From an uncultured Bacteroidales bacterium (GTDB lineage: Bacteria; Bacteroidota; Bacteroidia; Bacteroidales; Paludibacteraceae): a DNA stretch of 64,000 nucleotides. The notes under the pieces are model-generated. The model was not told the DNA's origin. It ran no database searches and saw only the letters and a list, made by a program, of their open reading frames with translations. The position numbers were made by a program, and so were the translations under genes. Positions 1 to 64,000 of the stretch are shown piece after piece (positions within the stretch are counted from its first letter, which is position 1; the number at the start of each line of letters is the position of its first letter). Where the stretch lies: NCBI GenBank assembly GCA_946414805.1, contig CAMKPZ010000002.1:302617-366616 (forward strand). The letters are read 5' to 3'.

Positions 1-1
1 A

Positions 2-982
2 GTGGCGTCTATGGCACGCGAGTATTTCTATATCCGTATATGGGCGGCTCCCGCAACCCTGTGTCTGTTCACTTTCAAGGGATGGTTCATCGGTATGCAG
101 GACACCAAAAGCCCGATGGCGACAGATATTCTGGTGAATGTGGTGAATATGGGTGCCAGTTACGGATTGGCGGTATATACTCCTCTGGGCGTCTCCGGCG
201 TGGCTTGGGGAACACTGATCGCACAGTACAGCGGTCTGGTTCTGGCAGGAATAATACTGGCTTCCCGATATTCCGACATGTCGGTATTCCGGCATTTCGA
301 TGAATGGAAGGAAACCATGCGATGGACGGAGATGAAACGAATGATGCACCTGAACGGCAATCTGTTTATCCGGTCGCTCTGTTTCATGGTGGTGTATGTC
401 GGTTTCACTTCGCTTGCCAGCCGCTACGGTGATACCGAATTGGCGGTAAGCAGTATATTGATGAAGCTATTTATGTTCTTCTCCTTTTTCGTGGACGGTT
501 TTGCCTACGCCGGCGAAGCACTGGTGGGCAAGGCTTTCGGCGAGAGGCAGAAGGACAAAACGCACAGCACCACGGGCGTGCATGCAGTTGTGCGGTCGCT
601 GTTCGTCTGGTCTATCGGTGTAGGACTGGTGTTCACCGTTCTCTATGCGTTCCGGGGTGACGAGTGTATGGCGCTCATGACGAGCGACGGCGAAGTGCTG
701 GAAGCCGCAAGAAAATACATGGGATGGCTGATTGCAATGCCGATCATCAGTACCCTGGCGTTCATGTGGGACGGTATCTATGTCGGAGCCACCGCAGGTG
801 TGCAGATCCGAAACGCAATGATCTGGGCGGCTGTAGGATTCGTGGCACTCTATATCGCCACCTATCGGTTCTGCGGTCCGCAAGCTTTGTATATAGCCTA
901 TTTTGCGCATCTCTTTGCGCGAGTGATTTATTTGACAATCCATTGGAGAAAGACTTATGAGTTATCCGAAATTAGAAAATAG
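2..982 (+). CDS. MATE-family efflux transporter, C-terminal part (gene starts upstream of the window)
   Basis: ORF is open to the window edge. It is a polytopic hydrophobic protein (helices such as IRIWAAPATLCLFTFKGWFIG, GVAWGTLIAQYSGLVLAGIIL, GWLIAMPIISTLAFMWDGIYVG) in the pattern I associate with DinF/NorM-type MATE proteins. No search run. Confidence 0.7.
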   Translation: MASMAREYFYIRIWAAPATLCLFTFKGWFIGMQDTKSPMATDILVNVVNMGASYGLAVYTPLGVSGVAWGTLIAQYSGLVLAGIILASRYSDMSVFRHFDEWKETMRWTEMKRMMHLNGNLFIRSLCFMVVYVGFTSLASRYGDTELAVSSILMKLFMFFSFFVDGFAYAGEALVGKAFGERQKDKTHSTTGVHAVVRSLFVWSIGVGLVFTVLYAFRGDECMALMTSDGEVLEAARKYMGWLIAMPIISTLAFMWDGIYVGATAGVQIRNAMIWAAVGFVALYIATYRFCGPQALYIAYFAHLFARVIYLTIHWRKTYELSEIRK

Positions 983-1529
983 AGCGTGGAAGGTAGTCGA
1001 CAGCAAGAATATCCTGCGGTTAGGTCCCTGGCTATCCGTGCGCCAGGAGTGCGTGGAGTTGCCGTCCGGAGTACAGATACCCACTTGGTATATCTTCGAG
1101 TTCCCGGATTGGATCAACGTGATAGCGATCACCAAGGACGGCCGGATGGTGATGGAGGATCAGTACCGGCATGCCTTGGGCGAGACGCGGTACGAGCTGG
1201 TGGCAGGCGTGGTGGATCCGAACGAGACACCCTTGCAGGCCGCGCAACGCGAGTTGAGCGAAGAGACGGGATACGAAGGCGGCGAATGGTCGCTGTTCAT
1301 GACGCTCTCGCCGAATCCGACCAATCATAACAATCTGTCTTACACGTTTCTGGCAACGGGTGTGGAGAAACGCCGTGACCAACACCAGGAGCGGACAGAA
1401 GACATACACGTAGATATATTCTCTCCGGAGCAGGTATACGAAATGCTGCAAGACGGCGAGATCATACAGGCATTGCACGCAGCGCCATTATGGAAATGGT
1501 TTGCGGAACGAAATAACAAGAAATTATGA
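957..1529 (+). CDS. NUDIX hydrolase (ADP-ribose pyrophosphatase-like)
   Basis: Nudix box GVVDPNETPLQAAQRELSEETGY (GX5EX7REUXEEXGU). ATG at 957. Overlaps the upstream gene end by 26 nt. Confidence 0.88.
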   Translation: MSYPKLENRAWKVVDSKNILRLGPWLSVRQECVELPSGVQIPTWYIFEFPDWINVIAITKDGRMVMEDQYRHALGETRYELVAGVVDPNETPLQAAQRELSEETGYEGGEWSLFMTLSPNPTNHNNLSYTFLATGVEKRRDQHQERTEDIHVDIFSPEQVYEMLQDGEIIQALHAAPLWKWFAERNNKKL

Positions 1530-1951
1530 AGAAACTCATTGTTTTATTATTAGGAGTACTGCCTTTCTGCCTGACCGGATGTCGGGACGAGGTGAGGCAA
1601 CTATCGGGTTCTTATTCCTACAAGATCAGCGGAATCGCTGTTGTAGAGGGCGACGAAACGAGGCTTGGCGACGAGATGGGCGCGATGGATGTTGTCCGGA
1701 TCAACGGAGACAGTGTGCTGCTGACCTTCAATGCGTTGACGGGTCCGGCTTATTATACGCGCGCGCTGATTAACGGAAAGAAGATCACGGTAGACAGTTA
1801 TACCCGCAGCCTGAATGTAAACAGCGTCAACTACACCGTTACCGGTTCCGGAGAAGGCGAAGTGTACGACGAGACGATCCTTATCACGCTGCGCTATCAA
1901 TCGCCGGATGTGAAGGCTAACCAACTGACATTACTATGCAAAAAGAATTGA
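1526..1951 (+). CDS. hypothetical lipoprotein
   Basis: Signal peptide with lipobox MKKLIVLLLGVLPFCLTGC. ATGA overlap with the upstream gene and 16-nt overlap with the downstream gene. No family recognised. Confidence 0.6.
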   Translation: MKKLIVLLLGVLPFCLTGCRDEVRQLSGSYSYKISGIAVVEGDETRLGDEMGAMDVVRINGDSVLLTFNALTGPAYYTRALINGKKITVDSYTRSLNVNSVNYTVTGSGEGEVYDETILITLRYQSPDVKANQLTLLCKKN

Positions 1952-2970
1952 TCCTATTCCGTGCTGCTCTTTGTGGTTTTGCCGCGCTGGTGCTAACGGC
2001 CTGCGGAGGTCAGCAAGACCAGAAGAAAGTGGCTCCTATACCCGTCAAGGCAGAAGTGATCGCATCGCATCCGGATGGCGGGACAGTCCGTTACGTGGGA
2101 TCAATAGAAGCGATCAGCGAGACGCCTCTGAGTATGCAGGCCGGCGGACGCGTGAGCAGTATCCATTGCGTCGAAGGCGAACGGGTGCATAAGGGAAAGG
2201 TACTGCTGTGCGTGGACAGTACGAGGGCGGTGAATGCCCTGCGTGCTGCGGAAGCCGGTTATCGGCAGGCGCAAGACGGGTACGAACGCGTGAAACAGGT
2301 GCATGCCAAAGGGGCTGTGACCGACCAGAAACTGGTGGAGGTGGAGAGCCAACGCAATCAGGCACGGGCATTATATGAGTCTGCACGCCGGCAGGTGAAC
2401 GAATGCAAACTGGTGGCTCCGAACGACGGCGTGGTGAGCGGTTTGAATCTCCAAACAGGCCAGACAATCATTCCCGGTTCGCCGGTGCTGACGCTGATGG
2501 ATGTATCGGCTTTCTGTATCCGCTTTACGGTGCCGGAGACGGAGATAGGAGGTGTCAGGATCGGGCAAAACGGTGTAATGGAATGTGCCGCCGTGGATCA
2601 GAGTTACGCTATCCGGGTTACGGAGAAGGGCATGAAAGCCAATCCGGTCGCACACACCTACGAGGTGAAAGCAACGATCGAAGGGGATACGAAAGACCTC
2701 TTGTCCGGAATGGTCGGAAAAGTGATCATCGGTAGGAATGACGGTCAAGACGACGGAATGGTAGTTGTTCCGGCTCAATGCGTACTGTTGAAACCGGAAG
2801 GCCCCACTATCTGGACGGCGGCAGAAGGCAGAGCACGCCGCCGGATGATCACCATTGACGGATACTCGGTGAACGGCGTCTGTGTCCGCGAGGGATTGCA
2901 TGCCGGCGACACAATCATAACAGAAGGATACCAGAAACTTTATGACGGCTGTACCATCGTCATCCAATAA
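1936..2970 (+). CDS. efflux RND transporter periplasmic adaptor (MFP/HlyD family)
   Basis: Lipoprotein-type signal (AALVLTAC). Alpha-hairpin segment ALRAAEAGYRQAQDGYERVKQ...QRNQARALYESARRQV flanked by beta-rich segments. Directly precedes an RND pump. Confidence 0.85.
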   Translation: MQKELILFRAALCGFAALVLTACGGQQDQKKVAPIPVKAEVIASHPDGGTVRYVGSIEAISETPLSMQAGGRVSSIHCVEGERVHKGKVLLCVDSTRAVNALRAAEAGYRQAQDGYERVKQVHAKGAVTDQKLVEVESQRNQARALYESARRQVNECKLVAPNDGVVSGLNLQTGQTIIPGSPVLTLMDVSAFCIRFTVPETEIGGVRIGQNGVMECAAVDQSYAIRVTEKGMKANPVAHTYEVKATIEGDTKDLLSGMVGKVIIGRNDGQDDGMVVVPAQCVLLKPEGPTIWTAAEGRARRRMITIDGYSVNGVCVREGLHAGDTIITEGYQKLYDGCTIVIQ

Positions 2971-2973
2971 CGA

Positions 2974-5900
2974 ATGAAGACGCGCAAACACATAGAGAAC
3001 GCGATGCGGCATCACGGAATAGTGATGGCGCTCTTCCTCTTGCTGACGGGCTGGGGTATATGGTCTCTGCCGCGGATGAACAAAGATGAGTTTCCGCAGT
3101 TCACGATCCGCCAGGGTATAGTTGCCGCTATCTATCCCGGAGCCACGGCGCAAGAGGTGGAAGAGCAGGTGACGACTACGCTGGAGGACTATATCAACTC
3201 GTTTGAAGATGTAGATAAGGAGCAGACTTACAGCCAGACAGAGGACGGGATCGTATATGTATATGTCATGATCCGCAACTCGGTGAAGGACAACGCGGGC
3301 GCATGGACAAAGATCCGCGCCGGTCTGCCCTTGCTGCAAAAGACCGGCCTTCCTGCCGGTGTGCTGCAGACGGTGGTGGTGGATGATTTCGGAAACACCT
3401 CTTCCCTGTTGATTGCGGTGGAGAGCGCAGAGCGCAGTCCGCGTGAGTTGGAGGAATACACCAAGCTGGTATGCAGCAAACTGCGCACCATTCCGGAGAT
3501 GGGCAAACTCCGGATCATGGGGCAGCAGAGCGAAGAGATAGCGGTCACGATTGACACCGAGCGGTTGTCGATGTATGGCATTAATCCGACAACTCTCCGC
3601 GCGCAATTAGCATTGCAGGGGTTGCGCACTCTCGGAGGAGAGAGTGATCTGAGTGGCGCATTGCAGGTGGTGATTCCTTATCAGACGGAATACGAACTGC
3701 AGGAACAGATCATTTGGGCGGATCCGGTCACGGGTGCTACAATCCGTTTGAAGGATGTCGCTTCCGTGGAGCGCCGCTATCAGAAACCGGACAGGTATGT
3801 GGAGTACGAAGGTGCTTCCTGCCTGATCATCAATATGGAGATGGTGCCGGGCAATAATATCGTGGCTTTCGGCGACGAGGTGGACAAGCAACTGGCTGAG
3901 GCTTCGGCGTTGCTGCCGCCGGACATCCGGTTCCATCGCATCACCGACCAGCCGAAGGTGGTGAATGACTCTGTTCTGTCTTTCCTGCGCGACATCGTGA
4001 TATCGATCTTGGTTGTGATCGCAGTGATGCTTCTGCTCTTTCCGCTTCGTACTGCCTTGGTGGCTTCCACCGGTGTGCCTGTCTGTACGGCGATCTGTAT
4101 CGGGCTGATGTATATGACAGGGATAGAATTGAACACCGTTACGCTGGCGGCGCTGATCTTTGTGTTAGGAATGATAGTGGATGACAGTGTGATTGTCATC
4201 GACGGCTATACCGACCAGCTCATGCGTCGGAACCACTCGCGTTGGTATTCGGCGGTGGTGAGTACGAGTATGTTGTTTGTGCCGATGTCGCTGGCTACCT
4301 GTTCTATATGCGGTATGTTCTTCCCGATGACGCGTATCATCACCGGGCCGTTGGGCGAGTTTGTACAGCTCTTCCCGTGGGCGGTATTGTTTGCATTGGT
4401 AGCCAGTATCTTTTATGCCTCCTGGGTAACGCCGTATTTGTCCTACCGGTTTATCAAGAAGAATACGGAGGAACTGAACCTCTTCGAGCGTGTGCAGAAC
4501 AAGTTCTTCGGATGGCTGCAGGAGGGGTATAAGAAACTGCTTGAGCGTTGTTTCCGGCATCCGGCGGCGGTATGGGGATTGCTGATAGTCGTTCTGTCTA
4601 TCGGTCTCTTCTTGCTTTCGCGCCTTAACCTGCAGCTGTTGCCTAAGGCGGAGCGTGAGTTCTTCGCGGTGGAGATCCATCTGCGCGAAGGGGCAACGGT
4701 GGAGGAGAGTGCTCTGGTGGCGGATAGTCTGGCGCGTATCCTGCGGGCGGATAAAAGGGTGGAGAGCGTCACGGCGTTCATCGGTCAGGCTTCGCCGCGT
4801 TTCCATGCCACCTACACGCCGCAGATGGCGCATCCCAACTATGCACAGCTGATCGTGAACACACGTTCCAGCAAAGCTACCGCGCAGATCTTGCAGGACT
4901 ACGGCAGCCGGTATGAGAATTATTTTCCCAATGCTTATGCACGGTTCAAGCAGTTGGATTATCAGGCGGTGAAGAACCCTCTGGAGGTTCGGGTGCAAGG
5001 GGAGAACTGGGATCAGATGGCGGTGTACGCAGATAGTATATTGCGATACATGTCCACTATGCCGGAACTGCAATGGGTTCACTGTGAATACGATAACATG
5101 GCTCCTTCCACCCGGATAGAACTGAAGGCGGACGAGGCTACGCGTCTGGGAATTACGGAGACCACGCTCTCGTTGTACCTGCGTCAGGCTACCAAAGGAG
5201 CTACGCTTACCACCTTGTACGAAGGCAGTTATGCAGTGCCCGTGGTGCTCTATACCGCGGGAATGAAAGAGATGACCCCGGACGAGTTAGGCGCAATACA
5301 AGTGCCGACGGCAGTGCCCGGAGTGTGGGTTCCGTTGCGTCAGGTGGCTTCTATCACGCCTGACTGGCATCACACGAGCCTGGAGCGGCGAAATGCGGTC
5401 CGTACGGTTACCGTGGGGGCTGACTTGCGGGGAAAAATCAGTCAGGTGAGCGCAGAGAAGAAAGTGAGGAAATGGATCAATGCGAATATCAGGGAATTGC
5501 CGGAAGGCGTGTCCATTACGTATGGCGGTCTTACGGCTGTCAACGGCATGATCGTGCCGCAGATCATCTGGTCGGTCATTGCTGCTCTGGCGGTGATGCT
5601 GGTGTTGCTGATCTATCACTTCGGCAAACTTGGTCTGGCCCTGCTGGCACTGTCGAGCGCATCGCTCTGTATCTTCGGCGCGATGTTGGGGCTCTGGATC
5701 TTCGATCTGGATATATCCATCACGGCTGTGCTGGGTATTGTGAGTCTGATTGGTATCATAGTGCGGAACGCGATCATGATGTACGAGTATGCCGAAGACT
5801 CAAGGAGATATAATCACTGCACCTATCGTGAAGCGGCTTTCATGGCAGGGCTGAGGCGGATGAGGCCGGTTTTCCTCACCAGTGCTACTACGGCGCTGGG

Positions 5901-6051
5901 GGTTCTCCCGATGATCATCTCGCATTCCAGTCTCTGGATGCCGATGGGAGTGGTGATTTGTTTTGGTACGATATTTACGCTTCCGCTGACGGTTACGATC
6001 TTGCCGGTGGTTTATTGGAGGGTGTATAAGAACAACGATCCGAAAGAATGA
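2974..6051 (+). CDS. efflux RND transporter permease (AcrB/CzcA superfamily)
   Basis: 1025 aa. N-terminal TM helix, then a large soluble loop, then a TM cluster; the pattern is repeated twice. Typical AcrB-like sequence throughout. Sits between adaptor and TolC-like genes. Confidence 0.92.
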   Translation: MKTRKHIENAMRHHGIVMALFLLLTGWGIWSLPRMNKDEFPQFTIRQGIVAAIYPGATAQEVEEQVTTTLEDYINSFEDVDKEQTYSQTEDGIVYVYVMIRNSVKDNAGAWTKIRAGLPLLQKTGLPAGVLQTVVVDDFGNTSSLLIAVESAERSPRELEEYTKLVCSKLRTIPEMGKLRIMGQQSEEIAVTIDTERLSMYGINPTTLRAQLALQGLRTLGGESDLSGALQVVIPYQTEYELQEQIIWADPVTGATIRLKDVASVERRYQKPDRYVEYEGASCLIINMEMVPGNNIVAFGDEVDKQLAEASALLPPDIRFHRITDQPKVVNDSVLSFLRDIVISILVVIAVMLLLFPLRTALVASTGVPVCTAICIGLMYMTGIELNTVTLAALIFVLGMIVDDSVIVIDGYTDQLMRRNHSRWYSAVVSTSMLFVPMSLATCSICGMFFPMTRIITGPLGEFVQLFPWAVLFALVASIFYASWVTPYLSYRFIKKNTEELNLFERVQNKFFGWLQEGYKKLLERCFRHPAAVWGLLIVVLSIGLFLLSRLNLQLLPKAEREFFAVEIHLREGATVEESALVADSLARILRADKRVESVTAFIGQASPRFHATYTPQMAHPNYAQLIVNTRSSKATAQILQDYGSRYENYFPNAYARFKQLDYQAVKNPLEVRVQGENWDQMAVYADSILRYMSTMPELQWVHCEYDNMAPSTRIELKADEATRLGITETTLSLYLRQATKGATLTTLYEGSYAVPVVLYTAGMKEMTPDELGAIQVPTAVPGVWVPLRQVASITPDWHHTSLERRNAVRTVTVGADLRGKISQVSAEKKVRKWINANIRELPEGVSITYGGLTAVNGMIVPQIIWSVIAALAVMLVLLIYHFGKLGLALLALSSASLCIFGAMLGLWIFDLDISITAVLGIVSLIGIIVRNAIMMYEYAEDSRRYNHCTYREAAFMAGLRRMRPVFLTSATTALGVLPMIISHSSLWMPMGVVICFGTIFTLPLTVTILPVVYWRVYKNNDPKE

Positions 6052-7418
6052 GACGCAATGCTAAAATAGGACTTTTATTGATCCTTTGCTTCGCTTTCGC
6101 AGGCATGGCAAGGGCGGAAGAGGTACGCCTTTCTCTCGATTCGTGTATGGCGTTGGCGAAGCGGAATAATCCCGTGCTCCGCAAATCCGAATACGATGTG
6201 AAGCGTGCGGAGGAAGTGAAAGCGCAGGCGCTGACCAAGTATTTCCCGCAGATACAAGGTACGGCTTTCGGTTATCACTCCCTGCATCCGATCGTGGATA
6301 TAGGTATCGATGATATCAACAATGCCGCTGTACGGGATCTCTTGACCACGCTCTACGGCAATTACGGAGCTGCGCTGGGACTGGATAACTCCCTCAATCT
6401 CTTCCGGCACGGCTATATGGTTGGCGTTACGGCGCTGCAGCCTGTTTTTGTCGGAGGGAAGATTGTTGCAGGGAACAAGTTGGCGAAAGTGGGAGTCGAG
6501 GCTGCCAAACTGCAGGCGCAGGTGAGTCAGCGGGATGTCCTGGAATCGGTGGAAGAGAGTTATTGGCTCGTGTACAGCCTGCAGCAGAAAGAACAGATCA
6601 TCGACGAGGCTCTGGAACTGCTTGACTCGCTCTCTGCTGCCGTCTCGTCGGCTGTGGATGCGGGATTGGCGTTGCCGTATGACCGGATGCAGGTGGAGTT
6701 GCACAGGGACGAGATTTTGCGCCGGCAGGTGCAGCTGCAGAACGGTCTTCGCCTTGCACAACGGGCGCTTGCACTGGCGATCGGAGCGGAGGACGAACTC
6801 GCTATCGTCACGATGGATCAAGAGACGGAGATGGGTGTCCTGCCGGTGAACGACACACTCGCGCAGACCGCAGAACAGCAACTGCTGGATCTGCAGGTGC
6901 AGGCGGCGCAACTCCGGAAACGGATGGCGCTGGCGGATGCCTTGCCGCAGATTGCCGTCGGGGCTAACTACAGTTACAGCCGCTATCAGGCGAATATACT
7001 ACGAAACGGACTGGGGAACAATACAGGCAACGGAGCGCTCTTTGTCACGCTGAATGTGCCGCTGACCCAGTGGTGGGAAACGAGCCATAAACTGCGGGAG
7101 AAACAATATGCGATCGAGCAGGCGAAGATTGATGCGCAGTATCTGGGCTCCCAACTGAACATGCGTACGAGGCAGGCTTATGATGAGGTGGTGAACGCGA
7201 TGGCGCTGCTCCGGATACACGAACGTACTGCCGCGCATGCGCAGCAGGCGTATCTGCATGCGAAAGCCAATTATGAAGCAGGCTTGGCTACCGTCACGGA
7301 CTTGCTGCAATCGCAGACAGCCCTGACGCAGGCGCAGGATGAATGGACGGATGCCCGCATCGCTTACCGCGTGCATCTTCGCAGATATCAGGATCTGATT
7401 AGCACCACTGTGCAATGA
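6048..7418 (+). CDS. TolC-family outer membrane efflux protein
   Basis: Signal peptide MRRNAKIGLLLILCFAFAGMARA. Internally duplicated helical/barrel pattern typical of outer membrane factors. ATGA overlap with the pump gene. Confidence 0.85.
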   Translation: MRRNAKIGLLLILCFAFAGMARAEEVRLSLDSCMALAKRNNPVLRKSEYDVKRAEEVKAQALTKYFPQIQGTAFGYHSLHPIVDIGIDDINNAAVRDLLTTLYGNYGAALGLDNSLNLFRHGYMVGVTALQPVFVGGKIVAGNKLAKVGVEAAKLQAQVSQRDVLESVEESYWLVYSLQQKEQIIDEALELLDSLSAAVSSAVDAGLALPYDRMQVELHRDEILRRQVQLQNGLRLAQRALALAIGAEDELAIVTMDQETEMGVLPVNDTLAQTAEQQLLDLQVQAAQLRKRMALADALPQIAVGANYSYSRYQANILRNGLGNNTGNGALFVTLNVPLTQWWETSHKLREKQYAIEQAKIDAQYLGSQLNMRTRQAYDEVVNAMALLRIHERTAAHAQQAYLHAKANYEAGLATVTDLLQSQTALTQAQDEWTDARIAYRVHLRRYQDLISTTVQ

Positions 7419-8023
7419 GGATAATTGTCTTTGACCATATGGACCGGGCAACGGAGCAGGAAGTGGAGCGGATGCTGCCGCTCGTCTCTCCGCAGCGGCG
7501 GGAACAGGCGCTGCAATACAAACACACGCTGGGACGGTTCTGTTGCCTCAAATCATGGCTGATGCTCCGCGAACTGCTTGAGGAAAACGGGATGGAGATG
7601 AGTCCGTGGCAATATAACGGATACGGCAAACCCTTCCTGTCGAAGGGACCGTTCTTCAGTATCAGCCATTGCAAGGAAGCGGTCGCGGTAGCCCTGAGCG
7701 AAAACCCGATAGGGATTGATATAGAGGGAATACGGCACGTGGACGATTCCCTCGTTGAGCGGACTATGAACGGGGAGGAGCAGACATTGATCCGTGACTC
7801 AGCCGCGCCCGACAGAGCCTTCACACGCCTCTGGACACGGAAAGAAGCGATCCTCAAATGCAAAGGAACCGGCATCGGGGGCTTTGACTCCCTCCGCTCA
7901 TCCATAGCGGATTTTGAACAGGAGTACCGAAGTGTCAAAGCAGAGCTGAAGACGGAGGAAACCCCGGCCTATATTTATAGTTTATGCTCTGTGACTCGTT
8001 CCAAACACGTAAACGACACGTAA
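7415..8023 (+). CDS. 4'-phosphopantetheinyl transferase (Sfp type)
   Basis: Motifs GKPFL, FSISHCKEAVAVAL, GIDIE and WTRKEAILKCKG match the Sfp-type PPTase signature. Start overlaps the TolC-like stop. Confidence 0.8.
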   Translation: MRIIVFDHMDRATEQEVERMLPLVSPQRREQALQYKHTLGRFCCLKSWLMLRELLEENGMEMSPWQYNGYGKPFLSKGPFFSISHCKEAVAVALSENPIGIDIEGIRHVDDSLVERTMNGEEQTLIRDSAAPDRAFTRLWTRKEAILKCKGTGIGGFDSLRSSIADFEQEYRSVKAELKTEETPAYIYSLCSVTRSKHVNDT

Positions 8024-8037
8024 TCGACACGTAAACG
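8005..8037 (+). repeat. 11-bp tandem repeat x3 (ACACGTAAACG / ACACGTAATCG)
   Basis: Read directly. The PPTase stop codon TAA (8021-8023) lies inside unit 2. Confidence 0.9.
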
Positions 8038-8054
8038 AAAACTAACAACACAAT

Positions 8055-9788
8055 ATGGAAAATTACATTGTATCGGCGCGTAAGTACCGGCCGCAGACCT
8101 TTGAATCGGTAGTGGGGCAGCAGGCACTGACTCAGACGCTTCAGAATGCGATCCGCCAGAACCATCTGGCGCATGCCTATCTGTTCTGCGGTCCGAGGGG
8201 AGTGGGAAAAACCACTTGCGCGCGTATCTTCGCGAAGACGATCAACTGTCTCAATCCGCAGAACGGATACGACGCTTGCAACGAGTGTGAGTCCTGCAGG
8301 GCTTTCAATGAGCAGAGGTCGTTTAATATCCATGAACTGGATGCTGCCAGCAACAACTCGGTGGAGGATATTCGTTCGCTGATTGACCAGGTGAGGATTC
8401 CGCCACAGATCGGTAAATACTCGGTCTATATCATCGACGAGGTACATATGCTTTCGGCTGGAGCCTTCAATGCGTTGCTGAAAACGCTGGAGGAACCCCC
8501 TTCATATGCGATCTTTATTCTTGCTACCACCGAGAAGCACAAGGTGCTTCCTACGATCCTCAGCCGGTGCCAGGTCTATGATTTCAACCGTATTACGGTG
8601 CAGGACACAATCGCCCATCTCCAGTCGGTGGCTGCCAAAGAAGGGATCACGGTGAGCGAGGAGGCTCTGAATGTAGTGGCGCAGAAAGCGGATGGAGGAA
8701 TGCGCGACGCTTTGTCGATCTTCGACCAGTTGGTGGCATTCTGCGGTACGGATATCACGTATGAGCAGACGATTGCGGTACTCAATGTGCTCAATGTGGA
8801 TTATTATTTCTCGCTGGTGGAGAACGCGCTGAAACACGATGTGTCTGCGGCGTTGTTGCTCTTCAACGATGTGCTCAATCATGGTTTTGATGCCGGACAT
8901 TTCATTACAGGCTTTGCCCAGCATCTGCGCGATGTGCTGGTGTGCAAGGATCCGCAGACTGCCTCTCTGTTGGAGAGCAGTGACGCTATCAGGGCGCGAT
9001 ACACAACCCAGGCAACGCAATGCCATCCGCAATGGCTTTTCCTGGCGCTGGATATCATCAATACCTGCGATATCAACTACCGCACCGCGCGCAATAAACG
9101 CCTTACGGTGGAACTCGCCCTCGTTAAATTATGTCAATTGGGCGTACCGCAAGTGATCGCGCAAACGGCTCAGCCTGCACCTCAACCGAAGGCAGCCCCT
9201 CAACCGGTTACCGCTCCGCAGCCGCAGAGACCTGCGCCTCAACCAACGCCTGCGCCTCAACCCACGGCTGCACCGCAACCGAAGGCACCGACCGTGCAGG
9301 CGATCCCTAAGATGCCTAAGATCGGTCTGGGACTGGGGCCTAATCCGGTTCAACCGTCTGCACCGGCTTCTTCTGCCGAAGCGTCCGCTCCGGCACCTGC
9401 GGCATCGCAGGCTTCAATACCGAACGACCGCCCTTTTACGGCTGACCAACTCAAGGACGCGTGGGTTGGTCTGGCTGCTACTCATAAAGAGGAATTGCGT
9501 CTGAGGGAGTTGATTGAGACTTACACCCCGCGATTAATGGATGATCTGAACGCAGAGATACAAATGCCGAACCCCTGGCAGCTGTCGGAGATGCGGAAAG
9601 CACTGCCGACCTTGCTGAAGCAACTCAGGGCTGCGCTGCACAATGATCATCTTCAGATCCAACTGGTTCAGGCTGAATATAGTCAGGAGCAGATGGCTTT
9701 CACTGCGGAGGAGAAATATGCGCTGATGACGGAGCAGAACCCTGTGATCGCGCAACTGAAAGAACAACTGGATTTACAAATCGATTAG
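8055..9788 (+). CDS. dnaX: DNA polymerase III subunit gamma/tau
   Basis: Walker A GPRGVGKTT, DEVHML, SRCQ sensor, and Zn module CNECESC. Followed by a Pro/Ala/Gln-rich linker (QPAPQPKAAPQPVTAPQPQRPAPQP...). Confidence 0.95.
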   Translation: MENYIVSARKYRPQTFESVVGQQALTQTLQNAIRQNHLAHAYLFCGPRGVGKTTCARIFAKTINCLNPQNGYDACNECESCRAFNEQRSFNIHELDAASNNSVEDIRSLIDQVRIPPQIGKYSVYIIDEVHMLSAGAFNALLKTLEEPPSYAIFILATTEKHKVLPTILSRCQVYDFNRITVQDTIAHLQSVAAKEGITVSEEALNVVAQKADGGMRDALSIFDQLVAFCGTDITYEQTIAVLNVLNVDYYFSLVENALKHDVSAALLLFNDVLNHGFDAGHFITGFAQHLRDVLVCKDPQTASLLESSDAIRARYTTQATQCHPQWLFLALDIINTCDINYRTARNKRLTVELALVKLCQLGVPQVIAQTAQPAPQPKAAPQPVTAPQPQRPAPQPTPAPQPTAAPQPKAPTVQAIPKMPKIGLGLGPNPVQPSAPASSAEASAPAPAASQASIPNDRPFTADQLKDAWVGLAATHKEELRLRELIETYTPRLMDDLNAEIQMPNPWQLSEMRKALPTLLKQLRAALHNDHLQIQLVQAEYSQEQMAFTAEEKYALMTEQNPVIAQLKEQLDLQID

Positions 9789-11512
9789 TGCAATACGATC
9801 TAAAGAAATATTTGCCCACAACCCGTAAAGAGATGGAGCTTCGCGGGTGGGATGAAGTGGATATCGTCTTCTTTTCCGGAGACGCGTATATTGATCATCC
9901 CTCTTTCGGCGCAGCGGTCTTGGGACGCGTGCTGGAGGCGGCAGGCTATAGAGTGGCGATCGTGCCGCAACCGGATTGGCATGGTGACTATCGGGATTTC
10001 AGGAAGTTCGGACGGCCGAGACTCTATTTCGCGGTCTCTGCCGGCTCGATGGACTCGATGGTGAACCACTATACGGCCTCGCGCAGAAGGCGTTCCGACG
10101 ATGCTTACACGCCGGACGGAAGAGCCGGAGCAAGACCCGATTACTGCACCGTGACCTACTGCCGCATCCTCAAACAGTTATATCCCGATGTGCCGGTTAT
10201 CATTGGCGGTATTGAGGCTTCCATGCGACGGCTGACCCATTATGATTACTGGCAGGACAAACTCATGCCCTCTATCTTGGTGGACAGCGGAGCCGATCTG
10301 CTGGTGTATGGAATGGGCGAACAGGCAATGACGGCGGTCTCGGATGTTATGGCGAAGGGCGGATGGACAGAGAAAGAACTCCATTCGATCCCGCAGACGG
10401 CGTATCTGACGGATGATATATCTGCTCTTCCGGAGGATGCTGTCCGCTTGGCGTCGCATGAACAGGCGTTGCGCGACAAACGTGTACATGCAGAGAACTT
10501 CCGCTTGATAGAAATAGAGTCCAATAAGATCCACCAGAAGACGATCATTCAGCCTGTCTCAGACCGCTTTGTGGTGGTCAATCCCTCTTATCTGCCGATC
10601 ACGACGGAGCAGCTGGACGCCATCTACGATCTGCCTTACCAATATACGCCGCACCCGAAATACAAGGATAAACACATCCCTGCATACGAGATGATCAAAT
10701 GGTCAGTCTGCATGCACCGCGGTTGTTTCGGAGGCTGCGCGTTCTGCACGATCTCTGCCCATCAGGGCAAACAGATTGTCTCGCGCTCAAAGGCGTCTAT
10801 CCTCCGTCAGATTGAGCGATTGAGCCGTCTGCCGGATTGGCACGGCGTGATCTCCGATTTGGGCGGACCCTCTGCGAACATGTACGCCATGCATGGTAAG
10901 GACCGCTCTGTCTGTGAGAAATGCGCACGCGCCAGTTGCTTGCAACCCTCTGTCTGCAAGAATCTCAATCGGGACTTTGCGCCGGTCTTGGATATCTACC
11001 GCACGGTAGATAAACTGCCGTATGTCAAGCACGCTTTTGTGGGATCGGGTATCCGCTATGATCTCATGAGCGAGGAGTACGCACGCCAGCTCATCACGCG
11101 CCATGTGTCCGGCAGACTCAAGGTGGCGCCTGAGCATTGCGCAGATAATGTGCTTCAGATCATGCGCAAACCGGCATGGGAGAACTACCTCCGTTTCCGC
11201 GAACTCTTCCTGCGCATCAATGAAGAGGCGGGACTCAAGCAGCAGCTGATCCCCTATTTCATATCTTCCCATCCCGGTTGCACAAAGCGGAACATGGCGC
11301 AGTTGGCGGAGGAGACTAAGAAGATGCATTATCGGCCGGAGCAGGTGCAGGACTTCACCCCGACACCCATGACCCTTTCTACCACGATGTTCTATACCGG
11401 CATCAATCCGTACACGCGCGAAACGGTATATGTAGCGCGTACGCCCGAAGAGAAAAAACAACAAAACCAGTATTTCTTCTGGTATAAACCTGAAAATAAA
11501 TATCGTAAATGA
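9788..11512 (+). CDS. YgiQ-family radical SAM protein
   Basis: N-terminus LPTTRKEMELRGWDEVDIVFFSGDAYIDHPSFG is typical of the YgiQ/UPF0313 family. Radical SAM cluster CFGGCAFC. GTG start overlaps the dnaX stop. Confidence 0.88.
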   Translation: MQYDLKKYLPTTRKEMELRGWDEVDIVFFSGDAYIDHPSFGAAVLGRVLEAAGYRVAIVPQPDWHGDYRDFRKFGRPRLYFAVSAGSMDSMVNHYTASRRRRSDDAYTPDGRAGARPDYCTVTYCRILKQLYPDVPVIIGGIEASMRRLTHYDYWQDKLMPSILVDSGADLLVYGMGEQAMTAVSDVMAKGGWTEKELHSIPQTAYLTDDISALPEDAVRLASHEQALRDKRVHAENFRLIEIESNKIHQKTIIQPVSDRFVVVNPSYLPITTEQLDAIYDLPYQYTPHPKYKDKHIPAYEMIKWSVCMHRGCFGGCAFCTISAHQGKQIVSRSKASILRQIERLSRLPDWHGVISDLGGPSANMYAMHGKDRSVCEKCARASCLQPSVCKNLNRDFAPVLDIYRTVDKLPYVKHAFVGSGIRYDLMSEEYARQLITRHVSGRLKVAPEHCADNVLQIMRKPAWENYLRFRELFLRINEEAGLKQQLIPYFISSHPGCTKRNMAQLAEETKKMHYRPEQVQDFTPTPMTLSTTMFYTGINPYTRETVYVARTPEEKKQQNQYFFWYKPENKYRK

Positions 11513-12489
11513 AATCAACCATTCAAAAAAGGCATTATCGTATAAACCCCGATACCTTGCAGCTTGAGCGTATCGAGCACGGTTTCCGGTATTGGCTACG
11601 CCGTTCCGGAGGTTATATCATCGGAGGTGTATGCTTGGGCGTACTCTTCTTCTATGTGTTCCTCTATTTCTTCCCTTCGCCCCGCGAGGCGTCGCTCATG
11701 CAATATAATCGCAACCTATCGGCTCAGATGGAGGTGCTCGGCAAGCAGGTGGATCAGATGCAAATAATCATGGAGGACCTCTCGCAGCGCGACGATAACC
11801 TGTATCGGGCTATACTTGGCGCTGAGCCTATTCCTCTCAGTGCACGGATGGGGGCAACCCGGCAGGTCTCTTATTACGACTCACTGGCGCGCATGACCAA
11901 TACCCAACTGGCGGCGGATCTCCAGCGCAAGGTGGATGTGCTGGAGAAAGAGGTGTATGTTCAGGCCCGTTCTTATGACGAGATCCTCGCGCTTGCTAAG
12001 AACCAGGAGATTCGTATGGAGAATATACCGGCTATCCAGCCTGTTCTCAATAAGGATCTCAAGCGAATGGCTTCCGGCTATGGATGGCGTGTCGATCCTG
12101 TCTATCATGTCCGTCGCTTCCATGAGGGAATGGATTTCTCGGCACCGGTAGGTACGGACATCTTCGCTACCGGCAATGGGGTGGTTGTCTATTCCGGATG
12201 GCGTCAGGGCTATGGAGAAACGGTGGAGGTGGATCATGGCTTCAATTATACAACCCGTTATGCTCATTGCTCCAAGCGTCTTGTTCGGGTGGGGCAGAAG
12301 GTGAAACGCGGAGATGTGATTGCGCTCGTCGGCAATACTGGTAAATCCACAGGACCTCATTTGCATTATGAGGTGCATTATCTGGGACGGCCGATTGATC
12401 CGCGTAATTTCTATTTCTATGACCTCAGTCCGGAGGATTACGACAAGATGGTGCAACTGTCCTCGAATATGGGTACAATGATGGATTGA
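11509..12489 (+). CDS. M23-family metallopeptidase (membrane anchored)
   Basis: N-terminal TM helix. HEGMDF (HxxxD) and GPHLHYEV (HxH) zinc motifs of LytM/M23 peptidases. Confidence 0.85.
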   Translation: MKSTIQKRHYRINPDTLQLERIEHGFRYWLRRSGGYIIGGVCLGVLFFYVFLYFFPSPREASLMQYNRNLSAQMEVLGKQVDQMQIIMEDLSQRDDNLYRAILGAEPIPLSARMGATRQVSYYDSLARMTNTQLAADLQRKVDVLEKEVYVQARSYDEILALAKNQEIRMENIPAIQPVLNKDLKRMASGYGWRVDPVYHVRRFHEGMDFSAPVGTDIFATGNGVVVYSGWRQGYGETVEVDHGFNYTTRYAHCSKRLVRVGQKVKRGDVIALVGNTGKSTGPHLHYEVHYLGRPIDPRNFYFYDLSPEDYDKMVQLSSNMGTMMD

Positions 12490-12490
12490 T

Positions 12491-12528
12491 AAAAAATATC
12501 GCGGCTCATCCGAGTCGCGATATTTTTT
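12491..12528. terminator. bidirectional terminator between convergent M23 peptidase and Crp-family genes
   Basis: AAAAAATATCGCG…CGCGATATTTTTT: 8-bp GC-containing stem extended by an A-run/T-run and an inner CTC/GAG pairing. Overlaps the last codons of the Crp-family gene. Confidence 0.65.
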
Positions 12529-13204
12529 CTAATTCTTTTTGGTCTAATATCTGTATGTGCCGTCCGTTGATATTCACCAGACCCTCTTGGGCAAACTGGC
12601 TGAGAGTTCTGATGGCGTTGCTGGTAGTCATATTGCTCATGTTCGCTAAATCCTCACGGGGAAGAAGCATGGCTAAGGTATGGCCGTCTTCCTCGAATCC
12701 GTAGTTTTTGAGCAGTAGCAGCAGACTCTCTGCCAGACGGCCGCGGATGTGTTTTTGAGTCAGGTTTACCGTTTGTATCTCCGAGAAAGCCAAATCTTTT
12801 GCCATCATCATCATTACTTGGTAGCATAGTGCGCCGTTCGATTGAACCAGATGATTGAAATGCTCCCGGTCCAGACGATAGACTACGCTGGTCTCAAAGG
12901 CGCTGGCGCTGGAGTTATAGGCTTCTTCGGCAATGCAGGCGCGGTAGCCGAAAATATCGTTCGGCTTGAGCAGACGGATAATCTGCTGGCGTTGACCTAT
13001 TCCTTCTTTGTAGATACGTACCTTGCCGCTTAGCAGCATCCATGTGTAGCGCGATTCCTCGCCGTCTTGGTGAATGATCTCGTTTTTCTTGTAATGAACG
13101 AGTTCCGATTCCCGGGCAAGCATCTGGCGCTCTTCTTCGGTCAAGGTGTTCCATAGCGGGTTGAGTTCCCACATGGGGGCAAATGTTTCTTCTTGTAATT
13201 CCAT
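12506..13204 (-). CDS. Crp/Fnr-family transcriptional regulator
   Basis: cNMP-binding-like N-terminal domain and C-terminal HTH (…TTSNAIRTLSQFAQEGLV…). Length 232 aa. Confidence 0.82.
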   Translation of the reverse strand: MELQEETFAPMWELNPLWNTLTEEERQMLARESELVHYKKNEIIHQDGEESRYTWMLLSGKVRIYKEGIGQRQQIIRLLKPNDIFGYRACIAEEAYNSSASAFETSVVYRLDREHFNHLVQSNGALCYQVMMMMAKDLAFSEIQTVNLTQKHIRGRLAESLLLLLKNYGFEEDGHTLAMLLPREDLANMSNMTTSNAIRTLSQFAQEGLVNINGRHIQILDQKELEKISRLG

Positions 13205-13220
13205 GAGTTATTATTGTATA

Positions 13221-14009
13221 TTATGAGATTTCTTTTCTCAATTGCATCATCCGCCATTCATTGGCTTCATGCTTGGCGATCAGGTGCAGCCCTTGTTCCT
13301 CTGCGGCGGCTTGCAGTGCCTTGCAGTCGGTCTCGTAGAAACCGCTTAACCATAGTTCTCCTCCGTTCGCGAGATGTGCTGCATATTGCTGCATATGCGC
13401 CAGCAGTATGTTTCGATGGATATTGGCTACGATCAGATCGTAGTGGTCTGTCTGTCCTTTTTCGGGAATCAGCGGTGCTTCTCCTTGAAGAACCGTGATC
13501 TCCTCCCCGTTGAGTCGGGCGTTCTCCGTTGCGTTCGCTACGCTCTTCTCGTCGATATCTATTGCTACAACACGGGCGGCTCCCATACGTTTGGCGAAGA
13601 TGGCTAACACGCCGGTGCCGGTGCCGTGGTCGAAGACATTCTTTCCCCGGAGATCCGCTTTCATTAGGGCATCAATCATCATCGAGGTGGTCTCGTGATG
13701 GCCTGCTCCGAAAGCGCAATGGGGGATGATCCGGATGCCCATAGGCAGTTCCTGTATCGGGTGTTCCGCTTCCCATGCAGCATTCCAGTTCTCGTCCGGA
13801 CAAGCCTCTGCGCCGGTTATCTCTACGCCTTCTGTGGAAGCGCATAAGGTTTCTATCTCATTGCGATGAGATTCCCATTCGCTGCTCGGGATATAGGCGT
13901 CCTCTCCGTCGAGCGTGTCAAAACCGGCGTCGAAAAGTTGCTGCTCAAAGATATCCCGCTGCCAGTCCTCGGCAAAACGGGTCTTAATATGTACTACATG
14001 ATAACGCAT
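13221..14009 (-). CDS. prmA: ribosomal protein L11 methyltransferase
   Basis: SAM-binding motif DHGTGTGVLAIFAKRMGA, and a C-terminal half typical of PrmA (…LIVANI…). Confidence 0.78.
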   Translation of the reverse strand: MRYHVVHIKTRFAEDWQRDIFEQQLFDAGFDTLDGEDAYIPSSEWESHRNEIETLCASTEGVEITGAEACPDENWNAAWEAEHPIQELPMGIRIIPHCAFGAGHHETTSMMIDALMKADLRGKNVFDHGTGTGVLAIFAKRMGAARVVAIDIDEKSVANATENARLNGEEITVLQGEAPLIPEKGQTDHYDLIVANIHRNILLAHMQQYAAHLANGGELWLSGFYETDCKALQAAAEEQGLHLIAKHEANEWRMMQLRKEIS

Positions 14010-15294
14010 TGCCTACTAAATAATTACTGCCTCCTATAAAGATGGCATCTTCTTCTCCTGCTTGTTCCTTTGCGTGTCGGATGGCTTCCTCCGGATCGTT
14101 AATCGCTGTGCGGTCACTTCCTGCGTGGGGTTGCGGATGGGCGTTCTCCCATATCCGAAGCATCTCTTCTGCGCTCCGTGCCCGCAGGGTACGCGGCGTG
14201 GTGAAGATATAATGGTATCGTTCGCCTTCGGGCATCATGCGTGCTACAACCTCGGAGTCTTTGTCATTCACCATCCCGAAGACAATCCATATATGCGGGT
14301 TGCTCAGTTCTTTCAGCTGGCGGGCTACGTACTGCAGGCCATGGCTGTTATGGCCGGTGTCGCAGATCGTGAGCGGTTTCTCGCTCAGTATCTCCCATCT
14401 GCCTCGCAGCCCCGTCATCGAACACACATGTGCAAATCCCTCTCTGATGGCTGATGGCTGAATGCGGAGGGCGCTGTAATTTCTCAATACCTGCAGCGCT
14501 ACATATGCCGTCTGCAGGTTGTGTTCCTGATAGAGACCCTTCAACTCGCTCTCCGGTGCTTCTCGCATCCGGCGGCTGCGCATGTATCCGCACTGGTCGG
14601 CAAACCATATACGGCATTCGGTTGTCTCTAATCCTTCGCCTAAGATGCCGCATTCTGCCGCGCGGTCGAGAAACACGTTCATCGTTTGCGGATGACTTTC
14701 TCCGATGACACACGGCACGCCGGGTTTGATAATACCTGCTTTCTCACGGGCGATCTTCGTTAAGGTGTTGCCTAAAAACTCGGTATGGTCCATCCCTATA
14801 TTCGTGATCACTGATAGGATAGGGGAGAGCACGTTGGTGCTGTCCAGCCTTCCGCCAAGACCTACTTCCACCACCGCTATATCTACTTCCTGCTCTACGA
14901 AATAAGCGAAAGCCATTGCGGTCATGGTCTCGAAGAACGACGGCTGTAGCTCATCGAGGAAAGCCCTGTTGGTCTCGATAAATGCGGCCACTCGCTCCTC
15001 TGCAATCGGTTGGCCGTTGATCCGGATCCGCTCGGTCATACTCACCAGATGCGGACTCGTGAAGAGCCCTACCTTGAGTCCGGAGGCTTGCAGCGCAGCG
15101 GCAATCAGATGACTGGTAGAGCCTTTACCGTTGGTGCCGGCTACGTGTACCGCGCGAAGCCGTTCATGCGGATTGCCTACATGCGCCATCAACCGGTAGG
15201 TGTTCTCCAACCCCGGTTTATACGCCGCCGCACCCACCATATGGAAGGGTGGGCGGGAACTGTATAGATATGTCACTGCTTCCTCGTAACTCAT
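13984..15294 (-). CDS. folC: bifunctional folylpolyglutamate synthase / dihydrofolate synthase
   Basis: Mur-ligase P-loop VAGTNGKGST. Typical FolC N-terminus (YEEAVTYLY…). ATG at 15294; the ORF-track start at 15297 is a TTG one codon upstream, inside a heptamer repeat. Confidence 0.9.
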   Translation of the reverse strand: MSYEEAVTYLYSSRPPFHMVGAAAYKPGLENTYRLMAHVGNPHERLRAVHVAGTNGKGSTSHLIAAALQASGLKVGLFTSPHLVSMTERIRINGQPIAEERVAAFIETNRAFLDELQPSFFETMTAMAFAYFVEQEVDIAVVEVGLGGRLDSTNVLSPILSVITNIGMDHTEFLGNTLTKIAREKAGIIKPGVPCVIGESHPQTMNVFLDRAAECGILGEGLETTECRIWFADQCGYMRSRRMREAPESELKGLYQEHNLQTAYVALQVLRNYSALRIQPSAIREGFAHVCSMTGLRGRWEILSEKPLTICDTGHNSHGLQYVARQLKELSNPHIWIVFGMVNDKDSEVVARMMPEGERYHYIFTTPRTLRARSAEEMLRIWENAHPQPHAGSDRTAINDPEEAIRHAKEQAGEEDAIFIGGSNYLVGNALSCSTY

Positions 15295-15364
15295 CAATCA
15301 CCAATTACTAATCACCAGTTACCAATCACCAATTACTAATCACCAATTACCAGTTACCAATCAA
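15295..15364. repeat. heptamer tandem array x10 (CAATCAC/CAATTAC/TAATCAC/CAGTTAC)
   Basis: Read directly. Fills the whole dnaE-folC spacer and overlaps the dnaE stop (15361-15363); folC ATG (15292-15294) directly abuts the array (TTG at 15295-15297 is inside). Confidence 0.95.
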
Positions 15365-18300
15365 CTCCTCTCTACATTATTGAAATCCAGCACTCCTTCA
15401 GACCGTTTCATCGTCAGCCATTTGTAGAAAGCCGGTGTTACATGTATCGGCAGCGAACGGCTGGTGAGTGCCACTTGGTGCCGTGTCATGGGGTTGACAA
15501 GCGTCACATGAAGCCGTCCCTGTCCGGGGTTCGCTTTGATCCGGTCGGATAACTCATCGATTAACTCCGGTGTCACTGCGTTTAACGCTAATCGCACATT
15601 GAGCCCCTCTGTGCGCTTGTCTTGGGTCTCGTTGAGCATCTCTACGTGCTGGACGACGAACTCAAACTCCGCCTCTTCGTCCTTTGCTTCCTTGAACCAT
15701 TTCATGCCGGCGTTTTTCTGTTGTACTACGCCGGAGATAAGAATATACAGATCCTTCAGCAGCAGATGGCCGTACTGGTTGTACGCGTTGCCGAAGAGTG
15801 CAAACTCGTAACTGCCGGTATAGTCCTCTATCGTGTATCGGCCGTAAGGGTTGCCCTTCTGGCTGATCCGTTGTTCCGCCGAGGTGATCAGTCCGCCGAG
15901 TAGGCAGGCTTGGTTCTTATGCGCCGTGATGAACTCCGAAGGGATGACCGGTTGTTCTTCGCTATCTCCGCTGTTCTCCGCCATCTCTACGCGGATGCGT
16001 TTTTCGGCTTCTTGCCGTTCCTCCGGTCGACGCCATTTGTCGAACTGCGCCAGCTCCCCGGCAGTCACGTTGCATAGTTCGCGGATCTCGTATTCGTATT
16101 CGTCTAACGGGTGGGCGGAGAGATAGATCCCGATCAGGTCTTTCTCCTTATTGAGCCGCTCGATCGTGTCCCAGCGGGCTACTTGAGGCAGCTCCGGATG
16201 CTTGATCTCAATGGCATCACTCAGATCTCCGAAGAGCGAATTGCTGTTCTGCACCTTGTCCGCCTGCCATTTATTGCCGTAGTTCATCAGCAGATCCAGA
16301 CCGGTGGTTCCGCTCTCGTCTTCGCCGAAGAACTGCTCACGGTAGATGTCTTCGAAGCACTCGAATGCACCTGCCTGCGCCAGATTCTCTATCGTCTTGC
16401 GATTGCAGGACTGCAGGTTCACGCGCTCCAGAAAATCGAAGATACCGTTGTATTTGCCGTTCTTCTCACGCTCGGAGATGATCGCCTCTGCCGCTCCTTC
16501 GCCTACACCTTTGATGCCTCCCAGACCGAAACGGATAGCGCCCTTGCTGTTGACCGTGAAGGATAACTCGGACTCATTCACATCCGGTTCCAGCACGCTC
16601 AGACCAAGCGCCTTGCATTCGTCCATCAGTTTGGTTACCTCTTTGATATCATCCTTGTGTACGGTGAGATTGGCGGCCATGAATTCAGCCGGATAGTGCG
16701 CCTTCAGGTATCCCGTCTGGTAGGCTACCCAGGAGTAGCACGCCGCGTGCGATTTGTTGAAGGCGTAGGAGGCGAACTTCTCCCAGTCTTTCCATATCTT
16801 GTCCAGTATCTTCTCGTCGTGTCCGTTAGCGCGGCCGCCGTCCATGAATTTGCCTTTGAGCGCTTGCAGCACATCCATCTGTTTCTTGCCCATCGCCTTA
16901 CGGAGTTTGTCGCTCTCGCCGCGGGTGAAGTTAGCCAGCAGGCGGCTCAGAAGCATCACCTGCTCTTGGTAAACCGTCACGCCGTACGTGTCCTTGAGGT
17001 ATTTTTCCATCACAGGAATGTCGTACGTAACCGGCTCGACTCCTTGCTTGCGCTTGATGAACTGCGGAATATAATCCATCGGTCCCGGACGGTACAACGC
17101 GTTCATGGCGATCAGGTCGCCGATCACAGTCGGTTGTAACTCGCGCAGGTATTTCTGCATTCCTGCCGACTCGAATTGGAAGACTGCAACCGTACGGCCT
17201 TCTTGGAAAAGCTTGTAGGTCTGCTCGTCGTCGATTGGGATATGATCGATATCCACATCAATGCCTTGCGCCTTTTTGATATTACGCAGACATTCCTTGA
17301 TAATCGTCAGGGTAATAAGGCCGAGGAAGTCCATCTTGATCAGTCCTACGGACTCTACCACATGCCCGTCGTATTCGGTCACGAGTACGCGTTTCTTGCT
17401 GTTCTTGTCCTCTACGGAACTCAGCGGCGCGAAGTTCGTCAGGTCGTCCGCTCCGATGATCACGCCGCAGGCGTGTACGCCTACCTGGCGGATCGTTCCC
17501 TCTAATCGTGCGGCATATTGTAGCATCGAGCGGGTGTTCGGATCGCCGGTCTCGTATTCGCGCTTCAGTTCGTCTATATATTTATAGCAGTTCTTCAGGT
17601 TTACCTTCGGCTTTTTGCCTTTGGCGTCTTTGCCTACGCTGTCCGGGAACTCGCGATCGGGAATAAGGGCTTTCAGTTCGTTCACCCTCGGCAGCGGCAC
17701 TTGCTGCACACGCCCTACATCCGCTAAAGCGGATTTGGTTGCCATCTTGCCGTAGGTCACGATGTGTGCCACGTGCGTCTCGCCGTATTTGCGGCTCACG
17801 TAGTCCAGCACTTTGCCGCGCCCGCAATCCTCGAAGTCGGTATCGATATCCGGCAGCGATATACGGTCGGGGTTCAGGAATCGTTCGAACAGCAAGTCGT
17901 ATTTCAGCGGATCCAGATCCGTGATCTTCAGACAGTAGGCTACTACGCTTCCGGCGGCGGAACCACGCCCGGGACCTACACTCACATCCAGTTCTTCGCG
18001 TGCCGCACGGATGAAATCCATCACGATCAGGAAGTAGCCTGGGAAACCCATTGTAATGATCGTGTTGAGCTCAAACTCGATTCGCTCTTTCAGCACCTCG
18101 TCGTTCTCTAACCGCTCTTGTCCGTAACGCTCCAATGCTCCTTCCATGGTCAGGTGGCGCAGATAGGCGGACTCGAATGCCAGACGGTCCGGATAATCCT
18201 CCTCTTTGCCGAAGGAAGCAGGGATGTCGAATTTCGGCATGATCGGTCCATGGTCAATGTCGTACAGCTCGATCTTGTCTACGATCTCTTGGGTGTTTGC

Positions 18301-19278
18301 TATCGCCTCGGGAATATCGCTGAAGATAGCCTCCATTTCCTGCGGCGTCTTGAGCCATTCCTGCTTGGTGTAATGCATGCGGTTGATGTCATTCACATAA
18401 TGGTTGGTGCTCAGGCAGATCAGCCGGTCGTGCGCCTCCGCGTCTTCTTCGTTCACGAAATGGCTGTCGTTGGTTGCAATCAGTTTTACGCCGTATTTAT
18501 GCGCCAGCTCGATCAGCACGGGGTTCACTTGTTTCTGCCGCTCATATACCTCCACATCGCCGCCGGGCTTCTGGGTCTCATGGCGTTGCAGCTCGATGTA
18601 ATAATCATCCCCGAAGAGGTTCTTGAACCATTTGACGGTCTCCTCCGCCTCTTTAAACACCCCTTGCTCAATGAGTTGGAGGACTTGGTCTTTGAGCGGC
18701 TCTGCCGCATCCTTTCGATTTTCGACTTTGAGCGAAGCGCTCTGTAATCCATCCAATATCTTTTGGGGCAACTCGCCGCCGAGGCATGCCGACGAACAGA
18801 TGATACCTTCGTGGTATTTCTCTAACAGCTCTTTGTCGATTCGCGGTGTGTGGTAAAACGCATCCGTCATGTATCCTGCCGACACGATCCGGCACAGGTT
18901 GTGGTAGCCCGCCATGTTCTTTGCCAGAAGGATCAAGTGCCAGCCCGAGCGGTCGATGACATAGGTGCGTCCTTCGCCGTTCACGGCTTTGTCCTCCCGT
19001 TTGGAGAGGCGGCCGCGCCGTGCGCAGTACGACTCGGTGCCTACGATCGGCTTGAAGGGAACGAACGCTGTTCCGTTCGCTTCGGCTTCTGCCTTGCGTG
19101 CTTTGTTGATCTTCTTGCAATAGTCTAACAGATCCTTGATACCGTACATGTTTCCGTGGTCGGTCAGCGCCACGGAAGTCATGCCGGTAGCAATACATTT
19201 ATCTACTATCTCCTCTACCTTCGACAAGCCGTCGAGTAGCGAATAGTGGGAGTGTACATGTAGATGCGTGAAACTCAT
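15361..19278 (-). CDS. dnaE: DNA polymerase III subunit alpha
   Basis: PHP motif FTHLHVHSHYSLLDG. 1305 aa with DnaE-like sequence throughout. Confidence 0.97.
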   Translation of the reverse strand: MSFTHLHVHSHYSLLDGLSKVEEIVDKCIATGMTSVALTDHGNMYGIKDLLDYCKKINKARKAEAEANGTAFVPFKPIVGTESYCARRGRLSKREDKAVNGEGRTYVIDRSGWHLILLAKNMAGYHNLCRIVSAGYMTDAFYHTPRIDKELLEKYHEGIICSSACLGGELPQKILDGLQSASLKVENRKDAAEPLKDQVLQLIEQGVFKEAEETVKWFKNLFGDDYYIELQRHETQKPGGDVEVYERQKQVNPVLIELAHKYGVKLIATNDSHFVNEEDAEAHDRLICLSTNHYVNDINRMHYTKQEWLKTPQEMEAIFSDIPEAIANTQEIVDKIELYDIDHGPIMPKFDIPASFGKEEDYPDRLAFESAYLRHLTMEGALERYGQERLENDEVLKERIEFELNTIITMGFPGYFLIVMDFIRAAREELDVSVGPGRGSAAGSVVAYCLKITDLDPLKYDLLFERFLNPDRISLPDIDTDFEDCGRGKVLDYVSRKYGETHVAHIVTYGKMATKSALADVGRVQQVPLPRVNELKALIPDREFPDSVGKDAKGKKPKVNLKNCYKYIDELKREYETGDPNTRSMLQYAARLEGTIRQVGVHACGVIIGADDLTNFAPLSSVEDKNSKKRVLVTEYDGHVVESVGLIKMDFLGLITLTIIKECLRNIKKAQGIDVDIDHIPIDDEQTYKLFQEGRTVAVFQFESAGMQKYLRELQPTVIGDLIAMNALYRPGPMDYIPQFIKRKQGVEPVTYDIPVMEKYLKDTYGVTVYQEQVMLLSRLLANFTRGESDKLRKAMGKKQMDVLQALKGKFMDGGRANGHDEKILDKIWKDWEKFASYAFNKSHAACYSWVAYQTGYLKAHYPAEFMAANLTVHKDDIKEVTKLMDECKALGLSVLEPDVNESELSFTVNSKGAIRFGLGGIKGVGEGAAEAIISEREKNGKYNGIFDFLERVNLQSCNRKTIENLAQAGAFECFEDIYREQFFGEDESGTTGLDLLMNYGNKWQADKVQNSNSLFGDLSDAIEIKHPELPQVARWDTIERLNKEKDLIGIYLSAHPLDEYEYEIRELCNVTAGELAQFDKWRRPEERQEAEKRIRVEMAENSGDSEEQPVIPSEFITAHKNQACLLGGLITSAEQRISQKGNPYGRYTIEDYTGSYEFALFGNAYNQYGHLLLKDLYILISGVVQQKNAGMKWFKEAKDEEAEFEFVVQHVEMLNETQDKRTEGLNVRLALNAVTPELIDELSDRIKANPGQGRLHVTLVNPMTRHQVALTSRSLPIHVTPAFYKWLTMKRSEGVLDFNNVERS
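18690..18745. repeat. in-frame copy of the CTTTCGA/GCGAAGC repeat element inside dnaE
   Basis: 18690-18709 matches 24005-24024 at 19 of 20 positions. 18712-18739 matches 22149-22176 at 27 of 28 positions. Encodes QSASLKVENRKDAAEPLKD. Confidence 0.85.
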
Positions 19279-19284
19279 AATGGA

Positions 19285-20730
19285 TTATAGGTCGATTCTT
19301 TCTTTTTCTTTGCGGGTTTGTATTCTTTTGGCGGGAGCGTTAGCCGGTCCGCCGTTCTGAATAGCGGTGGAACCGACCAGATTGATAGATGAGCCATTCA
19401 ATGCTTTACCCCTTATGTTCCATCCTTTGGCACTGACCGTCATCTCTCCTTCTGCGATCATCCATTGTGCGGAGGGCACTAAATAACCCTGATTGAGATA
19501 ACTCAGCGAGGTGAAATAGAATACACTGCCGTCGATGGTGAAAGTCTCGTCGTCGCGGAATCCTGCCATCACTGTGCCTGCTTCTCCGCTGTTGTTGATC
19601 GCATATGTGCCTTCCGGAATGGCTGTGGCTTCCGCGTCTGTGAAGAGATAGAGGAAGGCGAACGGTACGCACACCGTGCCGCCGATCGTTACGGTGCTGG
19701 CGGTATTATAGGCTTGTATCGTCCATAGTTTCTTGCCTTGATAGTTCTCATACCATCCGGTCGCATTGTTCAGAGTCTCGTTCTTGTTATTGGAGAACGT
19801 ACCCGGTCCGGAGGTTGCGTCCGGCTCCGGATAATAGTCGGCTACCGGCACAGGAGTGATACCTCCGTGCAGGATGTCTGCGCCGCCTTGCGTACCGGCT
19901 ACCACCGGTTTCTGCTCCGCTTGTACCACCGGCTTGAAGTCTTCGCTCAGGAAGGCTACTACCATGCAGTTCTCGGCTACCCATTCGTCTTTGATTGTCG
20001 TTGCCAGCTCTACCTCGTAATGGCGTGTGCTGTCTTCGGTCACCTCGATGGCATCGCCTTTGGCGGCAGTCAGGAAGGCGCGCACCGCATTAGCGTGGCG
20101 GAACTCCTGCCATCCTTCGTAGGTGTTGTAATAGTCCGCCTGCGTGTCGATCATGCCGGACTCTTTTACAACCACGGTCAGTTTCAGATTGCCGTAATCG
20201 CGCTTGCCGATCAGACCCGATACACGTACTTTCAGTTCTCGGGTGCTCTCGTCGAACTCATTGGCAATATTGATGGTGGCATAGGTGGTGGTGGCGAACT
20301 GCGATTTGTCGGCATCAGGCAGATAGCCCGGATGGAAGACAATCTTATTTCCGTCTGCGGTTCTCGTCTTTGCACGGTCGATAGCCGCACTCGGAGCGCC
20401 GCTTACGCCTAATGCGCTGGTGATCGTCTTACTGCCGGATACGGAGAAATGGTCTGCCGCATAGCCGTAATGGTGCAGAATCAGCACCCAGTTGGTGTCG
20501 TTGCCCATAAACTCATGAATGCCGTCCATGCCATAGGGACAGTAGCCGCACCCTTGCCCCGTGAACTCCTCAATGAGGTGTTTCTTTGGTACGGTGAAAT
20601 CGGCAATCGTGTCGGTGCCTACTGCGGTGCTGTCGGTCGGTTGGTTCGGCTGCTCCGGTTGGTTTTTCGGTTCGCAGGCTGTCAGAGCCAGCATAGCAAT
20701 GCTCGTCAGAGCGATAAAAATCTTTTTCAT
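19285..20730 (-). CDS. CxxC thioredoxin-fold lipoprotein (Omp28-related?)
   Basis: Lipoprotein signal MKKIFIALTSIAMLALTAC. EEFTGQGCGYCPYG motif resembles Omp28-type lipoproteins as I recall them. Confidence 0.5.
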   Translation of the reverse strand: MKKIFIALTSIAMLALTACEPKNQPEQPNQPTDSTAVGTDTIADFTVPKKHLIEEFTGQGCGYCPYGMDGIHEFMGNDTNWVLILHHYGYAADHFSVSGSKTITSALGVSGAPSAAIDRAKTRTADGNKIVFHPGYLPDADKSQFATTTYATINIANEFDESTRELKVRVSGLIGKRDYGNLKLTVVVKESGMIDTQADYYNTYEGWQEFRHANAVRAFLTAAKGDAIEVTEDSTRHYEVELATTIKDEWVAENCMVVAFLSEDFKPVVQAEQKPVVAGTQGGADILHGGITPVPVADYYPEPDATSGPGTFSNNKNETLNNATGWYENYQGKKLWTIQAYNTASTVTIGGTVCVPFAFLYLFTDAEATAIPEGTYAINNSGEAGTVMAGFRDDETFTIDGSVFYFTSLSYLNQGYLVPSAQWMIAEGEMTVSAKGWNIRGKALNGSSINLVGSTAIQNGGPANAPAKRIQTRKEKERIDL

Positions 20731-20751
20731 TGTGTCTATAAGTTGATGGGT

Positions 20752-21300
20752 TTATTGTATCTTTTGTCCTTGAAGATCGTACAACTGTCCGTTGTACTTC
20801 AAATAGAGAACGCCGTTCTCAATGACCTTTGTACTTTGTACATTGTCCCCTTGTACATTCTCTATTCCTTGCGCCCCGTAGATATAATGTACGGTGAGCG
20901 TGCGTGTCTCGCTCGCGTCGGCGAAAGTATAAGTGATCGTCTCGTTCGATCCTTCCGCAGGCGCGTAGTGTATAAACCAGTTGGCGATGCCTTCCGGCGT
21001 GAACGCTAACTCTTCTTTCTGTTCGCCGTTGCCGCCGGTGCACAATCCTGCGCAGCAGAACTCGTCTTCTATCGCGGTGGCGGACCGCTCGATCGCCACT
21101 TTCAGTGCTCCGTTGCTCAGCAGCGTGCCGTTGATAGCCATCTGCATATCGCCTGTCAGCGGATCTTCTTCCGCTTCCGTCAGAGTGATCTCCATGCCTC
21201 CGGCAGGGATCTCTCCTTGACCTTCTACGTTTACAATCAGCGCATTAGCGTTCGTCGCTATCATTGCGGCGAACATCATAATAATCCAGTTTCGTTTCAT
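20752..21300 (-). CDS. secreted hypothetical protein with short conserved C-terminal tail
   Basis: ATG at 21300 gives the signal peptide MKRNWIIMMFAAMIATNANA. The ORF-track start at 21333 is a TTG. C-terminus is KVIENGVLYLKYNGQLYDLQGQKIQ. Confidence 0.55.
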   Translation of the reverse strand: MKRNWIIMMFAAMIATNANALIVNVEGQGEIPAGGMEITLTEAEEDPLTGDMQMAINGTLLSNGALKVAIERSATAIEDEFCCAGLCTGGNGEQKEELAFTPEGIANWFIHYAPAEGSNETITYTFADASETRTLTVHYIYGAQGIENVQGDNVQSTKVIENGVLYLKYNGQLYDLQGQKIQ

Positions 21301-22105
21301 AAGCTTGTAATATATGGTTGTCGTTTTTGTCAATGATCATCGCTACGAGGGAGCATTGTTCAGCCCGGCAGGTGTCGGGTATCTGCATCTTGCCGGAGAG
21401 GGTACGTATCGTCCCGTCGATCGTCATGGGTTCGCCCCAGGGTTTGTCATTCAGCGTACTGCGCAGCACATGGCGGTGCACGTAATCGTTCCTGACGCTT
21501 CCGTCCGGCATAGCCTGCATGCCTTGGATACTGTCTGCCACCAGCCATACAGCGATCCGTACATCTGTCTTCTCCTGCGCCTGCGCGAACACGTGTACAT
21601 TTATATCGCGCGTAAGAGTGTCTGCCATTGCCGTCATCGTCATGCTCGGCGCAACCGTATCTTCCATCGCCTGCACCATCAGTGCCGGCCATTCTGCGTT
21701 GTCAAAGAAATACTTGCCTTCGCGTGGTGTGAGATCGATATTACCGGTCGGGAAAGGAGTCGATTCGTTTCCGCCCATGTATTGATAGATGCTGTCCGCT
21801 GCCGGACAGGTGTAGTCGTATTCTTTCTTGCCCTGCGTGAAATGGTTGGAAGCGGGGTGGAGTGCTACCACGATCAGGTTCCCGCCGTATATCTCATGCA
21901 GCGCCTGTGCCTGCTGCGCAGCAGTCGGACAGTTCACGCACCGGAAGCCCGTGAACTCTAAGAGTACGTGCTTCCGTCCGCTTGTGATCCCGCCGGCTAC
22001 AGGGATCAACTGTTCCCCTTCGCCGATCACTTCGCATCCCGTCATCAGCACCGCTATAGCGATGAAGACTAAGGAAATAATATGTGTATGTCTGTGTCTC
22101 GTAAT
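21245..22105 (-). CDS. CxxC thioredoxin-fold lipoprotein (Omp28-related?), start codon uncertain
   Basis: LEFTGFRCVNCP motif. A good lipoprotein signal KITRHRHTHIISLVFIAIAVLMTGC has no ATG/GTG/TTG at its head, so 22105 is an in-frame ATT. The only upstream ATG (22246) lies inside the previous gene and reads through repeat DNA. Later options are GTG 22051 and ATG 22045. Confidence 0.55.
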   Translation of the reverse strand: MTRHRHTHIISLVFIAIAVLMTGCEVIGEGEQLIPVAGGITSGRKHVLLEFTGFRCVNCPTAAQQAQALHEIYGGNLIVVALHPASNHFTQGKKEYDYTCPAADSIYQYMGGNESTPFPTGNIDLTPREGKYFFDNAEWPALMVQAMEDTVAPSMTMTAMADTLTRDINVHVFAQAQEKTDVRIAVWLVADSIQGMQAMPDGSVRNDYVHRHVLRSTLNDKPWGEPMTIDGTIRTLSGKMQIPDTCRAEQCSLVAMIIDKNDNHILQAYETKLDYYDVRRNDSDER

Positions 22106-22117
22106 CTTTTGTCTTTC

Positions 22118-22192
22118 TGTTTTCTTCTTTGAGCGGCCTCGCCGCGTTCTTTCGACTTTCGACTTTGAGCGAAGCGTTCTTTCGACTTTCAG
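22118..22192. repeat. heptamer-periodic element (CTTTCGA units flanking GAGCGG-CCT-CGCCGC and GAGCGAAGCG hairpin cores)
   Basis: Read directly. Overlaps the stop of the OMP gene (22189-22191). Confidence 0.85.
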
Positions 22193-23919
22193 AATGTATA
22201 TGTATAATTGACCGCTACGCCTTCCTGCCGCGGAACGTACCGGCACACGCCGCCTACGCAGTTATGCCCTTCGCGCGTCTTGGTGTAACCTAAACTCACA
22301 TGGTGACCGCCGTAGGTGTAGGTGCCGTTCACCGTGTAGAAATGTTCGTTCGTCGCTTCGGCTGTGCCGCCTATGTTGTACATCCATTGTCCGCTGATCA
22401 TCCAGTGGCGGTAGAGGCTCAACTCGCATAAGGCGAAGATCCACTGCCCCTGATAGTCCCGCGACCAGGCGTATTGGAGCTCTCCGCGTACCGATACATC
22501 CTTATGCGCCTGCACCCGTGTGTCGATGACAGCGATGCCTGATCGGATGAATCCGCCCGAGCCTTCTATCACCAGCCGGTTGTAGTTCTGGTACATCACC
22601 ATGGCGTTGAGCCACCACCGTTTGGTGATCCGTTTGTTCAGTTCGATATTCACATCCGTGTAGTATTCGCCGTCCGCTCCTTTGGCGATCGCCCAACTGC
22701 CCGGTTGCTCCAGTCCCCGTATATGTGCGGCGCTCAGCTTGAGGGTGGTGCCGTACCGTCCGCCCATCTTCGTCTTCCGCGCCCAACTGTAACGCACCTC
22801 CGCCTGGAATGCCCATTCGCCGTCCGCGTAACGCGTAGCGTAGGGATATAAGGCGGCTAAAGCGTACGTATGCTGGGGCGCAAAGGCAGGCATGTTGTTC
22901 AGCCGTCCGGCGATGCCTGTCCGGAGACGCTCCGAGCGGAAAGCCATGTTGTCCGACCGCTTCACCTGAGCCAGCACCGAGAAGCCTTTCTGCGAGTACG
23001 ATCCGCTGATGAATAACGCTTCTCCGGCGCGGTAACTGAACCCGTTGTCCAGACAAGGGTCATTCGCCTTGCGTGCGTATTCCGCCAGGAGGTTCCATCC
23101 GCCCATCTGCCATTCCGCACGCACTTCGCCTGCTCCTACCCATCGCGGCAGGTTGTATAGATAGAGCGCCCCGTCTATAGGTTTGATGATCGTGTCGAAC
23201 GCCTCGTATTTGGATACATAACTGCCGCCGATAGTCATACGCATGTCGCGTGTCTGCATCGCCGGCACCCATTGTTCGATATGCAGTTCCAGGTCGCCGC
23301 CGATCGTGGCGTCACGCCCGTAGTTCCATCCGAAGGCATGGTCGTCGTAGCAACTCCAGTACCGCCGCTGCTTGCCGCCTATCGCGGTCAGCCGGATACC
23401 CTTGTACGGCTGCACTTCTATCTTCGCGCCGCGAAGCGATCCGTCAATGCCTAACGACCGCTCCTCATAGAGATTCAGGATCAGACCCGATCCGAACTGA
23501 CCGTACACATCGCCTATTGTGATCTCGCCCCAACTGAATGCGGCGGCAACGCTCAACCGGCTCATGCCGTATCCTCCGAAATCCAGCTCGTAACCCTTCA
23601 TCGGCCATTTCGTCAACTCCAAACGCGTTGAGACCCGCATCTCACGGAAAGTACTCTTTCGACTTTCTGCTTTCGGCTCTTGACTTTCTACTTTCGGCTC
23701 TTGACTTTCGACTCGCTGCCAATGTAGTGTCAGATCGACATATGAGTTGCTGTGATACATCACGGGGCTCCAGTCCAGCAGTCCTTCATGCTGAACCCCT
23801 CCGCTCACATACACGGTGTCTTTTGCTTCCGCCTTTGCCTCCGCCTTTGCTTCCGCCCTTGCCTCCGCTCTTGCCTCCGCCTTTGCCTCCGCGATCACCG
23901 CCAGTGCGATGAAGACCAA
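22189..23919 (-). CDS. predicted outer-membrane beta-barrel protein with in-frame repeat insertions
   Basis: Alternating beta-strand pattern and C-terminal …GVAVNYTYTF, typical of OMPs. N-terminal (AEAK/AEAR) repeats and a VESQEPK repeat. The track start is a TTG inside the signal-peptide h-region, so the true start is uncertain. Confidence 0.6.
   Translation of the reverse strand: MVFIALAVIAEAKAEARAEARAEAKAEAKAEAKDTVYVSGGVQHEGLLDWSPVMYHSNSYVDLTLHWQRVESQEPKVESQEPKAESRKSTFREMRVSTRLELTKWPMKGYELDFGGYGMSRLSVAAAFSWGEITIGDVYGQFGSGLILNLYEERSLGIDGSLRGAKIEVQPYKGIRLTAIGGKQRRYWSCYDDHAFGWNYGRDATIGGDLELHIEQWVPAMQTRDMRMTIGGSYVSKYEAFDTIIKPIDGALYLYNLPRWVGAGEVRAEWQMGGWNLLAEYARKANDPCLDNGFSYRAGEALFISGSYSQKGFSVLAQVKRSDNMAFRSERLRTGIAGRLNNMPAFAPQHTYALAALYPYATRYADGEWAFQAEVRYSWARKTKMGGRYGTTLKLSAAHIRGLEQPGSWAIAKGADGEYYTDVNIELNKRITKRWWLNAMVMYQNYNRLVIEGSGGFIRSGIAVIDTRVQAHKDVSVRGELQYAWSRDYQGQWIFALCELSLYRHWMISGQWMYNIGGTAEATNEHFYTVNGTYTYGGHHVSLGYTKTREGHNCVGGVCRYVPRQEGVAVNYTYTF
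23654..23716. repeat. 21-bp tandem repeat (3 heptamers) x2.7 inside the OMP gene
   Basis: GACTTTCTGCTTTCGGCTCTT / GACTTTCTACTTTCGGCTCTT / GACTTTCGACTCG… encoding VESQEPK-VESQEPK-AESRKS. Confidence 0.9.
23822..23893. repeat. 12-bp tandem repeat x6 inside the OMP gene (encodes AEAK/AEAR repeats)
   Basis: TTTGCYTCCGCC-type units read directly. Confidence 0.9.
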
Positions 23920-23952
23920 GGAAATAATATGTGTAAGCCTGTTATTCGTAAT

Positions 23953-24033
23953 CTTTCTACTTTTTGTCTCTCTACATCTCTCTACTTTGTCTTTCTACTT
24001 TCTACTTTGAGTGGCTCTGCCGCAGTCTCTCTC
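23953..24033. repeat. heptamer-periodic element (CTTTCTA units plus GAGTGGCTCTGCCGCA core) upstream of the OMP gene
   Basis: Read directly. Related to 22118-22192, 53521-53580 and 18690-18745. Confidence 0.8.
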
Positions 24034-24036
24034 GTA

Positions 24037-24127
24037 TCAATCCCGTGCCAATCCCGTGTCAATCCCGCATCCTACCTATACATATAATATATATAATTAT
24101 ATATATTATTCTGTGATTTTTATAAAT
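24037..24127 (+). repeat. about 90-bp dispersed element, copy 1 (AATCCCGTG repeats, CGCATCCTACC, pure A/T tract, GTGATTTT-ATAAA)
   Basis: Aligns by eye with 54201-54299 in the same orientation. Confidence 0.8.
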
Positions 24128-24142
24128 ATCCGAATAAATGTT

Positions 24143-24634
24143 CTATTTCGCGCAATCATAGATCTTTGATCCTATCTCAATCTCTTCGCCGTCGGTGTAA
24201 CCCGTCTGCTGATAGACGATCGTTCCCTTGCGGTCCAGAATAAACAGGTGCGGCACGTTCTGTACGTTCATGGCGCGTTTGAGCGTGCCGTTAGGATCCA
24301 GCAGCACATGGTATTCCCATCCGTTGCCGTCCACCAACGGACGCACTTTCTTGATATCCTGCGCCTGGTCGATTGACACGATATACATCTCCACACCGGT
24401 CTCTTCCTGCCATTCCGGATAGAGATCACTGATGGCTTTCAACTCGCGCATACACGGTTTGCACCACGTAGCGAAGAAAGAGATGATCACCGGTTTGCCT
24501 TTGCCCGCCAATGACGAAACGGCTATTTGTTTGCCGTCCATATCCTGAAGCGTCACCTCCGGCAATGCGGCTTGACAACCTAACCAGCACAGGGCTGCCA
24601 ACAGACTAATAATTACTCGTTTCATACTTATCAT
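24143..24634 (-). CDS. TlpA-family thiol:disulfide oxidoreductase (lipoprotein)
   Basis: Thioredoxin motif FFATWCKPC. Signal MISMKRVIISLLAALCWLGC. ATG at 24634 (or 24625) lies just downstream of a canonical promoter. The track start at 24736 lies upstream of that promoter. Confidence 0.85.
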   Translation of the reverse strand: MISMKRVIISLLAALCWLGCQAALPEVTLQDMDGKQIAVSSLAGKGKPVIISFFATWCKPCMRELKAISDLYPEWQEETGVEMYIVSIDQAQDIKKVRPLVDGNGWEYHVLLDPNGTLKRAMNVQNVPHLFILDRKGTIVYQQTGYTDGEEIEIGSKIYDCAK

Positions 24635-24649
24635 TGTATTATTCGGCTG

Positions 24650-24681
24650 CAAATTTACAGCTTTTTTTTGATATATGCAAA
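24650..24681 (-). promoter_or_regulatory. Bacteroides-type promoter of the tlpA-like gene
   Basis: Minus strand: TTTG (24681-24678), 20-nt spacer, TAAATTTG (24657-24650). ATG at 24634. Confidence 0.7.
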
Positions 24682-24729
24682 TCAATAAGTACCCAACAAG
24701 CTCTTTTTTTGCAGAAAATCGTGCACGTA

Positions 24730-24761
24730 CTTGCATATGTCAAAAAAAAGCAGTATCTTTG
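24730..24761 (+). promoter_or_regulatory. Bacteroides-type promoter of the MBL-fold hydrolase gene
   Basis: CTTG (24730-24733), 20-nt spacer, TATCTTTG (24754-24761). ATG at 24779. Confidence 0.65.
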
Positions 24762-24778
24762 CACGATTTTTTGTTAGC

Positions 24779-25618
24779 ATGGAGGAAAACGGGCTCATAT
24801 TCCGGTGTTTTGCCAGCGGTAGTAGCGGTAACTGCTACTATCTCGGTACGCGTCAGCGGGGAATACTCATTGACGCCGGTATCTCTGCGCGCCAGATCCA
24901 GAAGTGCCTGCGGGATATGGGCTTGGATTTCAAGAATATCATGGGCGTTCTCATCACGCACGATCATGCGGATCACATACGCGCGGTAGGTACATTAGGA
25001 GAACGCGTGAAGCTGCCGATCTACGCGACTCCGTTGATCCATGAGGGCATCGATCATAACTACGGCGTACGCGAGAAACTGCGCACGAGCCGCCGCTATT
25101 TCGAGAAAGGGGTGGAGTGGCACCTCTCCGGCATGACGATCAACACCTTCGGCGTGGAGCATGACTCCACAGACTGCCTCGGCTATTGCATTGATTATCT
25201 GGGGCAACGGTTCGTACTGATCACCGATTGCGGTTCCGCCAACGAGGAGATAGAGGCCTATATCCGTACGGCGAACCATCTGGTGATAGAGGCGAACCAC
25301 GACGAGCACATGCTTCTGAACGGTCCGTACCCGACTTATCTCAAGGAGCGTATTCTCTCTCCGCGAGGCCATCAGAGCAACGACACCTGCGGTGCTCTGC
25401 TCGAACGCAACTGGCACCCCGAGCTGCGTAATGTGTGGTTATGCCATCTGTCGTTGGAGAACAACGATCCGCAACTCGCCTACGACACCGTGAAATCCTA
25501 CCTCGAGGAGATAGAAATCATCCCCGGACAGGATATTTTCCTCAAACCACTCGACCGGCTCACACCCAGTCCCGTCTATGAACTCAATGATAAGGTGATT
25601 GGTACTTGTGAATTGTAA
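24779..25618 (+). CDS. MBL-fold metallo-hydrolase
   Basis: HxHxDH motif (ITHDHADH). N-terminus FASGSSGNCYYLG is typical of YycJ-like MBL proteins. ATG at 24779 is 18 nt after the promoter -7 box. Confidence 0.85.
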   Translation: MEENGLIFRCFASGSSGNCYYLGTRQRGILIDAGISARQIQKCLRDMGLDFKNIMGVLITHDHADHIRAVGTLGERVKLPIYATPLIHEGIDHNYGVREKLRTSRRYFEKGVEWHLSGMTINTFGVEHDSTDCLGYCIDYLGQRFVLITDCGSANEEIEAYIRTANHLVIEANHDEHMLLNGPYPTYLKERILSPRGHQSNDTCGALLERNWHPELRNVWLCHLSLENNDPQLAYDTVKSYLEEIEIIPGQDIFLKPLDRLTPSPVYELNDKVIGTCEL

Positions 25619-25642
25619 ATTGTAAATTGTGAATTGATAACA
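25594..25642. repeat. heptamer tandem array x7 (GGTGATT GGTACTT GTGAATT GTAAATT GTAAATT GTGAATT GATAACA)
   Basis: Read directly. Contains the MBL-hydrolase stop (25616-25618) and abuts the GT2 ATG (25642). Reverse complement of the AATTNAC units at 15295. Confidence 0.9.
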
Positions 25643-26376
25643 TGGAACGACTGGTAATCATCCCTACTTATAACGAGAAGGAGAATATCGAGGCGATCAT
25701 TACGGCTGTGATGGATCTGCCGATTGAGTTTAATGTGCTGGTGATCGACGACGGTTCGCCGGACGGTACGGCAGCGATCGTGAAGGGTCTGATGGCGGGC
25801 CGGTACAAGGACCGTCTCTTTATCATCGAGCGCTCCGGCAAACTCGGTCTCGGAACCGCTTATATCACCGGTTTCAAATGGGCGATCGAGCATAAGGCTA
25901 ATTATATCTTTGAGATGGATGCCGATTTCAGCCATAACCCGCAGGATCTGCTCAAACTCTACGACGCCTGTGCCAACCACGGTGCGGATCTGGCGATCGG
26001 CAGCCGTTATATCACGGGTGTGAACGTGGTGAACTGGCCGATGGGACGCGTGCTGATGTCTTATTTCGCATCCAAATACGTGCGTACCGTGCTGGGCGTG
26101 AAGATCAAAGACACCACCGCCGGTTTCGTCTGCTACAAGCGCCATACGCTCGAAACGATGGAACTTGACAAGATCCGCTTCAAAGGATACGCCTTCCAGA
26201 TCGAGATGAAGTTCACTGCCTATAAATGCGGCGCAAAAATCATCGAGGTGCCGATCATCTTCGTAAACCGCGTACTCGGTACCAGCAAGATGAGCGGAGG
26301 TATCTTCTCGGAGGCTCTCTTCGGCGTGATCAGGCTCAAGATAAGCAGCTGGTTCCGTAAATATCCTAAATTGTAA
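25642..26376 (+). CDS. polyprenol-phosphate glycosyltransferase (GT2, Dpm1-like)
   Basis: IIPTYNEKENI, DDGSPDGT and DADFSH motifs of dolichyl/polyprenyl-phosphate mannosyltransferase-like GT2 enzymes. Confidence 0.85.
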   Translation: MERLVIIPTYNEKENIEAIITAVMDLPIEFNVLVIDDGSPDGTAAIVKGLMAGRYKDRLFIIERSGKLGLGTAYITGFKWAIEHKANYIFEMDADFSHNPQDLLKLYDACANHGADLAIGSRYITGVNVVNWPMGRVLMSYFASKYVRTVLGVKIKDTTAGFVCYKRHTLETMELDKIRFKGYAFQIEMKFTAYKCGAKIIEVPIIFVNRVLGTSKMSGGIFSEALFGVIRLKISSWFRKYPKL

Positions 26377-26439
26377 ATTCCGGTATCCCGACATGTCGGA
26401 ATATCGATATCTCGGAATAACGCTAAAACGAAAAAAGCA

Positions 26440-28317
26440 ATGACTTTAGAACAACAGATAACCGCCCTTGTTAAAAACGCCGTCAAGGCGCTCTATGACC
26501 TTGATGCTACCGATGCGCAGATCCAGTTGCAGAAGACCCGTCCCGAGTTCGAAGGCAACATCACGCTTGTGGTCTTTCCTTTTGTCAAACTCGCCCGTAA
26601 GGCTCCGCAAGCCGTGGCGCAGGAGATCGGCGAAAAACTGAAGGCTGACGGCTCAGGGCTGATCGCCGAATTCAATGCCGTGCAGGGCTTCCTCAACCTC
26701 ACTGTCTCCGATGCGTTCTGGGTGGAGCAACTGAAAGCCATTGATGCCGACGGGCACTACGGCCGCTTCAAACACCCGAATGGTAAATGCCCGAATGGTA
26801 AATGTGAAAATGACCAAACGGTACATCCCTTGATGATGGTCGAGTACTCTTCGCCGAACACCAACAAACCGCTGCACCTCGGACACGTGCGTAATAATCT
26901 GCTCGGTTATTCGATCGCGAAGATCCAGGAGGCGAACGGATGGAACGTGGTCAAGACCAATATCGTCAACGACCGCGGCATCCATATCTGCAAATCCATG
27001 CTTGCGTGGCTCAAATACGGCAACGGCGAGACTCCGGAGACCTCCGGCAAGAAAGGCGATCACCTTATCGGCGATTACTACGTGCGTTTCGACAAGGAAT
27101 ACAAGGCGCAGATAGCCGAACTCATGGCTGCCGGAAAGGACGAAGAGACCGCTAAACGCGAGGCACCGCTGATGATCGAGGCACAGGAGATGCTCCGTAA
27201 ATGGGAAGCGAACGATCCCGAGGTACGCGCCCTCTGGGCGAAGATGAACGAGTGGGTCTATGCCGGTTTCGACGAGACTTACAAGCGCATGGGTGTCTCT
27301 TTCGATAAGATCTATTATGAGTCCAACACCTATCTGGAGGGCAAATCCGAAGTGGAGAAAGGTCTCGCTTCCGGTGCTTTCTACCGCCGCGAGGACGGAT
27401 CCGTCTGGGCGGATCTGACCAAGGACGGACTGGACGAGAAACTGCTCCTCCGCTCCGACGGCACCTCTGTCTATATGACCCAGGATATAGGTACCGCCAA
27501 ACTGCGGTTCCAGGATTACCCCATCGACAAGATGGTCTATGTGGTCGGCAACGAGCAGGAGTACCATTTCAAGGTGCTCTCTATTCTCCTTGACCGCCTC
27601 GGTTTCCCCTTCGGAAAAGAACTCGTGCATTTCTCCTATGGTATGGTCGAACTGCCGAACGGCAAGATGAAATCCCGCGAGGGTACGGTGGTGGACGCAG
27701 ACGATCTGATGGACAAGATGGTAGCCGACGCCAAGGAAATCTTCCTCCAGAAGTCTAACAGCGATAGCGGTCTAACAGCAAAGCGGTCTGTCAGCGACAG
27801 CGGTCTGTCAGGCGAAGCCGGTCTGACGAGCGATGACATCGCTCGTATGGTGGGTCTCGGCGCACTCAAGTACTTCATTCTCAAGGTTGATCCGCGTAAG
27901 AACATGCTCTTCAACCCCGCGGAGTCGATCGACTTCAACGGCAACACCGGACCGTTCATCCAATACACCTACGCCCGCATCCGTTCCGTCCTCCGCAAAG
28001 CGGAGGAAACCCTGGGAAATCTAGGAACCCTAGAAACCATAGAAACCCTGGATCCCAAAGAGCTCACCCTCATCCAGCGTTTGACGGAGTATCCGGCGGC
28101 GGTGCGTACTGCAGGCGATGAGTTCTCGCCGGCGGTCATCTGCAACTATGCCTATGCGCTGGCATGCGAGTTCAACTCTTTCTATCACGATCTGTCGATC
28201 CTGAACGAGCCCGATGAGCGAAAGAAATCGCTACGCTTGCTTTTGTCTGCAAACGTAGCGAAAGTGCTCCGCTCCGCTATGGCGCTGCTGGGCATTGAGA
28301 TGCCCGAGCGGATGTAA
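26440..28317 (+). CDS. argS: arginine--tRNA ligase
   Basis: HIGH-type motif PLHLGHVRN. KMKSREG (KMSKS equivalent). C-terminal anticodon-binding (DALR-like) region. Contains in-frame tandem-repeat insertions. Confidence 0.95.
   Translation: MTLEQQITALVKNAVKALYDLDATDAQIQLQKTRPEFEGNITLVVFPFVKLARKAPQAVAQEIGEKLKADGSGLIAEFNAVQGFLNLTVSDAFWVEQLKAIDADGHYGRFKHPNGKCPNGKCENDQTVHPLMMVEYSSPNTNKPLHLGHVRNNLLGYSIAKIQEANGWNVVKTNIVNDRGIHICKSMLAWLKYGNGETPETSGKKGDHLIGDYYVRFDKEYKAQIAELMAAGKDEETAKREAPLMIEAQEMLRKWEANDPEVRALWAKMNEWVYAGFDETYKRMGVSFDKIYYESNTYLEGKSEVEKGLASGAFYRREDGSVWADLTKDGLDEKLLLRSDGTSVYMTQDIGTAKLRFQDYPIDKMVYVVGNEQEYHFKVLSILLDRLGFPFGKELVHFSYGMVELPNGKMKSREGTVVDADDLMDKMVADAKEIFLQKSNSDSGLTAKRSVSDSGLSGEAGLTSDDIARMVGLGALKYFILKVDPRKNMLFNPAESIDFNGNTGPFIQYTYARIRSVLRKAEETLGNLGTLETIETLDPKELTLIQRLTEYPAAVRTAGDEFSPAVICNYAYALACEFNSFYHDLSILNEPDERKKSLRLLLSANVAKVLRSAMALLGIEMPERM
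26775..26804 (+). repeat. perfect 15-bp tandem duplication inside argS (CCCGAATGGTAAATG x2, encodes PNGKC-PNGKC)
   Basis: Read directly. Confidence 0.95.
27757..27830 (+). repeat. imperfect AGCGGTCTG-containing repeats inside argS (encodes SDSGL-type repeats; includes GCGAAGCCGGTCTG)
   Basis: AGCGGTCT at 27766, 27782 and 27799, and AGCCGGTCT at 27815. Confidence 0.75.
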
Positions 28318-28323
28318 GCGTCT

Positions 28324-30399
28324 TTAGTTCCGGAATTTCAGTTCGCCGTCCCTAAGTTCTACGATGATCGGTTTGCTCTGACTCACCTTGCCGGCGATGA
28401 TCGCTTTGCTCAGTTCGTTGAGTACCAGCCGTTGCAGGGCGCGTTTGACAGGCCGTGCGCCGAACTGCGGATCATACCCTTCTTTCGCGATATAATCGAT
28501 CGCGTCGTCCGTCACGCGCAGGTCGAAGCCTTCGCTCTCCAGCATCTTGTGGATTCTGCTTATCTGGAGCCCTACCACCGCGCGGATGTCGTCCTGACTC
28601 AGTTCGCTGAAATGGATGATCTCGTCGATTCGGTTTATAAACTCCGGTCGTACGGATGCCCGCAACTGCTCTTCCGTCAGATTGGAGGTCATGATGATGA
28701 GCGTGTTCTTGAAGTTCACCACCCGCCCCTTGTTATCCGTCAGACGGCCGTCGTCCAGCACCTGAAGTAGGACATTGAAGACATCCGGATGGGCTTTCTC
28801 TATCTCGTCGAAGAGCACAACCGAGTACGGTTTGCGCCGGATCGCTTCGGTCAGCTGTCCGCCTTCATCGTATCCTACGTATCCCGGAGGCGCACCGATC
28901 AGACGGGTGGCGCTGAATTTCTCCTGATACTCGCTCATGTCGATCCTCGTGATCATGTTCTCGTCGTCGAAGAGATAATCGGCGAGGGCTTTTGCCAGTT
29001 CGGTCTTACCGACGCCGGTGGTGCCGAGGAAGATGAAACTGCCGATCGGTCTTTTGGGATCCTGCAGTCCGGCACGGCTACGGCGGATAGCGTCGCTCAC
29101 CGCTTCGATCGCTTCGTTCTGACCGATGATGCGCTTATGCAGTTCTTCCTCCAGATGGAGCAGTTTGTCCCGCTCCGATTGCATCATTTTCGCTACCGGA
29201 ATACCCGTCCAGCGTGCCACTACTTCGGCTATATCGTCTTCGTCCACCTCCTCTTTGATGAGCGGAGAACTGACTGCTGATTGCTGATGGCTGAGGGCTT
29301 CCTGCGCCGCTTTGATATTCGTCTCCGCGGCAGGGATCCGGCTGTAACGGATCTCCGCCACCTTGCCGTAATCGCCTTCGCGCTCCGCTACCTCCGCCTC
29401 GTGTTTCATCTGCTCGATGAGCGCTTTCTCGTTCTGGATGGTGGCTACATAGCCTTTCTCCTTGTTCCACCGCGCGTTGAGTTCCTCGCTCTTGGCTTTG
29501 AGTTCTGTCAGCTGATTGCTGATGGCTGAAAGCTTCGCATCGTCCTTGTCCCGCTTGATCGCTTCGCGCTCGATCTCAAGCTGCTTGATCTGACGGTCCA
29601 GGCTGTCGATCTCTTCGGGTTTGGAGTCGACCTCCAGCCGCAGTTTGGCTGCTGCTTCGTCCACAAGGTCAATCGCTTTGTCCGGCAGGAACCGGTCGGT
29701 GATATACCGTGCGGAGAGGGTGACAGCCGCGATGATGGCATCGTCTTTGATACGCACTTTGTGGTGCGTCTCGTAGCGTTCTTTCAGCCCTCGCAGGATG
29801 GAGATCGTAGCCGCTTCGTCCGGCTCGTCCACCATCACTTTCTGGAACCGGCGCTCCAGCGCCTTGTCGGTCTCGAAATACTTCTGGTACTCGTCGAGCG
29901 TGGTTGCACCGATCGCTCTCAGATCGCCTCTTGCCAGAGCCGGCTTCAGGATGTTCGCTGCATCCATAGCGCCGCTGCTCTTTCCGGCACCTACCAGCGT
30001 GTGGATCTCGTCGATGAAGAGGATGATCTCGCCTGCGGCTGCCACTACTTCGTTCACCACGCCTTTGAGCCGCTCTTCGAACTCACCCTGGTATTTGGCA
30101 CCGGCGATGAGCGCACCCATGTCGAGGGAGTAGATCTGTTTCTTCTTCAGGTTCTCCGGCACATCCCCGCGTACGATACGGTGCGCCAGACCCTCGGCGA
30201 TAGCGGTCTTGCCGACACCCGGTTCACCGATCAGAATAGGGTTGTTCTTAGTTCTTCTTGACAGGATCTGCAGCACCCGCCGGATCTCATCGTCACGGCC
30301 GATCACCGGATCCAGTTTGCCCTCCCGAGCCCGCTCACACAGGTTGATCGCGAACTTCTTGAGGTTCTCATTGTTGTTTTGGTTGTTCGTTGCATTCAT
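28324..30399 (-). CDS. clpB: ClpB-type AAA+ disaggregase lacking the N-terminal (Clp_N) domain
   Basis: Two Walker A loops ([18 protein letters not shown]). Long coiled-coil middle domain. [24 protein letters not shown] aligns with the start of NBD1 in E. coli ClpB as I recall it. 691 aa versus about 860 for full-length ClpB. ATG at 30399. Confidence 0.9.
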
Positions 30400-30440
30400 A
30401 GTTGTATGTTGTTTGGTTAGTTAATTCCGTTATTCTCGGA

Positions 30441-30495
30441 AAGCAGACCGCTTCGCTGTGTTCTGTGCGCTGTGTTCTGTGTTCTGTGCACTGTT
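30441..30495. repeat. GCGAAGCGGTCTGCT core (minus strand) plus heptamer array x6 (GCTGTGT/TCTGTGC/TCTGTGT) in the spacer upstream of clpB
   Basis: Read directly. Confidence 0.85.
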
Positions 30496-30574
30496 TTCGA
30501 AGAATCGCTTTCACCCGTTAAACTACAAACGCCGTTCCAAATCCCTCAAGACTGACAAAATGGCAGTTCCTGTC

Positions 30575-31540
30575 TCAACGAACGAAGTCAGAGATATTAA
30601 ATGTGCCGCTGATGGTCTGTGCTTCCGCCTTGCCGGATAGCAGATCGAAGAAGAATGCGCGAATCTCATCGAAAGTCAGTTGCTTCGGTTTGCCTTCCGC
30701 GTCAGTTCCAAAATCATATGTGCGTAGCAGCTGCGGTCCGAGAGCAGCGGCGGTGAGCAGGAAATGGTTCTGGAACTTATCGTAATCCACGAGATCAGCA
30801 GCCAGCACTTTTCCTACCACAGTGTAGCTATATAATGTCTTCTGCATGTGCTCATCGGTAAGGGTAGTGCGGATGGCATCTACCTCCAGGTTCATCTCTA
30901 TACGCCCCGAATCGGCGGATTGCGGTAGGCCGCGGTACATGGATCCCAAATCCGCCAGACTGAGATTATACATCTTCGTGCCCGGAACATAATGGATTTT
31001 CTCCACGGAGAAAGCCGTTGGAAGCAGCATTTGGATAGTCCCTTCGATCTGTACGCTTGGCGCGTTAAACGTACCGATAATACAATTATTCATATCCACT
31101 GATTGTGTGGCGAAGATGCCTCCGATAACTATGCAGTTCTCCAGACTGATCTCGTCCGCATAAATACTACCGGCCACAAACGCGTTCACGAGCGCCACGC
31201 TCTTGGCATTGATATCCGAATGGAAAGACACCCGGCATTTTCGTGCGCGCGAGACAACGGAAGAAGATGAAGCCACGCATTTCCGGAAGTCGATAGCACC
31301 TTTTGCATCTGTGTTGATGTGTAGTTCGCGCTGCGTGAATACGGCACCCTCAAAACGCGCATCGCCGCTCTGGATCTCCATCTGCGCAGCGTACACCGGT
31401 CCTTCGATGACACTATCCTCCTGGATCGTTACGATGCGGGTTAACTCTGCGATCTTGTTCGGTAGAATACCGCCTTTTACCAAATTGCCATTGAGCAATA
31501 TATTTGTCTCATTGATATGAGTTTCTTTTAACTTTTTCAT
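30575..31540 (-). CDS. hypothetical protein, predicted beta-helical repeat N-terminal half (bactofilin-like?)
   Basis: Repeated short beta-strand/turn pattern (VIEGPVYAAQMEIQSGDARFEGAVFTQRELHI…ISLENCIVIGGIFATQSVDMNNCIIGTF). ATG at 31540 is 4 nt after the upstream stop. The track start at 31567 is a TTG. Confidence 0.6.
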   Translation of the reverse strand: MKKLKETHINETNILLNGNLVKGGILPNKIAELTRIVTIQEDSVIEGPVYAAQMEIQSGDARFEGAVFTQRELHINTDAKGAIDFRKCVASSSSVVSRARKCRVSFHSDINAKSVALVNAFVAGSIYADEISLENCIVIGGIFATQSVDMNNCIIGTFNAPSVQIEGTIQMLLPTAFSVEKIHYVPGTKMYNLSLADLGSMYRGLPQSADSGRIEMNLEVDAIRTTLTDEHMQKTLYSYTVVGKVLAADLVDYDKFQNHFLLTAAALGPQLLRTYDFGTDAEGKPKQLTFDEIRAFFFDLLSGKAEAQTISGTFNISDFVR

Positions 31541-31544
31541 ACTA

Positions 31545-32558
31545 TTACAGGGAATAAAGTTTTGCAATTAGTTTTTTTACACGTTGTTCGTGCTCGTTTG
31601 CGGGAGTGGTTTCGTTGAGCATGTCCTGAAAATAGACAGACACATTCTCTTTCTCCTCGTCCGTCATCTCCGGCAGTTTTGCAGCTTCAGCTTTGTCCGT
31701 CAACATGCGTTTCCGATCCTCGGGCAGCATATCGTTCATAAAGATTTTGCTGTACTGCACATTGTGGTCATTCGTCATTGATGCAAAGCAGACAGGCGTG
31801 TAGAAAGTGCGTTCCGAGTTGTCATTGAGTTTGCAATGAGTGAGTGTGATCTCGGTAGCCAGTTTTTTGGACAGAAAACCGTTGGCTTCATGGAGCGCCT
31901 TTTGGGCATGCGTTTTGGCAATGGCGGTGCCAATCTGGGCATCGAGTAAAGTATTCTCTTTACCGGATAGCGCCACGATGTTGAGCATATCGCTTTCCAT
32001 AAACCGGTCTTCTGCTGCGTACATGTTCGCTGCTGTCACAAAGACCGGTTGGTCTAAAGCATGCACGCGATTGTCCAATTCTTTATTCAAATCATTGAAT
32101 ATCGTTGCGTATTGCTGGGCTTTGCGATGATAATCGCGCTCCATCTGTTGTCGCAGGGCAGTCAATTTTTTTTGTGACTCATGCATATCCAGCAGCAGTG
32201 CTTCCACGCGTTTCTGCAGTTCTACAATCTGGTTTGAGATGTCGAACCGGATGGTCTTGAAGAACCCTTCCACTACGGTGTCACCGATTTGCTTTGCTTT
32301 TGCCTTGATGCTTGCCACTTGCGCGGTCTCTGTAGCGATTACGCTTGTCGTCAGGGCGTCCACATGGTTGTTACAAGTGGCTACACTACGGTCGAAAGGA
32401 ACCGTATCCACCTCGATATCCACTTCCACTTCTTCTACGGCAGTGCCGCTATAATGGGCAGTACCGCTACCTCCGCTTTGGGAAGGACCGTACGAGTACG
32501 AGACAGTTCCTGAGTAAGGAATGCGTATCGTTTTTCTGTATGTTTGTCTGTAACTCAT
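31545..32558 (-). CDS. hypothetical coiled-coil protein, paralog of 32570-33475
   Basis: Shares the block QMERDYxRxAQxYxxxFNxLNKELxxRVxxLDQPVF (25 of 37 identical) and an upstream VDTxP…helical region with the neighbouring gene. No family recognised. Confidence 0.7.
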   Translation of the reverse strand: MSYRQTYRKTIRIPYSGTVSYSYGPSQSGGSGTAHYSGTAVEEVEVDIEVDTVPFDRSVATCNNHVDALTTSVIATETAQVASIKAKAKQIGDTVVEGFFKTIRFDISNQIVELQKRVEALLLDMHESQKKLTALRQQMERDYHRKAQQYATIFNDLNKELDNRVHALDQPVFVTAANMYAAEDRFMESDMLNIVALSGKENTLLDAQIGTAIAKTHAQKALHEANGFLSKKLATEITLTHCKLNDNSERTFYTPVCFASMTNDHNVQYSKIFMNDMLPEDRKRMLTDKAEAAKLPEMTDEEKENVSVYFQDMLNETTPANEHEQRVKKLIAKLYSL

Positions 32559-32569
32559 AAGCCTGGGTT

Positions 32570-33475
32570 TTAGATCGTTTGATAGGGGGTGGCTTTATCC
32601 ATTAACTGTAGGATCGTTCGTTTGACACGCTCGGGAATTTCCGATTCGGTCATGATGCGTACAAATTCGTTTTGCACATTCTCGTTTTTTGCCGCCTCAT
32701 GCCATGGCATAGAAGCCGCAGCTTGCATGAGTTCTCCTCGGATGAGTGAAGTGTTCTGATCGGATAGCAGCGCCTCACAGCTCGTCACTTTTGCAGACGC
32801 TCCCTGCTCAAAGCAACGCTCGGAGATTACTACCGGCATGTACAGTACTTTCGTCTCTGCTTTCTGATTGGAGAGGAGAATACGATTGGTCAATTCCTTC
32901 TGTTCCTCCATGCTCCCTACGAAAGACTGCGCGGCCTCAAGTACCTGAATGCCATGGTATTTGACATTCGATGCGAGGATCCGCTGTGCGTCCGTCACGC
33001 TCTCTGTCTGCCCGACAGGAATAGTGGCAGTAAGAGCGGTCATTCGGTTGTTGATCGTTTCCACTTCTGTCGTTGCGAACCGGAACACAGGTTGGTCCAA
33101 CTCCTGTACGCGCTGGCGCAATTCTTTATTAAGGGAATTAAACGTTTTGGTGTATCGTTGGGCAGTACGCATGTAATCGCGTTCCATCTGCCGCTTGATA
33201 TTCAGCAACTGCTTCGTCTGTTGGTTCAGCCGCATCAAATGCGAGTCCACTTCGCTCTGCAGTTTTGCAATCTTCTGCGACAGCGTAGAACTCATCAGCG
33301 CGTGGAAACCCCGGTTCACATCCTTGCAAACCTGATTGGCGGCTTCTTGATCCGCCTTGATGACTGCGGCCTGCATTGCTACTACTGCAGTGGTCGTGCC
33401 GGTGACATGTCGGCTGACAGAATGCAGCTCGTCGGCCATCGGTTGAGTATCAACTCTACAATCTATATATTGCAT
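32570..33475 (-). CDS. hypothetical coiled-coil protein, paralog of 31545-32558
   Basis: See the paralog entry. 11-nt spacers on both sides. Confidence 0.7.
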   Translation of the reverse strand: MQYIDCRVDTQPMADELHSVSRHVTGTTTAVVAMQAAVIKADQEAANQVCKDVNRGFHALMSSTLSQKIAKLQSEVDSHLMRLNQQTKQLLNIKRQMERDYMRTAQRYTKTFNSLNKELRQRVQELDQPVFRFATTEVETINNRMTALTATIPVGQTESVTDAQRILASNVKYHGIQVLEAAQSFVGSMEEQKELTNRILLSNQKAETKVLYMPVVISERCFEQGASAKVTSCEALLSDQNTSLIRGELMQAAASMPWHEAAKNENVQNEFVRIMTESEIPERVKRTILQLMDKATPYQTI

Positions 33476-33486
33476 AATACCCTCCT

Positions 33487-35778
33487 TTATTCATTGGTTT
33501 CATCCTCGGAAAGGACTTCTACTGTGGCTCCTAACTCCCGCAGAGCATCTGCAAAGGCATTGGCTTCTTCTTCGGTCAATCCGTCGCAAACAACCTCCGG
33601 CGCCGCATCGGCAATGTCTTTGGCTTCTTTGAGACCGGTGCCTAACCATTCTTTCAGTTCCTTCACAATAGATAATTTGTTAGGTCCTGCATCCTGGAGG
33701 AAGACCGTGTATGTACGATCCTCTTCTTCCTCTTCTTCCTCTTCTTCCTCTTCCTCTTCTTCCTCTTCTTCTTCCTCCTCCTCTTCCTTTTCTTCTTGGA
33801 TATCTTCCTCTTCATCTTGCAGTTCCTCTTCTTGCAGTTCCTCTTCTTGCAGTTCCTCTTCTTGCAGTTCCTCTTCTTGGAGTTCTTCCTTTTGCGAGAG
33901 TTCTTCCTCCTCCGGAATTTCCGGCTCTAACTCCTGATTCTCGGTAGCCGTTAACTCATCCAGCGCATTCTTTGCAATCATCGGCAGGTTCAGAGACAAG
34001 TGGTCAAAAACGATATCTTCCACCTGCGGGGTAGGTGGCAAGTCGGATTTTTTTGCCAGCAGAGGGTTCACGGCAGTCAGCGATTTGCGGCGGTCTTCCA
34101 TCTCACGGACTTCATTCGCGGCAATAGCCAACTCGTTGGAATGACCGTCTTGTAAACGTGCATCAAAATATTCGATATGTCCAAACTCCTCAGCACGCGT
34201 GTCAATATCTTCTTTCAGACGATCCATGTAATCCTCAAAATCATTCTGGACCTGCTCAAACTGTTTCGCCTGGGTCTCGAAAGCCAGCAGAGATTCGGCA
34301 CTATTGTCTTCAACAGATACAATACCGCTCTCAAGATCCTGGGATTGATTCATCGATTGCTGGGTTTTCTGCAACTGCACCAGCGTATTATACGCGGCTA
34401 CGTATTCACGCAGACTGCCCTGCATCAAGTTGATCAAATCAGCCGATTGTGCACGGTTGGACAGGTAGAAGTTGTCAGTGTCCTGATGCCATTTGTTGAG
34501 GTAAGAGAGTTTCTGGTCTTTAATATGATTATAGATCTTCAAACGCTCAATGCGGTTCTCCTGCATGAGTTTCTCTACCATTGGTGCTACAATCTCTTCG
34601 TAAATCTGGTGTACACCGAACGGCATAGTAGTCAAACTGCCGTCTTCCGCAGTCCATTGGTCGGTAATGAGGTTATAACGGACGCGTGAACTTTGCCGGA
34701 GCGTGAAAGGCTGATATCCCTGAACGGAATCCGAATAATCGAATTTCTCGTCGCGGATTCGTTGGATCTCTTCGGCTTCTAAAAGCGGAGAATAGTGGTT
34801 GTAGGGTGCCTTCAGAATCTTATAAAGAAGACTGTTCGAGGCGTTAACCAGCTTGTCCGTGCTTGATAATTTCAGCATGGAGATTGTTTGTACCGAGGTA
34901 GCCATTGTTTTCATGAGATCTTTCAGAACATCTTCGAATTGTTCGCTCTCGTTGCTTAGCGAGTCCTTGAGTTTATTAAGTTCCTCAAACTTGGCAATGT
35001 CGTCATTGTACTGGTCTTTATCGAAGATAGGTAGTACTATGGCATTTTTAGGCAGTTGCGAGGTGGTGTACTCATTGATATTCGCCAGACGGCTGCTATC
35101 GTCCGATACCAGCGGCAGCGAAACGGACGATGTGTCCAGATCATTCATGCAGTATGAAATGGTGCGCAACGAGCGATCCAGTTTACCGAAATAGTCATTC
35201 TGGTAAATCTCCTGCATAGAGAGCGAATATTCGTCGGTCTCCACCGCTTCGGCTTCATTGGAGGTCTCCACTATCGGTGCTTCCGTATTCAACTGCTTGA
35301 TCTCCTCAATGGTGTTGCATAGCAGTTCATTCTGACGGCTCATCTGCAGTGTGACTTGGGATTTAGGCACCTGACCTGTGTAATCAACGATAAAACTCTT
35401 GTCTTCATATTTGATTTGGTCCGCAATCGGTACGTAAACGACACCGAGTTTGTTCACCTTGTAGTCGCGGAATATCTCTTCGTGCTGCTTGCGGAATTCT
35501 CCGATGCGTGTTTGCAGGTCCGCTATCTGTTTCTTGTACTTGTTCTTCCGCACCCAATACATGAAAAACAGTATAATGGTGAAAAACCATTTCCAGCAGT
35601 TGGAAGCCTGTGCTTCGATATCACGTTGCTTGGATTCAAGGGAAGCGATCTCTTTCTCTATGCGCTCCTCCTCGTGTACAATCCGCTCTGCGGCTTGCTG
35701 ATAATACGAGAACAATACCTTGGCTTCATCCTGGTAGATATTGCTCGATTCTTGAAAAATTTTACCTGTAGTTGCCAT
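33487..35778 (-). CDS. membrane-anchored coiled-coil protein with poly-acidic linker and C-terminal ribosomal L7/L12 C-terminal-domain-like module
   Basis: 763 aa. One TM helix (CWKWFFTIILFFMYWV) after an N-terminal coiled coil. Long helical middle. EEELQ x5 and poly-E tract. C-terminus is YTVFLQDAGPNKLSIVKELKEWLGTGLKEAKDIADAAPEVVCDGLTEEEANAFADALRELGATVEV. Confidence 0.8.
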   Translation of the reverse strand: MATTGKIFQESSNIYQDEAKVLFSYYQQAAERIVHEEERIEKEIASLESKQRDIEAQASNCWKWFFTIILFFMYWVRKNKYKKQIADLQTRIGEFRKQHEEIFRDYKVNKLGVVYVPIADQIKYEDKSFIVDYTGQVPKSQVTLQMSRQNELLCNTIEEIKQLNTEAPIVETSNEAEAVETDEYSLSMQEIYQNDYFGKLDRSLRTISYCMNDLDTSSVSLPLVSDDSSRLANINEYTTSQLPKNAIVLPIFDKDQYNDDIAKFEELNKLKDSLSNESEQFEDVLKDLMKTMATSVQTISMLKLSSTDKLVNASNSLLYKILKAPYNHYSPLLEAEEIQRIRDEKFDYSDSVQGYQPFTLRQSSRVRYNLITDQWTAEDGSLTTMPFGVHQIYEEIVAPMVEKLMQENRIERLKIYNHIKDQKLSYLNKWHQDTDNFYLSNRAQSADLINLMQGSLREYVAAYNTLVQLQKTQQSMNQSQDLESGIVSVEDNSAESLLAFETQAKQFEQVQNDFEDYMDRLKEDIDTRAEEFGHIEYFDARLQDGHSNELAIAANEVREMEDRRKSLTAVNPLLAKKSDLPPTPQVEDIVFDHLSLNLPMIAKNALDELTATENQELEPEIPEEEELSQKEELQEEELQEEELQEEELQEEELQDEEEDIQEEKEEEEEEEEEEEEEEEEEEEEEEDRTYTVFLQDAGPNKLSIVKELKEWLGTGLKEAKDIADAAPEVVCDGLTEEEANAFADALRELGATVEVLSEDETNE
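33490..33711 (-). other. L7/L12 C-terminal-domain-like module (domain of the 763-aa protein)
   Basis: By-eye alignment to E. coli L7/L12 CTD (recalled as [67 protein letters not shown]) gives about 28 of 67 identical positions, including AGxNK, GxGLKEAKD, AP and GAxVEV. Confidence 0.8.
33719..33890. repeat. GAA/GAG-rich tract plus 15-bp tandem repeat x5 (33816-33890) encoding the poly-E and EEELQ linker
   Basis: CTTGCAGTTCCTCTT x4 perfect plus one diverged unit, read directly. Confidence 0.9.
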
Positions 35779-35798
35779 TCTTCTATAAGGTTAATGTG

Positions 35799-36497
35799 TT
35801 AATTCATTATTTGTTTGCGTTGCGCGAGGGTGCGCTCCAGACGGGCTATCAGCGCGTGAATTTCCTGCTCTTCCGTCTTCCTGTGCGGAAGGGCGATTGC
35901 AATCTCATGAGCGAGGCGTATAAACTGTTGCTCCAGTTCTACCGCTTCTTGTTTGTCAGAAGGCGTTATATATCGCAATTGGTCTGTGATTCCGTTCAGG
36001 GCACTGCGGATATCCGCCGGGATGTCCGTTCCGTCGGCTAAAGCGTTCTGTAGCTGGTCCACTACTTTTTTCATCTGCTCTCGACCGGCCAAGGCGTTTT
36101 TCTCTTGCGCTGCTACAGCGCTGGCTTTATGCCCTGCAGCCGTACTGAAGACCCAGGCAAAGAGCAGAATCCCCAGCAATCCTCCTTGTCCCAGAACCTG
36201 GTATATAAAGGCGCATTCATATATGCCGGCAGCCACGCCGAACCCAACGGCCAGTACCATGTATGCTAATTGCCCCTGCCAGCGGATACCTATACTTGCT
36301 ACTTCCGGCGCATGATCGCTATCGCTGATGATCGGGCAATATAGATCATAGCAGATAAGCGCCCAAATGATACTTAGCACTACCGTGTCTAAGATCATTA
36401 TATCTTGTGCCAAACCATGAGGCAGCAGAAGCATCGCACTAATGATGAAGGCTTCACCTAAAAGTGCGAGAAGGGAGGTTAAAATAATTCGTTTCAT
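35799..36497 (-). CDS. hypothetical 4-TM membrane protein with cytoplasmic helical C-terminal domain
   Basis: Four hydrophobic helices in residues about 5-125, then a roughly 100-aa helical tail (…QEKNALAGREQMKKVVDQLQNALADG…ARLERTLAQRKQIMN). No family recognised. Confidence 0.7.
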   Translation of the reverse strand: MKRIILTSLLALLGEAFIISAMLLLPHGLAQDIMILDTVVLSIIWALICYDLYCPIISDSDHAPEVASIGIRWQGQLAYMVLAVGFGVAAGIYECAFIYQVLGQGGLLGILLFAWVFSTAAGHKASAVAAQEKNALAGREQMKKVVDQLQNALADGTDIPADIRSALNGITDQLRYITPSDKQEAVELEQQFIRLAHEIAIALPHRKTEEQEIHALIARLERTLAQRKQIMN

Positions 36498-36524
36498 GAT
36501 AATAGGAGTGTTAAAATGTCAGTT

Positions 36525-37772
36525 TTATCTGCGTTGACCACAAACGGGACAGAACTTATCCCGAGGCTGTAACTGTGCTCCGCAGCGGCTGCATACATTC
36601 TCGTCGGCTATCGGCGCACGTGAGCCGAAAGAACCTGCTGCCAGCGGAGTGCCGCAGGATACACAGCGTCTGGCATGATCGGCGTTGTCCGTTCCGCATC
36701 TGGGGCAGGGATTGTATTTATGGCCGCAATGAGGGCAAAAGGCCTGATTGGATTTATATTTCTTTGAGCAAGCCCCGCAATATATATCGCGTACTACGGC
36801 GGCATTCCCGGCATCTATCAATCCGGCGGCATTAGCGTTTCCGGAACCGCCCATTGCAGGCTGATTATAGGCAGGCTGCATCATCCCTGCTCCTACACCG
36901 CCCATTCCTCCTGCCATTCCGCTCATCATCTGGACAGCCATCAATCCGCCTAACAATCCACCGCCGTTTCCTCCCATGTTGCTGAAACCGTCGATGGCAT
37001 TATTCGCGGTGCCAAACAGCTGTTCCTGCTGCCATGTGCGACCCGTGATCTTCTGGGCTGCCTGCTGTGAGATGGCCTCGGCTATTTGTCGACCTTCCGC
37101 TGTCGTCTTATCGATCTCTATTGAATTGACATAGAATTTCGTCAACTCCAAGCCCATATTGGTCCAGAAAGGAGCCAACTGTAGTTGCAGATCAGCACTA
37201 AGCCTGTCTAAGAATGCGGAGATCTGCATGAAGCCGATTTTATTTATCAGCATGTATTGCAAAATCAGTGATTTCGCTTTCGAGCAAATTTCTCCGTATG
37301 ACTGATTGGTCATATTTTCTTCGGTGAAGGTGTAATGAGTTCCTACAAAATTGATGATGAATTTCTCTGTATCCACAATCCGGAGACCATATTGCCCCAT
37401 TGCTATCAATGGCAGTTGCGTTTTGTAATCCTCGTCGAAATAGGGAAGACCTGTCAGACTCCAGTCAATGGCAAAGGTCTGTATTTTATTTACAAACCAT
37501 ACTTCGGCGGTGAAGGGATTCTCTCCCCCGAATGGAAATCCATACAATGTACGTAGGATAGGTAAGTTTTCTGTCTTTAACTGGTGTTTCCCCGGACCGA
37601 ATTTACCGATCAATTGCCCTTTTGAGAATAATAAAGCCTCCTGGCTCTCATGTACCAGCAGTTGCGTAGCGGTAGACAGGTTACGCTCGGGATGGTGATA
37701 CGCATAAATCACTTCATCTCCCTGCGGCTGCCATTGTACGACATCAATGATTGGTTTGCTAAATAATCCCAT
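36525..37772 (-). CDS. SPFH-domain protein (COG4260/YdjI-like) with Gly/Met-rich linker and three C-terminal zinc ribbons
   Basis: N-terminus MGLFSKPIIDVVQWQPQG… and the following ~270 aa resemble the virion-core-protein-like SPFH family. Linker GGNGGGLLGGLMAVQMMSGMAGGMGGVGAGMM. Ribbons CGACS-x11-CPHCG, CPRCG-x10-CVSCG, CSRCG-x10-CPVCG. ATG at 37772 (track start 37817 is non-ATG). Confidence 0.75.
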   Translation of the reverse strand: MGLFSKPIIDVVQWQPQGDEVIYAYHHPERNLSTATQLLVHESQEALLFSKGQLIGKFGPGKHQLKTENLPILRTLYGFPFGGENPFTAEVWFVNKIQTFAIDWSLTGLPYFDEDYKTQLPLIAMGQYGLRIVDTEKFIINFVGTHYTFTEENMTNQSYGEICSKAKSLILQYMLINKIGFMQISAFLDRLSADLQLQLAPFWTNMGLELTKFYVNSIEIDKTTAEGRQIAEAISQQAAQKITGRTWQQEQLFGTANNAIDGFSNMGGNGGGLLGGLMAVQMMSGMAGGMGGVGAGMMQPAYNQPAMGGSGNANAAGLIDAGNAAVVRDIYCGACSKKYKSNQAFCPHCGHKYNPCPRCGTDNADHARRCVSCGTPLAAGSFGSRAPIADENVCSRCGAQLQPRDKFCPVCGQRR

Positions 37773-37814
37773 AGTAGTATTAAGAATTAGATTGAGTATT
37801 AGTATTAGACGCCG

Positions 37815-37846
37815 CAAAATTACTATTTTTTTATGAATTATGCAAA
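37815..37846 (-). promoter_or_regulatory. Bacteroides-type promoter of the SPFH/L12-fusion operon
   Basis: On the minus strand: TTTG (37846-37843), 20-nt spacer, TAATTTTG (37822-37815). The -7 box is 42 nt upstream of the ATG at 37772. Confidence 0.7.
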
Positions 37847-37894
37847 TTTTATCTATATTTTTTTTGCGATACTCTTTTCCGGTAGGTACAACAA

Positions 37895-37921
37895 CAAAAA
37901 AAAGAGACCTTGTTGGTCTCT
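37895..37921 (-). terminator. rho-independent terminator after tRNA-Val
   Basis: Minus strand reads AGAGACC-AACAA-GGTCTCT followed by a run of T. Confidence 0.75.
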
Positions 37922-37927
37922 TTCTTG

Positions 37928-38002
37928 TGGGCGTTTACGGATTCGAACCGCAGACCCTCTGCTTGTAAGGCAGATGCTCTAAACCAGCTGAGCTAAACGC
38001 CC
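37928..38002 (-). tRNA. tRNA-Val (anticodon UAC)
   Basis: Cloverleaf read by hand: GGGCGTT-TA-GCTC-AGCTGGTTTA-GAGC-A-TCTGC-CTTACAA-GCAGA-GGGTC-TGCGG-TTCGAAT-CCGTA-AACGCCC-A. 75 nt, no encoded CCA. Confidence 0.93.
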
Positions 38003-38043
38003 GTCGTTTTACCGACTTTAGAGCTCTTTTTCAAAAGCGAGTG

Positions 38044-38075
38044 CAAAGGTACTGCTTTTTTTTGACATGACCAAA
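38044..38075 (-). promoter_or_regulatory. Bacteroides-type promoter of tRNA-Val
   Basis: Minus strand: TTTG (38075-38072), 20-nt spacer, TACCTTTG (38051-38044). About 40 nt upstream of the tRNA 5' end. Confidence 0.7.
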
Positions 38076-38104
38076 TTTTTTTGCAAAAAAATGCACTTTA
38101 GGGG

Positions 38105-38812
38105 TCATTTTTTTGTGTTTTTCTGCTTTTTCAGGTTAAAAAGGCGGTAATTGTACCATTTTTTATCCTCAAAACGGTGCAGAACAGCGTAAGCGACGAC
38201 CGAAACAAAGATGCCGACAAGTATTCCTCCGAAAACATCCATTGCGAAATGCTGGCTGAGGTAGATCCGGCTGTAACCTCCCAATGCTGCCAGAACGAAA
38301 AGAAGGATCTGTATAAGACCGGTGGTTGGTGATCGGTGACTGGTGGCAGGCGAAGTGAGAAGAACGCACACGACAAACGCCAGCGAGAAGAAAGAGGTGG
38401 TGTGACCGGAAGGGAAGGAGAACCAAGCGTTCATCCGCACGCCTTCGACGAGCGGCAGTTGGACATCCGGCATGTTGGCAGCAAACCAAGTGACAGGTCG
38501 CGGAGCATTGATGATATGTTTGGCAATCTGGGTAGTGAGAGCGCTGCCGAGCATACAAGCGCAACCGAGCACGCCGTTGCCGATACGGCTGAAGAGAAGC
38601 AACGCAATGCATACGAGATAAGGAAACCACTCCGCTACCGTGGTATAATACCTATAGAATATATCGCGTGCGGGCGTGTGACGATCGCATAAGAGCAGAT
38701 GCAACTCGCCTTTCGGGATACATATAAGCGCTAAGCCCAATACTCCGAGGAGTATCAGGCTTAGCGTCAGAAAGATCTTGTTCTTATTCCACACGTTGGC
38801 CATAGACATCAT
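38105..38812 (-). CDS. PAP2-family phosphatase (membrane)
   Basis: All three acid-phosphatase motifs are present: KHIINAPRP, PSGH, SRIYLSQHFAMD. Confidence 0.88.
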   Translation of the reverse strand: MMSMANVWNKNKIFLTLSLILLGVLGLALICIPKGELHLLLCDRHTPARDIFYRYYTTVAEWFPYLVCIALLLFSRIGNGVLGCACMLGSALTTQIAKHIINAPRPVTWFAANMPDVQLPLVEGVRMNAWFSFPSGHTTSFFSLAFVVCVLLTSPATSHRSPTTGLIQILLFVLAALGGYSRIYLSQHFAMDVFGGILVGIFVSVVAYAVLHRFEDKKWYNYRLFNLKKQKNTKK

Positions 38813-41570
38813 AGGTCTTATCGCCCATGCGGATCACGATGCGGTTATTGCGCATAATCTTCTGCGCCGGTGCCTGAGTGGTTGTGGGGTGATAATCCGG
38901 CGTTTTATCGATTATCTGCGAACAAGAGGGCAGAGCGAAGCCGCTCTTATCGATGAACACGACATATACCTCGTCATTGATCTCAAAAGAACCGCCGTGG
39001 TGATAAACCGACTGGTTAGCGCCCTCAATCGCTTCGCCGTTCAGATACCATTGGAAGGTATAGTCTGCCAAATCGTAGTATGGATTGTTCTCCGTTCCTT
39101 TCTTATAGACGGCTAAGACATTGTTGAATTTGTACTTGAAGATATCCTTGGGGTAATAGATATCAAAGTCAACAGGGAAGACGAGCGAGTCGCAATAGTA
39201 ATCATCGACGATAAGCGCTCCGTGATACCGTCCGGCTTTCTTAATCGAATAAGTCGGAAGGGACAGGGAGACAGGACTCAGATGGTTGTCATTCGGGATC
39301 GTCACAGCTTCGTCAATCAAGCCCGGCACCACGAAACGGGCAGAGGCGATCGTTCCTTTCGTTTTCGTGTAGGAGACTTCTACTTCTTTGCCCGGACAGG
39401 CGTGCTGCTGCTCGATAGTATTGGAGACATCCATTCCCAGACAGGTGATAACGGATACGCGGTATTTGCGGTAATGGTTGCAGAACGCATCATTGAGCAG
39501 CGTGTCCACTACAACCGTATCGGAGTAGTACATCTTGCCAAATACCTCAATACTGTCCCGTCCCTCGAAGTCCGGCAGCGTCTCTTCGGTCTCCAGACCA
39601 TAGACCACGCGATAGATATATACGGTGTCCCAGCAGGTCTTCTGGACGACGGAGTCGGATCCGAACTCAATGAGCGAATCGCAGTAATGCGGGTCCGCTG
39701 CATACTCCTCAGGCGTGAAACACTCGTGCATGGCACCGGCTACAACGGTGTCCGGACGAACGATACGGAAGGTGAAGGTGACGGTTTCCTCGGGATAGGT
39801 TGTCGCCGGACAATCCTTATGCGCCGAGATACGCGCTTCCACGGTGTACCAGTTCGGGGTAGAGTAAACATGTTTGGCTTCGATACCTTCTTCGCGGGTG
39901 GTGGTAGCGGTTGTACCGTCTCCGAAATCCCAGACCACCTTGTCAATGACATCGGTACCGATTTGCGGATTGAAGGTCAGTTCGTCGTCAATACAGAAGG
40001 GTTCGTCTCCCCAGTCTTGGTCAATAAAGCGTTGTCCGCCTACCTCGACACCGCGTTTGATGGTACTGGAGCCGACGGTGTAAGCATAACTCTCGTCGTC
40101 GCCGTTACCATAGACGGTAGCGATAAAACCATGCTTGCATTTCAGCTGGTAGAAGGGGTTGGGAGTGCCTGAAACCGTATGAGGCAGCGAGATGCGCGCA
40201 TAGTAGTAATCGGGGTTACTCTCTACGGGCCTGAAGAAGGATGCTAAAGGTTTGTCCATCATCGTTGCCTCCGAGACACCGGCTTTGGGCACAATGATAT
40301 TCACGAAATGGCGGTCGGTCTTGGTCGTTCCCATCACGCCGAATACGACTTCGTTCATCATCTGCTCGATCGGTGCAATCCAGGTCATAGCCGGAGCTCC
40401 CCAGTATGATTCCTTGTCGTCGCCGGGCTTCTTCGTATGATATGTCTCGATACCCGCATCTTTGCGGTAATAGCCGTTTCCCACATCGTATGAAAGTACG
40501 GCGCACGGGCAAGACGCTTTGATATAAGCCGTGCTGTCAAGGATAGTGATACCGGAGAAAACTTCCCGTTTGCTGTCCCATCTGCCATTCTCATAACCGG
40601 CGGACATCTCAAACTCGTATGATTGACCGGACTTGAGTTCGAAGGAGTAATTCTGCTTGATAGTATGGTCATCGTTTTTTGCCGCAGACGGATCATAGTT
40701 ACCATAAATGGTGACAGTGGTATTATCCTCTTGGGCGGTAATGATCACACGGTTGGCATCTTTCTCTTTGGATCGCACCACTACGAAATTCTGTCCCCAG
40801 TAATCAATAGGGAAGAGTTGCTCATACACCAAGTCCCTGTCAGACACATTATCCGGTATGTTCCCTAACGGACATCCGGCGAAAACAGCAATTTTCTTAC
40901 CATCTTTCGCCAGTATACGGCTACCGTTCAGAGAAGCCCCGTCTGCACTCTTGACATGATACACCTGTCCTGCCTTGAGGGATAAACCTTGAATGGAACC
41001 GGTCTTGCCTCCTTCGGTTTGTGCTGCCAGTGTGATATCCACCTCACAATCTTCTACCGCTAATACGGAGAATACGTTTTTCTTGATACCATCCTTGTTA
41101 CTCGGTCCGTAGGTCTGGACGATATATTCGCTCTGCAAGGCGGTGACCGGAAGGATATTGGTAGCATCCATACTGTAATTCCACCGCAGACAGGAATATA
41201 TGGACACTTCTTCCGTGGCTTCGACCTTCAGACCATTGTCTAACTCTCGCTCGGAAGCCGGCATGGAAGTGCTGTACCACTGATCGAGCGGAATATCCTT
41301 GATCTCCAACCAGGCATTGTCGTTAGCGATTTGGTATGTGTTTGACCAGCCTGTTTGCGGGTTAGACACACGAACTGCACATTTCTTCGGTGCACTGATG
41401 GCAATGTACGAGTCGAATCCATTGCTGGAAGGGCTTTCTCCGTCCGGCGATCTACTCGGGATGAGTGCTACCCAGAATTCCTTACCTTGCGTTGACGACT
41501 GGCTCCACGCGGGGATGCAGCTACTCGCAATAAATGCAATTAACACAAGTGATTTAAAGAATCGTTTCAT
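38784..41570 (-). CDS. large secreted surface protein, IgGFc-binding-like N-terminal region plus PKD-like domain; paralog of 43804-46560
   Basis: ATG at 41570 gives the signal MKRFFKSLVLIAFIASSCIPAWS; the track start at 41816 runs into the upstream gene. Blocks shared with the paralog: GKEFWVA, APAMTWIAPIEQ, HFVNII, YYYARISL, VYGNGDDESYAYTVG, VWDFGDGT. Short C-terminal tail …RIVIRMGDKTYDVYGQRVE. Confidence 0.7.
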   Translation of the reverse strand: MKRFFKSLVLIAFIASSCIPAWSQSSTQGKEFWVALIPSRSPDGESPSSNGFDSYIAISAPKKCAVRVSNPQTGWSNTYQIANDNAWLEIKDIPLDQWYSTSMPASERELDNGLKVEATEEVSIYSCLRWNYSMDATNILPVTALQSEYIVQTYGPSNKDGIKKNVFSVLAVEDCEVDITLAAQTEGGKTGSIQGLSLKAGQVYHVKSADGASLNGSRILAKDGKKIAVFAGCPLGNIPDNVSDRDLVYEQLFPIDYWGQNFVVVRSKEKDANRVIITAQEDNTTVTIYGNYDPSAAKNDDHTIKQNYSFELKSGQSYEFEMSAGYENGRWDSKREVFSGITILDSTAYIKASCPCAVLSYDVGNGYYRKDAGIETYHTKKPGDDKESYWGAPAMTWIAPIEQMMNEVVFGVMGTTKTDRHFVNIIVPKAGVSEATMMDKPLASFFRPVESNPDYYYARISLPHTVSGTPNPFYQLKCKHGFIATVYGNGDDESYAYTVGSSTIKRGVEVGGQRFIDQDWGDEPFCIDDELTFNPQIGTDVIDKVVWDFGDGTTATTTREEGIEAKHVYSTPNWYTVEARISAHKDCPATTYPEETVTFTFRIVRPDTVVAGAMHECFTPEEYAADPHYCDSLIEFGSDSVVQKTCWDTVYIYRVVYGLETEETLPDFEGRDSIEVFGKMYYSDTVVVDTLLNDAFCNHYRKYRVSVITCLGMDVSNTIEQQHACPGKEVEVSYTKTKGTIASARFVVPGLIDEAVTIPNDNHLSPVSLSLPTYSIKKAGRYHGALIVDDYYCDSLVFPVDFDIYYPKDIFKYKFNNVLAVYKKGTENNPYYDLADYTFQWYLNGEAIEGANQSVYHHGGSFEINDEVYVVFIDKSGFALPSCSQIIDKTPDYHPTTTQAPAQKIMRNNRIVIRMGDKTYDVYGQRVE

Positions 41571-41574
41571 ATGA

Positions 41575-43785
41575 TTATAATATTTCAATTTCCACGCGTC
41601 TGTTATTCTGACGGCCTTCTTCGGTGTCGTTGGTGTCAATCGGTTGGGTCTCGCCACGGCCTTCTGCCTCGATACGATCAGTTGCGATGCCGCGCTCGAC
41701 AAGGTCTTGCAGGACTGCATTCGCGCGTCCTTCAGACAACTTCCGGTTCGCTTCGTCTTTACCCACGCTGTCCGTGTGGCCGATGATCTTGATGCGTACT
41801 TGCGGGTTGCGCGCAAGATACATATAGAGGTCGTTGAGCGCTTCCTCGGAGGTCTTCAAGATACGTGTTTTGTTGGTGGCGAAATGGAGGTTCTTGATGA
41901 TAAAGACCTCACCTTTCTTAACCGGCGTGAGTTGCAGGTTCAGCGAGTCGCCGACAGACGCGATAGCCATCTCCAGCGAGTCGTAACCCATCTGGGCGAT
42001 CAAGAGGCGGTATTGGCCTTCCTCGAGTGCCTGACGCGCCGCACCGGAAGTGGAGTCGGTAGCCATTAGGTAAGCAGGCTCCGTCTCGCCGCGTCTGATG
42101 ATCCGGATATTCGCCGGAACGGGCATGCCCGTTTCCTTATTGGTTACGCGTACGCGGAAGACGGGCGTCGGCGTAAGACTGATAGCCAGACTGTCGGTAA
42201 CGCCGTATTCGTCAATCGTGAAGGGATAGGAGAGCGGTTTGTAACCGTCCATATTCACATTCGCGATATAGGAGCCTTTGAGGTGTCTCTGTCTGGTGGT
42301 CTTAGGCTGTTTCCTGCGCATCACTACTTTGCCGGTTTGCGAGTCTGTGGTCTCAACAAAAGCCTGTAGCAGCGACTCGCCGGTCTTTTCGTCTGCGATG
42401 TTGAAGACCGCGTAGGAAGGAGGTGGCGGCACAGGGCGTTCTTTCTTGCCCGGGATCTCAAACTGGATGGTGAATTTCGCGCCCACAAAGAGGTTGTTGA
42501 GCTTTGTATCCCCGTTCATGGCAAGCATGGTGTTGGTTTTCTGAACGAGCGTCTCTCCGGCGAAATCCACCGGATTGGCTTTCGGCGTAGCATTGGTGTT
42601 GAGCACTCCGTACTCGGCGAAGAGTCCTACGCGGTAATGCACGTGCTGGCGACCGAACGGCAGACGCTCACCGGCTTTGACTTTGGCTTTCTTTGCCTTC
42701 GGATCCGGTTGTTTCTGGAGCCATTCGTCGAGATCGATACCTACCTCGGCTGCGATACTGAGATCCGGTTGGCGGAACTTGATCGGCGCATCGGTGGGCA
42801 CTTTCTGTTCGGAGAGGTCATAGATACCTAATCCGTACGGCTCTAACAGGTTCGGGTCTTCCACCGTGACATCATATTTGCCTTTCTGGCTATAGCCCAT
42901 CGGCAGGCCGTAGTGAACCTTTGCGCCTACAAGGAAATAGTAACGGCTGAACTGCGCACCGAACATCAACGGAAGACCCACTTCGAACATGTTTCGTGTC
43001 TCGGAGAGGTTGTCGAAGAGATAGGTATAGGTAGCGCCGGTGGCGGTCTCTGTCTGTTGCGCTTGGAAACCGTAGGCGGAGGTGGAGTTCAGGAATCGCA
43101 GATCCAGACCGGTCTCAAAGAGGAAATGTCCGTATTCGAGGTTGTAGGTCAGATTCAGTCCTGCGCCTGCTCCGCCTTTGAGCTGCTGGAGGGCATTGCT
43201 CTGATTCAGCGTTCCGGCGCCCATATAACTGCCGTTGATCTTATCCATCATCGCGGCATAACCGAGACGCAGACCGAGATTGATATACGAGATTGCCTCT
43301 GTCTTCGGGTTCTCCAGCGATTCTTGATATTTCTCATAATCGCGGATCGCTTTCTGTTCGCGTTCCTCTGCTTCGGCAGCCTTACGGTCGCGCTCGGCTT
43401 GCTTGCGCTCCGCCTCTCTTTGCTTGGCCTCCATAGCTTTGGCTTTCTCCTGCGCTGCTTTCTCGCGTTCCTTGGATGCCGCTTCACGCTCTTTCTCTTT
43501 GGCGGCCGCGGCTTTTGCTTTTTCTTTGGCAGCCTGCTCTTTCTCTTTTGCCTTGGCGGCTTGCTCTTTTTCTTTCTCTTTGGCTTTGGCCTTGGCGGCT
43601 TTCTCTTTCTCCTTGGCTTTCGCCTTGGCCGCTTTTTCTTTCTCTTTGGCTTTCTGCGCAGCGGCTTTCTCTTTGTCCGTCTGCGTAGCAGGCGCAGGTT
43701 CCGGCATTGCGTTAGCTACTACCGGTGCGCCGCTCAGACTAAGGATCACACATCCGATCAAGAGGTAATATAACGTATTTTTCAT
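41575..43785 (-). CDS. OmpA-family protein with Lys/Ala/Glu-rich repeat region
   Basis: C-terminal OmpA domain (…HTDSVGKDEANRKLSEGRANAV…NNRRVEIEIL). Signal peptide. About 130 aa of KEKAAKAKAKEKEK-type repeats. Beta-rich middle. Confidence 0.85.
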   Translation of the reverse strand: MKNTLYYLLIGCVILSLSGAPVVANAMPEPAPATQTDKEKAAAQKAKEKEKAAKAKAKEKEKAAKAKAKEKEKEQAAKAKEKEQAAKEKAKAAAAKEKEREAASKEREKAAQEKAKAMEAKQREAERKQAERDRKAAEAEEREQKAIRDYEKYQESLENPKTEAISYINLGLRLGYAAMMDKINGSYMGAGTLNQSNALQQLKGGAGAGLNLTYNLEYGHFLFETGLDLRFLNSTSAYGFQAQQTETATGATYTYLFDNLSETRNMFEVGLPLMFGAQFSRYYFLVGAKVHYGLPMGYSQKGKYDVTVEDPNLLEPYGLGIYDLSEQKVPTDAPIKFRQPDLSIAAEVGIDLDEWLQKQPDPKAKKAKVKAGERLPFGRQHVHYRVGLFAEYGVLNTNATPKANPVDFAGETLVQKTNTMLAMNGDTKLNNLFVGAKFTIQFEIPGKKERPVPPPPSYAVFNIADEKTGESLLQAFVETTDSQTGKVVMRRKQPKTTRQRHLKGSYIANVNMDGYKPLSYPFTIDEYGVTDSLAISLTPTPVFRVRVTNKETGMPVPANIRIIRRGETEPAYLMATDSTSGAARQALEEGQYRLLIAQMGYDSLEMAIASVGDSLNLQLTPVKKGEVFIIKNLHFATNKTRILKTSEEALNDLYMYLARNPQVRIKIIGHTDSVGKDEANRKLSEGRANAVLQDLVERGIATDRIEAEGRGETQPIDTNDTEEGRQNNRRVEIEIL

Positions 43786-43803
43786 TGCTGTGCTCTCCTA
43801 TAT

Positions 43804-46560
43804 TTATTGAATGATAAATTTGAAGCTGCGACTGCCTCTTCCGGTAGTCACACGCAGTAAATATAAACCGGTCTCTTTCGGCGTGTCAATGGTGCATCCG
43901 CCGTCCGGGATCTCGAATTTCAGACCCTCGTAGATATGTCCGCTGGCGTTGATCCACTGTGCATAGCAGGAGATATTCGTCTCGCCGTTCCAGTCTGCAT
44001 TGACAAACACTTTGTCGCCTGCCTGCAGGCTGTAGGTAGCGCTGATGGAGAGGCTGTCCGGATCGGTTTCGAACTGCGGCTTGGTGGTGCTTCCGGTGAA
44101 TTTCTTCGAGCAGGCGCAAGTGGTGCTTGTGGCCTTCGTCTCCTTGTTGGTCAGCGTGAAGCATACATAGTATGCGTCGTCCTCGAACTCGCTCTGCTGC
44201 AGGTCGTAGAAATTGAGGTTGGCGGAAACCTGACCGGCAACCTTTGTGCTGTCCGATTTGCGATACCACTGGAAATCAGAGAGTATATAGTTCTCGAAAT
44301 GCGGATCGTTCTTCAGACCTAACACATTATCGTACCGCTGATCGATCACATCGTTGCTGAAGGGCAGGGTGAAGACCATGCTGGTGTCCGTGCCTCCGCA
44401 GTCCGAGATGATCTGCAGATGGATGCTGTAGGACGAGCCCGAAGGAGCGTCTTCCGGAATAGTGATCTGGAAATAATCATCATAGATGATCAACTGGTCG
44501 TTGCTGAAACCGGCAGCGATCGCCTCATCGTCAAACTCCAGAATCACATTATTGCCCTTGAGGTTCACTTTGCCTTCATTGGTGTAATATACTTTGCCGA
44601 TGTTCGCAGTACCTCCGTCTTCGGGACAGGGGATCTCGGTCTCGCGGATACCGAAATGGTAGCGGCCGATCGTCACAGTGATAGGAATCGAATCCACGGC
44701 ATTCTGGCCTTCGCATACATTGCTGCTCTCGCGGTAGATAAGCACGTAGGCGGCATAGACGCCTCCGTCCTTGTAATAATGCGGCACGATGGAGTCGCCG
44801 GCATCCGCTTCCGCTTTGGAAATGGTCTTGCCTGTTCCGTCGCCGAAATGCCATTCGATCTTCTGGTATTCATAGTCCGGATGGCACGCAAACTTAATCG
44901 TGTCCTCGCCGCAGAGGGTGTTCTCCGTATCCGGTGTGAAGATCTCGCCGTTGATCGTGATATACTGGGTCAGCGGTTTGGTGGCGCCTCCGGCGGAGTA
45001 GCCGTAACTCTCGTTCTCTGTGAATCCGTAAACGTGTGCGATGAAGTTCGAACCCTCGCTCTTCAGCGTGTGGGACTCAGCCTCGTTGCCCAGCGATTTC
45101 TGAGCGTAATAATAGGTGTCCGAACCGTTCACTTTCTTGAAATCGCCTTCCGCAAAAGCCTTGTCGTCCAGTCGCATCAGTGACGGTTGGTCGGTTACGA
45201 TATTGACATAGTGGTTGGTTGTACCGTTAGAACTCTTGTAGGTGGCGAATGTCACCTGGTCTATCTGCTGCTCGATCGGGTTGATCCACAGCATAGCCGG
45301 GTCGCCGTTGGAGTTCTTGTCGCCGTGGTACTGCTGCGAAACGATGAAGAGGTGTACCGCGCACGGGCAGGAGGTGTTCACCACGCAGCTTCCGTCCTTT
45401 GCATAAGTGCCGTTAGTGCCGATCTCGAACTCCCAGAAATGCTTCTTCTCGGTAGCGAAATCGAACGTGTGTACCAGTTCGCCGTTGATGCGCACTTCGG
45501 TGCCGTCATTGAGCGCCATGATACGGATGATATCCGCCGGGCGTGAAGCCGAAGCGGTCAGCACAAAGGTGTTTCCCCAGTAGTCGGTAGGCATCGCTTG
45601 CGAGAAGATATGATCGCGTTGCTTGATCTGATAGGGAATATTGAGGTGCGGACTTCCCTGGAAAACCGCAATGTTCTTGTTCGCTTTGACGACCGTACCG
45701 CTCAGGTCGTAGTCATCGCCCTCGCCGTTACCGGACCATACATAATAGACCTGTCCTTTATTGAGCATCACCGTGTCGGAGTGCTCTCCGATGACGAAAT
45801 CGCCCCATTTGGCCTCCAGCTCGGCAAGGGTCTCCTCGTAAGTCTTCTTCTGTGCCTCCGAAACCCACGGATCGTTCTCCCAGAAGCGTTCCGCATAACG
45901 CAGATATTCGCTGTATTCCGCATTCTTGGCCGTGATGATAGACGGGGTGTAAACCACCTGCGTATTATTCTCCGTAGCGATGATCGCAAAATGGGTGCCT
46001 TGCGCCGTCCCGTCATGGTCAGACGGGGTGTAGGACTGGATCACATATTCCTTGAGCAACGACGGAGTAGGAAGCACGTTCGTTGCATCGAAAGTGGCTT
46101 TCTTGTAGTTCGTCGCAAAGAGCGATACGTTCTTCGTAGCGGTCACGTGCAGCGCGCAGGTATCCGCTTGTTCCGAATGAACGGCATAGCAGACTTTTCC
46201 TGTGGCAGCCATGGCCTCACGGGCAGGTTCGCTGACCGGCAGACCGTTGAAGAGCTCTACCTCTTTCATTTTGTTTGCCTCTACATCCACGGTCTCTTTG
46301 TAGCCGGTGAAGGGGTTCTCAATAGTCACTTGACAAGCTTCGCGGGCAGAGATGGACAGGGATAACACCATGGCGTTGTATTTGCTGCCGTTGTACGATA
46401 AGGGGGCGTCCTTACTCGTCTTCTGGTCAGCTTGCATGAATGTTACCCAGAAATCTTTACCTTCGGTCGATTGGCCTTCCACTACTGTGTCGGCTTGGAT
46501 CCCGATTGACGGAACCGCTAAAAGCCCGCAGAGCAGAAGTGTAAAAAAATGTTTTTTCAT
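43804..46560 (-). CDS. large secreted surface protein, IgGFc-binding-like N-terminal region plus PKD-like domain, probable T9SS C-terminal sorting domain
   Basis: ATG at 46560 gives the signal MKKHFFTLLLCGLLAVPSIGIQA. Paralog of 38784-41570. C-terminus …GLYLLRVTTGRGSRSFKFIIQ resembles type A T9SS CTDs. Confidence 0.7.
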   Translation of the reverse strand: MKKHFFTLLLCGLLAVPSIGIQADTVVEGQSTEGKDFWVTFMQADQKTSKDAPLSYNGSKYNAMVLSLSISAREACQVTIENPFTGYKETVDVEANKMKEVELFNGLPVSEPAREAMAATGKVCYAVHSEQADTCALHVTATKNVSLFATNYKKATFDATNVLPTPSLLKEYVIQSYTPSDHDGTAQGTHFAIIATENNTQVVYTPSIITAKNAEYSEYLRYAERFWENDPWVSEAQKKTYEETLAELEAKWGDFVIGEHSDTVMLNKGQVYYVWSGNGEGDDYDLSGTVVKANKNIAVFQGSPHLNIPYQIKQRDHIFSQAMPTDYWGNTFVLTASASRPADIIRIMALNDGTEVRINGELVHTFDFATEKKHFWEFEIGTNGTYAKDGSCVVNTSCPCAVHLFIVSQQYHGDKNSNGDPAMLWINPIEQQIDQVTFATYKSSNGTTNHYVNIVTDQPSLMRLDDKAFAEGDFKKVNGSDTYYYAQKSLGNEAESHTLKSEGSNFIAHVYGFTENESYGYSAGGATKPLTQYITINGEIFTPDTENTLCGEDTIKFACHPDYEYQKIEWHFGDGTGKTISKAEADAGDSIVPHYYKDGGVYAAYVLIYRESSNVCEGQNAVDSIPITVTIGRYHFGIRETEIPCPEDGGTANIGKVYYTNEGKVNLKGNNVILEFDDEAIAAGFSNDQLIIYDDYFQITIPEDAPSGSSYSIHLQIISDCGGTDTSMVFTLPFSNDVIDQRYDNVLGLKNDPHFENYILSDFQWYRKSDSTKVAGQVSANLNFYDLQQSEFEDDAYYVCFTLTNKETKATSTTCACSKKFTGSTTKPQFETDPDSLSISATYSLQAGDKVFVNADWNGETNISCYAQWINASGHIYEGLKFEIPDGGCTIDTPKETGLYLLRVTTGRGSRSFKFIIQ

Positions 46561-46600
46561 AAAGATTGATTTGTTAAATGTATGCGATCTAAATCGACTG

Positions 46601-46608
46601 CAAAGATA
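46601..46608 (-). promoter_or_regulatory. -7 promoter box upstream of the surface-protein/OmpA operon
   Basis: Minus strand TATCTTTG lies 40 nt upstream of the ATG at 46560. No clean TTTG at -33. Confidence 0.45.
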
Positions 46609-46668
46609 CAAACAATTTATTACGCGCGCGTGCATATTTCCGCGAAAAATGTGTAAAAATTGACACTC

Positions 46669-48138
46669 CTATCGGGTTCTTTGTCCTAAGGGGGTAAAAA
46701 TTGCCGAATTGCGTATGATCACGATCTTTCCGTCCCGCAATTCCTTGCGTGCAGCCGGTCGTGTATCGCGGATGTCGCCAATCCCGGTGGTGCCGCTTTT
46801 TGGGGTGAGGAGATAGAGTTCCTGCATACAGGCGCGTTTGGCGGTGGATCCTCCGACGGACACAAAGCGGATAGTTTTTGTCCCTGCGGGAACAGCCAGC
46901 CGGTAGCGGATCTCATTTCTGGTCTCTTTCTCAACCGTGACGCATATTGAGGTGTCTGTCGCTTGGTCATAATAGACATCCAGTTGCATGGAGGTCGCAC
47001 TGTTATACGGTGAAGCTCTGAAAGCAAGGACCGCGCTGTCTGTCAGATTCAGGCCCGTAAATGAAATCTCTCCGTCGGTACTGCTTTTGCCCATTGTGAT
47101 GGATGCATTTCCGTTGGACTGGATGCCGCTATTGGCGTTTCCGCGGATCCCGTCGTGATTAACGGCGTTCACAAGCGCTGCGGTGATGGCCGGCAGACTG
47201 ATAATAGTGTCATAAATCTGCGGCTCCGGTTCCCCCGTATCGTCAGGGCACCAGCCTTGCTCAAAGACGCAGTCCATGGCAGACAGATCCACCGCTTGCC
47301 CTTTCTTGTCGCCCCAGATATATTCGACCAGTTCAGGGTAGTCGATAAACGGATTTCTGTTGTGTTGAATATCTGAAATCACATCCGTTCGGCAGAGTTC
47401 TTTCGGACTCACGGGATCCGCTCTGTGCCAGTCCAGAAGCACTTTCTGGATGCTGTCGGAAAACATCAGATAGTTGGCATGGCTGATATATTGCGGATAT
47501 GCGGTCCATTCCAGATACTCATAAGCGGTAGCCATATAGAAATAGGTGCGTGCGAAATCGCCGCGGTACTCTTCTGCCGGTTCCCAGCAAATATATCCAT
47601 AGCCGGAACTCTTGGCATTGTCAATACGGAAGGAGCCGTTATCGAACTTGTCGCCTTTCTTGACATGCCCGGGGGCATAGTTGCTTTTCTGACTGTTGGC
47701 GCGCTGGTCCGATGGATTGAGGTTGTAGAGATCTTTGTATGCCTCGTTCACTGTGCCGCCCCACCAGCTTTTGGGCAGACAGTGCTCGATATTGAGAGAG
47801 CATCCGGAGTCTCCTGATTTATTGGGGTAGTAACGCACGCAGTTCGAATACATATCCCAAACCACGCCTCCTCCTTTGCGGTCTGTGAGCGGTAAGGCTT
47901 GCCACGTACCGTATGCCTTCAGGTCTCCTTTCTCCCACTCGGGCGGATTGTTGGAACTATGGTAACTGTTGGTTCCGTACTCATATCGCTCTCCGCCGCG
48001 TATAATAAGGCTCAGGGTGGACTTCAACGCAGAGTCTTGTTTGCCGTCTATGGCTTCGTAATAGCCGGTTGGAATGTCTGCGGCGAACAGGCTCGTCGCG
48101 CAGATCAGAGCGGCCAATGTAACCGGTAGATTTTTCAT
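46669..48138 (-). CDS. secreted endonuclease I-family nuclease with C-terminal extension
   Basis: Signal peptide. NIEHCLPKSWWGG and YKDLYNLNPSDQRANSQKSN match Endonuclease_1 motifs as I recall them. About 200 extra C-terminal residues ending …KIVIIRNSAIFTPLGQRTR. Confidence 0.78.
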   Translation of the reverse strand: MKNLPVTLAALICATSLFAADIPTGYYEAIDGKQDSALKSTLSLIIRGGERYEYGTNSYHSSNNPPEWEKGDLKAYGTWQALPLTDRKGGGVVWDMYSNCVRYYPNKSGDSGCSLNIEHCLPKSWWGGTVNEAYKDLYNLNPSDQRANSQKSNYAPGHVKKGDKFDNGSFRIDNAKSSGYGYICWEPAEEYRGDFARTYFYMATAYEYLEWTAYPQYISHANYLMFSDSIQKVLLDWHRADPVSPKELCRTDVISDIQHNRNPFIDYPELVEYIWGDKKGQAVDLSAMDCVFEQGWCPDDTGEPEPQIYDTIISLPAITAALVNAVNHDGIRGNANSGIQSNGNASITMGKSSTDGEISFTGLNLTDSAVLAFRASPYNSATSMQLDVYYDQATDTSICVTVEKETRNEIRYRLAVPAGTKTIRFVSVGGSTAKRACMQELYLLTPKSGTTGIGDIRDTRPAARKELRDGKIVIIRNSAIFTPLGQRTR

Positions 48139-48159
48139 GGTTTTCTCCTATTCGTTGGT

Positions 48160-48876
48160 CTAATGCTTCTTCACGCACGCTAACAGCAGGTTAAGCGTCA
48201 CATACCAGACGATGCAGGCTGTTCCGCTGAAGAATGCGAACTCGATATGTTTGGTGATAATCGCTTTGCTGATGCAATAGGCCACTAAAATTACGCATCC
48301 GCATAAGAAACTGATTATCACGGCTTTTTCTTTCTTGAAACTCTTAAAACTGAAGAACGGAATTTCTGCGTTCAGCAGATAACAACTGACGATCGAGAGA
48401 CCGATCAGCGCCCAGGCTATCCAGTCGTAAGCAATCGCGGAAACGGGAAGACAGCATATACCGCCCCAGAAAATCGCGTTAGCAGGCGTTGCCAGACCGA
48501 TGAATGAGTCGTGCTGGCGTTCGTCCACGTTGAATTTCGCCAGGCGAAGTGCCGAGAACGCCGCCATCAGCAGGGCAATCGCAGCCCACCAGCCCAAAAC
48601 CGGCTTCAGGTAGCAGAACAGCATCATGGACGGAGCCAGACCGAATGTAATATCATCCGCCAGCGAGTCCAACTGAATACCTATCGGGCTGGGAGCTTTC
48701 AGCACCCGCGCACTCAGTCCGTCGAAGAAATCAAAGAATGCGCCTGCCAGAATGAAGCAGAATGCCCATATGAAACTGCCGGAGAGGGCATTTTGGGTCG
48801 CCATAAACACTGCTGCACTGCCGCATAGCAGGTTGCAACTGGTGATTGCGTCCGGTATGATCCGTTTATAATTCAT
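48160..48876 (-). CDS. pssA: CDP-alcohol phosphatidyltransferase (phosphatidylserine synthase-like)
   Basis: Motif DFFDGLSARVLKAPSPIGIQLDSLADD (DGx2ARx8Gx3Dx3D). Multi-TM. ATG at 48876 (track start 49005 lies inside the upstream gene). Confidence 0.75.
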   Translation of the reverse strand: MNYKRIIPDAITSCNLLCGSAAVFMATQNALSGSFIWAFCFILAGAFFDFFDGLSARVLKAPSPIGIQLDSLADDITFGLAPSMMLFCYLKPVLGWWAAIALLMAAFSALRLAKFNVDERQHDSFIGLATPANAIFWGGICCLPVSAIAYDWIAWALIGLSIVSCYLLNAEIPFFSFKSFKKEKAVIISFLCGCVILVAYCISKAIITKHIEFAFFSGTACIVWYVTLNLLLACVKKH

Positions 48877-48889
48877 ATTTATCTTAAAT

Positions 48890-50272
48890 TTATCGATCCA
48901 ATTGTTTCCGTACAAAATATGTGATGATGAAAGTGGTGATGCTGCAACTGTTTGCGATCCAGAAGAATGTGGAATACCCCACAGCAAGTTCCAGTTTGCC
49001 GGCAATAAAGCCTGGTATCATCATCGAGAGCGCCATAAAAGCCGTGCAGATCGCATAATGCGAAGTCTTGTACTCTCCTTCGGAGAAATGCATCATATAC
49101 ATCATATAGGCGGTGAAGCCGAAGCCGTAGCCGAACTGCTCGAAGCACACAGCAGTGCCGATGATCCAGAGCGATTCGGGTTGAGCCATGCTCAGATAGA
49201 CATATACGAAGGACGGTAGCGTCAGCGCCAATGCCATCGGCCACAGCGAACGCTTCAGTCCGCGGCGGGCAATGAAGATGCCTCCTAATATACCTCCCAA
49301 CAGCAGACAGATCACGCCGAACGTACCGTTTAACAGACCTACCGTGTCGGTGCTCAGACCTAAACCTCCGCCGAAGAGCTGGCCGTCACGGAGTGTCACA
49401 GCGCGATTATCGACAAGGAACGGCTGGCATAATTTAACCAGAAATCCTTCGCTCAGACGGTACATCAGCATAAATCCGATCGCTAACCACACTCCGCGTT
49501 TGGTGAAGAAAGTAGCGAATGCTTCTTTCAGCTCCTGCCACACCTGACTGCTGCTGATCTTCGTCCCGTCTGCTTTCATCCGGGGATGATCGGCTGCCGG
49601 ACGGGGCAGGAAAAACATATGGTATAGCGTCACAAGCAGCATCAACAGGCTGGTAGTGCCTATTGTCACACGCCATGAGAGCGGAATATCGCCAGTCCTC
49701 TCCTCGATAAGCCCTGCTATATACACCAGCACGCCCTGAGAGAAAACGGAGGCTATGCGATAGAACGTGGAGCGGATACCGATAAAGGCGGCTTGACTCT
49801 TCTCGTCATGTGCCAGCATATAAAAGCCGTCGGCTGCTATATCATGCGTCGCAGAGGCAAAAGCGGTGATAATGAACAATACCAAGGTCCATTGGAAGAT
49901 ACCTACGGAGGTTGTCTTGGTGGCTATCGTCTCTGCGGAGGGCGAGGGGAGAGTGAATGTCATTAGGATACTCAGCGCCGCGATCAGACCTTGCATTCCG
50001 ATGATCCACAGGCGTTTGGTGCGGAAGATATCTACAAACGGTCCCCATAGCCCTTTCAGGAACCACGGGAAATAGAGCAGGGTGGTGAAGAACGCCAACT
50101 GGTCATTGGGGACACCCATCTTGGCAAACATCATCACCGAGATGTTATTCACCAGAAAGAAGGGGATTCCTTCGGTGAAATACAGCGTTGGAACCCATGC
50201 CCAGGGAGACACAAAGGAGAGTCGCCCTTGACGGGCACTCTCCTTATTATATTCACGCGCGTGCGTATGCAT
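48890..50272 (-). CDS. ampG: MFS transporter, AmpG-like muropeptide permease
   Basis: 12-14 TM MFS pattern. N-terminal GIPFFLVNN…FPWFLKGLWGPFVD resembles the AmpG signature (GLP…FKFLWSPLMD). Confidence 0.6.
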   Translation of the reverse strand: MHTHAREYNKESARQGRLSFVSPWAWVPTLYFTEGIPFFLVNNISVMMFAKMGVPNDQLAFFTTLLYFPWFLKGLWGPFVDIFRTKRLWIIGMQGLIAALSILMTFTLPSPSAETIATKTTSVGIFQWTLVLFIITAFASATHDIAADGFYMLAHDEKSQAAFIGIRSTFYRIASVFSQGVLVYIAGLIEERTGDIPLSWRVTIGTTSLLMLLVTLYHMFFLPRPAADHPRMKADGTKISSSQVWQELKEAFATFFTKRGVWLAIGFMLMYRLSEGFLVKLCQPFLVDNRAVTLRDGQLFGGGLGLSTDTVGLLNGTFGVICLLLGGILGGIFIARRGLKRSLWPMALALTLPSFVYVYLSMAQPESLWIIGTAVCFEQFGYGFGFTAYMMYMMHFSEGEYKTSHYAICTAFMALSMMIPGFIAGKLELAVGYSTFFWIANSCSITTFIITYFVRKQLDR

Positions 50273-52311
50273 TATTGGAAATTAGCGCGGTTGTCTTTGA
50301 TTTCCGACTCGTCCTCTAATAATTGCAGAGTCTGCTGGTACTGCCATCCTATCGTGCGGTTAGCCAACTGAAGTTTCTCGTACTCCGGCTGGAAATCCTC
50401 GTTGGTGTTGATGGCTGCGCCGGCTTTCACTACGAACACGCCTGCTTTGCCGCCGATCACTTCGCTCAACTGGTTCTCGTCCAGAGCCAGAGTGGCGCCG
50501 ATCACTGCCGGTTCCATACCTGCGTTGCCGAAACGGCTGTCGTTCAGAGTCACGCGCTCGGTGTGCTGGATCGGCTGACCCAGAATAGTAGATACCTCCT
50601 CCAGGCTGCTAACGCCTTTCAGCTGCTTTGCTACGTATTGTGCTTTGGCTTTGTTGGTGGCTTCCAGACTCAACTGGCCGCGGAGGTCCTCCAGCGGACG
50701 ATACTCGCTCTCGTTAACCTCTTTGAGTGCGGCAATCACGATATACTGGTCGTTGTCGCAGCGGTAAGGCTCGTTGCATACTGCTCCTTCTTTGGCCTTG
50801 AATGCCCAGCGTACGATCTCGCGGGTGCCTTTGATGTTTCCTACTTTCTCGCTCAGAGCGGTCAGGTTGTATTGGGGAGTTACGGTGTAGCCTGCCTCTT
50901 GTGCTGCCTGCTCGAATGCCTCTGCGTTGTTATGCTCTGCGATGAATGCGGATGCGTTATTGTAGATGCCGGCACGCGTACGGTCGGAAGCGTCCACTGC
51001 ACGGCTCAGAATAGCCACTTTGGCTCTCGGACTCGCCTTGCTTACATCCATTACCTCGAAGCTCAGTTCGCCCAGACCGTGGGTCGCCGTGAAGCGTCCG
51101 CCGCGTTTGGTGTTCAGTGCCTGGTTGATGAAGTCTTTGCCCAACTGCTGTTGTGCGGCAAAGGCTTTCAGACGTGCCTCGTCCAGCCAGCCGATCTCTG
51201 TGTCCTCGCCGCCTTCTACGATCACTTTCAGCTCTACGGAATCAGGCACGCTGTAACCTACCTTCATGATACGCGCCATCGAATAGGTCTGGCCGTCGAA
51301 GAGCAGATCGGTGCAATCGCCTTCTTTTGCGCCCTTCGCGAACGCAAACTCTGCAAACTGTGCGGGAATAGTCTCTTTCGTATAGTCGCGGCCGTCATAG
51401 ACGATATCCGAGTTCGGGTTTACTACGATCGTCACGTCTTCTGCGGTGCGGAACTCCTCCTGCCAGCCTTCCATCTTGGCTTTCTCTGCCTCGAAATCCT
51501 CTGCGCTCGGAGTGATATTGAATACTATATATTCGATCGCGCGGGTGGGAGTCTGTTTGAACAGCTCTTTCTTCTCGTTGTAGAGTTTCTTGATATCGCT
51601 CTCGCTTACTTTTACCAGGCTGTCGGCGATCGTGTAATATGGTTGCATCACATACTCTGCGCTCACGCCGTGCTGGCGGTTGTTGAAGGCGAACTCCGCG
51701 TCAAGCGTGTTCACTTTCAGCAGGTGCTGGAGGATTGCCTCGTATTTCTCGCGCATATAGGTCACGCGCAGACGGTGCTCGGTGTCCAGCCAGAAGTTGC
51801 GGTTCAACTGGAAGCTCTCGCTCTGCTGCGTCTCTTCGTCTGCCTCGTTGAGCATGTTGATGAACTGGGCGATTCCCGTGCGGTTAACCTCGCCGTTCTC
51901 GTCCAGGAACGCCGGATTGCTGGCGATCATCTGGTGCGGCTTCTCGCCCAGACACAGCTCCGTCATCTCCTCCGAGGTCAGATCCATTCCGATCTTCTCT
52001 GCCTGCGAACGGATAATGTTCTCCTGCAGGAACAGGTTCCATACGGCGTAACGTACCTGAGTCTGGAAATCCTCGCTTTGGGCGCTCGACGGATATAAAC
52101 TCTCTAATTCTTTGATCGATGCGTCATACTCTGCGTAAGACAGTTTGTTGCCTTCTACAACTCCTACGGTCGTAGGATCTTCTGCTCCAAAGAGTTGGCG
52201 CAGAGCACTTGACTGGCTCAACGCATCTCCAAGGATAAATGCCAGCATTGCTACACCCACAATGATAATCAACAGGGTGCCATGATTTCTGATTCTTTGT
52301 AAACTTGCCAT
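50272..52311 (-). CDS. PpiD/SurA-like periplasmic chaperone (peptidylprolyl isomerase family)
   Basis: N-terminal anchor MASLQRIRNHGTLLIIIVGVAMLAFILGD is typical of PpiD-like proteins. 679 aa. I did not confirm a parvulin motif. Confidence 0.65.
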   Translation of the reverse strand: MASLQRIRNHGTLLIIIVGVAMLAFILGDALSQSSALRQLFGAEDPTTVGVVEGNKLSYAEYDASIKELESLYPSSAQSEDFQTQVRYAVWNLFLQENIIRSQAEKIGMDLTSEEMTELCLGEKPHQMIASNPAFLDENGEVNRTGIAQFINMLNEADEETQQSESFQLNRNFWLDTEHRLRVTYMREKYEAILQHLLKVNTLDAEFAFNNRQHGVSAEYVMQPYYTIADSLVKVSESDIKKLYNEKKELFKQTPTRAIEYIVFNITPSAEDFEAEKAKMEGWQEEFRTAEDVTIVVNPNSDIVYDGRDYTKETIPAQFAEFAFAKGAKEGDCTDLLFDGQTYSMARIMKVGYSVPDSVELKVIVEGGEDTEIGWLDEARLKAFAAQQQLGKDFINQALNTKRGGRFTATHGLGELSFEVMDVSKASPRAKVAILSRAVDASDRTRAGIYNNASAFIAEHNNAEAFEQAAQEAGYTVTPQYNLTALSEKVGNIKGTREIVRWAFKAKEGAVCNEPYRCDNDQYIVIAALKEVNESEYRPLEDLRGQLSLEATNKAKAQYVAKQLKGVSSLEEVSTILGQPIQHTERVTLNDSRFGNAGMEPAVIGATLALDENQLSEVIGGKAGVFVVKAGAAINTNEDFQPEYEKLQLANRTIGWQYQQTLQLLEDESEIKDNRANFQ

Positions 52312-52358
52312 TTTTTGTATTTAGTTAATAATTTTTTTGCTCGTATTAATCCGACGGA

Positions 52359-53333
52359 TTAGAAGTTCGGATTCGTGGATTGCTCTATAAATCCTTGAAC
52401 AGGCTCGCAGGTGCCGTTGTAGTTCTGGATCTTTGCGTTCACCAGTACCGTGTCGCCCGTCATCACTTGGTTGAGGTTGGTGAATTTGTTGTTCGCGCTC
52501 TTGTAGAACAGACGGTAGCAGGTCGCGGTCACATCGCCGTCCGAAGAGATATTGAAGGTCATGTTGCCGTAGTTGCTCAGCGTCTTGTCGTTCACGCTTA
52601 CTACCACGCCGCGGATCTTGTAACTCTCACTCGTCGTCTTGCCGGCTCCGATGCTGTCGCTGATCTCTTTCGCGCGGTTCACGCTGATCTCACCTTCGCC
52701 CGGCTCCGGACAACCCGGGAACGGCGGGAAGACTTCGTTGAAATGAACGTTGCTGGACGAATAGATAGCGCAAGTACCGTGGTTCTCAACTGTGCTGCTG
52801 CCAAATTTCAAAATCTGGCATTTAATCACCACAAAATCGCCAATCTGCAAAGCATCATGGTCTGGTAGAGGAGCGCCGTTCTTACCCAGAATACGGTAGC
52901 AGTAGAACTCTTTCGTACCTTTGCCGTCGTTGCGCGCTTTCAGATACACATAGTCGTTGCCGTATTGCGCAAACTTGCTCTCGAAATCTGATTTGCTGCG
53001 CTCTTCGTCGTTAAAACGGCTTACCCAACCTTTTATGTAGTACTCTTTTTCTGTTGGATATTTGTTGTCTTTATCTGAAGCAGGTAAATTCATACCTATC
53101 TTCACTGCCTCGTTCACATTGATCGTTCCTTCCGGTATTGCCACGCCTGCCGGATCCGGGGTCGGATCGGGATCGGCTATCGACGGCATGGTGTCGTTCT
53201 TCGTGATCTCGCCATCGCCGGGGGAGCTGATGTACGGACTTTCCTTGCAGCCGAAAAATACTAAGGCGGCCATTGTGGTCAAAATCAAAATACTCTTTTT
53301 CATATCGTTATTATTTTTCATGGTTTTATTCAT
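52359..53333 (-). CDS. hypothetical lipoprotein
   Basis: Signal plus lipobox MKKSILILTTMAALVFFGC. Candidate ATGs at 53333, 53321 and 53303, all downstream of the promoter at 53350-53381. The track start at 53423 lies upstream of that promoter. Confidence 0.6.
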   Translation of the reverse strand: MNKTMKNNNDMKKSILILTTMAALVFFGCKESPYISSPGDGEITKNDTMPSIADPDPTPDPAGVAIPEGTINVNEAVKIGMNLPASDKDNKYPTEKEYYIKGWVSRFNDEERSKSDFESKFAQYGNDYVYLKARNDGKGTKEFYCYRILGKNGAPLPDHDALQIGDFVVIKCQILKFGSSTVENHGTCAIYSSSNVHFNEVFPPFPGCPEPGEGEISVNRAKEISDSIGAGKTTSESYKIRGVVVSVNDKTLSNYGNMTFNISSDGDVTATCYRLFYKSANNKFTNLNQVMTGDTVLVNAKIQNYNGTCEPVQGFIEQSTNPNF

Positions 53334-53349
53334 GATCGTAAAAATCGTG

Positions 53350-53381
53350 CAAAGATACACTTTTTTTTTTACACGCGCAAA
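53350..53381 (-). promoter_or_regulatory. Bacteroides-type promoter (lipoprotein-ppiD-ampG-pssA-nuclease operon)
   Basis: Minus strand: TTTG (53381-53378), 20-nt spacer, TATCTTTG (53357-53350). Confidence 0.7.
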
Positions 53382-53416
53382 TAAATAAGGAAAAAAGTAA
53401 AAAAAAATGCATTTTT

Positions 53417-53448
53417 CTTGCATGTATCAATTTTTTGTAGTAATTTTG
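53417..53448 (+). promoter_or_regulatory. Bacteroides-type promoter of infC
   Basis: CTTG (53417-53420), 20-nt spacer, TAATTTTG (53441-53448). Divergent from the previous promoter. Confidence 0.6.
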
Positions 53449-53520
53449 TGCGCTTTTTCGATGGTAGGGCAAATTGTGCCTGCACGACAAGCATAAGTAT
53501 TAATCCGGAAAGTGGTGGCT

Positions 53521-53580
53521 GAGGGGCCTTCGGCTTTCGTCTTTGAGCGAAGCGGTCTTTCGACTTTCGACTTTCTACTA
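53521..53580. repeat. heptamer-periodic element with GAGCGAAGCGGTCT core in the infC leader
   Basis: GAGGGGCCTTCGGCTTTCGTCTTTGAGCGAAGCGGTCTTTCGACTTTCGACTTTCTACTA ends directly at the infC ATG. Confidence 0.85.
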
Positions 53581-54150
53581 ATGGCTAAAACTATAGCAAC
53601 TATTCCTCCTAGACCACGCGGTGGTCGAGTTATCAAAGAGGACCCGCATCGTATCAACGATAAAATCCGCGGAGTCCAGCAAGTTCGCCTGATTGGCGAC
53701 AACGTAGAGCAGGGTATCTACTCCTTCCAGCAAGCCCTGCGAATGGCCGATGAGCAAAATCTGGATCTCGTCGAGATCGCGCCGACTGCCACACCACCCG
53801 TGTGCCGCATCGTCGACTACCAGAAGTTCCTCTACGACCAGAAGAAAAAGCAGAAAGAAGCCAAGGCTAACCAGAAAAAGCAAGAGGTCAAGGAGATCCG
53901 ATTCGGCCCGCAAACCGATGACCACGACTACAACTTCAAGCTCAAGCACGCCATCGAGTTCCTCAAGGAAGGCAACAAAGTCAAATCGTATGTCTTCTTC
54001 CGCGGACGCTCCATCGTCTTCAAGGAACAGGGCGAACTCCTTCTCGCGCGTTTTGCGGCTGACCTCGCCGAGTATGGCAAACCCGATAACGTGCCGACCC
54101 TCGAGGGCAAGAGAATGATCCTCTTCATCAGCCCCAAGAGCCAGAAATAA
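53581..54150 (+). CDS. infC: translation initiation factor IF-3
   Basis: …[63 protein letters not shown]… is typical IF-3. ATG at 53581; the track start at 53512 reads through repeat DNA. Confidence 0.92.
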
Positions 54151-54172
54151 CAGCCCCAAGAGCCGGAAATAA
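54129..54172 (+). repeat. 22-bp tandem duplication containing the infC stop codon (CAGCCCCAAGAGCCRGAAATAA x2, partial third)
   Basis: Read directly. Each of the two units ends in TAA in the infC frame. Confidence 0.9.
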
Positions 54173-54200
54173 CAGCCTCAGGTGCCCTAGAGCAAGGACT

Positions 54201-54299
54201 GTCCCGTGGTAATCCCGTGGTAATCCCGAGTCAATCTCGCATCCTACCCGCACCTATATATATTATAAATATAATATATATCCCGTGATTTTGATAAAC
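54201..54299 (+). repeat. about 100-bp dispersed element, copy 2, between infC and rpmI
   Basis: GTCCCGTGGTAATCCCGTGGTAATCCCGAGTCAATCTCGCATCCTACCC…A/T-only tract…CCCGTGATTTTGATAAAC. Aligns with 24037-24127. Confidence 0.8.
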
Positions 54300-54431
54300 T
54301 GCTGTTAAAATGTCGCATATCGCACCTCGTGTGCGCTTACATAACCGCCCGCAGGCCTACCTTTACTTTTTGCGCCGTGTGCGCATGGCTGCCTGACGGA
54401 CGAATTATTAACAATTAAATATTTATTCAAA

Positions 54432-54629
54432 ATGCCAAAGGTAAAAACGAACTCCGGTGCTAAAAAGCGTTTCACGCTTACCGGAACCGGTAAAATCAAG
54501 CGTAAGCACGCTTACAAGAGTCACATTCTGACGAAGAAGACTAAAAAGCAAAAACGCAACTTGACTCATGTTGCTATTGTTGATCAGACGAACATGCGCT
54601 CCATCCGCGAGATGCTGTTGCTTCGTTAA
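54432..54629 (+). CDS. rpmI: 50S ribosomal protein L35
   Basis: [36 protein letters not shown]…. Confidence 0.95.
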
Positions 54630-54660
54630 GTACTAACCATTAAAGTGAAAGGACAGAAAC

Positions 54661-55017
54661 ATGCCAAGATCAGTAAATCACGTTGCTTCGCGCAACCGTC
54701 GTAAGAAGATCATGTCGCTCACCCGTGGTAACTTTGGTGGTCGTGCTAATGTATGGACCGTTGCAAAGAACACGTGGGAGAAAGGTTTGCAGTATGCTTA
54801 CCGCGATCGTAAGAACAAAAAACGTAACTTCCGCGCTCTCTGGATCCAGCGTATCAACGCTGCCGCTCGTCTCGAGGGACTGAGCTACAGCCAGTTGATG
54901 GGTTGCCTCAAGAAAGCAGGAATCGTTATCAACCGCAAGGCGCTTGCCGACCTCGCTATGAACCAACCCGCTGCTTTCAAAGCAGTCGTTGATCAGGCGA
55001 AGAAAGCTGTTAAGTAA
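54661..55017 (+). CDS. rplT: 50S ribosomal protein L20
   Basis: [37 protein letters not shown]…[24 protein letters not shown]. Confidence 0.95.
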
Positions 55018-55072
55018 TTCTTAATTATGAAGTAATCGGCATTCGCCATGGCGAATGGTTCTTACAAACCCA

Positions 55073-55099
55073 AGCTCGTTCACCGAACGGGCTTTTTTT
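55073..55099 (+). terminator. rho-independent terminator after rplT
   Basis: AGCTCGTTC-ACC-GAACGGGCT stem followed by TTTTTTT. Preceded by the perfect 18-nt palindrome CATTCGCCATGGCGAATG at 55040-55057. Confidence 0.75.
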
Positions 55100-55121
55100 A
55101 GAAAACAAAAAAATATCTTAT

Positions 55122-55475
55122 ATGGAAAACGAATCGATTGAACTCTCCTTGCTGGATCCGGAGGAGCGCGAATTGGTGGAGTTTGTGCTCAATGCCATTC
55201 CGGCGGAGGACCGCAAAGGCCTCTCGCCGGACGATGTCTTATACGTGCTTGACGCAATGGATGATTTCCTTGAGGAGCAGGGATTGCTTCAGGAGAACAC
55301 CCGGACAGGAGAAATGGAGTATCTTGACGGAGATGTCGATGAAACCGAACAGTTGAATTATGTCCTCAACGCCATCCGTGAGGACGGGCGTTCCATTTCG
55401 GCGGTGCAGGTACAGCTGATCCAGGATGCCGAACTCCAATACGGCATTGAGAAAGGTTATTACGAAGAGGACTAA
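55122..55475 (+). CDS. hypothetical small acidic protein
   Basis: 117-aa ORF with a strongly acidic, helical-looking sequence. No family recognised. Confidence 0.5.
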   Translation: MENESIELSLLDPEERELVEFVLNAIPAEDRKGLSPDDVLYVLDAMDDFLEEQGLLQENTRTGEMEYLDGDVDETEQLNYVLNAIREDGRSISAVQVQLIQDAELQYGIEKGYYEED

Positions 55476-55479
55476 ACCC

Positions 55480-55527
55480 CAATCACCAATTACCAATCAC
55501 CAATCCCCAATCCCACTTTGCAATCCC
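55480..55527. repeat. heptamer array (CAATCAC CAATTAC CAATCAC CAATCCC CAATCCC … CAATCCC) upstream of and overlapping the ribF start
   Basis: Read directly. Same unit family and same plus-strand orientation as 15295-15364. Confidence 0.9.
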
Positions 55528-56372
55528 GAATAGCAACTATAGGATTTTTTGACGGAGTGCATGCAGGCCATCGTTTCCTCTTCCGTCATCTGAACCAACT
55601 GGCGGAGGAGCGTGCTCTCTCTCCGTTGATCGTTACGTTTGATGTCCACCCGCGTGTGGTCCTTCAGAGTGACTACGTGCCGCAACTGCTTACAACGCCC
55701 GAGGAGAGAAAGCAGTTACTGCTGCCTTACGGTGAAGTGCTGATGCTTCCCTTTGAGGAGGTGCAGCCGCTGACGGCGGAACAGTTCCTGCTCCGTCTGA
55801 AAGAGCAATATAATGTCTCTGTCCTCCTCATGGGCTACGATCACCGCTTTGGTTCCGACCGTCTCCATTCCCGTCAGGACTACAAACGCCTTGGCGCACA
55901 GGCTGGCGTCGAAGTGATCTCGCTCGGAGAATATATTGACGGAGAACTGCATGTCTCTTCGACGGAAGTCCGTCAGGCGCTGGAGAACGGTAATATAGCC
56001 GTAGCGAACGAACTCTTGGGAAGGCCTTACAGCCTTACCGGAACAGTTGTACACGGTAAAGCGATCGGACGCACAATAGGTTTTCCTACTGCGAATATTG
56101 AACCGCTGAGTCCTCTGAAGATCATTCCTAAGCCCGGAGTTTATGCAGCGCAGGTAAACACCCCTACTATGGACGATGCTCCGGCGTTTGTGAATATCAG
56201 TGCGGATCGCCTGATAGAGGTGCATGTACCGTCCTTCAAAGGAGATCTGTACAACCAGCAGCTGGAGATCCGCTTCCTGCGCTTCCTGCGTGAAGAGAAG
56301 CATTTCGAGAATCTGGATGCGCTTCGGGAACAGATCAGGGATGATATTGATAGCACCCTGCGTCCGGCTTGA
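55518..56372 (+). CDS. ribF: bifunctional riboflavin kinase / FMN adenylyltransferase
   Basis: IGFFDGVHAGH nucleotidyltransferase motif and GFPTANIE riboflavin-kinase motif. TTG start embedded in a heptamer repeat array. The N-terminus is short relative to RibF as I recall it. Confidence 0.88.
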   Translation: MQSRIATIGFFDGVHAGHRFLFRHLNQLAEERALSPLIVTFDVHPRVVLQSDYVPQLLTTPEERKQLLLPYGEVLMLPFEEVQPLTAEQFLLRLKEQYNVSVLLMGYDHRFGSDRLHSRQDYKRLGAQAGVEVISLGEYIDGELHVSSTEVRQALENGNIAVANELLGRPYSLTGTVVHGKAIGRTIGFPTANIEPLSPLKIIPKPGVYAAQVNTPTMDDAPAFVNISADRLIEVHVPSFKGDLYNQQLEIRFLRFLREEKHFENLDALREQIRDDIDSTLRPA

Positions 56373-57795
56373 CGCCTGATCTGGAGAAACCCTCGCGGTC
56401 CGTAGGATAGGGGAGTGCTACAAGGCTGTCGCCGATCCCTATTGCCGGACTGAGCGAATCAAGGCGGAAATCATAATAGACATATTCCTTGTATCGGTAG
56501 AATGTATTGCGGAAGACCTGCGTTGTGTCGGTCTTCTGCCAATACACGTTTTCCGAAGCATGCGGCATTCCTAATGTATCGGTCTTGAGATAATTGCCGC
56601 TCCACACGCCCGGATAATAGCGGTCGAACGGAGTTGCCACCACTAATTGATTACCGGTATAGCCGGTAATGATACTATTGTAGAACGAAGTCGTGGTGAA
56701 GGGTTCGCTCTTTGCCAGATTATCAATATATACCGCTGCAGCGTCTTCTTTGTCGGTCGACTGGATGCGTATGTTCGTGAACCCGAAATAGGAAGCGATT
56801 GTGGAGTGTATAAACGTGTGTTCGCCGCCCGAGCAATAGACGCAGTACGAAGCGCAGTTGCTGATCTCTGTATTCGTCACCAGCGCATCTACATGGTTCA
56901 GCACTAATCCGTATAACGCATGGTTGTGAATGCGGCAGCCGTCCATCCGGAGCGAAGGAAGAGAAGCCGTGCAGGTGCTCATGCAATATAAACCTACCTT
57001 GCCGGACAGAATATCTACATACGAGAAAGAGTATTCATGCGTCTCTTCGGCTTGGATGTAGAATCCGTCCCAACTGCCGCCCGCATACAGATAAGGCACG
57101 CTGTCGAAAAGCCGGTCGAGTCTGTCTCCGCGAATGAGAACAGGCGCTTCTCTTGTGCCTGCTGCCTCTACATCGCCCAAGGCTACAATACAGGCTCCGG
57201 CGTGCATATAGACCGTTGCGCCGGGACTGATTGTCAGTTTGCCTCCTACAACCAGCGTGTCGAAGATCAGGTAAGGTCTCTCTGCGCTCAATGTCAGATC
57301 GCCTGCTTCTTCTGTCCGTCCGCATCCTACACGGCCGATACGCGTCACGTTCTGGCCGTATGCCTCTAACAGAACCTCTTGCGTCACGCCGCTCTGCAAA
57401 TGAAAATGCAGCAGATCCTCTATCCGTACCGGACTGTCTTCCGTCATCTTGCCGAAATCGGTTACCCGGATGAAGACAAACAGACTGTCGCCTCCGTTGA
57501 TCTGCAGACGGGTGATGCGGCTCAGATCCGCCTCGCCGTCCATGTTCACGCGGAAAGCCTCTCCGTCCTCCAGCCATACGCGGTCAATTAGGATCGCAGA
57601 GGCATTGCGGTTATAGACCTTCAGCTGCATGGTCGCGCTTCCTTGCTCTGTGAAAAGAGTGTCAAACCGGACTGTGTCTGCCGAGAAGGACAGACGCAGC
57701 GACGGATCATCGCTTACTTGGTACTCGCGGCAGCCTGACAGGAAAAGAACAACAGACAGCGAAATCCAGACAAAGATGATTTGGGCTTTTTTCAT
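56335..57795 (-). CDS. hypothetical lipoprotein, probably right-handed beta-helix fold
   Basis: Signal plus lipobox MKKAQIIFVWISLSVVLFLSGC. Later repeats (…HNHALYGLVLNHVDALVTNTEISNCASYCVYCSGGEHTFIHS…) suggest a parallel beta-helix. 3' end overlaps ribF convergently by 38 nt. Confidence 0.5.
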   Translation of the reverse strand: MKKAQIIFVWISLSVVLFLSGCREYQVSDDPSLRLSFSADTVRFDTLFTEQGSATMQLKVYNRNASAILIDRVWLEDGEAFRVNMDGEADLSRITRLQINGGDSLFVFIRVTDFGKMTEDSPVRIEDLLHFHLQSGVTQEVLLEAYGQNVTRIGRVGCGRTEEAGDLTLSAERPYLIFDTLVVGGKLTISPGATVYMHAGACIVALGDVEAAGTREAPVLIRGDRLDRLFDSVPYLYAGGSWDGFYIQAEETHEYSFSYVDILSGKVGLYCMSTCTASLPSLRMDGCRIHNHALYGLVLNHVDALVTNTEISNCASYCVYCSGGEHTFIHSTIASYFGFTNIRIQSTDKEDAAAVYIDNLAKSEPFTTTSFYNSIITGYTGNQLVVATPFDRYYPGVWSGNYLKTDTLGMPHASENVYWQKTDTTQVFRNTFYRYKEYVYYDFRLDSLSPAIGIGDSLVALPYPTDREGFSRSGVKPDAGCYQYHP

Positions 57796-58559
57796 TATTC
57801 AAAATTGAAGGTCAGACATACGCAATGTGTGGTCAGGCGCGAGATAGCATCGGAGTAGAAAGCCTCATGCGGCGCCAACTCCATGCGTCCGTCGGATGGC
57901 GATAACTGGTTGGCGAAACCGATGCGGTACGTGATCTCCGGACAGAACTTGAACCATCGGAAATAGAGATCCACGCCGAATCCCACTTCGCAGAAATAGT
58001 CTGTCAAGTTCAGCAATACCGGTTTCTCTCTGTCGCGGCTGACATTAAAACTTGCGCCGCCTCCCGCAATCACATACGGACGGTAATTGCCTTCGCGCGC
58101 AGCAGACCATTTCAGATACAGCGGCAGGTAAACCGGCATAGCCAGAATATCAATATTGGCGCCTGTCTTACCCGGAGTTCCGACTACAGGGCGTCCGCTC
58201 TCTGTCTTGTAACTCAGCGTGCGGCTTGCAAACTGAATACCCGGACAGAAACGCAGATTCAGGTATTTGCAGAGCCTCAGATCGCTTACAAAACCTACAT
58301 GGAAACCCGGTAGAAGACTGCTCACGCGTGCATGGTAGATCTCCGTCTCTCCGGTAAGCGGATTGGTGATAGGCTGCTCACTGTCGGTTACACCGAAACT
58401 CGCGAAATCAAGTCCTAACTGAAAACCGAAGTGGAAGAGTTTGTCATCCGCATACGGCCGGTTCATCCCCTGTTGCGCAAAGGATGGAGTACTGAGTACC
58501 GAGTATAACGTACAGAGTACCAAGGCTGCTATGATCCGTAATCTATTCGTAATTCTCAA
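57795..58559 (-). CDS. PorT-like / small outer-membrane beta-barrel protein
   Basis: Signal peptide, then DDKLFHFGFQLGLDF and an alternating strand pattern ending …CVCLTFNFE. Size and N-terminal motif resemble the PorT/SprT family as I recall it. TTG start. Confidence 0.5.
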   Translation of the reverse strand: MRITNRLRIIAALVLCTLYSVLSTPSFAQQGMNRPYADDKLFHFGFQLGLDFASFGVTDSEQPITNPLTGETEIYHARVSSLLPGFHVGFVSDLRLCKYLNLRFCPGIQFASRTLSYKTESGRPVVGTPGKTGANIDILAMPVYLPLYLKWSAAREGNYRPYVIAGGGASFNVSRDREKPVLLNLTDYFCEVGFGVDLYFRWFKFCPEITYRIGFANQLSPSDGRMELAPHEAFYSDAISRLTTHCVCLTFNFE

Positions 58560-58580
58560 TTTAAAAAATTAACAATTCGT

Positions 58581-58629
58581 AATTCTCAATTCTCAATTCT
58601 CAATTCTCAATTCTCAATTCTCAATTAAT
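58581..58629. repeat. heptamer tandem array x7 (AATTCTC)
   Basis: Read directly. Contains the stop of the TonB-receptor-like gene (58625-58627). A separate copy, TTCGTAATTCTCAAT, carries the PorT-like TTG start (58557-58559). Confidence 0.95.
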
Positions 58630-61210
58630 AGTCGCTGCTGCTATTTCCGCTATCGTCGAAATCATCGCTTCCGCCCATTGAGCTATCGCCTTTGTCCGGA
58701 CGGCGTTTACCTGTCTGGTTACCGAAGTTATAGGTCAGTGTCAGACTGATGGTACGGCTGTGCCATCTGTTCTCGCTGAACTGCCAGAAGCCGTCTCCCC
58801 AAGTGGTGTTACGCCTTGCGCGGCTGTCCAGAAGATCGCGTACATTGAGCGCCAGCGCCAGCTGTTTGTTGAGGAAAGTATGGCGCAAGCCTATATCTAT
58901 CGAATAACTGTGACTCGTCGTACCCTGTGCCACTACGCGCGGAGAGCGGTAGTTCGCGGAGATCTGACCGCTGAAATTCTTGGTGAAGAGGAACTGTGCG
59001 TTCACGCGTACAGAGCCTGCAAGAATGTTCTGTTGCGGCAGGTTTACCGGAATCTCCGTTCCCTGGTAGAGAATCGTCTGATCCACTTTCGCTACATTGT
59101 TCCAATAGAAGTTGGCAGAGGTGGTCAGTTGCAGTACTTCGCCGAAGAGACGGTTCTTGGCTACCACCTCAACACCTAACTCCTGTCTTGTGGCTACATT
59201 GAGATAGGTGTTTTTCATTACTGCCTTAGTAGGGTCGGACTGGTCGTAATTATCCATATATTTGACATTCTGCACTGCGCCTTCGCGGTATTTCCAGAAG
59301 ACCCCTGCGGAAAGGGTGTGGCGCTCCCAGGTCTTGAGGTAGTTGAGTTCCAGATTATTGGAGTATGCCGGTAACAGATCTACGTTACCGAAGCTGATGT
59401 TCGTGCTATCGGAGAAATCCATGCGCGGGTTGATCTGGTGTCCCCACGGACGGTTCACACGCCTTGTGTAGTTGAGCTGAAGCTCATGTCCGTTGCCGAA
59501 ATCATAACTGATATACGCACTCGGGAAGATCTGGAAATACGAGGTGTCTTTCTTGTTGGGGAAGGCGGCGTAAGAGTCTTGCACCGTGCCGCTCTCATCC
59601 TTGTAGAAGGACTCCAGATGGCGCGAATAATACTCTCCGCGCAGACCTACCTGGATCGACAGTTTGTCCCAGAAGCGGTTGCCGTACGTGATATACAGAG
59701 CGTGGTTCTGGGTCAAGCCCCGGAAATCCGTGTAGTATGCAGGTAGCTCGGTAGAGATGCCATCCTTGATATTATGTGCGTCCGCGAGACTGTTGCTCCA
59801 TCCGCGCGTATAGTCGTATCCGGCTTCCAAGCGGCTCTGCGGAGTCGGTTTCCATTCATAGTCCGCCTTGATCTCCATACTCTGCTCCTTGCTTCGGTTG
59901 CTCTGGTCTTGATAGGTGGTGTCATACCGGTCGGTCAGCAAGTCCCTGTCCGCCTGTGTGTAGTCGGTGAACTGGTTGAAGCCGAAGTTATTATAGGTAC
60001 CGCTGACGATGAGTTGGTGCTCGTCCAGTTTGAAGGTATAGTCGATGGTGGCATTGCCTCCCGGGTGCGAACCGGAGCCGCTCTGGTCACGCGTGTAATC
60101 GCGCATGACAGTACCGTCCGGAGCGGTCAGCAGGTAGGTGCGGTGGTTGGTGTTGGTCATCTTGAAGACATTCGGATCGCTCACCATTCCGAATCCGGAC
60201 ACACCGAGCGTATGCCCTTCCGCGAGACGGAAATTGAGTCCGGCTCTTGCGAACATACCTCCTCCGCGATGGGTCTGCAGACCTTCCTGCACCAGATGGC
60301 TCTGGATCAACGAACTGTCCAATGCCTGTTCGCCTGTGCCGCTCAGGTTATACCGGTCGGTCTTGCTGCCGCCGTTGCTTATATGATAGCGGTACCCCAC
60401 ATTGAAATAACCATCCACGGGGCCTGCGTTGAAGTTGATATTAAAGCCTACGTTCGCTCCGGGAGGTACATTCCACGGCGACGCCAGCGCGTAGTTCAGA
60501 CCGGCTTGCACCGAACCGTAATATCCGGCGGATCGGTCTTTTTTCATCACCAGATTGATAATACCAGATGTGCCTTCGGGGCTGAACTTGGCGGAGGGAT
60601 TGGTGATGACTTCTATCTTCTCGATCGTACCTGCGGGCATCTGCTGGAGCACCTGTCCTCTGTTCTCGGAATTGAGTCCTGCGGGCTTGCCGTTGATCCA
60701 GATCTCGACATCCTCGCTGTTACGCAGGCTGATCGTACCTTCCTGATCGACATCCACGGAAGGGATGTTCTCGAGTACATCGGTAACGGACGCACCTGCG
60801 GAAGCGATATTCTGATCAACGGTGAAGACTTTCTTGTCGAGTTCAAAGCGCATGGATGATCCTTGTCCGACCACCTCTACATCCTGCAGCACCTGAGTAT
60901 CTTCCTTGAGCTGTATACGCCCTACGTTGAGCGGTTTGCCGGAGACTGTGATCTCCTTGCGGCTCTCGCTGTAGCCCATGAAGGAAACAACAATCGTGTA
61001 TTGTCCGTCCTTGAGGTCCAATGCGAACGCGCCCGTGGCATCGGTGATGGTACCGGTCAAGGGAGCCGTTTCTCCGTTTTTAAGGACACTGACATTCGCA
61101 AAATCGATGGCTTGCTTTGTGCCGAAGTCAACCACCTTACCTGTTACTTGCGCGGCAAACAAACCGACCGTCAGTAACAAGAGCGAAATAACACTACTTA
61201 ATCGTTTCAT
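58625..61210 (-). CDS. TonB-dependent-receptor-like outer membrane protein with carboxypeptidase-regulatory-like N-domain
   Basis: Signal peptide. VTGKVVDFGTKQAIDFANVSVL… (CarbopepD_reg-like). Plug-like region, then a long beta-barrel pattern. Confidence 0.75.
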   Translation of the reverse strand: MKRLSSVISLLLLTVGLFAAQVTGKVVDFGTKQAIDFANVSVLKNGETAPLTGTITDATGAFALDLKDGQYTIVVSFMGYSESRKEITVSGKPLNVGRIQLKEDTQVLQDVEVVGQGSSMRFELDKKVFTVDQNIASAGASVTDVLENIPSVDVDQEGTISLRNSEDVEIWINGKPAGLNSENRGQVLQQMPAGTIEKIEVITNPSAKFSPEGTSGIINLVMKKDRSAGYYGSVQAGLNYALASPWNVPPGANVGFNINFNAGPVDGYFNVGYRYHISNGGSKTDRYNLSGTGEQALDSSLIQSHLVQEGLQTHRGGGMFARAGLNFRLAEGHTLGVSGFGMVSDPNVFKMTNTNHRTYLLTAPDGTVMRDYTRDQSGSGSHPGGNATIDYTFKLDEHQLIVSGTYNNFGFNQFTDYTQADRDLLTDRYDTTYQDQSNRSKEQSMEIKADYEWKPTPQSRLEAGYDYTRGWSNSLADAHNIKDGISTELPAYYTDFRGLTQNHALYITYGNRFWDKLSIQVGLRGEYYSRHLESFYKDESGTVQDSYAAFPNKKDTSYFQIFPSAYISYDFGNGHELQLNYTRRVNRPWGHQINPRMDFSDSTNISFGNVDLLPAYSNNLELNYLKTWERHTLSAGVFWKYREGAVQNVKYMDNYDQSDPTKAVMKNTYLNVATRQELGVEVVAKNRLFGEVLQLTTSANFYWNNVAKVDQTILYQGTEIPVNLPQQNILAGSVRVNAQFLFTKNFSGQISANYRSPRVVAQGTTSHSYSIDIGLRHTFLNKQLALALNVRDLLDSRARRNTTWGDGFWQFSENRWHSRTISLTLTYNFGNQTGKRRPDKGDSSMGGSDDFDDSGNSSSDY

Positions 61211-61248
61211 ATACTATTTAACGTCACGTTAGTGACCTTAATAACTCT

Positions 61249-61698
61249 TTACCTCTTCAGCGTGCCGAGCAGCCACTCGACACCGAGTCGGTATCCGTCC
61301 GTTCCTTTTCCTATTATATTATGCGCGCACACGCCCGTGAGCAGACTTGTCCGCCGGAAAGGTTCGCGTGTCCGGATGTCGCTGATATGTACCTCCACCA
61401 CCGGCAGTTCACACTCTTCCACGGCGTCGCGGAGCGCCACGGAAGTGTGGCTGTAGCCGCCTGCATTGAGTACGACGCCGAGGCATTGGTCATGGGTGAT
61501 TGGTGATTGTTCACTGGCTTGCTGGAGCCAGTCGATCAGGTCTCCCTCATGGTTGGACTGACGGTACACAAAATGCACATCCGGCCATTGCCGCTGGATG
61601 TCCCACAAAATTTGTGCCATCGTCTTCGAACCGTATATCTCGGGCTTGCGCAGCCCCAAGCGGTTCAAGTTCGGACCGTTGATGATCAAAACCTGCAT
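61249..61698 (-). CDS. aroQ: type II 3-dehydroquinate dehydratase
   Basis: MQVLIINGPNLNRLGLRKPEIYG and VEVHISDI motifs. Confidence 0.93.
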   Translation of the reverse strand: MQVLIINGPNLNRLGLRKPEIYGSKTMAQILWDIQRQWPDVHFVYRQSNHEGDLIDWLQQASEQSPITHDQCLGVVLNAGGYSHTSVALRDAVEECELPVVEVHISDIRTREPFRRTSLLTGVCAHNIIGKGTDGYRLGVEWLLGTLKR

Positions 61699-61707
61699 GA
61701 GGAAATG

Positions 61708-61831
61708 TACGATTATTAAGATTTTTCTGCTCCCGACTTAACCACGACTTAACCACGACTTGCCCTCGACTTGCCCCCGACTCAAAGGTGGTCGTGAAAA
61801 AGCCCCGAAAAGTTTACGATTATTAAGATTT
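61708..61831. repeat. 17-bp direct repeats (TACGATTATTAAGATTT at 61708-61724 and 61815-61831) flanking 90 bp that contain an 11-bp tandem array x5 (61734-61788)
   Basis: Read directly. The second direct repeat overlaps the rho stop codon. Confidence 0.85.
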
Positions 61832-63593
61832 ACCGTGCGCCGTTAACCGCAAGCAGGAACTCATCGTTATCCTCGGTACGCTCCATGTACGCCTTCAGTT
61901 TCTCCATCGCTTCCTGACCGTTCATGTCGCTGAGCATCTTCCGGATCTGCCACATTCGGCTCAGTACGTCCGGCGGGAGCAGCAGGTCATCGCGGCGTGT
62001 GCTGGAAGCCGGAATATCCACCGCAGGGAAGATGCGGCGGTTCGCCAGCTTGCGGTCGAGCTGCAGCTCCATGTTACCCGTTCCCTTGAACTCCTCGAAG
62101 ATCAGGTCATCCATCTTGCTTCCGGTCTCGGTGAGCGCCGTAGCGATGATAGTGAGCGAACCTCCGTTCTCGATATTACGGGCAGCTCCGAAGAAGCGTT
62201 TGGGTTTATGCAGCGCCTGGGCTTCCACACCGCCGGAGAGCACTTTTCCGCTGGAGGGCGCAACGGTGTTGTAGGCGCGTGCCAGACGCGTGATCGAGTC
62301 AAGCAGGATTACTACATCGTGACCGCTCTCCACCAACCGTTTGGCCTTCTCATGTACGATGTTCGCCACTTTCACATGGTTCTCGGCGGGTTCGTCGAAG
62401 GTAGAAGCGATCACTTCGGCATCGACGCTGCGCGCCATGTCTGTAACCTCCTCCGGCCGCTCGTCGATAAGCAGAACGATCATATAGACCTCCGGGTTGT
62501 TCTTCAGAATAGCGTTCGCCAACTCCTTGAGCAACACGGTTTTACCGGTTTTCGGTTGGGCTACGATCAGTCCGCGCTGACCCTTACCGATCGGCGAGAA
62601 GAGATCGATCATACGTACGCTCAGGGAGTCGTTATGACCGGTGCAGAGTTTGAATTTCTGATCCGGGAAGAGGGGCGTAAGGTTCTCGAAAGCGATGCGT
62701 TTCTTCGCCAACTCGGGATCCAGCCCGTTGATGCGGATCACCTTGTCCATGGGGAAGAACTTGTCCGGCTGCGGGTTCACGCGGATCGAGCATTCTACGG
62801 TGTCTCCGGGCTTCAGTCCGTACTGGCGCACCTGCTCCTTGCTCACGTAGATGTCGTCCGGACTGGAGAGGTAGTTGTAATCGGCAGAACGGAGGAATCC
62901 GTAACCGTCCGGAGCGCACTCCAGCGTACCCATCGCGATCACGTTCTCGCCCAGGTTGGGCATAACGAAATCAGGGGTTTCTTCTTCCGGCTCTGTGTTC
63001 TTGGGCTGCGGCGTTTCCTGCTTGGGCTGCTCTTGGGGTTTCGCCTCCGTTTGCGGCTGCTCCTTCACCTCTTCCTTTGCCTCCTTGACCTCTTCTTTTG
63101 CCTCCTTGACCTCTTCTTTCTTCTTCCGTCCTCTTTTCTTCTTCGGTGCTTCGGCAGCTTCCGGTGCAGCGGTCTCTTCTTTCTCCGCCGGGGCTGCCGG
63201 AGTTGCCGGAACCGGTTCCTCAATCAGGATTTCTTTCACGGCTTTCACCGTTTTGTTAGGCTTGTGGTTGTTCGCCTGCAGCTGCTCCTGCATCTCCGCC
63301 ATCTGCTCTTTCTCCGTACCGACCGTAGCCAGCACGGGTTTCTCGCTGACAGCAACCTTGGCGGCTCTCTTCACTCCTCTTGCGCGTTCGCGTTTGGACG
63401 GTTTGCCCGCAGCGATGCGTTCATCCTCTTTGGCCTGAACGGCAGCGGCACGGTTGTCCGCCTGCGCATCCAGGATAGCATAACTGATCTCGCGTACCGA
63501 CTGGCTGCGACGGGGATTAAGGCCCATACTCGTAGCAATCGCACGCACTTCTTCGAGCGACATACGCTCGAGTTTTTGTAATTCGTATTGCAT
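61830..63593 (-). CDS. rho: transcription termination factor Rho with ~170-aa Lys/Glu/Pro/Ala-rich N-terminal insertion
   Basis: Rho N-terminal helix bundle, CSD-like [14 protein letters not shown], and Walker A AQPKTGKT. 587 aa versus 419 in E. coli. Confidence 0.95.
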
Positions 63594-63658
63594 AAACTAA
63601 ATAAAGTATTTTCTTGGAAAAACTTGGGGAAAGCAGACTCCTTTCCTCAAATCCGGTG

Positions 63659-63690
63659 CAAAAGTACAATAATTTTCTGACATACGCAAA
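63659..63690 (-). promoter_or_regulatory. Bacteroides-type promoter of rho
   Basis: Minus strand: TTTG (63690-63687), 20-nt spacer, TACTTTTG (63666-63659). Confidence 0.65.
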
Positions 63691-63727
63691 TTTATTTTAC
63701 AAAAAATGCAGATATATTATCAAAAAT

Positions 63728-63759
63728 CTTGCGTATGTCAGAAAAAACAACTATCTTTG
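63728..63759 (+). promoter_or_regulatory. Bacteroides-type promoter of the UvrD-like helicase gene
   Basis: CTTG (63728-63731), 20-nt spacer, TATCTTTG (63752-63759). ATG follows 17 nt later. Confidence 0.65.
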
Positions 63760-63776
63760 CACTCTCTTTGAATAGC

Positions 63777-64000
63777 ATGGATCGATTGATTGACATACAC
63801 AAACCGGTGACGGTATGCAAAGCTTCGGCGGGAACGGGTAAAACATTCACGCTGGCTGCTTATTATGTGGGGCTGTTGCTTTCGGGCGAAGACTACCGCT
63901 CTATACTGGCGATCACGTTCACGAACAAAGCCACGGCGGAGATGAGCGAACGGATTATCGGTTATCTTCACGGTATATGGCAGGGAGAGGAAGAAGCGTT
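63777..64000 (+). CDS. UvrD/AddA-type superfamily-1 helicase, N-terminal fragment (continues beyond the window; not in the ORF track)
   Basis: My translation from the ATG at 63777: MDRLIDIHKPVTVCKASAGTGKTFTLAAYYVGLLLSGEDYRSILAITFTNKATAEMSERIIGYLHG… It has Walker A AGTGKT and motif Ia TFTNKATAEM. Confidence 0.8.
   Translation, partial: MDRLIDIHKPVTVCKASAGTGKTFTLAAYYVGLLLSGEDYRSILAITFTNKATAEMSERIIGYLHGIWQGEEEA

Follow-up and report, generated by a model that had tools for sequence, protein, structure and literature searches.

Heptanucleotide tandem arrays at gene junctions of a rumen Paludibacteraceae genome

Four gene junctions with heptamer arrays

The 64,000-nt stretch of DNA analyzed here (the window) belongs to a rumen Paludibacteraceae MAG (G000; 2.23 Mb in 24 contigs, 50% GC), whose DnaE relatives at 80–87% identity are likewise rumen Paludibacteraceae or Bacteroidales MAGs. 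At four gene junctions the window carries tandem arrays of related 7-nt units, all of the CAATnnn/nnnATTG group. Their coordinates and units, given in an earlier note that was made from the letters alone, were confirmed by the sequence and by Tandem Repeats Finder (TRF), and Pfam agrees with the names used there for the neighboring genes, i.e., DnaE, a FolC-type Mur ligase, an MBL-fold hydrolase, GT2, RibF, an outer-membrane beta-barrel protein (OMP), and a TonB-like receptor. The four arrays are real and non-random, and each carries or abuts a stop or start codon, as the same note had observed.

The first array fills the whole dnaE–folC spacer (15295–15364, minus strand; seen in the sequence and by TRF at periods 7, 14, and 28). 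Its ten units read CAATCAC, CAATTAC, TAATCAC, CAGTTAC, CAATCAC, CAATTAC, TAATCAC, CAATTAC, CAGTTAC, and CAATCAA on the forward strand. The two genes are encoded on the minus strand; read along it, the junction is GAG-TTGATTG-GTAACTG-GTAATTG-GTGATTA-...-GTGATTG-ATG. The dnaE stop TGA (15361–15363; DnaE by Pfam) falls within the first unit, and the folC start ATG (15292–15294; Mur_ligase domains of FolC type by Pfam) follows directly after the last, of which an in-frame TTG (15297–15295) just before that ATG forms part. The second array (25594–25642, plus strand) separates the MBL-fold hydrolase gene from the GT2 gene, neighbors again identified by Pfam, and comprises the seven units GGTGATT, GGTACTT, GTGAATT, GTAAATT, GTAAATT, GTGAATT, and GATAACA. 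Here the in-frame MBL stop TAA (25616–25618) is inside the array and the GT2 ATG is at 25642, the repeat units being taken to end 5 nt before it.

The third array (55480–55527, plus strand) precedes ribF, assigned by Pfam, and is stop-free on its sense strand. Five CAATCAC/CAATTAC/CAATCCC units are followed by ACTTTG and then by one more CAATCCC; the upstream TAA ends at 55475 and the array begins 4 nt later. The ribF start TTG (55518–55520) lies in the ACTTTG interruption, and the next unit provides ribF codons 2–4. This TTG is the only possible start; the conserved IATIGFFDGVHAGH motif begins four codons on, and there is no other in-frame start back to the TAA. In strain L085 a gene caller chose a GTG within the conserved GFFDGVHAGH motif, which is too far downstream for the start of ribF.

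The fourth array (58573–58629, minus strand; 58573–58626 by TRF) lies between the TonB-like gene and a PorT-like OMP gene and has seven to eight sense-strand TTGAGAA (GAGAATT) units, with six AATTCTC units and a degenerate AATTAAT read on the forward strand from 58581 to 58629. It starts at the TonB-like stop TAA (58627–58625), which is in that degenerate unit, the last in forward order. In the sequence beyond the array, a solitary GAGAATT unit with ACGAAT (58545–58562, minus strand) duplicates the array end and supplies the PorT-like start TTG (58559–58557). The product translated from this codon, LRITNRLRIIAALVLC..., begins with a signal peptide, alignable to the G005 sequence MRVRKF.... A second heptamer array, of sense GGTACTC/TGTACGT type with 4.9 copies (58487–58520, minus strand; TRF), runs in frame through the part of the PorT-like gene that codes for the signal peptide (…LVLCTLYSVLST…).

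Array length was compared with strain contigs that are 98–99% identical, stem from other metagenome assemblies, and were fetched by exact-protein look-up. The length changes in 7-nt steps that the earlier note had anticipated occur at all four loci, as whole-unit copy-number differences between close strains that range from −42 to +21 nt in contigs all drawn from short-read assemblies, which can collapse repeats. Specifically, the first array has four units instead of ten in L086 (−42 nt, a single contig), the second differs by +21, +21, +21, and +14 nt in four strain contigs, and L085 differs by +14 nt at the third and by −21 nt at the fourth. The proposal that slippage alters C- or N-termini found no echo in these variants, as flanking proteins are essentially unchanged with the sole exception of the MBL stop, which is shifted by at most one codon. 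With a stop in an early unit and a start after the last, only the length of the spacer changes. Across about 20 kb of strain comparison, the longer indels almost all coincide with short tandem repeats (period 7, 11, 12, or 15), and the indels inside genes are all multiples of 3. Two pattern scans of JGI metagenomes across the first two loci yielded no more alleles, and further exact-protein look-ups gave no new strain contig in six of ten cases. The ends of the strain contigs (L086, L087, and others) tend to fall at heptamer arrays or close to them, L086 starting 45 nt before the first array, and the arrays probably fragment short-read assemblies of the genus.

In five species of the same genus (L004, L006, L010, L016, and L021) dnaE and folC meet in a TGATG or ATGA overlap. 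Unrelated arrays of other units occupy this junction in L020, L015, L013, and L001, and a unit of the L020 array provides the GTG with which folC starts there. The junction of the MBL and GT2 genes is 'TAAT ATG' without an array in the closest species, G004. Array-free ribF junctions read ATGA (G004), TGAATG (G003), and GTGA (G005), and the PorT-like junction is a TAATG overlap in G005 and G010, with the gene starting ATGAGAGTT; in G004 it has its own GGTGAAT array. Orthologs of ribF and the PorT-like gene in the genus start at ATG, or at GTG in one species, and the G000 unit TTGAGAA resembles the ancestral PorT-like start ATGAGAG. When array-bearing junctions of G000 were mapped in G004 by tblastn, all four were short and without an array; of seven mapped in G003, three to four had arrays with different units or an 8-nt period. 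A tendency for two species to share an array-bearing junction (odds ratio 3.8, p = 0.06) is only suggestive. Overall, arrays have replaced overlapping junctions over evolution, and the starts of ribF and the PorT-like gene appear now to be TTG codons within or next to a unit. The compact junctions of array-free relatives and the independent arrays elsewhere indicate that arrays are young, arise repeatedly, and pry apart coupled junctions.

Genome-wide distribution and sequence bias

The impression that such arrays are pervasive was borne out by whole-genome TRF, which found 407 period-7 arrays of at least 3.5 copies in G000 and 0, 0, and 3 in Markov-simulated genomes of order 1, 3, and 5; the arrays are thus not absent elsewhere in the genome. 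Period 8 accounted for 101 arrays, period 11 for 74, period 9 for 59, and period 6 for 21. After merging, 400 heptamer arrays in 85 unit classes remained (~180–183 arrays per Mb), and ten of the 1172 possible heptamer classes made up 65% of them, at 15–80 times their frequency as singletons. The top units are GAGAATT, GTGAATT, CAGCCGT, and GTACTTT. Units are mixed within arrays and group into the superfamilies CAATnnn, GTACnnn, and CAGCnnT; they are found in both orientations and in coding sequence, and the dominant ones are common to genes and spacers alike, with arrays about 4 times as dense between genes as within them. One further intergenic array in the window, CTGTGCT with 5.6 copies, lies at 30456–30494 (no strand assigned; TRF).

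The position of arrays relative to genes was counted with a crude ORF caller. Co-directional spacers hold 163 arrays, of which 76 overlap the upstream stop or abut it, 105 have that stop within 10 nt, 96 end within 10 nt of a called start, and 69 do both. Arrays occur in 89 of 395 spacers of 20–150 nt. An association with co-directional junctions, for which the earlier note had suggested a test, did not hold per junction, as arrays are present at 13.5% of these (163/1203), 15.6% of convergent (20/128), and 12% of divergent junctions (15/125). The description of the arrays as fillers of operon spacers applies at junctions. At least 96 further arrays are located in frame in the interior of ORFs, in the stop-free orientation and flanked on either side by sequence with good coding scores, and encode 7-residue repeats such as NSQFTIH, SAVSRQP, and KVESQKS. 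The window has such an in-frame array in an outer-membrane protein gene (23656–23713, minus strand; sense GTCGAAA-type, 8.3 copies by TRF), which encodes RVESQEPKVESQEPKAESRK.

Several other repeats were noted in passing. The array at 23656–23713 (RVESQEPK...) shows no length change in the two strains that cover it, and the same gene contains an in-frame 12-nt repeat (23822–23892, AEAK-type) with strain differences of 36 and 12 nt. The PHP-domain loop of dnaE (18690–18745, around residue 177) holds the insert QSASLKVENRKDAAEPLKDQ...; this loop is minimal in L009, L004, and L010 and carries other heptamer-encoded repeats in L021 (TCAGCCG, 14.6 copies), L001, and L015. Strains L081 and L082 have one unit (15 nt) more in an in-frame 15-nt repeat of argS (26775–26812). 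Tandem repeats with an 11-nt unit (e.g., CAATCCCGTGC) are located at 24038–24067, 54202–54236, and 61734–61782, the first of them 33 nt longer in strain L083, and with its 74 arrays period 11 is the third commonest period in G000. Outside the window lies a tandem repeat of ~65 nt (G000 C1:206700–206990), in whose unit the 40-nt core TTAGCCCCAAAGGGGCACGATTATTTGGCAGAGCCAAATT precedes two to three heptamers; a related copy is present at C7:54107.

The arrays are biased in base composition. The sense strand has more A than T in 123 of 159 co-directional-spacer arrays (p = 2.5e-12), on both DNA strands. This bias is pronounced in arrays adjacent only to a stop (19:4) and at convergent junctions (14:5), which fits units that include the stop codon; selection at translation starts is not supported as its source, given the ratio of 13:11 in arrays adjacent only to a start. 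About half of the co-directional-spacer arrays (83/163) have stops in all three sense frames. Folding energy of the sense-strand arrays has a median of −0.014 kcal/mol per nt compared with −0.062 for other spacers and is zero in 40% of arrays. In composition, the arrays approximate ordinary G000 upstream regions, which are A-rich and C-poor.

Before at least nine genes, including glmS-like and recA-like genes, the repeats form a phase-locked leader, CTAAATTG-TAAAT-N3-TTT-ATG (G000, outside the window: C1:273140, C2:151381, C3:96918, C3:257250, C6:50215, C11:3593, C12:27570, C15:32551, and C16:31693). In the form ...TAAATGAC-TAAATTG-TAAAT-N3-TTT-ATG, the repeat ends exactly 6 nt before the ATG. 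Two of the leader genes have a promoter-like TAnnTTTG box immediately before the leader; their entire 5' UTR would then consist of the array. The phase-locked leader hints at a function or at dispersal.

A second association concerns genes of the PF05635 family (Avd-like, 23S rRNA IVS protein), which resembles the nucleic-acid-binding DGR protein Avd (PMC10053308). All four such genes in G000 (C2:32460–32774, C11:1585–1899, C3:280314–280625, and C2:36116–36403) are flanked by arrays of the major unit families, two by strict TRF and two by eye; under strict TRF, this compares with 1.6% of all genes (p = 0.0014). The PF05635 genes of L157 (G013), L158 (G015), L159 (G011), and L149 (G008) are also bracketed by heptamer arrays, mostly inverted. 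In G013, G011, and G015 inverted arrays bracket the gene even though 100 kb sampled from these genomes is otherwise array-free. The inner arrays in G013 consist of ATAACTG, i.e., the TAACTGA unit. As a determinant of the genome-wide arrays, PF05635 was rejected, for its presence does not track array density: the array-rich G004 (genome 75% complete) has none and the array-free G011 and G013 have three to four.

Three genomes of the same genus have 86–192 period-7 arrays per Mb, with repertoires that differ between species, and no period-7 arrays were found in 100 kb from each of four other families of the order. High heptamer density is a lineage trait of this rumen Paludibacteraceae genus.

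Proposed slippage and selection, and alternative explanations

Several candidate mechanisms were set aside. Loss of mismatch repair was rejected as the cause, since MutS_I and MutL_C are present in all members of the genus, and so was a reverse-transcriptase or DGR origin, since RVT_1 is lacking in G000, G004, and G007 and in most of the genus. No Rfam 15 family matches the arrays; a single tRNA (37928–38002) is the only hit at or above gathering score in the window. Inspection did not support a Bacteroides TAnnTTTG promoter inside the arrays.

The arrays are most likely (a probability of about 70%) hypermutable, slippage-prone heptanucleotide simple sequence repeats (SSRs) of the LSSR/STRR class that are filtered by selection and mainly alter intercistronic distance and start context, without acting as an on/off switch. 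They presumably originate by tandem duplication and replication slippage at very compact stop/start junctions such as TGATG, ATGA, and TAATG. As the differences between strains show, they then grow and shrink by whole 7-nt units. Both genes survive such changes: the upstream stop is placed within the first units or immediately ahead of them, and the start either follows the final unit or is recruited from it. Neither gene is damaged, and what varies is the intercistronic distance and the context of the start codon. The patterns described above suggest selection as a filter: near stops, an A-rich mRNA strand that carries stops would be favored, arrays with nearly no RNA structure would be retained, and inside genes only stop-free, frame-preserving copies would persist. 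Termination-reinitiation coupling would give way to an A/U-rich linker that lacks structure and varies in length, and expression of the downstream gene may at most be modestly retuned. This slippage-and-selection account has its weak points. Local slippage alone fails to explain the unit repertoire with its ten strongly enriched classes, and the divergence of repertoires among species of one genus, the phase-locked leader at at least nine genes, and the array-bracketed PF05635 genes in otherwise array-free genomes likewise speak against it.

That the arrays are regulatory contingency loci, in which gain or loss of units alters termini or coupling and thereby creates tunable or phase-variable operon switches, is unlikely. 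It would account for the copy-number differences between strains at all four loci, for arrays that abut starts and even supply the TTG start of ribF and of the PorT-like gene, and for the leader with its upstream TAnnTTTG box at two genes. However, the strain variants leave both neighboring proteins essentially as they were, the genes concerned include housekeeping genes (dnaE, folC, and ribF) rather than typical phase-variable surface genes, convergent and divergent junctions are hit equally often, and arrays occur in frame in essential genes, in which gaining or losing 7 nt would kill the cell.

Distinctly unlikely is a binding-site network, in which a lineage-specific protein recognizes the heptamers on RNA or single-stranded DNA and maintains or spreads preferred units. 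Candidates would be cold-shock or S1-type proteins, as proposed for the TAACTGA repeats, or the Avd-like four-helix-bundle proteins of PF05635. The few dominant unit classes, the species-specific repertoires, the resemblance of PF05635 to a nucleic-acid-binding protein (PMC10053308), and the arrays at all four PF05635 genes of G000 and, inverted, in G013, G011, and G015 are consistent with such a network. Against it stand the 85 unit classes, their occurrence in both orientations and in coding sequence, and the mismatch between array density and PF05635 gene content in G004, G011, and G013. A related conjecture, which we likewise hold to be improbable, is that a lineage-specific process, maybe linked to PF05635, spreads preferred heptamers, the arrays serving as tunable, structure-free intercistronic leaders in place of termination-reinitiation coupling in Bacteroidota, a phylum that seldom relies on Shine-Dalgarno sequences. 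Finally, remnants or ends of small mobile elements (MITE/REP-like) or an assembly artifact, which the many dispersed copies and the ends of contigs from other assemblies near arrays might suggest, are very improbable and already largely refuted by the lack of common flanks, terminal inverted repeats, or target duplications around 99 aligned arrays of three families, by the recurrence of these arrays, with SNPs inside them, in assemblies that several studies produced independently, and by array lengths below typical read lengths.

The arrays have practical consequences for annotation and assembly, as starts lie inside units, spacer and protein lengths vary between strains, and contigs tend to break at arrays. 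At overlapping junctions and in genes such as dnaE, the genus carries and tolerates a great many 7-nt repeats, which makes it a natural setting for the long-standing question of why bacteria favor heptamers among their long microsatellites. If array length affects re-initiation, it would offer a simple means of retuning operon stoichiometry where initiation is not led by Shine-Dalgarno sequences.

Relation to known heptamer repeats

The repeat class itself is already known from the LSSR, TAACTGA, and GGGNATC repeats (PMC4679880, PMC4692102). The view that the arrays match no described family of Bacteroidales repeats therefore stands in part: our literature search found no paper on such arrays in Bacteroidales or Paludibacteraceae, but the class has long been described and Paludibacter is listed among its hosts (PMC4679880). 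LSSRs, as the survey by Mrazek, Guo and Shah (2007) is recounted in PMC4679880, have units of 5–11 nt with heptamers as the main class, are phylogenetically patchy, and were attributed to polymerase slippage. Our arrays share the head-to-tail short units beyond chance, with heptamers at 4.4–9.6 copies at the four loci (TRF). As far as that account goes, they differ from LSSRs in their lineage, which is outside the survey, in their density of 183 per Mb, and in the many in-frame genic arrays even though 7 is no multiple of 3.

The STRR sequences of heterocystous cyanobacteria, which Mazel and colleagues reportedly described in 1990, are said to comprise several 7-nt families at hundreds of mostly intergenic loci and to be of unknown function. 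Heptanucleotide arrays of several families (85 classes here) at many, mostly intergenic loci are also what we find. However, the host is a rumen Paludibacteraceae bacterium of another phylum rather than a heterocystous cyanobacterium, the units differ from those of STRR1–3, and strain-level length changes and compact ancestral junctions are documented here.

The GGGNATC/GGGGAYT repeats of Xanthomonas and Nostoc form quadruplexes, lie preferentially between aligned ORFs at ≤50 bp from stops or starts, and vary in unit number (Rehm et al. 2015, PMC4692102). Heptamer arrays that are spread over the genome, lie close to stops or starts between aligned ORFs, and vary in unit number are common to both systems. 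In contrast, the units described here are AT-rich and without G-tracts, the four arrays contain no GGG run and cannot form G4 structures, and arrays are not under-represented per junction at divergent junctions. TAACTGA direct repeats occur in marine Beggiatoaceae, cyanobacteria, and five Bacteroidetes including Paludibacter propionicigenes, where they are situated just upstream of starts and a post-transcriptional role has been proposed (MacGregor 2015, PMC4679880). They resemble our arrays as heptamer repeats near starts and are present in a type species of Paludibacteraceae, and ATAACTG units flank the PF05635 gene of the outgroup G013. However, many unit families rather than one are present here, and the class AACTGAT is absent among the 60 commonest classes of G000.

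With the phase-variable contingency SSRs of Haemophilus and Neisseria (e.g., PMC2651432), our arrays share slippage-prone repeats whose unit is no multiple of 3. In contrast to these, the arrays at the four loci sit between a stop and a start, and the observed variants switch neither ORF. The new detail in G000 is that the arrays split overlapping gene junctions.

Follow-up and report, generated by a model that had tools for sequence, protein, structure and literature searches.

The window analysed here is a 64,000-nt stretch of DNA from an uncultured Bacteroidales bacterium of the Paludibacteraceae. On its minus strand, between a tRNA-Val gene and a clpB gene, lie six closely spaced genes, referred to below as A to F, an operon for which no function has been described. 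The features of the locus are as follows.

37898 to 38002, minus strand: tRNA-Val gene (37927-38002) and its terminator (37926-37898), forming the upstream boundary
37815 to 37846, minus strand: Bacteroides-type promoter read directly from the sequence, with a -33 TTTG (37846-37843), a 20-nt spacer and the -7 element TAATTTTG (37822-37815)
36525 to 37772, minus strand: gene A, 415 aa, soluble protein of the SPFH (Band_7_1) type, with zinc ribbons at the C-terminus and a Gly-rich linker
35799 to 36497, minus strand: gene B, 232 aa, membrane protein whose hydropathy profile shows four hydrophobic segments (aa 3-122); the C-terminal half is helical and cytoplasmic
33487 to 35778, minus strand: gene C, 763 aa, conserved, mostly helical core (aa 1-610), acidic linker and terminal L7/L12 domain
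35548 to 35598, minus strand: putative membrane anchor of C (aa ~61-77), the aromatic-rich hydrophobic stretch CWKWFFTIILFFMYWV, read from sequence
33712 to 33942, minus strand: poly-acidic, low-complexity tether of C (aa 613-689), 68% Asp+Glu
33514 to 33711, minus strand: ribosomal L7/L12 C-terminal domain of C (aa 690-755), Pfam Ribosomal_L12 at 1.3e-17 over 66 of 67 positions
32570 to 33475, minus strand: gene D, 301 aa, two helices, one of them of ~137 residues, plus a small alpha/beta domain at the C-terminus (AlphaFold pLDDT 80)
31545 to 32558, minus strand: gene E, 337 aa, paralogue of D, extended by ~45 aa at the N-terminus
30575 to 31540, minus strand: gene F, 321 aa, bactofilin-like beta-helix at aa ~60-151, with a C-terminal domain that is highly conserved
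30400 to 30574, minus strand: F-clpB intergenic region, 175 nt, with an imperfect palindrome ACTGCCATTTTGTCAGT (30551-30567) and short CACAGAAC-type repeats (~30455-30497)
28324 to 30399, minus strand: clpB lacking the N domain, 691 aa, judged to lie outside the module

Genes A-F form a real, tightly packed six-gene operon. The open reading frames run from 37772 down to 30575 with gaps of 27, 20, 11, 11 and 4 nt, matching exactly the figures of a preliminary description of this DNA; the start of F was set at Met10 of the longest frame because its orthologues measure 321-325 aa. Across 62-76 loci, the intergenic medians from A to F were 19, 21, 14, 6 and 11 nt. The single canonical promoter that had been placed directly after the tRNA-Val terminator was likewise recovered: within 28000-38000 of the minus strand, it was the sole match to TTTG-N17-23-TAnnTTTG, and the scan gave just one further match, at 38044-38075, located 5' of the tRNA-Val gene. 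Of 73 related loci, 37 carried TAnnTTTG in the 200 nt upstream of gene A; the background frequency of the motif is 0.09 per 200 nt. A tRNA gene within ~1 kb of the cassette was present at only two of the 60 related loci scanned for it (L036 and L019).

Inspecting the six products revealed that five lack a family passing a curated threshold, as the preliminary description had anticipated. The one clear assignment is A, which matched Pfam Band_7_1 at 2.9e-33 and Zn_Ribbon_1 and DZR at 1e-14 to 1e-16, and whose hydropathy profile contained no hydrophobic segment. In most loci, A forms the 5' end of the cassette. B, the least conserved member (26-60% identity across loci), had no family match in Pfam, NCBIfam, PADLOC, PHROGs or PDB.

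The core of C likewise remained without a match in these five collections, despite 58-91% identity of the protein across 79 genome loci. Its AlphaFold model was poor (pLDDT 54), the end domain excepted. Many His, Asp and Glu residues of the core are invariant, and an enzymatic role may thus be possible. The stretch at aa ~61-77 falls below the KD 1.7 hydropathy cut-off and is short for a transmembrane helix; divergent C homologues carry clear hydrophobic, apparently membrane-spanning stretches at the equivalent position, from which we infer membrane attachment of C. At its other end, the protein terminates in a domain that aligned to Escherichia coli L7/L12 without gaps and with the GLKEAKD motif intact (phmmer, 3e-12) and was modelled at a pLDDT of ~90; Foldseek matched it to 1CTF with a TM score of 0.94 and 42% identity. 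Among orthologues, the tail of C ranges from 6 to 271 aa and is acidic in nearly all of the longer cases, and the end module varies between an L7/L12 domain, a Rho_N-like helical motif, zinc ribbons or none. The L7/L12 domain recurs in at least three clades; most orthologues lack it and many lack any end module. Judged from these sequences, C has several interchangeable end modules, of which the L7/L12 domain is one; this argues against the earlier view that coupling to the translation GTPase machinery is a general property of the system.

D and E are paralogues (hhalign probability 100%, E = 1e-49 over 295 columns). Neither matched any entry in Pfam, NCBIfam, PADLOC, PHROGs or PDB; for D, a Foldseek search of the model against PDB also returned nothing below E = 1, and no similarity to PspA or ESCRT-III was found in that search. 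F, 54-88% identical across loci and the second most conserved member, matched Pfam Bactofilin at 1.7e-4 (22 bits, under the 27.9-bit threshold). This weak match repeated in 18 of 27 F orthologues, a weak match to BacA (2N3D) was also obtained, and IMG labels F orthologues 'CcmA (bactofilin family)'.

To map conservation beyond this genome, 221 matched species were recorded and 79 genome loci fetched. The order A-B-C-D-E-F was kept in essentially all loci on a sufficiently long contig, including Dysgonomonas and another genome, and held even in divergent metagenome loci with C at 37-52% identity; the six-gene order is thus conserved across hundreds of Bacteroidota, far outside this strain. Within it, C-D-E-F constitutes a core that is invariant across loci. 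In a human-gut clade, A and B are replaced by one single-TM Sel1 membrane protein, and SPFH scaffolding can therefore not be essential to the core function. The 561 flanking ORFs fell into 454 clusters, and the flanks are therefore unrelated between loci. Cassette similarity does not follow taxonomy: C of Capnocytophaga shares 78% identity with some C proteins of Bacteroidales, while C of Segatella is ~61% identical to those of other Bacteroidales. Given the conserved order, the unrelated flanks and a similarity that does not track taxonomy, the cassette behaves as a self-contained, horizontally moving unit, and the operon looks horizontally transferred. Its GC content is 48.3%, as compared to 52-53% in the flanks. 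Such high sequence conservation together with a patchy distribution is unusual.

The closest parallel to gene A is found in the PspA-SamGHI (YdjGHI) system of Bacillus subtilis. YdjI was reported to combine an SPFH domain with zinc ribbon(s) (PMC11237479); the protein, also named SamI, is cytosolic and is recruited by membrane proteins (PMC8581546; bioRxiv 10.64898/2026.02.06.704340). SamI thus shares the architecture of A—a soluble Band_7_1 SPFH domain followed by C-terminal zinc ribbon(s)—and in both cases the SPFH gene sits beside genes for integral membrane and long helical proteins in one operon (PMC8581546; PMC11237479). The comparison with YdjI and PspA drawn in the preliminary description therefore stands for gene A and fails for the remainder: a PspA/ESCRT-III homologue, a YdjG-type protein and a TPM-domain YdjH are all absent from the cassette, its invariant C-D-E-F has no counterpart in Bacillus, and one clade does without the SPFH gene. 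SPFH-NfeD operons, flotillin and HflK/C resemble the locus in that an SPFH gene adjoins a gene for a small multi-pass membrane protein. However, Pfam found no NfeD domain in B, A is of the Band_7_1 branch and lacks a transmembrane anchor, and four more conserved genes follow in the cassette.

Likeness to the other two known families is similarly partial. F shares a weak, recurrent beta-helix match with bactofilins (BacA, CcmA; PF04519), but scores below the Pfam threshold, is only predicted to polymerise, and has an additional C-terminal domain, ~170 aa long and highly conserved, that belongs to no family. With respect to bL12, 66 residues of C represent the full C-terminal domain, whereas the N-terminal dimerisation and L10-binding domain is missing, the score is 49 against the 84-bit cut-off of the full-length model, and the domain is mounted on a 77-residue acidic linker of a putatively membrane-associated protein, of which it begins at residue 690.

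We give about even chances to the reading that A-F is one operon and a self-contained accessory cassette spreading horizontally among Bacteroidota, most likely encoding a structural assembly at the inner membrane, on its cytoplasmic side. In such an assembly, a short hydrophobic hairpin would anchor C in the membrane and leave both its termini cytoplasmic, D and E would pair into a long helical rod, and F would polymerise via its bactofilin-like beta-helix. The soluble SPFH protein A would be recruited by B—proposed by analogy to SamG and SamH, which recruit SamI (YdjI) in B. subtilis—and would oligomerise to corral the assembly. The acidic tether of C may act as a flexible line whose end module binds cytoplasmic partners; since the module here is an intact L7/L12 C-terminal domain, these partners would probably be the translational GTPases whose usual docking site is the ribosomal stalk. 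Physiologically, the cassette might help to maintain the membrane, organise translation locally, or do something different. The earlier interpretation of the locus is thus partly supported, the notion of a coherent, uncharacterised, membrane-associated multi-gene system having held up.

We consider it unlikely that the cassette serves in defence against phages or mobile elements. In that reading, it would combine sensor and effector at the membrane, its variable tail modules would be the baits or sensors, and activation would lead to membrane damage or translation shutdown. Consistent with such a role, the cassette is accessory, patchy, horizontally transferred and self-contained, its GC content is below that of its flanks, and a diversifying end module is attached to the otherwise constant protein C. 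Mobile-element or toxin neighbours occur occasionally (three integrases and two HipA among 149 flanking ORFs, and a DNA methyltransferase in locus L094), and the defence nuclease Cami1 is known to dock on the ribosomal L12 stalk (PDB 8PHJ, among the structure matches of the end domain). Yet PADLOC returned no credible match to A-F, its weak matches being attributed to coiled-coil composition, and no defence family recurred among the 149 flanking ORFs (at most two ORFs per model); the highest-ranking matches there, to DpdF, are probably due to the two DEAD-box helicases that Pfam identified. These results gave no positive support to the abortive-infection reading put forward earlier. In addition, Pfam and family models detected no NTPase, nuclease, protease, pore-forming domain or recognisable enzyme in A-F, C and F keep 54-91% identity across orders, far above typical defence proteins, and no C homologue was found in the phage and plasmid collections searched.

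A bactofilin-based cytoskeletal or positioning device—for cell shape, placement of the division site or of an envelope machine, or an internal compartment—also strikes us as improbable. Under this view, membrane organisation by the SPFH protein would be optional, and the tail modules would play an incidental part. Patchy distribution and transfer between orders would be odd for a morphogenetic system, and the flanks contain no linked cell-wall enzyme or ParA-like partner, whereas the recurrent bactofilin signal in so conserved a member as F, the long helical D and E, the absence of enzymes, and a very high conservation that suits structural proteins with many contacts all speak in its favour.

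As to the gene downstream, the clpB product aligned to TIGR03346 over positions 146-852 only (1142 bits, just below the cut-off), and the N domain is therefore missing. This alignment, together with a scan of the 175-nt gap that gave neither a TAnnTTTG motif nor a terminator, confirmed what had been described. However, clpB follows F in only three of ~80 genome loci (L004-L006), all nearest relatives, and in L004 a GC-rich terminator stands directly 3' of F. ClpB is an independent neighbour of the operon, and we rejected it as a module member, although the preliminary description had counted it in the same system. A seven-gene unit in which ClpB remodels polymers and the linkage of a membrane scaffold to translation GTPases is the core mechanism might draw on the shared strand, the gap of 175 nt in which neither motif nor terminator was found, and the resemblance of the L7/L12 fold to ClpS, a binder of Clp N domains, but is highly improbable and already largely refuted by the comparative data, given also the 8-point GC difference between clpB (56.6%) and the cassette, the lack of an L7/L12 module in most C orthologues, and an end domain only ~14% identical to ClpS as opposed to 42% to L7/L12. 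It also speaks against membership of ClpB that all four genomes share conserved sequence upstream of clpB, the palindrome and a TTTGTAG(G/T)TT block being kept in L004-L006.

Six minus-strand genes, termed A to F in order from window position 37772 down to 30575, had been grouped in the preliminary description as one operon behind a canonical promoter. This grouping proved correct, whereas the inclusion of a neighbouring ClpB and a general claim of coupling to translation did not. All six ORFs are present in the window, and the claimed gaps of 27, 20, 11, 11 and 4 nt were reproduced with the start of F set to Met10 of its longest ORF, because its orthologues measure 321–325 aa. Median gaps across related loci are 19, 21, 14, 6 and 11 nt. 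A motif scan returned the promoter of A as the sole full Bacteroides-type match on the minus strand between 28000 and 38000, 52 nt beyond the hairpin terminator of tRNA-Val; one further match of the scan, at 38044–38075, lies upstream of the tRNA-Val gene. The operon is real, widespread and undescribed: no account of A–F was found in the literature. Elsewhere in the window, a minus-strand run of large proteins upstream of a PAP2 gene (38784–46635; IgGFc_binding, PKD and OmpA domains) looks like a cell-surface protein cluster.

Features of the cassette and its neighbour
Promoter, 37846–37815, minus strand: TTTG, 20 nt, then TAATTTTG, upstream of A
A, minus strand, first gene of the 37772–30575 cassette: Band_7_1 SPFH domain (Pfam, 2.9e-33) and several zinc ribbons (Pfam)
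B, minus strand: four hydrophobic segments followed by a helical tail (hydropathy)
C, minus strand, 763 aa: C-terminal end formed by a complete L7/L12 C-terminal domain (Pfam, 1.3e-17)
C linker, aa 613–689 of C: 77 residues, 68% Asp+Glu
D and E, minus strand: paralogues of each other (hhalign E = 1e-49)
F, minus strand, last gene of the cassette: bactofilin match below threshold, recurring in 18/27 orthologues
clpB, 28324–30399, minus strand: neighbouring gene 3' of F, across a 175-nt gap

A lacks a hydrophobic segment by hydropathy and is of the soluble Band_7_1 SPFH type. The earlier statement that no family could be named holds for B, D, E and the C core (aa 1–610) across Pfam, NCBIfam, PADLOC, PHROGs and PDB, with no curated match in the first four of these; the end of C, by contrast, is L7/L12. 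This end domain aligns without gaps to E. coli L7/L12 (3e-12) with GLKEAKD intact, and in the AlphaFold model it superimposes on 1CTF with a TM-score of 0.94 (Foldseek). The C model is otherwise poor (pLDDT 54), with the core drawn as long helices, and the L7/L12 domain was the sole match that Foldseek recovered from it. A D/E-like domain inside C was considered and rejected (hhalign probability 0.1%). The D model is confident (pLDDT 80) and comprises two helices, one of them 137 residues long, and a small alpha/beta domain; as Foldseek returned no PDB fold below E = 1, D is not detectably a PspA or ESCRT-III relative, and that candidate assignment was dropped. Profiles of C, D, E and F likewise retrieved nothing significant from PDB sequences. 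For F, the match to bactofilin PF04519 scores 22 bits, below the cut-off of 27.9 (Pfam), and is sub-threshold in the matching orthologues as well, and a profile search of PDB sequences gave a weak match to BacA 2N3D (E = 0.41). A bactofilin cytoskeleton is one rival reading of the whole cassette.

We then asked how far the cassette extends beyond this strain. Scanning one genome per species located it in 221 species, and 79 loci were fetched from Bacteroidales, Marinilabiliales and Capnocytophaga. In these and in further genomes the order A-B-C-D-E-F was retained wherever the contig allows. Homologues of C form more than 2,000 sequence clusters, all named ones from Bacteroidota, with gut, rumen, oral, termite and freshwater habitats; the family is nonetheless narrow, amounting to ~350 clusters at 50% identity among 1.84 billion representatives. 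An exact-sequence search of public assemblies found no copy of the window's C. Identity to the window proteins is 58–91% for C, 54–88% for F, 41–83% for A, 40–84% for D, 33–81% for E and 26–60% for B.

Outside A–F no gene is conserved: 561 flanking ORFs fell into 454 clusters, and 149 sampled flank ORFs spread over 178 Pfam families without a dominant one. The identity matrix of C is at odds with taxonomy—Capnocytophaga and some Bacteroidales share 78% identity, Segatella and other Bacteroidales ~61%—and the cassette has a GC content of 48.3% compared to 52–53% in its flanks. From the kept gene order, the unconserved flanks, the conflicting C identities and the lower GC content we concluded that A–F form an autonomous cassette that appears to move horizontally. 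Tblastn searches with C of phage and plasmid collections gave no matches, nor did PHROGs, and these results thus provide no evidence for phage or plasmid carriage. A tRNA gene as integration site was rejected, as only 2/60 loci have a tRNA at a distance of ~1 kb or less. Among the sampled flanks, the commonest family is that of zinc-ribbon proteins (5/149 ORFs), and in a Rikenellaceae MAG a second SPFH-zinc-ribbon gene, 23% identical to A, sits directly downstream of F (L024, 15331–16560). Two loci, from the complete genome of 'Bacteroidales bacterium CF' (L015) and from a MAG labelled Prolixibacteraceae (L016), have 100% identical C cores and tails one residue apart, which points to one and the same organism or to a labelling or binning error in the MAG.

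The ClpB that had been proposed as a module member lies 3' of F only in the closest relatives (L004–L006; C 91% identical), and it falls outside the conserved unit. F is immediately followed in L004 by a GC-rich hairpin and in L005 and L006 by a perfect palindrome, each accompanied by a T-run; all four genomes have conserved sequence in common upstream of clpB in spite of differing gap lengths, and clpB itself has a GC content of 56.6%. Transcriptional read-through into clpB is possible in the window strain. The description of the protein as lacking its N domain was accurate: the alignment to TIGR03346 (1142 bits) begins at model position 146 and the ORF cannot be extended upstream. The product, of 691 aa in the window and 685 aa in L004–L006, has two AAA+ modules, a middle domain and a D2-small domain, with matches to AAA, AAA_lid_9, AAA_2 and ClpB_D2-small. 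An 861-aa ORF at 58625–61210, considered as a full-length ClpB, is actually a TonB-dependent receptor. Comparing the regions upstream of clpB (window 30400–30574, minus strand; L004 9928–10123; L005 7521–7643; L006 15242–15363) revealed a conserved palindrome, ACTGCCATTTTGTCAGT in the window (30551–30567) and perfect ACTGCCAATTTGGCAGT in L005 and L006, together with a likewise conserved TTTGTAG(G/T)TT block; the window additionally carries short CACAGAAC-type repeats at ~30455–30497. The conserved region may serve clpB as operator or promoter, or may be what is left of a terminator that has decayed.

A metagenome scan seeded with divergent C homologues uncovered cassettes whose C is only 37–52% identical to that of the window and which still keep the order C-D-E-F. 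A is present in 33 of the 54 loci having enough upstream sequence. In 19 loci, which belong to a human-gut clade, one 567-aa protein stands in place of A and B, with a helical N-domain, an acidic Pro/Glu-rich linker, one hydrophobic segment (probably membrane-spanning), a Pro-rich linker and a Sel1 repeat, and a single locus (L094) consists of C-D-E-F with neither A nor B upstream. Since C-D-E-F is kept in divergent loci while A and B are replaced or missing, C-D-E-F is the invariant core and its membrane partner is exchangeable. Divergent C proteins contain clear hydrophobic, apparently membrane-spanning stretches where the window C has a short aromatic-rich one, and some additionally bear an N-terminal zinc ribbon. 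The Sel1 replacement occurs in L095–L123 and others (e.g., L096 8258–9961), largely from human-gut metagenomes; a Dysgonomonas locus encodes Sel1 and WG-repeat proteins just upstream of A (L001, 3559–7919), and in L094 the region directly upstream of the core holds, on the opposite strand, an ORF that resembles a DNA methyltransferase and has a DPPY motif (7995–8963).

The tail of C varies in length from 6 to 271 residues among orthologues and is acidic in nearly all that exceed a short stub. Its end module is the L7/L12 domain in the window's clade, and in one Paludibacteraceae MAG two such domains stand in tandem with a short acidic spacer between them (L007, 10838–11650). In many lineages the end is instead a ~45-residue motif (Rho_N match in three orthologues; Pfam), in L079 and L080 it consists of zinc ribbons, and elsewhere it is proline-rich, basic amphipathic or missing. 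An Alistipes-like protein (P0103) and a divergent C homologue of 859 aa (P0258) carry the L7/L12 domain as well; it is thus recurrent, yet not universal. Translational GTPases bind the C-terminal domain of L12. From this established knowledge and from the binding helices of the domain, it is plausible that the window C binds such GTPases; the proposed coupling to translation may accordingly stand for this genome's C, and does not hold system-wide because the end modules vary among orthologues.

Among characterised systems, the closest analogue of the cassette is PspA-SamGHI of B. subtilis, whose SPFH protein SamI/YdjI is cytosolic, is recruited by membrane proteins and stabilises helical-polymer foci at the membrane (PMC8581546; bioRxiv 10.64898/2026.02.06.704340; SamI/YdjI architecture: PMC11237479). 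A resembles SamI/YdjI in being soluble and in combining a Band_7_1 SPFH domain with a C-terminal zinc ribbon. However, the cassette lacks YdjG-type (zinc ribbons, NTF2-like domain and TM) and YdjH-type (TPM domain) partners: neither B nor C matched a TPM or related domain (Pfam, NCBIfam). Nor was a PspA/IM30/ESCRT-III homologue identified, as no PspA_IM30 or Snf7 match was obtained in A–F at E ≤ 0.1 (Pfam) and the PDB searches with the D model and with D and E profiles were empty at the thresholds given above. As the likeness is confined to A, the cassette works like that system rather than being a member of it. C shares with bL12 the C-terminal factor-binding domain, but lacks the N-terminal dimerisation/L10-binding domain and spans 763 aa versus ~120 aa; NCBIfam L12 matches it at model positions 51–124 only (49 bits, cut-off 84). 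Unlike SPFH-NfeD operons, no product including B has an NfeD domain (Pfam). We regard the operon as a variant of SPFH- and bactofilin-type membrane scaffolds; it is quite possible that its C-D-E-F core is something categorically new.

By analogy with PspA-SamGHI, A would be recruited by B; C might be anchored in the membrane through a hairpin, D and E might form a rod and F might polymerise, with the acidic tether of C presenting its end module to cytoplasmic partners. An alternative is that the cassette is a defence system, as the earlier abortive-infection reading implied; its patchy distribution and the variable tips of the C tail would fit. Yet A, C and F had no matches in PADLOC-DB v2, and the matches of B, D and E were weak ones (E ≥ 3.5e-5) that fell on helical parts of DruC, ZorA and LeoBC. 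Nor do defence neighbours recur, with at most 2 of 149 flank ORFs matching any one PADLOC model in a sample of ~37 loci; an effector is absent, and conservation is extreme: despite the accessory, mobile nature of the cassette, C and F keep 54–91% identity from order to order.

A bolder and rather doubtful possibility is that C-D-E-F represents an undescribed kind of non-enzymatic, polymer-based sub-membrane platform, whose poly-acidic tether with swappable modules—those observed being the L7/L12 stalk domain, the Rho_N-like helical motif and the zinc ribbons—captures translation factors, ribosomes or nucleic acids. Were such a platform to exist, it could organise local translation, or else mimic the stalk and so act as decoy or sensor in a novel form of defence. 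We found no published case of a membrane-associated protein that bears a ribosomal stalk domain on a long acidic tether, and the domain on C could reveal a route that brings translation factors to the membrane. That the C core, B, D and E are without a counterpart in Pfam, NCBIfam, PADLOC and PDB despite the abundance of C clusters indicates the scale of what lies outside known families. With ClpB removed as a false lead, C-D-E-F is the core for study, and the question is directly testable since carriers are available in culture (Capnocytophaga, Dysgonomonas, Segatella hominis, Barnesiella). A–F revealed neither an NTPase nor an enzyme domain. Within C, aa 320–435 (window ~34470–34820) are rich in invariant His, Asp and Glu residues, which are grouped in short motifs (PYNHYSP, FGVHQIYEEIVAP, YNHIKDQK, NKWHQDTD) and might form a metal or ligand site, at odds with a purely structural role.

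Follow-up and report, generated by a model that had tools for sequence, protein, structure and literature searches.

L12 domains inside large phage proteins have already been reported (Mizuno et al. 2019, PMC6375957). Homologues of these phage proteins without the domain exist, multiple independent acquisitions were inferred, and the contact residues of the domain are retained (PMC6375957). In the ribosomal stalk protein bL12 (RplL), the residues contacting EF-G are V66-V68, K70, L80 and E82 (PMC5887453). In the archaeal and eukaryotic P-stalk proteins (aP1 and P1/P2), translational GTPases are recruited by a short conserved element at the C-terminal end of an acidic, flexible tail (PMC5887453). 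We analyzed a stretch of 64,000 nucleotides from an uncultured Bacteroidales bacterium of the Paludibacteraceae (contig CAMKPZ010000002.1; hereafter the window), which encodes on its minus strand a 763-aa protein (ORF 33487-35778) that ends in an L7/L12 C-terminal domain (CTD). As in the phage proteins, the domain is part of a much larger non-ribosomal protein, and the family of the window protein likewise combines domain-lacking homologues, inferred repeated acquisition and conserved contact residues. Unlike the phage genes, the window gene belongs to a cellular chromosomal operon found across the order, and it carries the L12 domain at the end of a polyacidic leash. Fusions of this general kind were thus known before, and that of the window is a fresh variant.

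The domain (residues ~690-759; 33502..33711, minus strand) is a bona fide L7/L12 CTD. Residues 690-755 match the Pfam profile PF00542 with 64.3 bits (E = 1.3e-17; gathering cut-off 25.9 bits) and cover positions 1-66 of its 67 positions. The top match in the PDB is 1ctf, the CTD of E. coli L7/L12 (phmmer; E = 4.3e-11), and it is ungapped. The preliminary description, made from the sequence alone, had proposed an ungapped L7/L12 CTD with about 28 identities to the E. coli protein; both statements held, since 28/66 residues (42.4%) are identical to E. coli L12 residues 55-120 (tblastn). The same query revealed no further L12-like stretch in the rest of the window. The suggested structural comparison agreed as well: the AF2 model has a pLDDT of ~95 over residues 690-757 and superposes on 1ctf with an RMSD of 0.8 Å over 67 residues (Foldseek; TM 0.94; 42% identity). 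The domain thus presents both a whole-domain profile match above threshold and the alpha/beta fold of the L7/L12 CTD.

The protein resembles bL12 in its CTD by profile, sequence and predicted structure, in the residues kept on helices 4 and 5, and in the suspension of the CTD by a flexible linker from a helical part that probably oligomerises. It differs in its size (763 aa against ~124 aa), in its probably membrane-associated core, and in its linker, which consists of 72 polyacidic residues in place of the short Ala/Pro-rich hinge of bL12. The score against the bL12 equivalog TIGR00855 reaches 49.2 bits relative to a cut-off of 84.4, and only profile positions 51-124 match. The N-terminal domain of L12, which mediates uL10 binding and dimerisation (PF16320), was not found in the 763-aa protein at E ≤ 0.1, whereas each of the 120 retrieved bL12 sequences of Bacteroides (canonical length 124 aa) has PF16320, in combination with PF00542. 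Because this uL10-binding domain is absent, the protein is not rplL and a ribosomal role is excluded. Across the 82 loci examined, the gene does not sit in the rplJ-rplL-rpoBC setting and is located instead in a six-gene operon with an SPFH gene. We also considered where the CTD came from. We rejected the idea that rplL had recently been duplicated in the host, as the CTD is 49% identical to that of B. fragilis bL12 and no more than 54-55% identical to the nearest orthologous CTDs. A phage origin is unsupported: phage sequences are no closer to the window CTD (≤45% identity) than the bL12 of the host order, and several of them resemble host rplL contamination.

We further analyzed the remainder of the protein. 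Its core (residues 1-~616; 33931..35778, minus strand) belongs to an uncharacterised Bacteroidales family with more than 2176 homologues, defined by an N-terminal hydrophobic segment and a conserved core that are both present in the window protein. The conserved core spans ~612-616 residues, and the family alignment shows a mean column identity of 60% and more than 170 invariant columns. The window core is 55-91% identical to those of 79 species loci, and its closest relatives are found in Paludibacteraceae and in uncultured Bacteroidales MAGs. No relatives of the core were detected in Pfam, NCBIfam, PADLOC or the PDB; a profile of the core had no match among PDB sequences, and Foldseek matched the full-length model through the CTD only. 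We found no description of the family in the literature on L12-CTD fusions, Band_7_1 and PF00542, and some of its members have already been annotated by JGI as "ribosomal protein L7/L12". The AF2 model of the core is of low confidence (pTM 0.27). Where the preliminary description saw a coiled coil, long helices are predicted, at residues 14-102, 255-323, 409-478 and 493-570, such that the layout consists of one short hydrophobic anchor followed by long helices and small beta units.

The single TM helix initially proposed near the N-terminus corresponds to one conserved, aromatic-rich hydrophobic segment (W62-V77), but this segment is short (~16 residues) and its hydropathy peaks at 1.13 (Kyte-Doolittle, 19 residues), under the customary threshold of 1.6. 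This suggests that it may be a short TM helix or an in-plane or re-entrant anchor. The segment is followed by the basic stretch RKNKYKK, which, by the positive-inside rule, would place the C-terminal bulk of the protein in the cytoplasm. The protein is probably membrane-anchored and would face the cytoplasm.

Between core and CTD lies a polyacidic, disordered linker (residues 617-688; 33715..33930, minus strand). It had been described as an acidic linker of roughly 60 residues; its acidic and disordered character was confirmed, but it is slightly longer, with 72 residues, of which 69% are Asp or Glu (net charge -47; AF2 pLDDT ~30). Its DNA is a near-perfect tandem array: over 33719-33895, a 15-bp unit is repeated 4.7 times at 98%, accompanied by 9- and 24-bp arrays (TRF). 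On the opposite strand, a 327-aa poly-Ser ORF (32954-33937, plus strand) was dismissed as an antisense shadow of the poly-Glu linker. The protein ends beyond the CTD in a short acidic extension terminating in -TNE (33490..33510, minus strand). A terminal NE is common in the family, occurring in 39% of 162 unique tails, compared to 1.6% expected from composition. In combining acidity with a conserved motif at its very end, the tail recalls the P-stalk proteins; however, there is no sequence relationship and the P-stalk terminus is hydrophobic, so the likeness is one of analogy. Overall, the central proposal of the preliminary description, an L12 CTD joined by an acidic disordered linker to a non-ribosomal and probably membrane-anchored helical protein, was borne out.

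The gene is the third of six on the minus strand, separated by 27, 20, 11, 11 and -23 bp. The first gene (36525..37817) encodes a 430-aa SPFH/Band_7_1 protein (PF13421; E = 3.1e-33) with C-terminal zinc ribbons (Zn_Ribbon_1, DZR) and is collinear in 74 of 82 loci. The second (35799..36497; collinear in 70/82) encodes 232 aa, with about four N-terminal TM segments indicated by hydropathy peaks and a helical C-terminus. Downstream of the 763-aa protein (33487..35778) are two paralogous helical proteins of 301 aa (32570..33475; 77/82 loci) and 337 aa (31545..32558), which are 30% identical to each other (E = 5e-29); a profile of the 301-aa protein found no relative in the PDB. The last gene (30575..31567; 73/82 loci) encodes a strongly conserved protein of ~320-330 aa (50-88% identity), whose translation probably begins at the ATG of codon 10. 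It is weakly bactofilin-like, scoring 22.0 bits against PF04519 (E = 1.9e-4; cut-off 27.9), with a marginal profile match to the Bactofilin A structure 2n3d (E = 0.068). The collinearity of the six genes is kept in nearly all of the 82 loci (70-77 for individual genes), and the operon ranges over Paludibacteraceae, Dysgonomonadaceae, Rikenellaceae, Muribaculaceae, Barnesiellaceae, Bacteroidaceae and Marinilabiliales. ClpB was rejected as a seventh member, since it adjoins the operon in the three nearest genomes only.

A described module similar to this operon is B. subtilis PspA-YdjGHI: YdjI is likewise a PF13421-type SPFH/Band 7 protein that occurs with small membrane and helical partners and with zinc ribbons in the module. 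No PspA/IM30 domain was found in any of the operon proteins and no homology to PspA could be detected for the helical partners; the likeness is limited to architecture. A scaffold function can be proposed for the operon from its domain content, for which the matches are weak or generic. The 763-aa protein would act together with the SPFH/zinc-ribbon, 4-TM, two paralogous helical and bactofilin-like proteins, and the six products would most likely form a membrane scaffold or microdomain complex on the cytoplasmic face. Within such a complex, the 763-aa protein would be the membrane-anchored, largely helical representative of its order-wide family, and its repeat-driven polyanionic tail would reach from the core into the cytoplasm.

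The distribution of the L12 CTD shows that it is an optional, fast-evolving add-on, absent from or replaced in most relatives. It is carried by 7 of the 79 species of the core family, one of which has two tandem CTDs (L007). At least 20 of the 79 species carry a Rho_N-type HeH domain in its place, and the other tails consist of acidic or Pro-rich low-complexity sequence only. The HeH assignment is based on a Pfam Rho_N match of 35 bits in one tail (P0095) and on an AF2 model with three helices, whose best PDB matches are the N-termini of Rho. The CTD is not a defining part of the protein. Mapped on the core tree, the L12 domain requires at least nine gains or losses. In the same genomes, dN is ~0.40 for the CTD and 0.054 for the core (a ratio of about 7.5, given as a dN ratio and not as dN/dS because dS is saturated), indicating that the overall constraint on the CTD is weak. 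In contrast, bL12 is ~98% conserved in Bacteroides. The tail has gained, lost or swapped a small autonomous head domain lineage by lineage; the head is a true bL12 CTD in the Paludibacteraceae-like lineage of the window and a Rho_N-type HeH or nothing elsewhere. Since it is exchanged in this way among lineages, the L12 head does not appear to be the core function of the protein but an accessory module for protein interaction, specific to certain lineages and held on a flexible leash.

The same pattern is compatible with a CTD that has no specific ligand. According to this explanation, a small, highly soluble and independently folding module was shuffled into a slippage-prone tail, where it would be retained, if at all, for generic roles such as capping the polyanionic brush, protecting against proteases or spacing. 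The sporadic distribution, the unrelated head or lack of one in most species, and the high dN of the CTD all favor it, as does the strong acidification of the CTD to match its tail: the net charge of family CTDs is down to -4 to -17, with -8 in the window compared to -2 in bL12. The domain is also promiscuous in clearly non-translational settings, and decayed copies exist. Within the clade, however, the domain is not decaying neutrally. E82 and a particular set of four basic residues are kept at 71-94% while all the other lysines are lost, pN is clearly lower than pS even in comparisons that approach saturation of pS, and a tandem duplication of the CTD has arisen in one species. We regard the passenger explanation as possible but less probable than a head with a specific partner.

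The residues kept are those of the GTPase-contact surface. In the window CTD, K65, L66, I68, V69, K70, K73, L80, E82 and K84 are kept or conservatively replaced, and the best-conserved surface positions among the 17 unique family CTDs are K65 (82%), K70 (88%), E82 (94%) and K84 (88%). The remaining lysines of bL12 (K59, K81, K95, K100, K107 and K108) are all lost in the family CTDs. Given the preservation of the basic and acidic surface of helices 4 and 5, the most likely specific activity would be low-affinity capture, near the scaffold, of GTPases of the EF-Tu/EF-G/IF2 type or of another partner of the same surface. The best explanation, to which we give about an even chance, is a scaffold with an optional L12 head of this kind. 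The contact surface expected by the preliminary description is indeed conserved in the window protein, but it is lost in degenerate family copies (P0024, P0021 and L061). Moreover, about 29 L12-CTD proteins that are apparently exported, based on signal-peptide-like N-termini, conserve these residues just as well. The contact residues are consequently not specific evidence for GTPase binding, and they may be determinants of the fold or serve a different, general ligand. GTPase binding by the window CTD is thus inferred from its sequence, and because the domain is optional and fast-evolving, it can be regarded as no more than a possible membrane stalk mimic.

The partner could also be the ribosome itself. 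The CTD would then dock, for instance, on the uL11/GTPase-associated centre, a contact that free L12 CTDs make, and so retain whole ribosomes or 50S subunits near the scaffold in the membrane. Phage L12-domain proteins were reported to keep the uL11-contact residues and to co-purify with 70S ribosomes (PMC6375957), and a long leash on a probably oligomeric helical core would provide avidity. Yet the window protein lacks the NTD, the sole known means of stable attachment of bL12 to the ribosome, tagged phage bL12 was unusable for affinity purification of ribosomes (PMC6375957), and the extreme negative charge of linker and CTD would repel rRNA, which makes a ribosome tether very improbable.

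The suggested search for L12 CTDs outside rplL did recover such proteins, but it also revealed that they are common and that the window fusion is not singular; ~5200 L12-CTD matches were obtained. Non-ribosomal L12 CTDs are widespread: they follow apparent signal peptides or occur as tandem copies with TIR, LRR or adhesin domains, and further partners include dockerin, cleaved adhesin, fn3, KAP NTPase and PNP_UDP_1. None of these proteins is functionally characterised. As in the window family, the TIR-, LRR-, KAP-, adhesin- and signal-peptide-linked proteins carry the domain as an add-on module with the signature K65/K70/R73/L80/E82/K84. They differ in having 2-9 tandem copies and other partner domains, compared to a single copy (two in L007) in a protein of the SPFH operon.

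Some of these partners suggest a bait, by analogy with the integrated decoys of immune receptors: the tethered CTD would mimic the stalk and attract phage or toxin proteins that target bL12, or stalk-binding effectors, which the complex would sense or neutralise. TIR fusions (19 of 122 tandem L12-CTD proteins), KAP NTPase and PNP_UDP_1 are typical of conflict systems, the fast evolution and variable presence of the CTD are as predicted by an arms race, and the fold matches include the structure of a stalk-binding CRISPR effector (8phj). Phages themselves encode L12-domain proteins (PMC6375957), and we found an L12-domain match in the crAss-like phage cr126_1. However, the operon contains no effector domain and is a vertically inherited, order-wide cluster of the core genome, not a defence-island gene. 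Against the six operon proteins, the PADLOC defence models gave just weak, partial matches of coiled-coil type (E = 3.5e-5 or worse) and the PHROGs phage library nothing meaningful. We consider this decoy role improbable. A bolder version of the capture explanation, which we judge unlikely although somewhat less so than the decoy, would have the tethered CTD work as a stalk away from the ribosome: multiple copies, borne on long polyanionic leashes by a membrane scaffold of the SPFH/bactofilin type, would capture EF-Tu, EF-G or IF2 at the membrane and thereby concentrate or sequester them locally or report their nucleotide state or abundance to the complex. An unrecognised class of translation-factor sensors would then be made up by hundreds of L12-CTD proteins outside the ribosome, whether linked to TIR domains, to kinases or to other partners.

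Binding of translational GTPases by the CTD would make it the first stalk domain in cells to act off the ribosome, and would connect a membrane scaffold with the translation machinery. Such binding would likewise offer a way into the many uncharacterised tandem L12-CTD proteins linked to TIR, LRR or signal peptides. If the CTD does not bind them, the family would still be a clean natural case of head swapping (L12 CTD, Rho_N HeH or none) on a slippage-driven disordered tail, and a caution against inferring function from annotations such as the "ribosomal protein L7/L12" assigned by JGI. For the Bacteroidales, GTPase binding would give a handle on a six-gene SPFH operon that is found across the order, including in many gut and rumen species.

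The 763-aa product of the ORF at 33487..35778 (minus strand) matches PF00542 (Ribosomal protein L7/L12 C-terminal domain, hereafter CTD) at residues 690-755, covering profile positions 1-66 of 67 (E = 1.3e-17; 64.3 bits; curated cut-off 25.9 bits). Its top match among PDB sequences was 1ctf, the E. coli CTD (phmmer; E = 4.3e-11, without gaps). A tblastn search with E. coli L12 aligned L12 residues 55-120 at 42.4% identity (28/66), in exact agreement with the count of about 28 identities made in the preliminary description. In an AF2 model built from a family alignment of 46 sequences, residues 690-757 reached a pLDDT of ~95 and superposed on 1ctf at 0.8 Å over 67 residues (TM 0.94); the next structural match, with much weaker scores, was ClpS, a known structural cousin. 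These results confirm that the protein carries a true L7/L12 CTD at its end. The full-length bL12 equivalog of NCBIfam matched through its C-terminal half alone (49.2 bits, below the cut-off of 84.4), and the uL10-binding N-terminal domain was absent in Pfam and NCBIfam searches and in comparison with Bacteroides bL12, which excludes a ribosomal role proper; a use of the CTD as a ribosome tether appears very improbable. The tblastn search found no canonical rplL within the 64-kb window, where this CTD is the sole L12-like stretch; Bacteroides genomes do have a canonical rplL.

The protein is not defined by its CTD. Its first ~80% aligned at 57-91% identity with more than 2176 homologues, only a minority of which carry PF00542. 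Inspection of the C-termini delimited a conserved core of ~612 residues (mean column identity 60%; over 170 columns invariant), beyond which the tail is hypervariable. We scanned one genome per species and recovered 79 loci: the nearest belong to Paludibacteraceae and uncultured Bacteroidales MAGs from rumen and gut (91% core identity), and further members to Dysgonomonadaceae, Rikenellaceae, Muribaculaceae, Barnesiellaceae, Bacteroidaceae and Marinilabiliales. PDB profile searches, together with a Foldseek search of the model for the core, revealed no relatives of known structure for the core or for its 301-aa partner, and we found no description of this Bacteroidales family or its operon in the literature.

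Wherever a locus is long enough to judge, the core gene almost without exception lies in the same collinear cluster of six genes. These encode, in order, an SPFH/Band_7_1 protein whose C-terminus carries zinc ribbons, a protein of ~235 aa with some four TM segments, the core protein, two helical proteins of ~300-340 aa that are mutual paralogues (30% identity; E = 5e-29), and a strongly conserved protein of ~320 aa whose similarity to bactofilins is sub-threshold (Pfam E = 1.9e-4; profile against PDB 2n3d E = 0.068). The intergenic gaps in the window are 27, 20, 11, 11 and -23 bp. The last value reflects the TTG start listed for the bactofilin-like gene (30575-31567, minus strand), with which it overlaps the upstream gene by 23 bp; the true start is probably the ATG ten codons further on (MKKLKE...), where the alignment of the family starts. 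None of the six proteins matched a defence-system or phage family. A ClpB homologue at 28324-30399 (minus strand) has only 691 aa and no Clp_N domain, and the gap of 175 bp to the upstream gene leaves no room for one; it was rejected as a cluster member, since only the three closest genomes (loci L004-L006; 93% identity) have it next to the cluster. Just upstream of the operon, 38784-46635 (minus strand) encodes two IgGFc_binding-domain proteins (1010 and 943 aa) with an OmpA-family protein (736 aa) between them. The rest of the window is ordinary chromosome and encodes DnaE, ArgS, an AcrB-type pump, a SurA-like protein and a TonB-dependent receptor.

The tail of the core protein is modular. 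An L12 CTD was found in 7 of the 79 species; an 881-aa orthologue from the Paludibacteraceae MAG RUI460 (locus L007, 9008-11650) has two in tandem, separated by a short acidic spacer, and one copy, from Muribaculaceae (L061), is degenerate. A different head, a helical module of ~40 residues, occurs in at least 20 species, and the tails of the remaining species are solely low-complexity, polyacidic or Pro-rich. We identify the helical module as an HeH domain of the Rho_N type: its duplicated form in protein P0095 scored 35 bits against PF07498 (cut-off 24.9; other tails fell below it), and AF2 modeled the tail of P0051 as three helices (pLDDT > 90) whose best PDB matches were all the Rho N-terminal helical subdomain (2a8v; probability 0.98; 1.6 Å over 45 columns); SAP and LEM domains came next. 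In a neighbour-joining tree built from 201 core sequences, L12 presence requires at least nine state changes, with carriers interleaved among head-less proteins in the query's own clade and isolated in distant clades.

The acidic linker described before the CTD is borne out: residues 617-688 (72 aa) are 69% Asp+Glu, with a net charge of -47, and are predicted disordered (pLDDT ~30). It is encoded by near-perfect tandem repeats at 33719-33895, namely 4.7 copies of a 15-bp unit at 98% (encoding EELQE) plus 9- and 24-bp GAA/GAG arrays. The spread of tail lengths in the family (2 to 278 residues) is consistent with replication slippage. A poly-Ser-rich 327-aa ORF on the plus strand (32954-33937) was rejected as a gene because it runs antisense to the poly-Glu linker and to the last part of the downstream gene. 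The single TM helix proposed near the N-terminus is less firm: there is one aromatic-rich hydrophobic segment that the family conserves (W62-V77 in the window protein), but it spans only ~16 residues and its hydropathy peaks at just 1.13 (19-residue window). An RKNKYKK cluster follows immediately, which, under the positive-inside rule, argues that the C-terminal bulk, CTD included, would be cytoplasmic. Among 162 unique family tails (P0001-P0120 and L001-L082), 39% end in -NE (DNE, NNE or TNE) relative to 1.6% expected from composition, and this ending occurs in tails with an L12 CTD, with an HeH head or with neither. It looks like a short, putative terminal docking motif. The window protein also ends in -NE (...SEDETNE; 33490-33498, minus strand), so its CTD lies inside the tail, upstream of the conserved terminus.

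Between the window protein and its three nearest relatives, dN is ~7.5-fold higher in the CTD than in the core (respectively, ~0.40 and ~0.054; omega is not given because dS is saturated), and orthologues with 82-91% core identity share just 54-55% in the CTD. Identity of the window CTD to bL12 is 49% for B. fragilis and 42% for E. coli. In contrast to the family CTDs, Bacteroides bL12 proteins are ~98% identical among themselves; family CTDs are also strongly acidified (net charge -4 to -17 versus -2 in bL12). Such figures might be expected of a passenger or cap domain, functionless or purely biophysical, a reading that we consider possible but doubtful. The decay is, however, not uniform. 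The EF-G contact on bL12 comprises V66-V68, K70, L80 and E82 (PMC5887453). Across the 17 unique family CTDs (bL12 numbering), K65 (82%), L66 (88%), V69 (100%), K70 (88%), K73 (71%), L80 (88%), E82 (94%) and K84 (88%) are conserved, and all are kept in the window protein; all remaining bL12 lysines (K59, K81, K95, K100, K107 and K108) are replaced. A few copies (P0024, P0021 and L061) have lost contact residues.

Used as the query of an exhaustive phmmer search, the CTD matched 5208 proteins (E ≤ 1e-3). Nearly all of the best 150 (P0121-P0270) are non-ribosomal, measure 136-1333 aa and contain 2-9 L12 CTDs in tandem. Pfam identified recurrent TIR fusions (19 of 122 proteins scanned) and further fusions to KAP NTPase, PNP_UDP_1, LRR/LRV, Sel1, SPOR, dockerin, and cleaved adhesin with fn3. 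Other tandem proteins in this set have a Ser/Thr kinase-like N-terminus or zinc ribbons. The TIR fusions suggest that the window CTD might be a stalk-mimicking bait for phage or toxin factors, but the content and vertical inheritance of the operon lend this no support, and we regard it as unlikely. By a simple heuristic, the CTD comes straight after a signal-peptide-like N-terminus in ~29 of the 150 proteins (e.g., P0142, P0153, P0159, P0181, P0186, P0210, P0231, P0241 and P0256), some of which have dockerin or cleaved-adhesin/fn3 domains; this implies that putatively exported L12 CTDs keep the 'GTPase-contact' residues. In the 432 domain copies from these non-ribosomal proteins, K65 (84%), K70 (82%), R/K73 (92%), L80 (91%), E82 (70%, plus 18% D) and K84 (85%) stand out against other surface positions (>3 bits of entropy), and the pattern is equally strong in the apparently exported subset. 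These residues are therefore a hallmark of the L12 CTD whatever its context. Their role may be structural, or the ligand may be more general than cytoplasmic GTPases, and finding them in the window protein is not in itself proof that it binds GTPases.

Phages offer a precedent with the same modular pattern: bL12 domains are embedded at variable positions in far larger polypeptides (up to 724 aa), homologues specifically lack the domain, acquisitions were independent, and uL11, EF-G and EF-Tu contact residues are retained (Mizuno et al. 2019, PMC6375957). A published table likewise lists one orthocaspase, from a cyanobacterium, that contains Ribosomal_L12 (PMC8283722). A phage origin of our CTD is not indicated, as phage L12-like sequences are at most 45% identical to it and no closer than Bacteroides bL12; one example is a stretch in a hypothetical protein of the crAss-like phage cr126_1 from human faeces (NC_055884.1/MT774391.1, 31112-31300; 39% identity). 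Several other 'phage' matches resemble contamination by host rplL.

The observation in the preliminary description is confirmed, and its reading as a membrane-tethered stalk mimic is partly supported in its anatomy (a true CTD on an acidic linker in a non-ribosomal protein); recruiting, sequestering or sensing translational GTPases would be its putative mechanism. Given the sporadic modular spread in the family, the many such domains elsewhere and the phage precedent, the novelty of an L12 CTD outside rplL is lower; what is new is this architecture, together with the conserved operon of six genes in which it is encoded. The explanation that we favor, at roughly even odds, is that the 763-aa protein would be the large subunit of an order-wide, membrane-associated SPFH/bactofilin-like scaffold, whose slippage-prone polyanionic tail bears an optional, exchangeable head. 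In the window lineage this head is a true bL12 CTD and, because its helix-4/5 surface is retained, translational GTPases, or some other ligand of the same surface, may be captured by it. The L12 head would then represent an accessory elaboration rather than the core function of the family.
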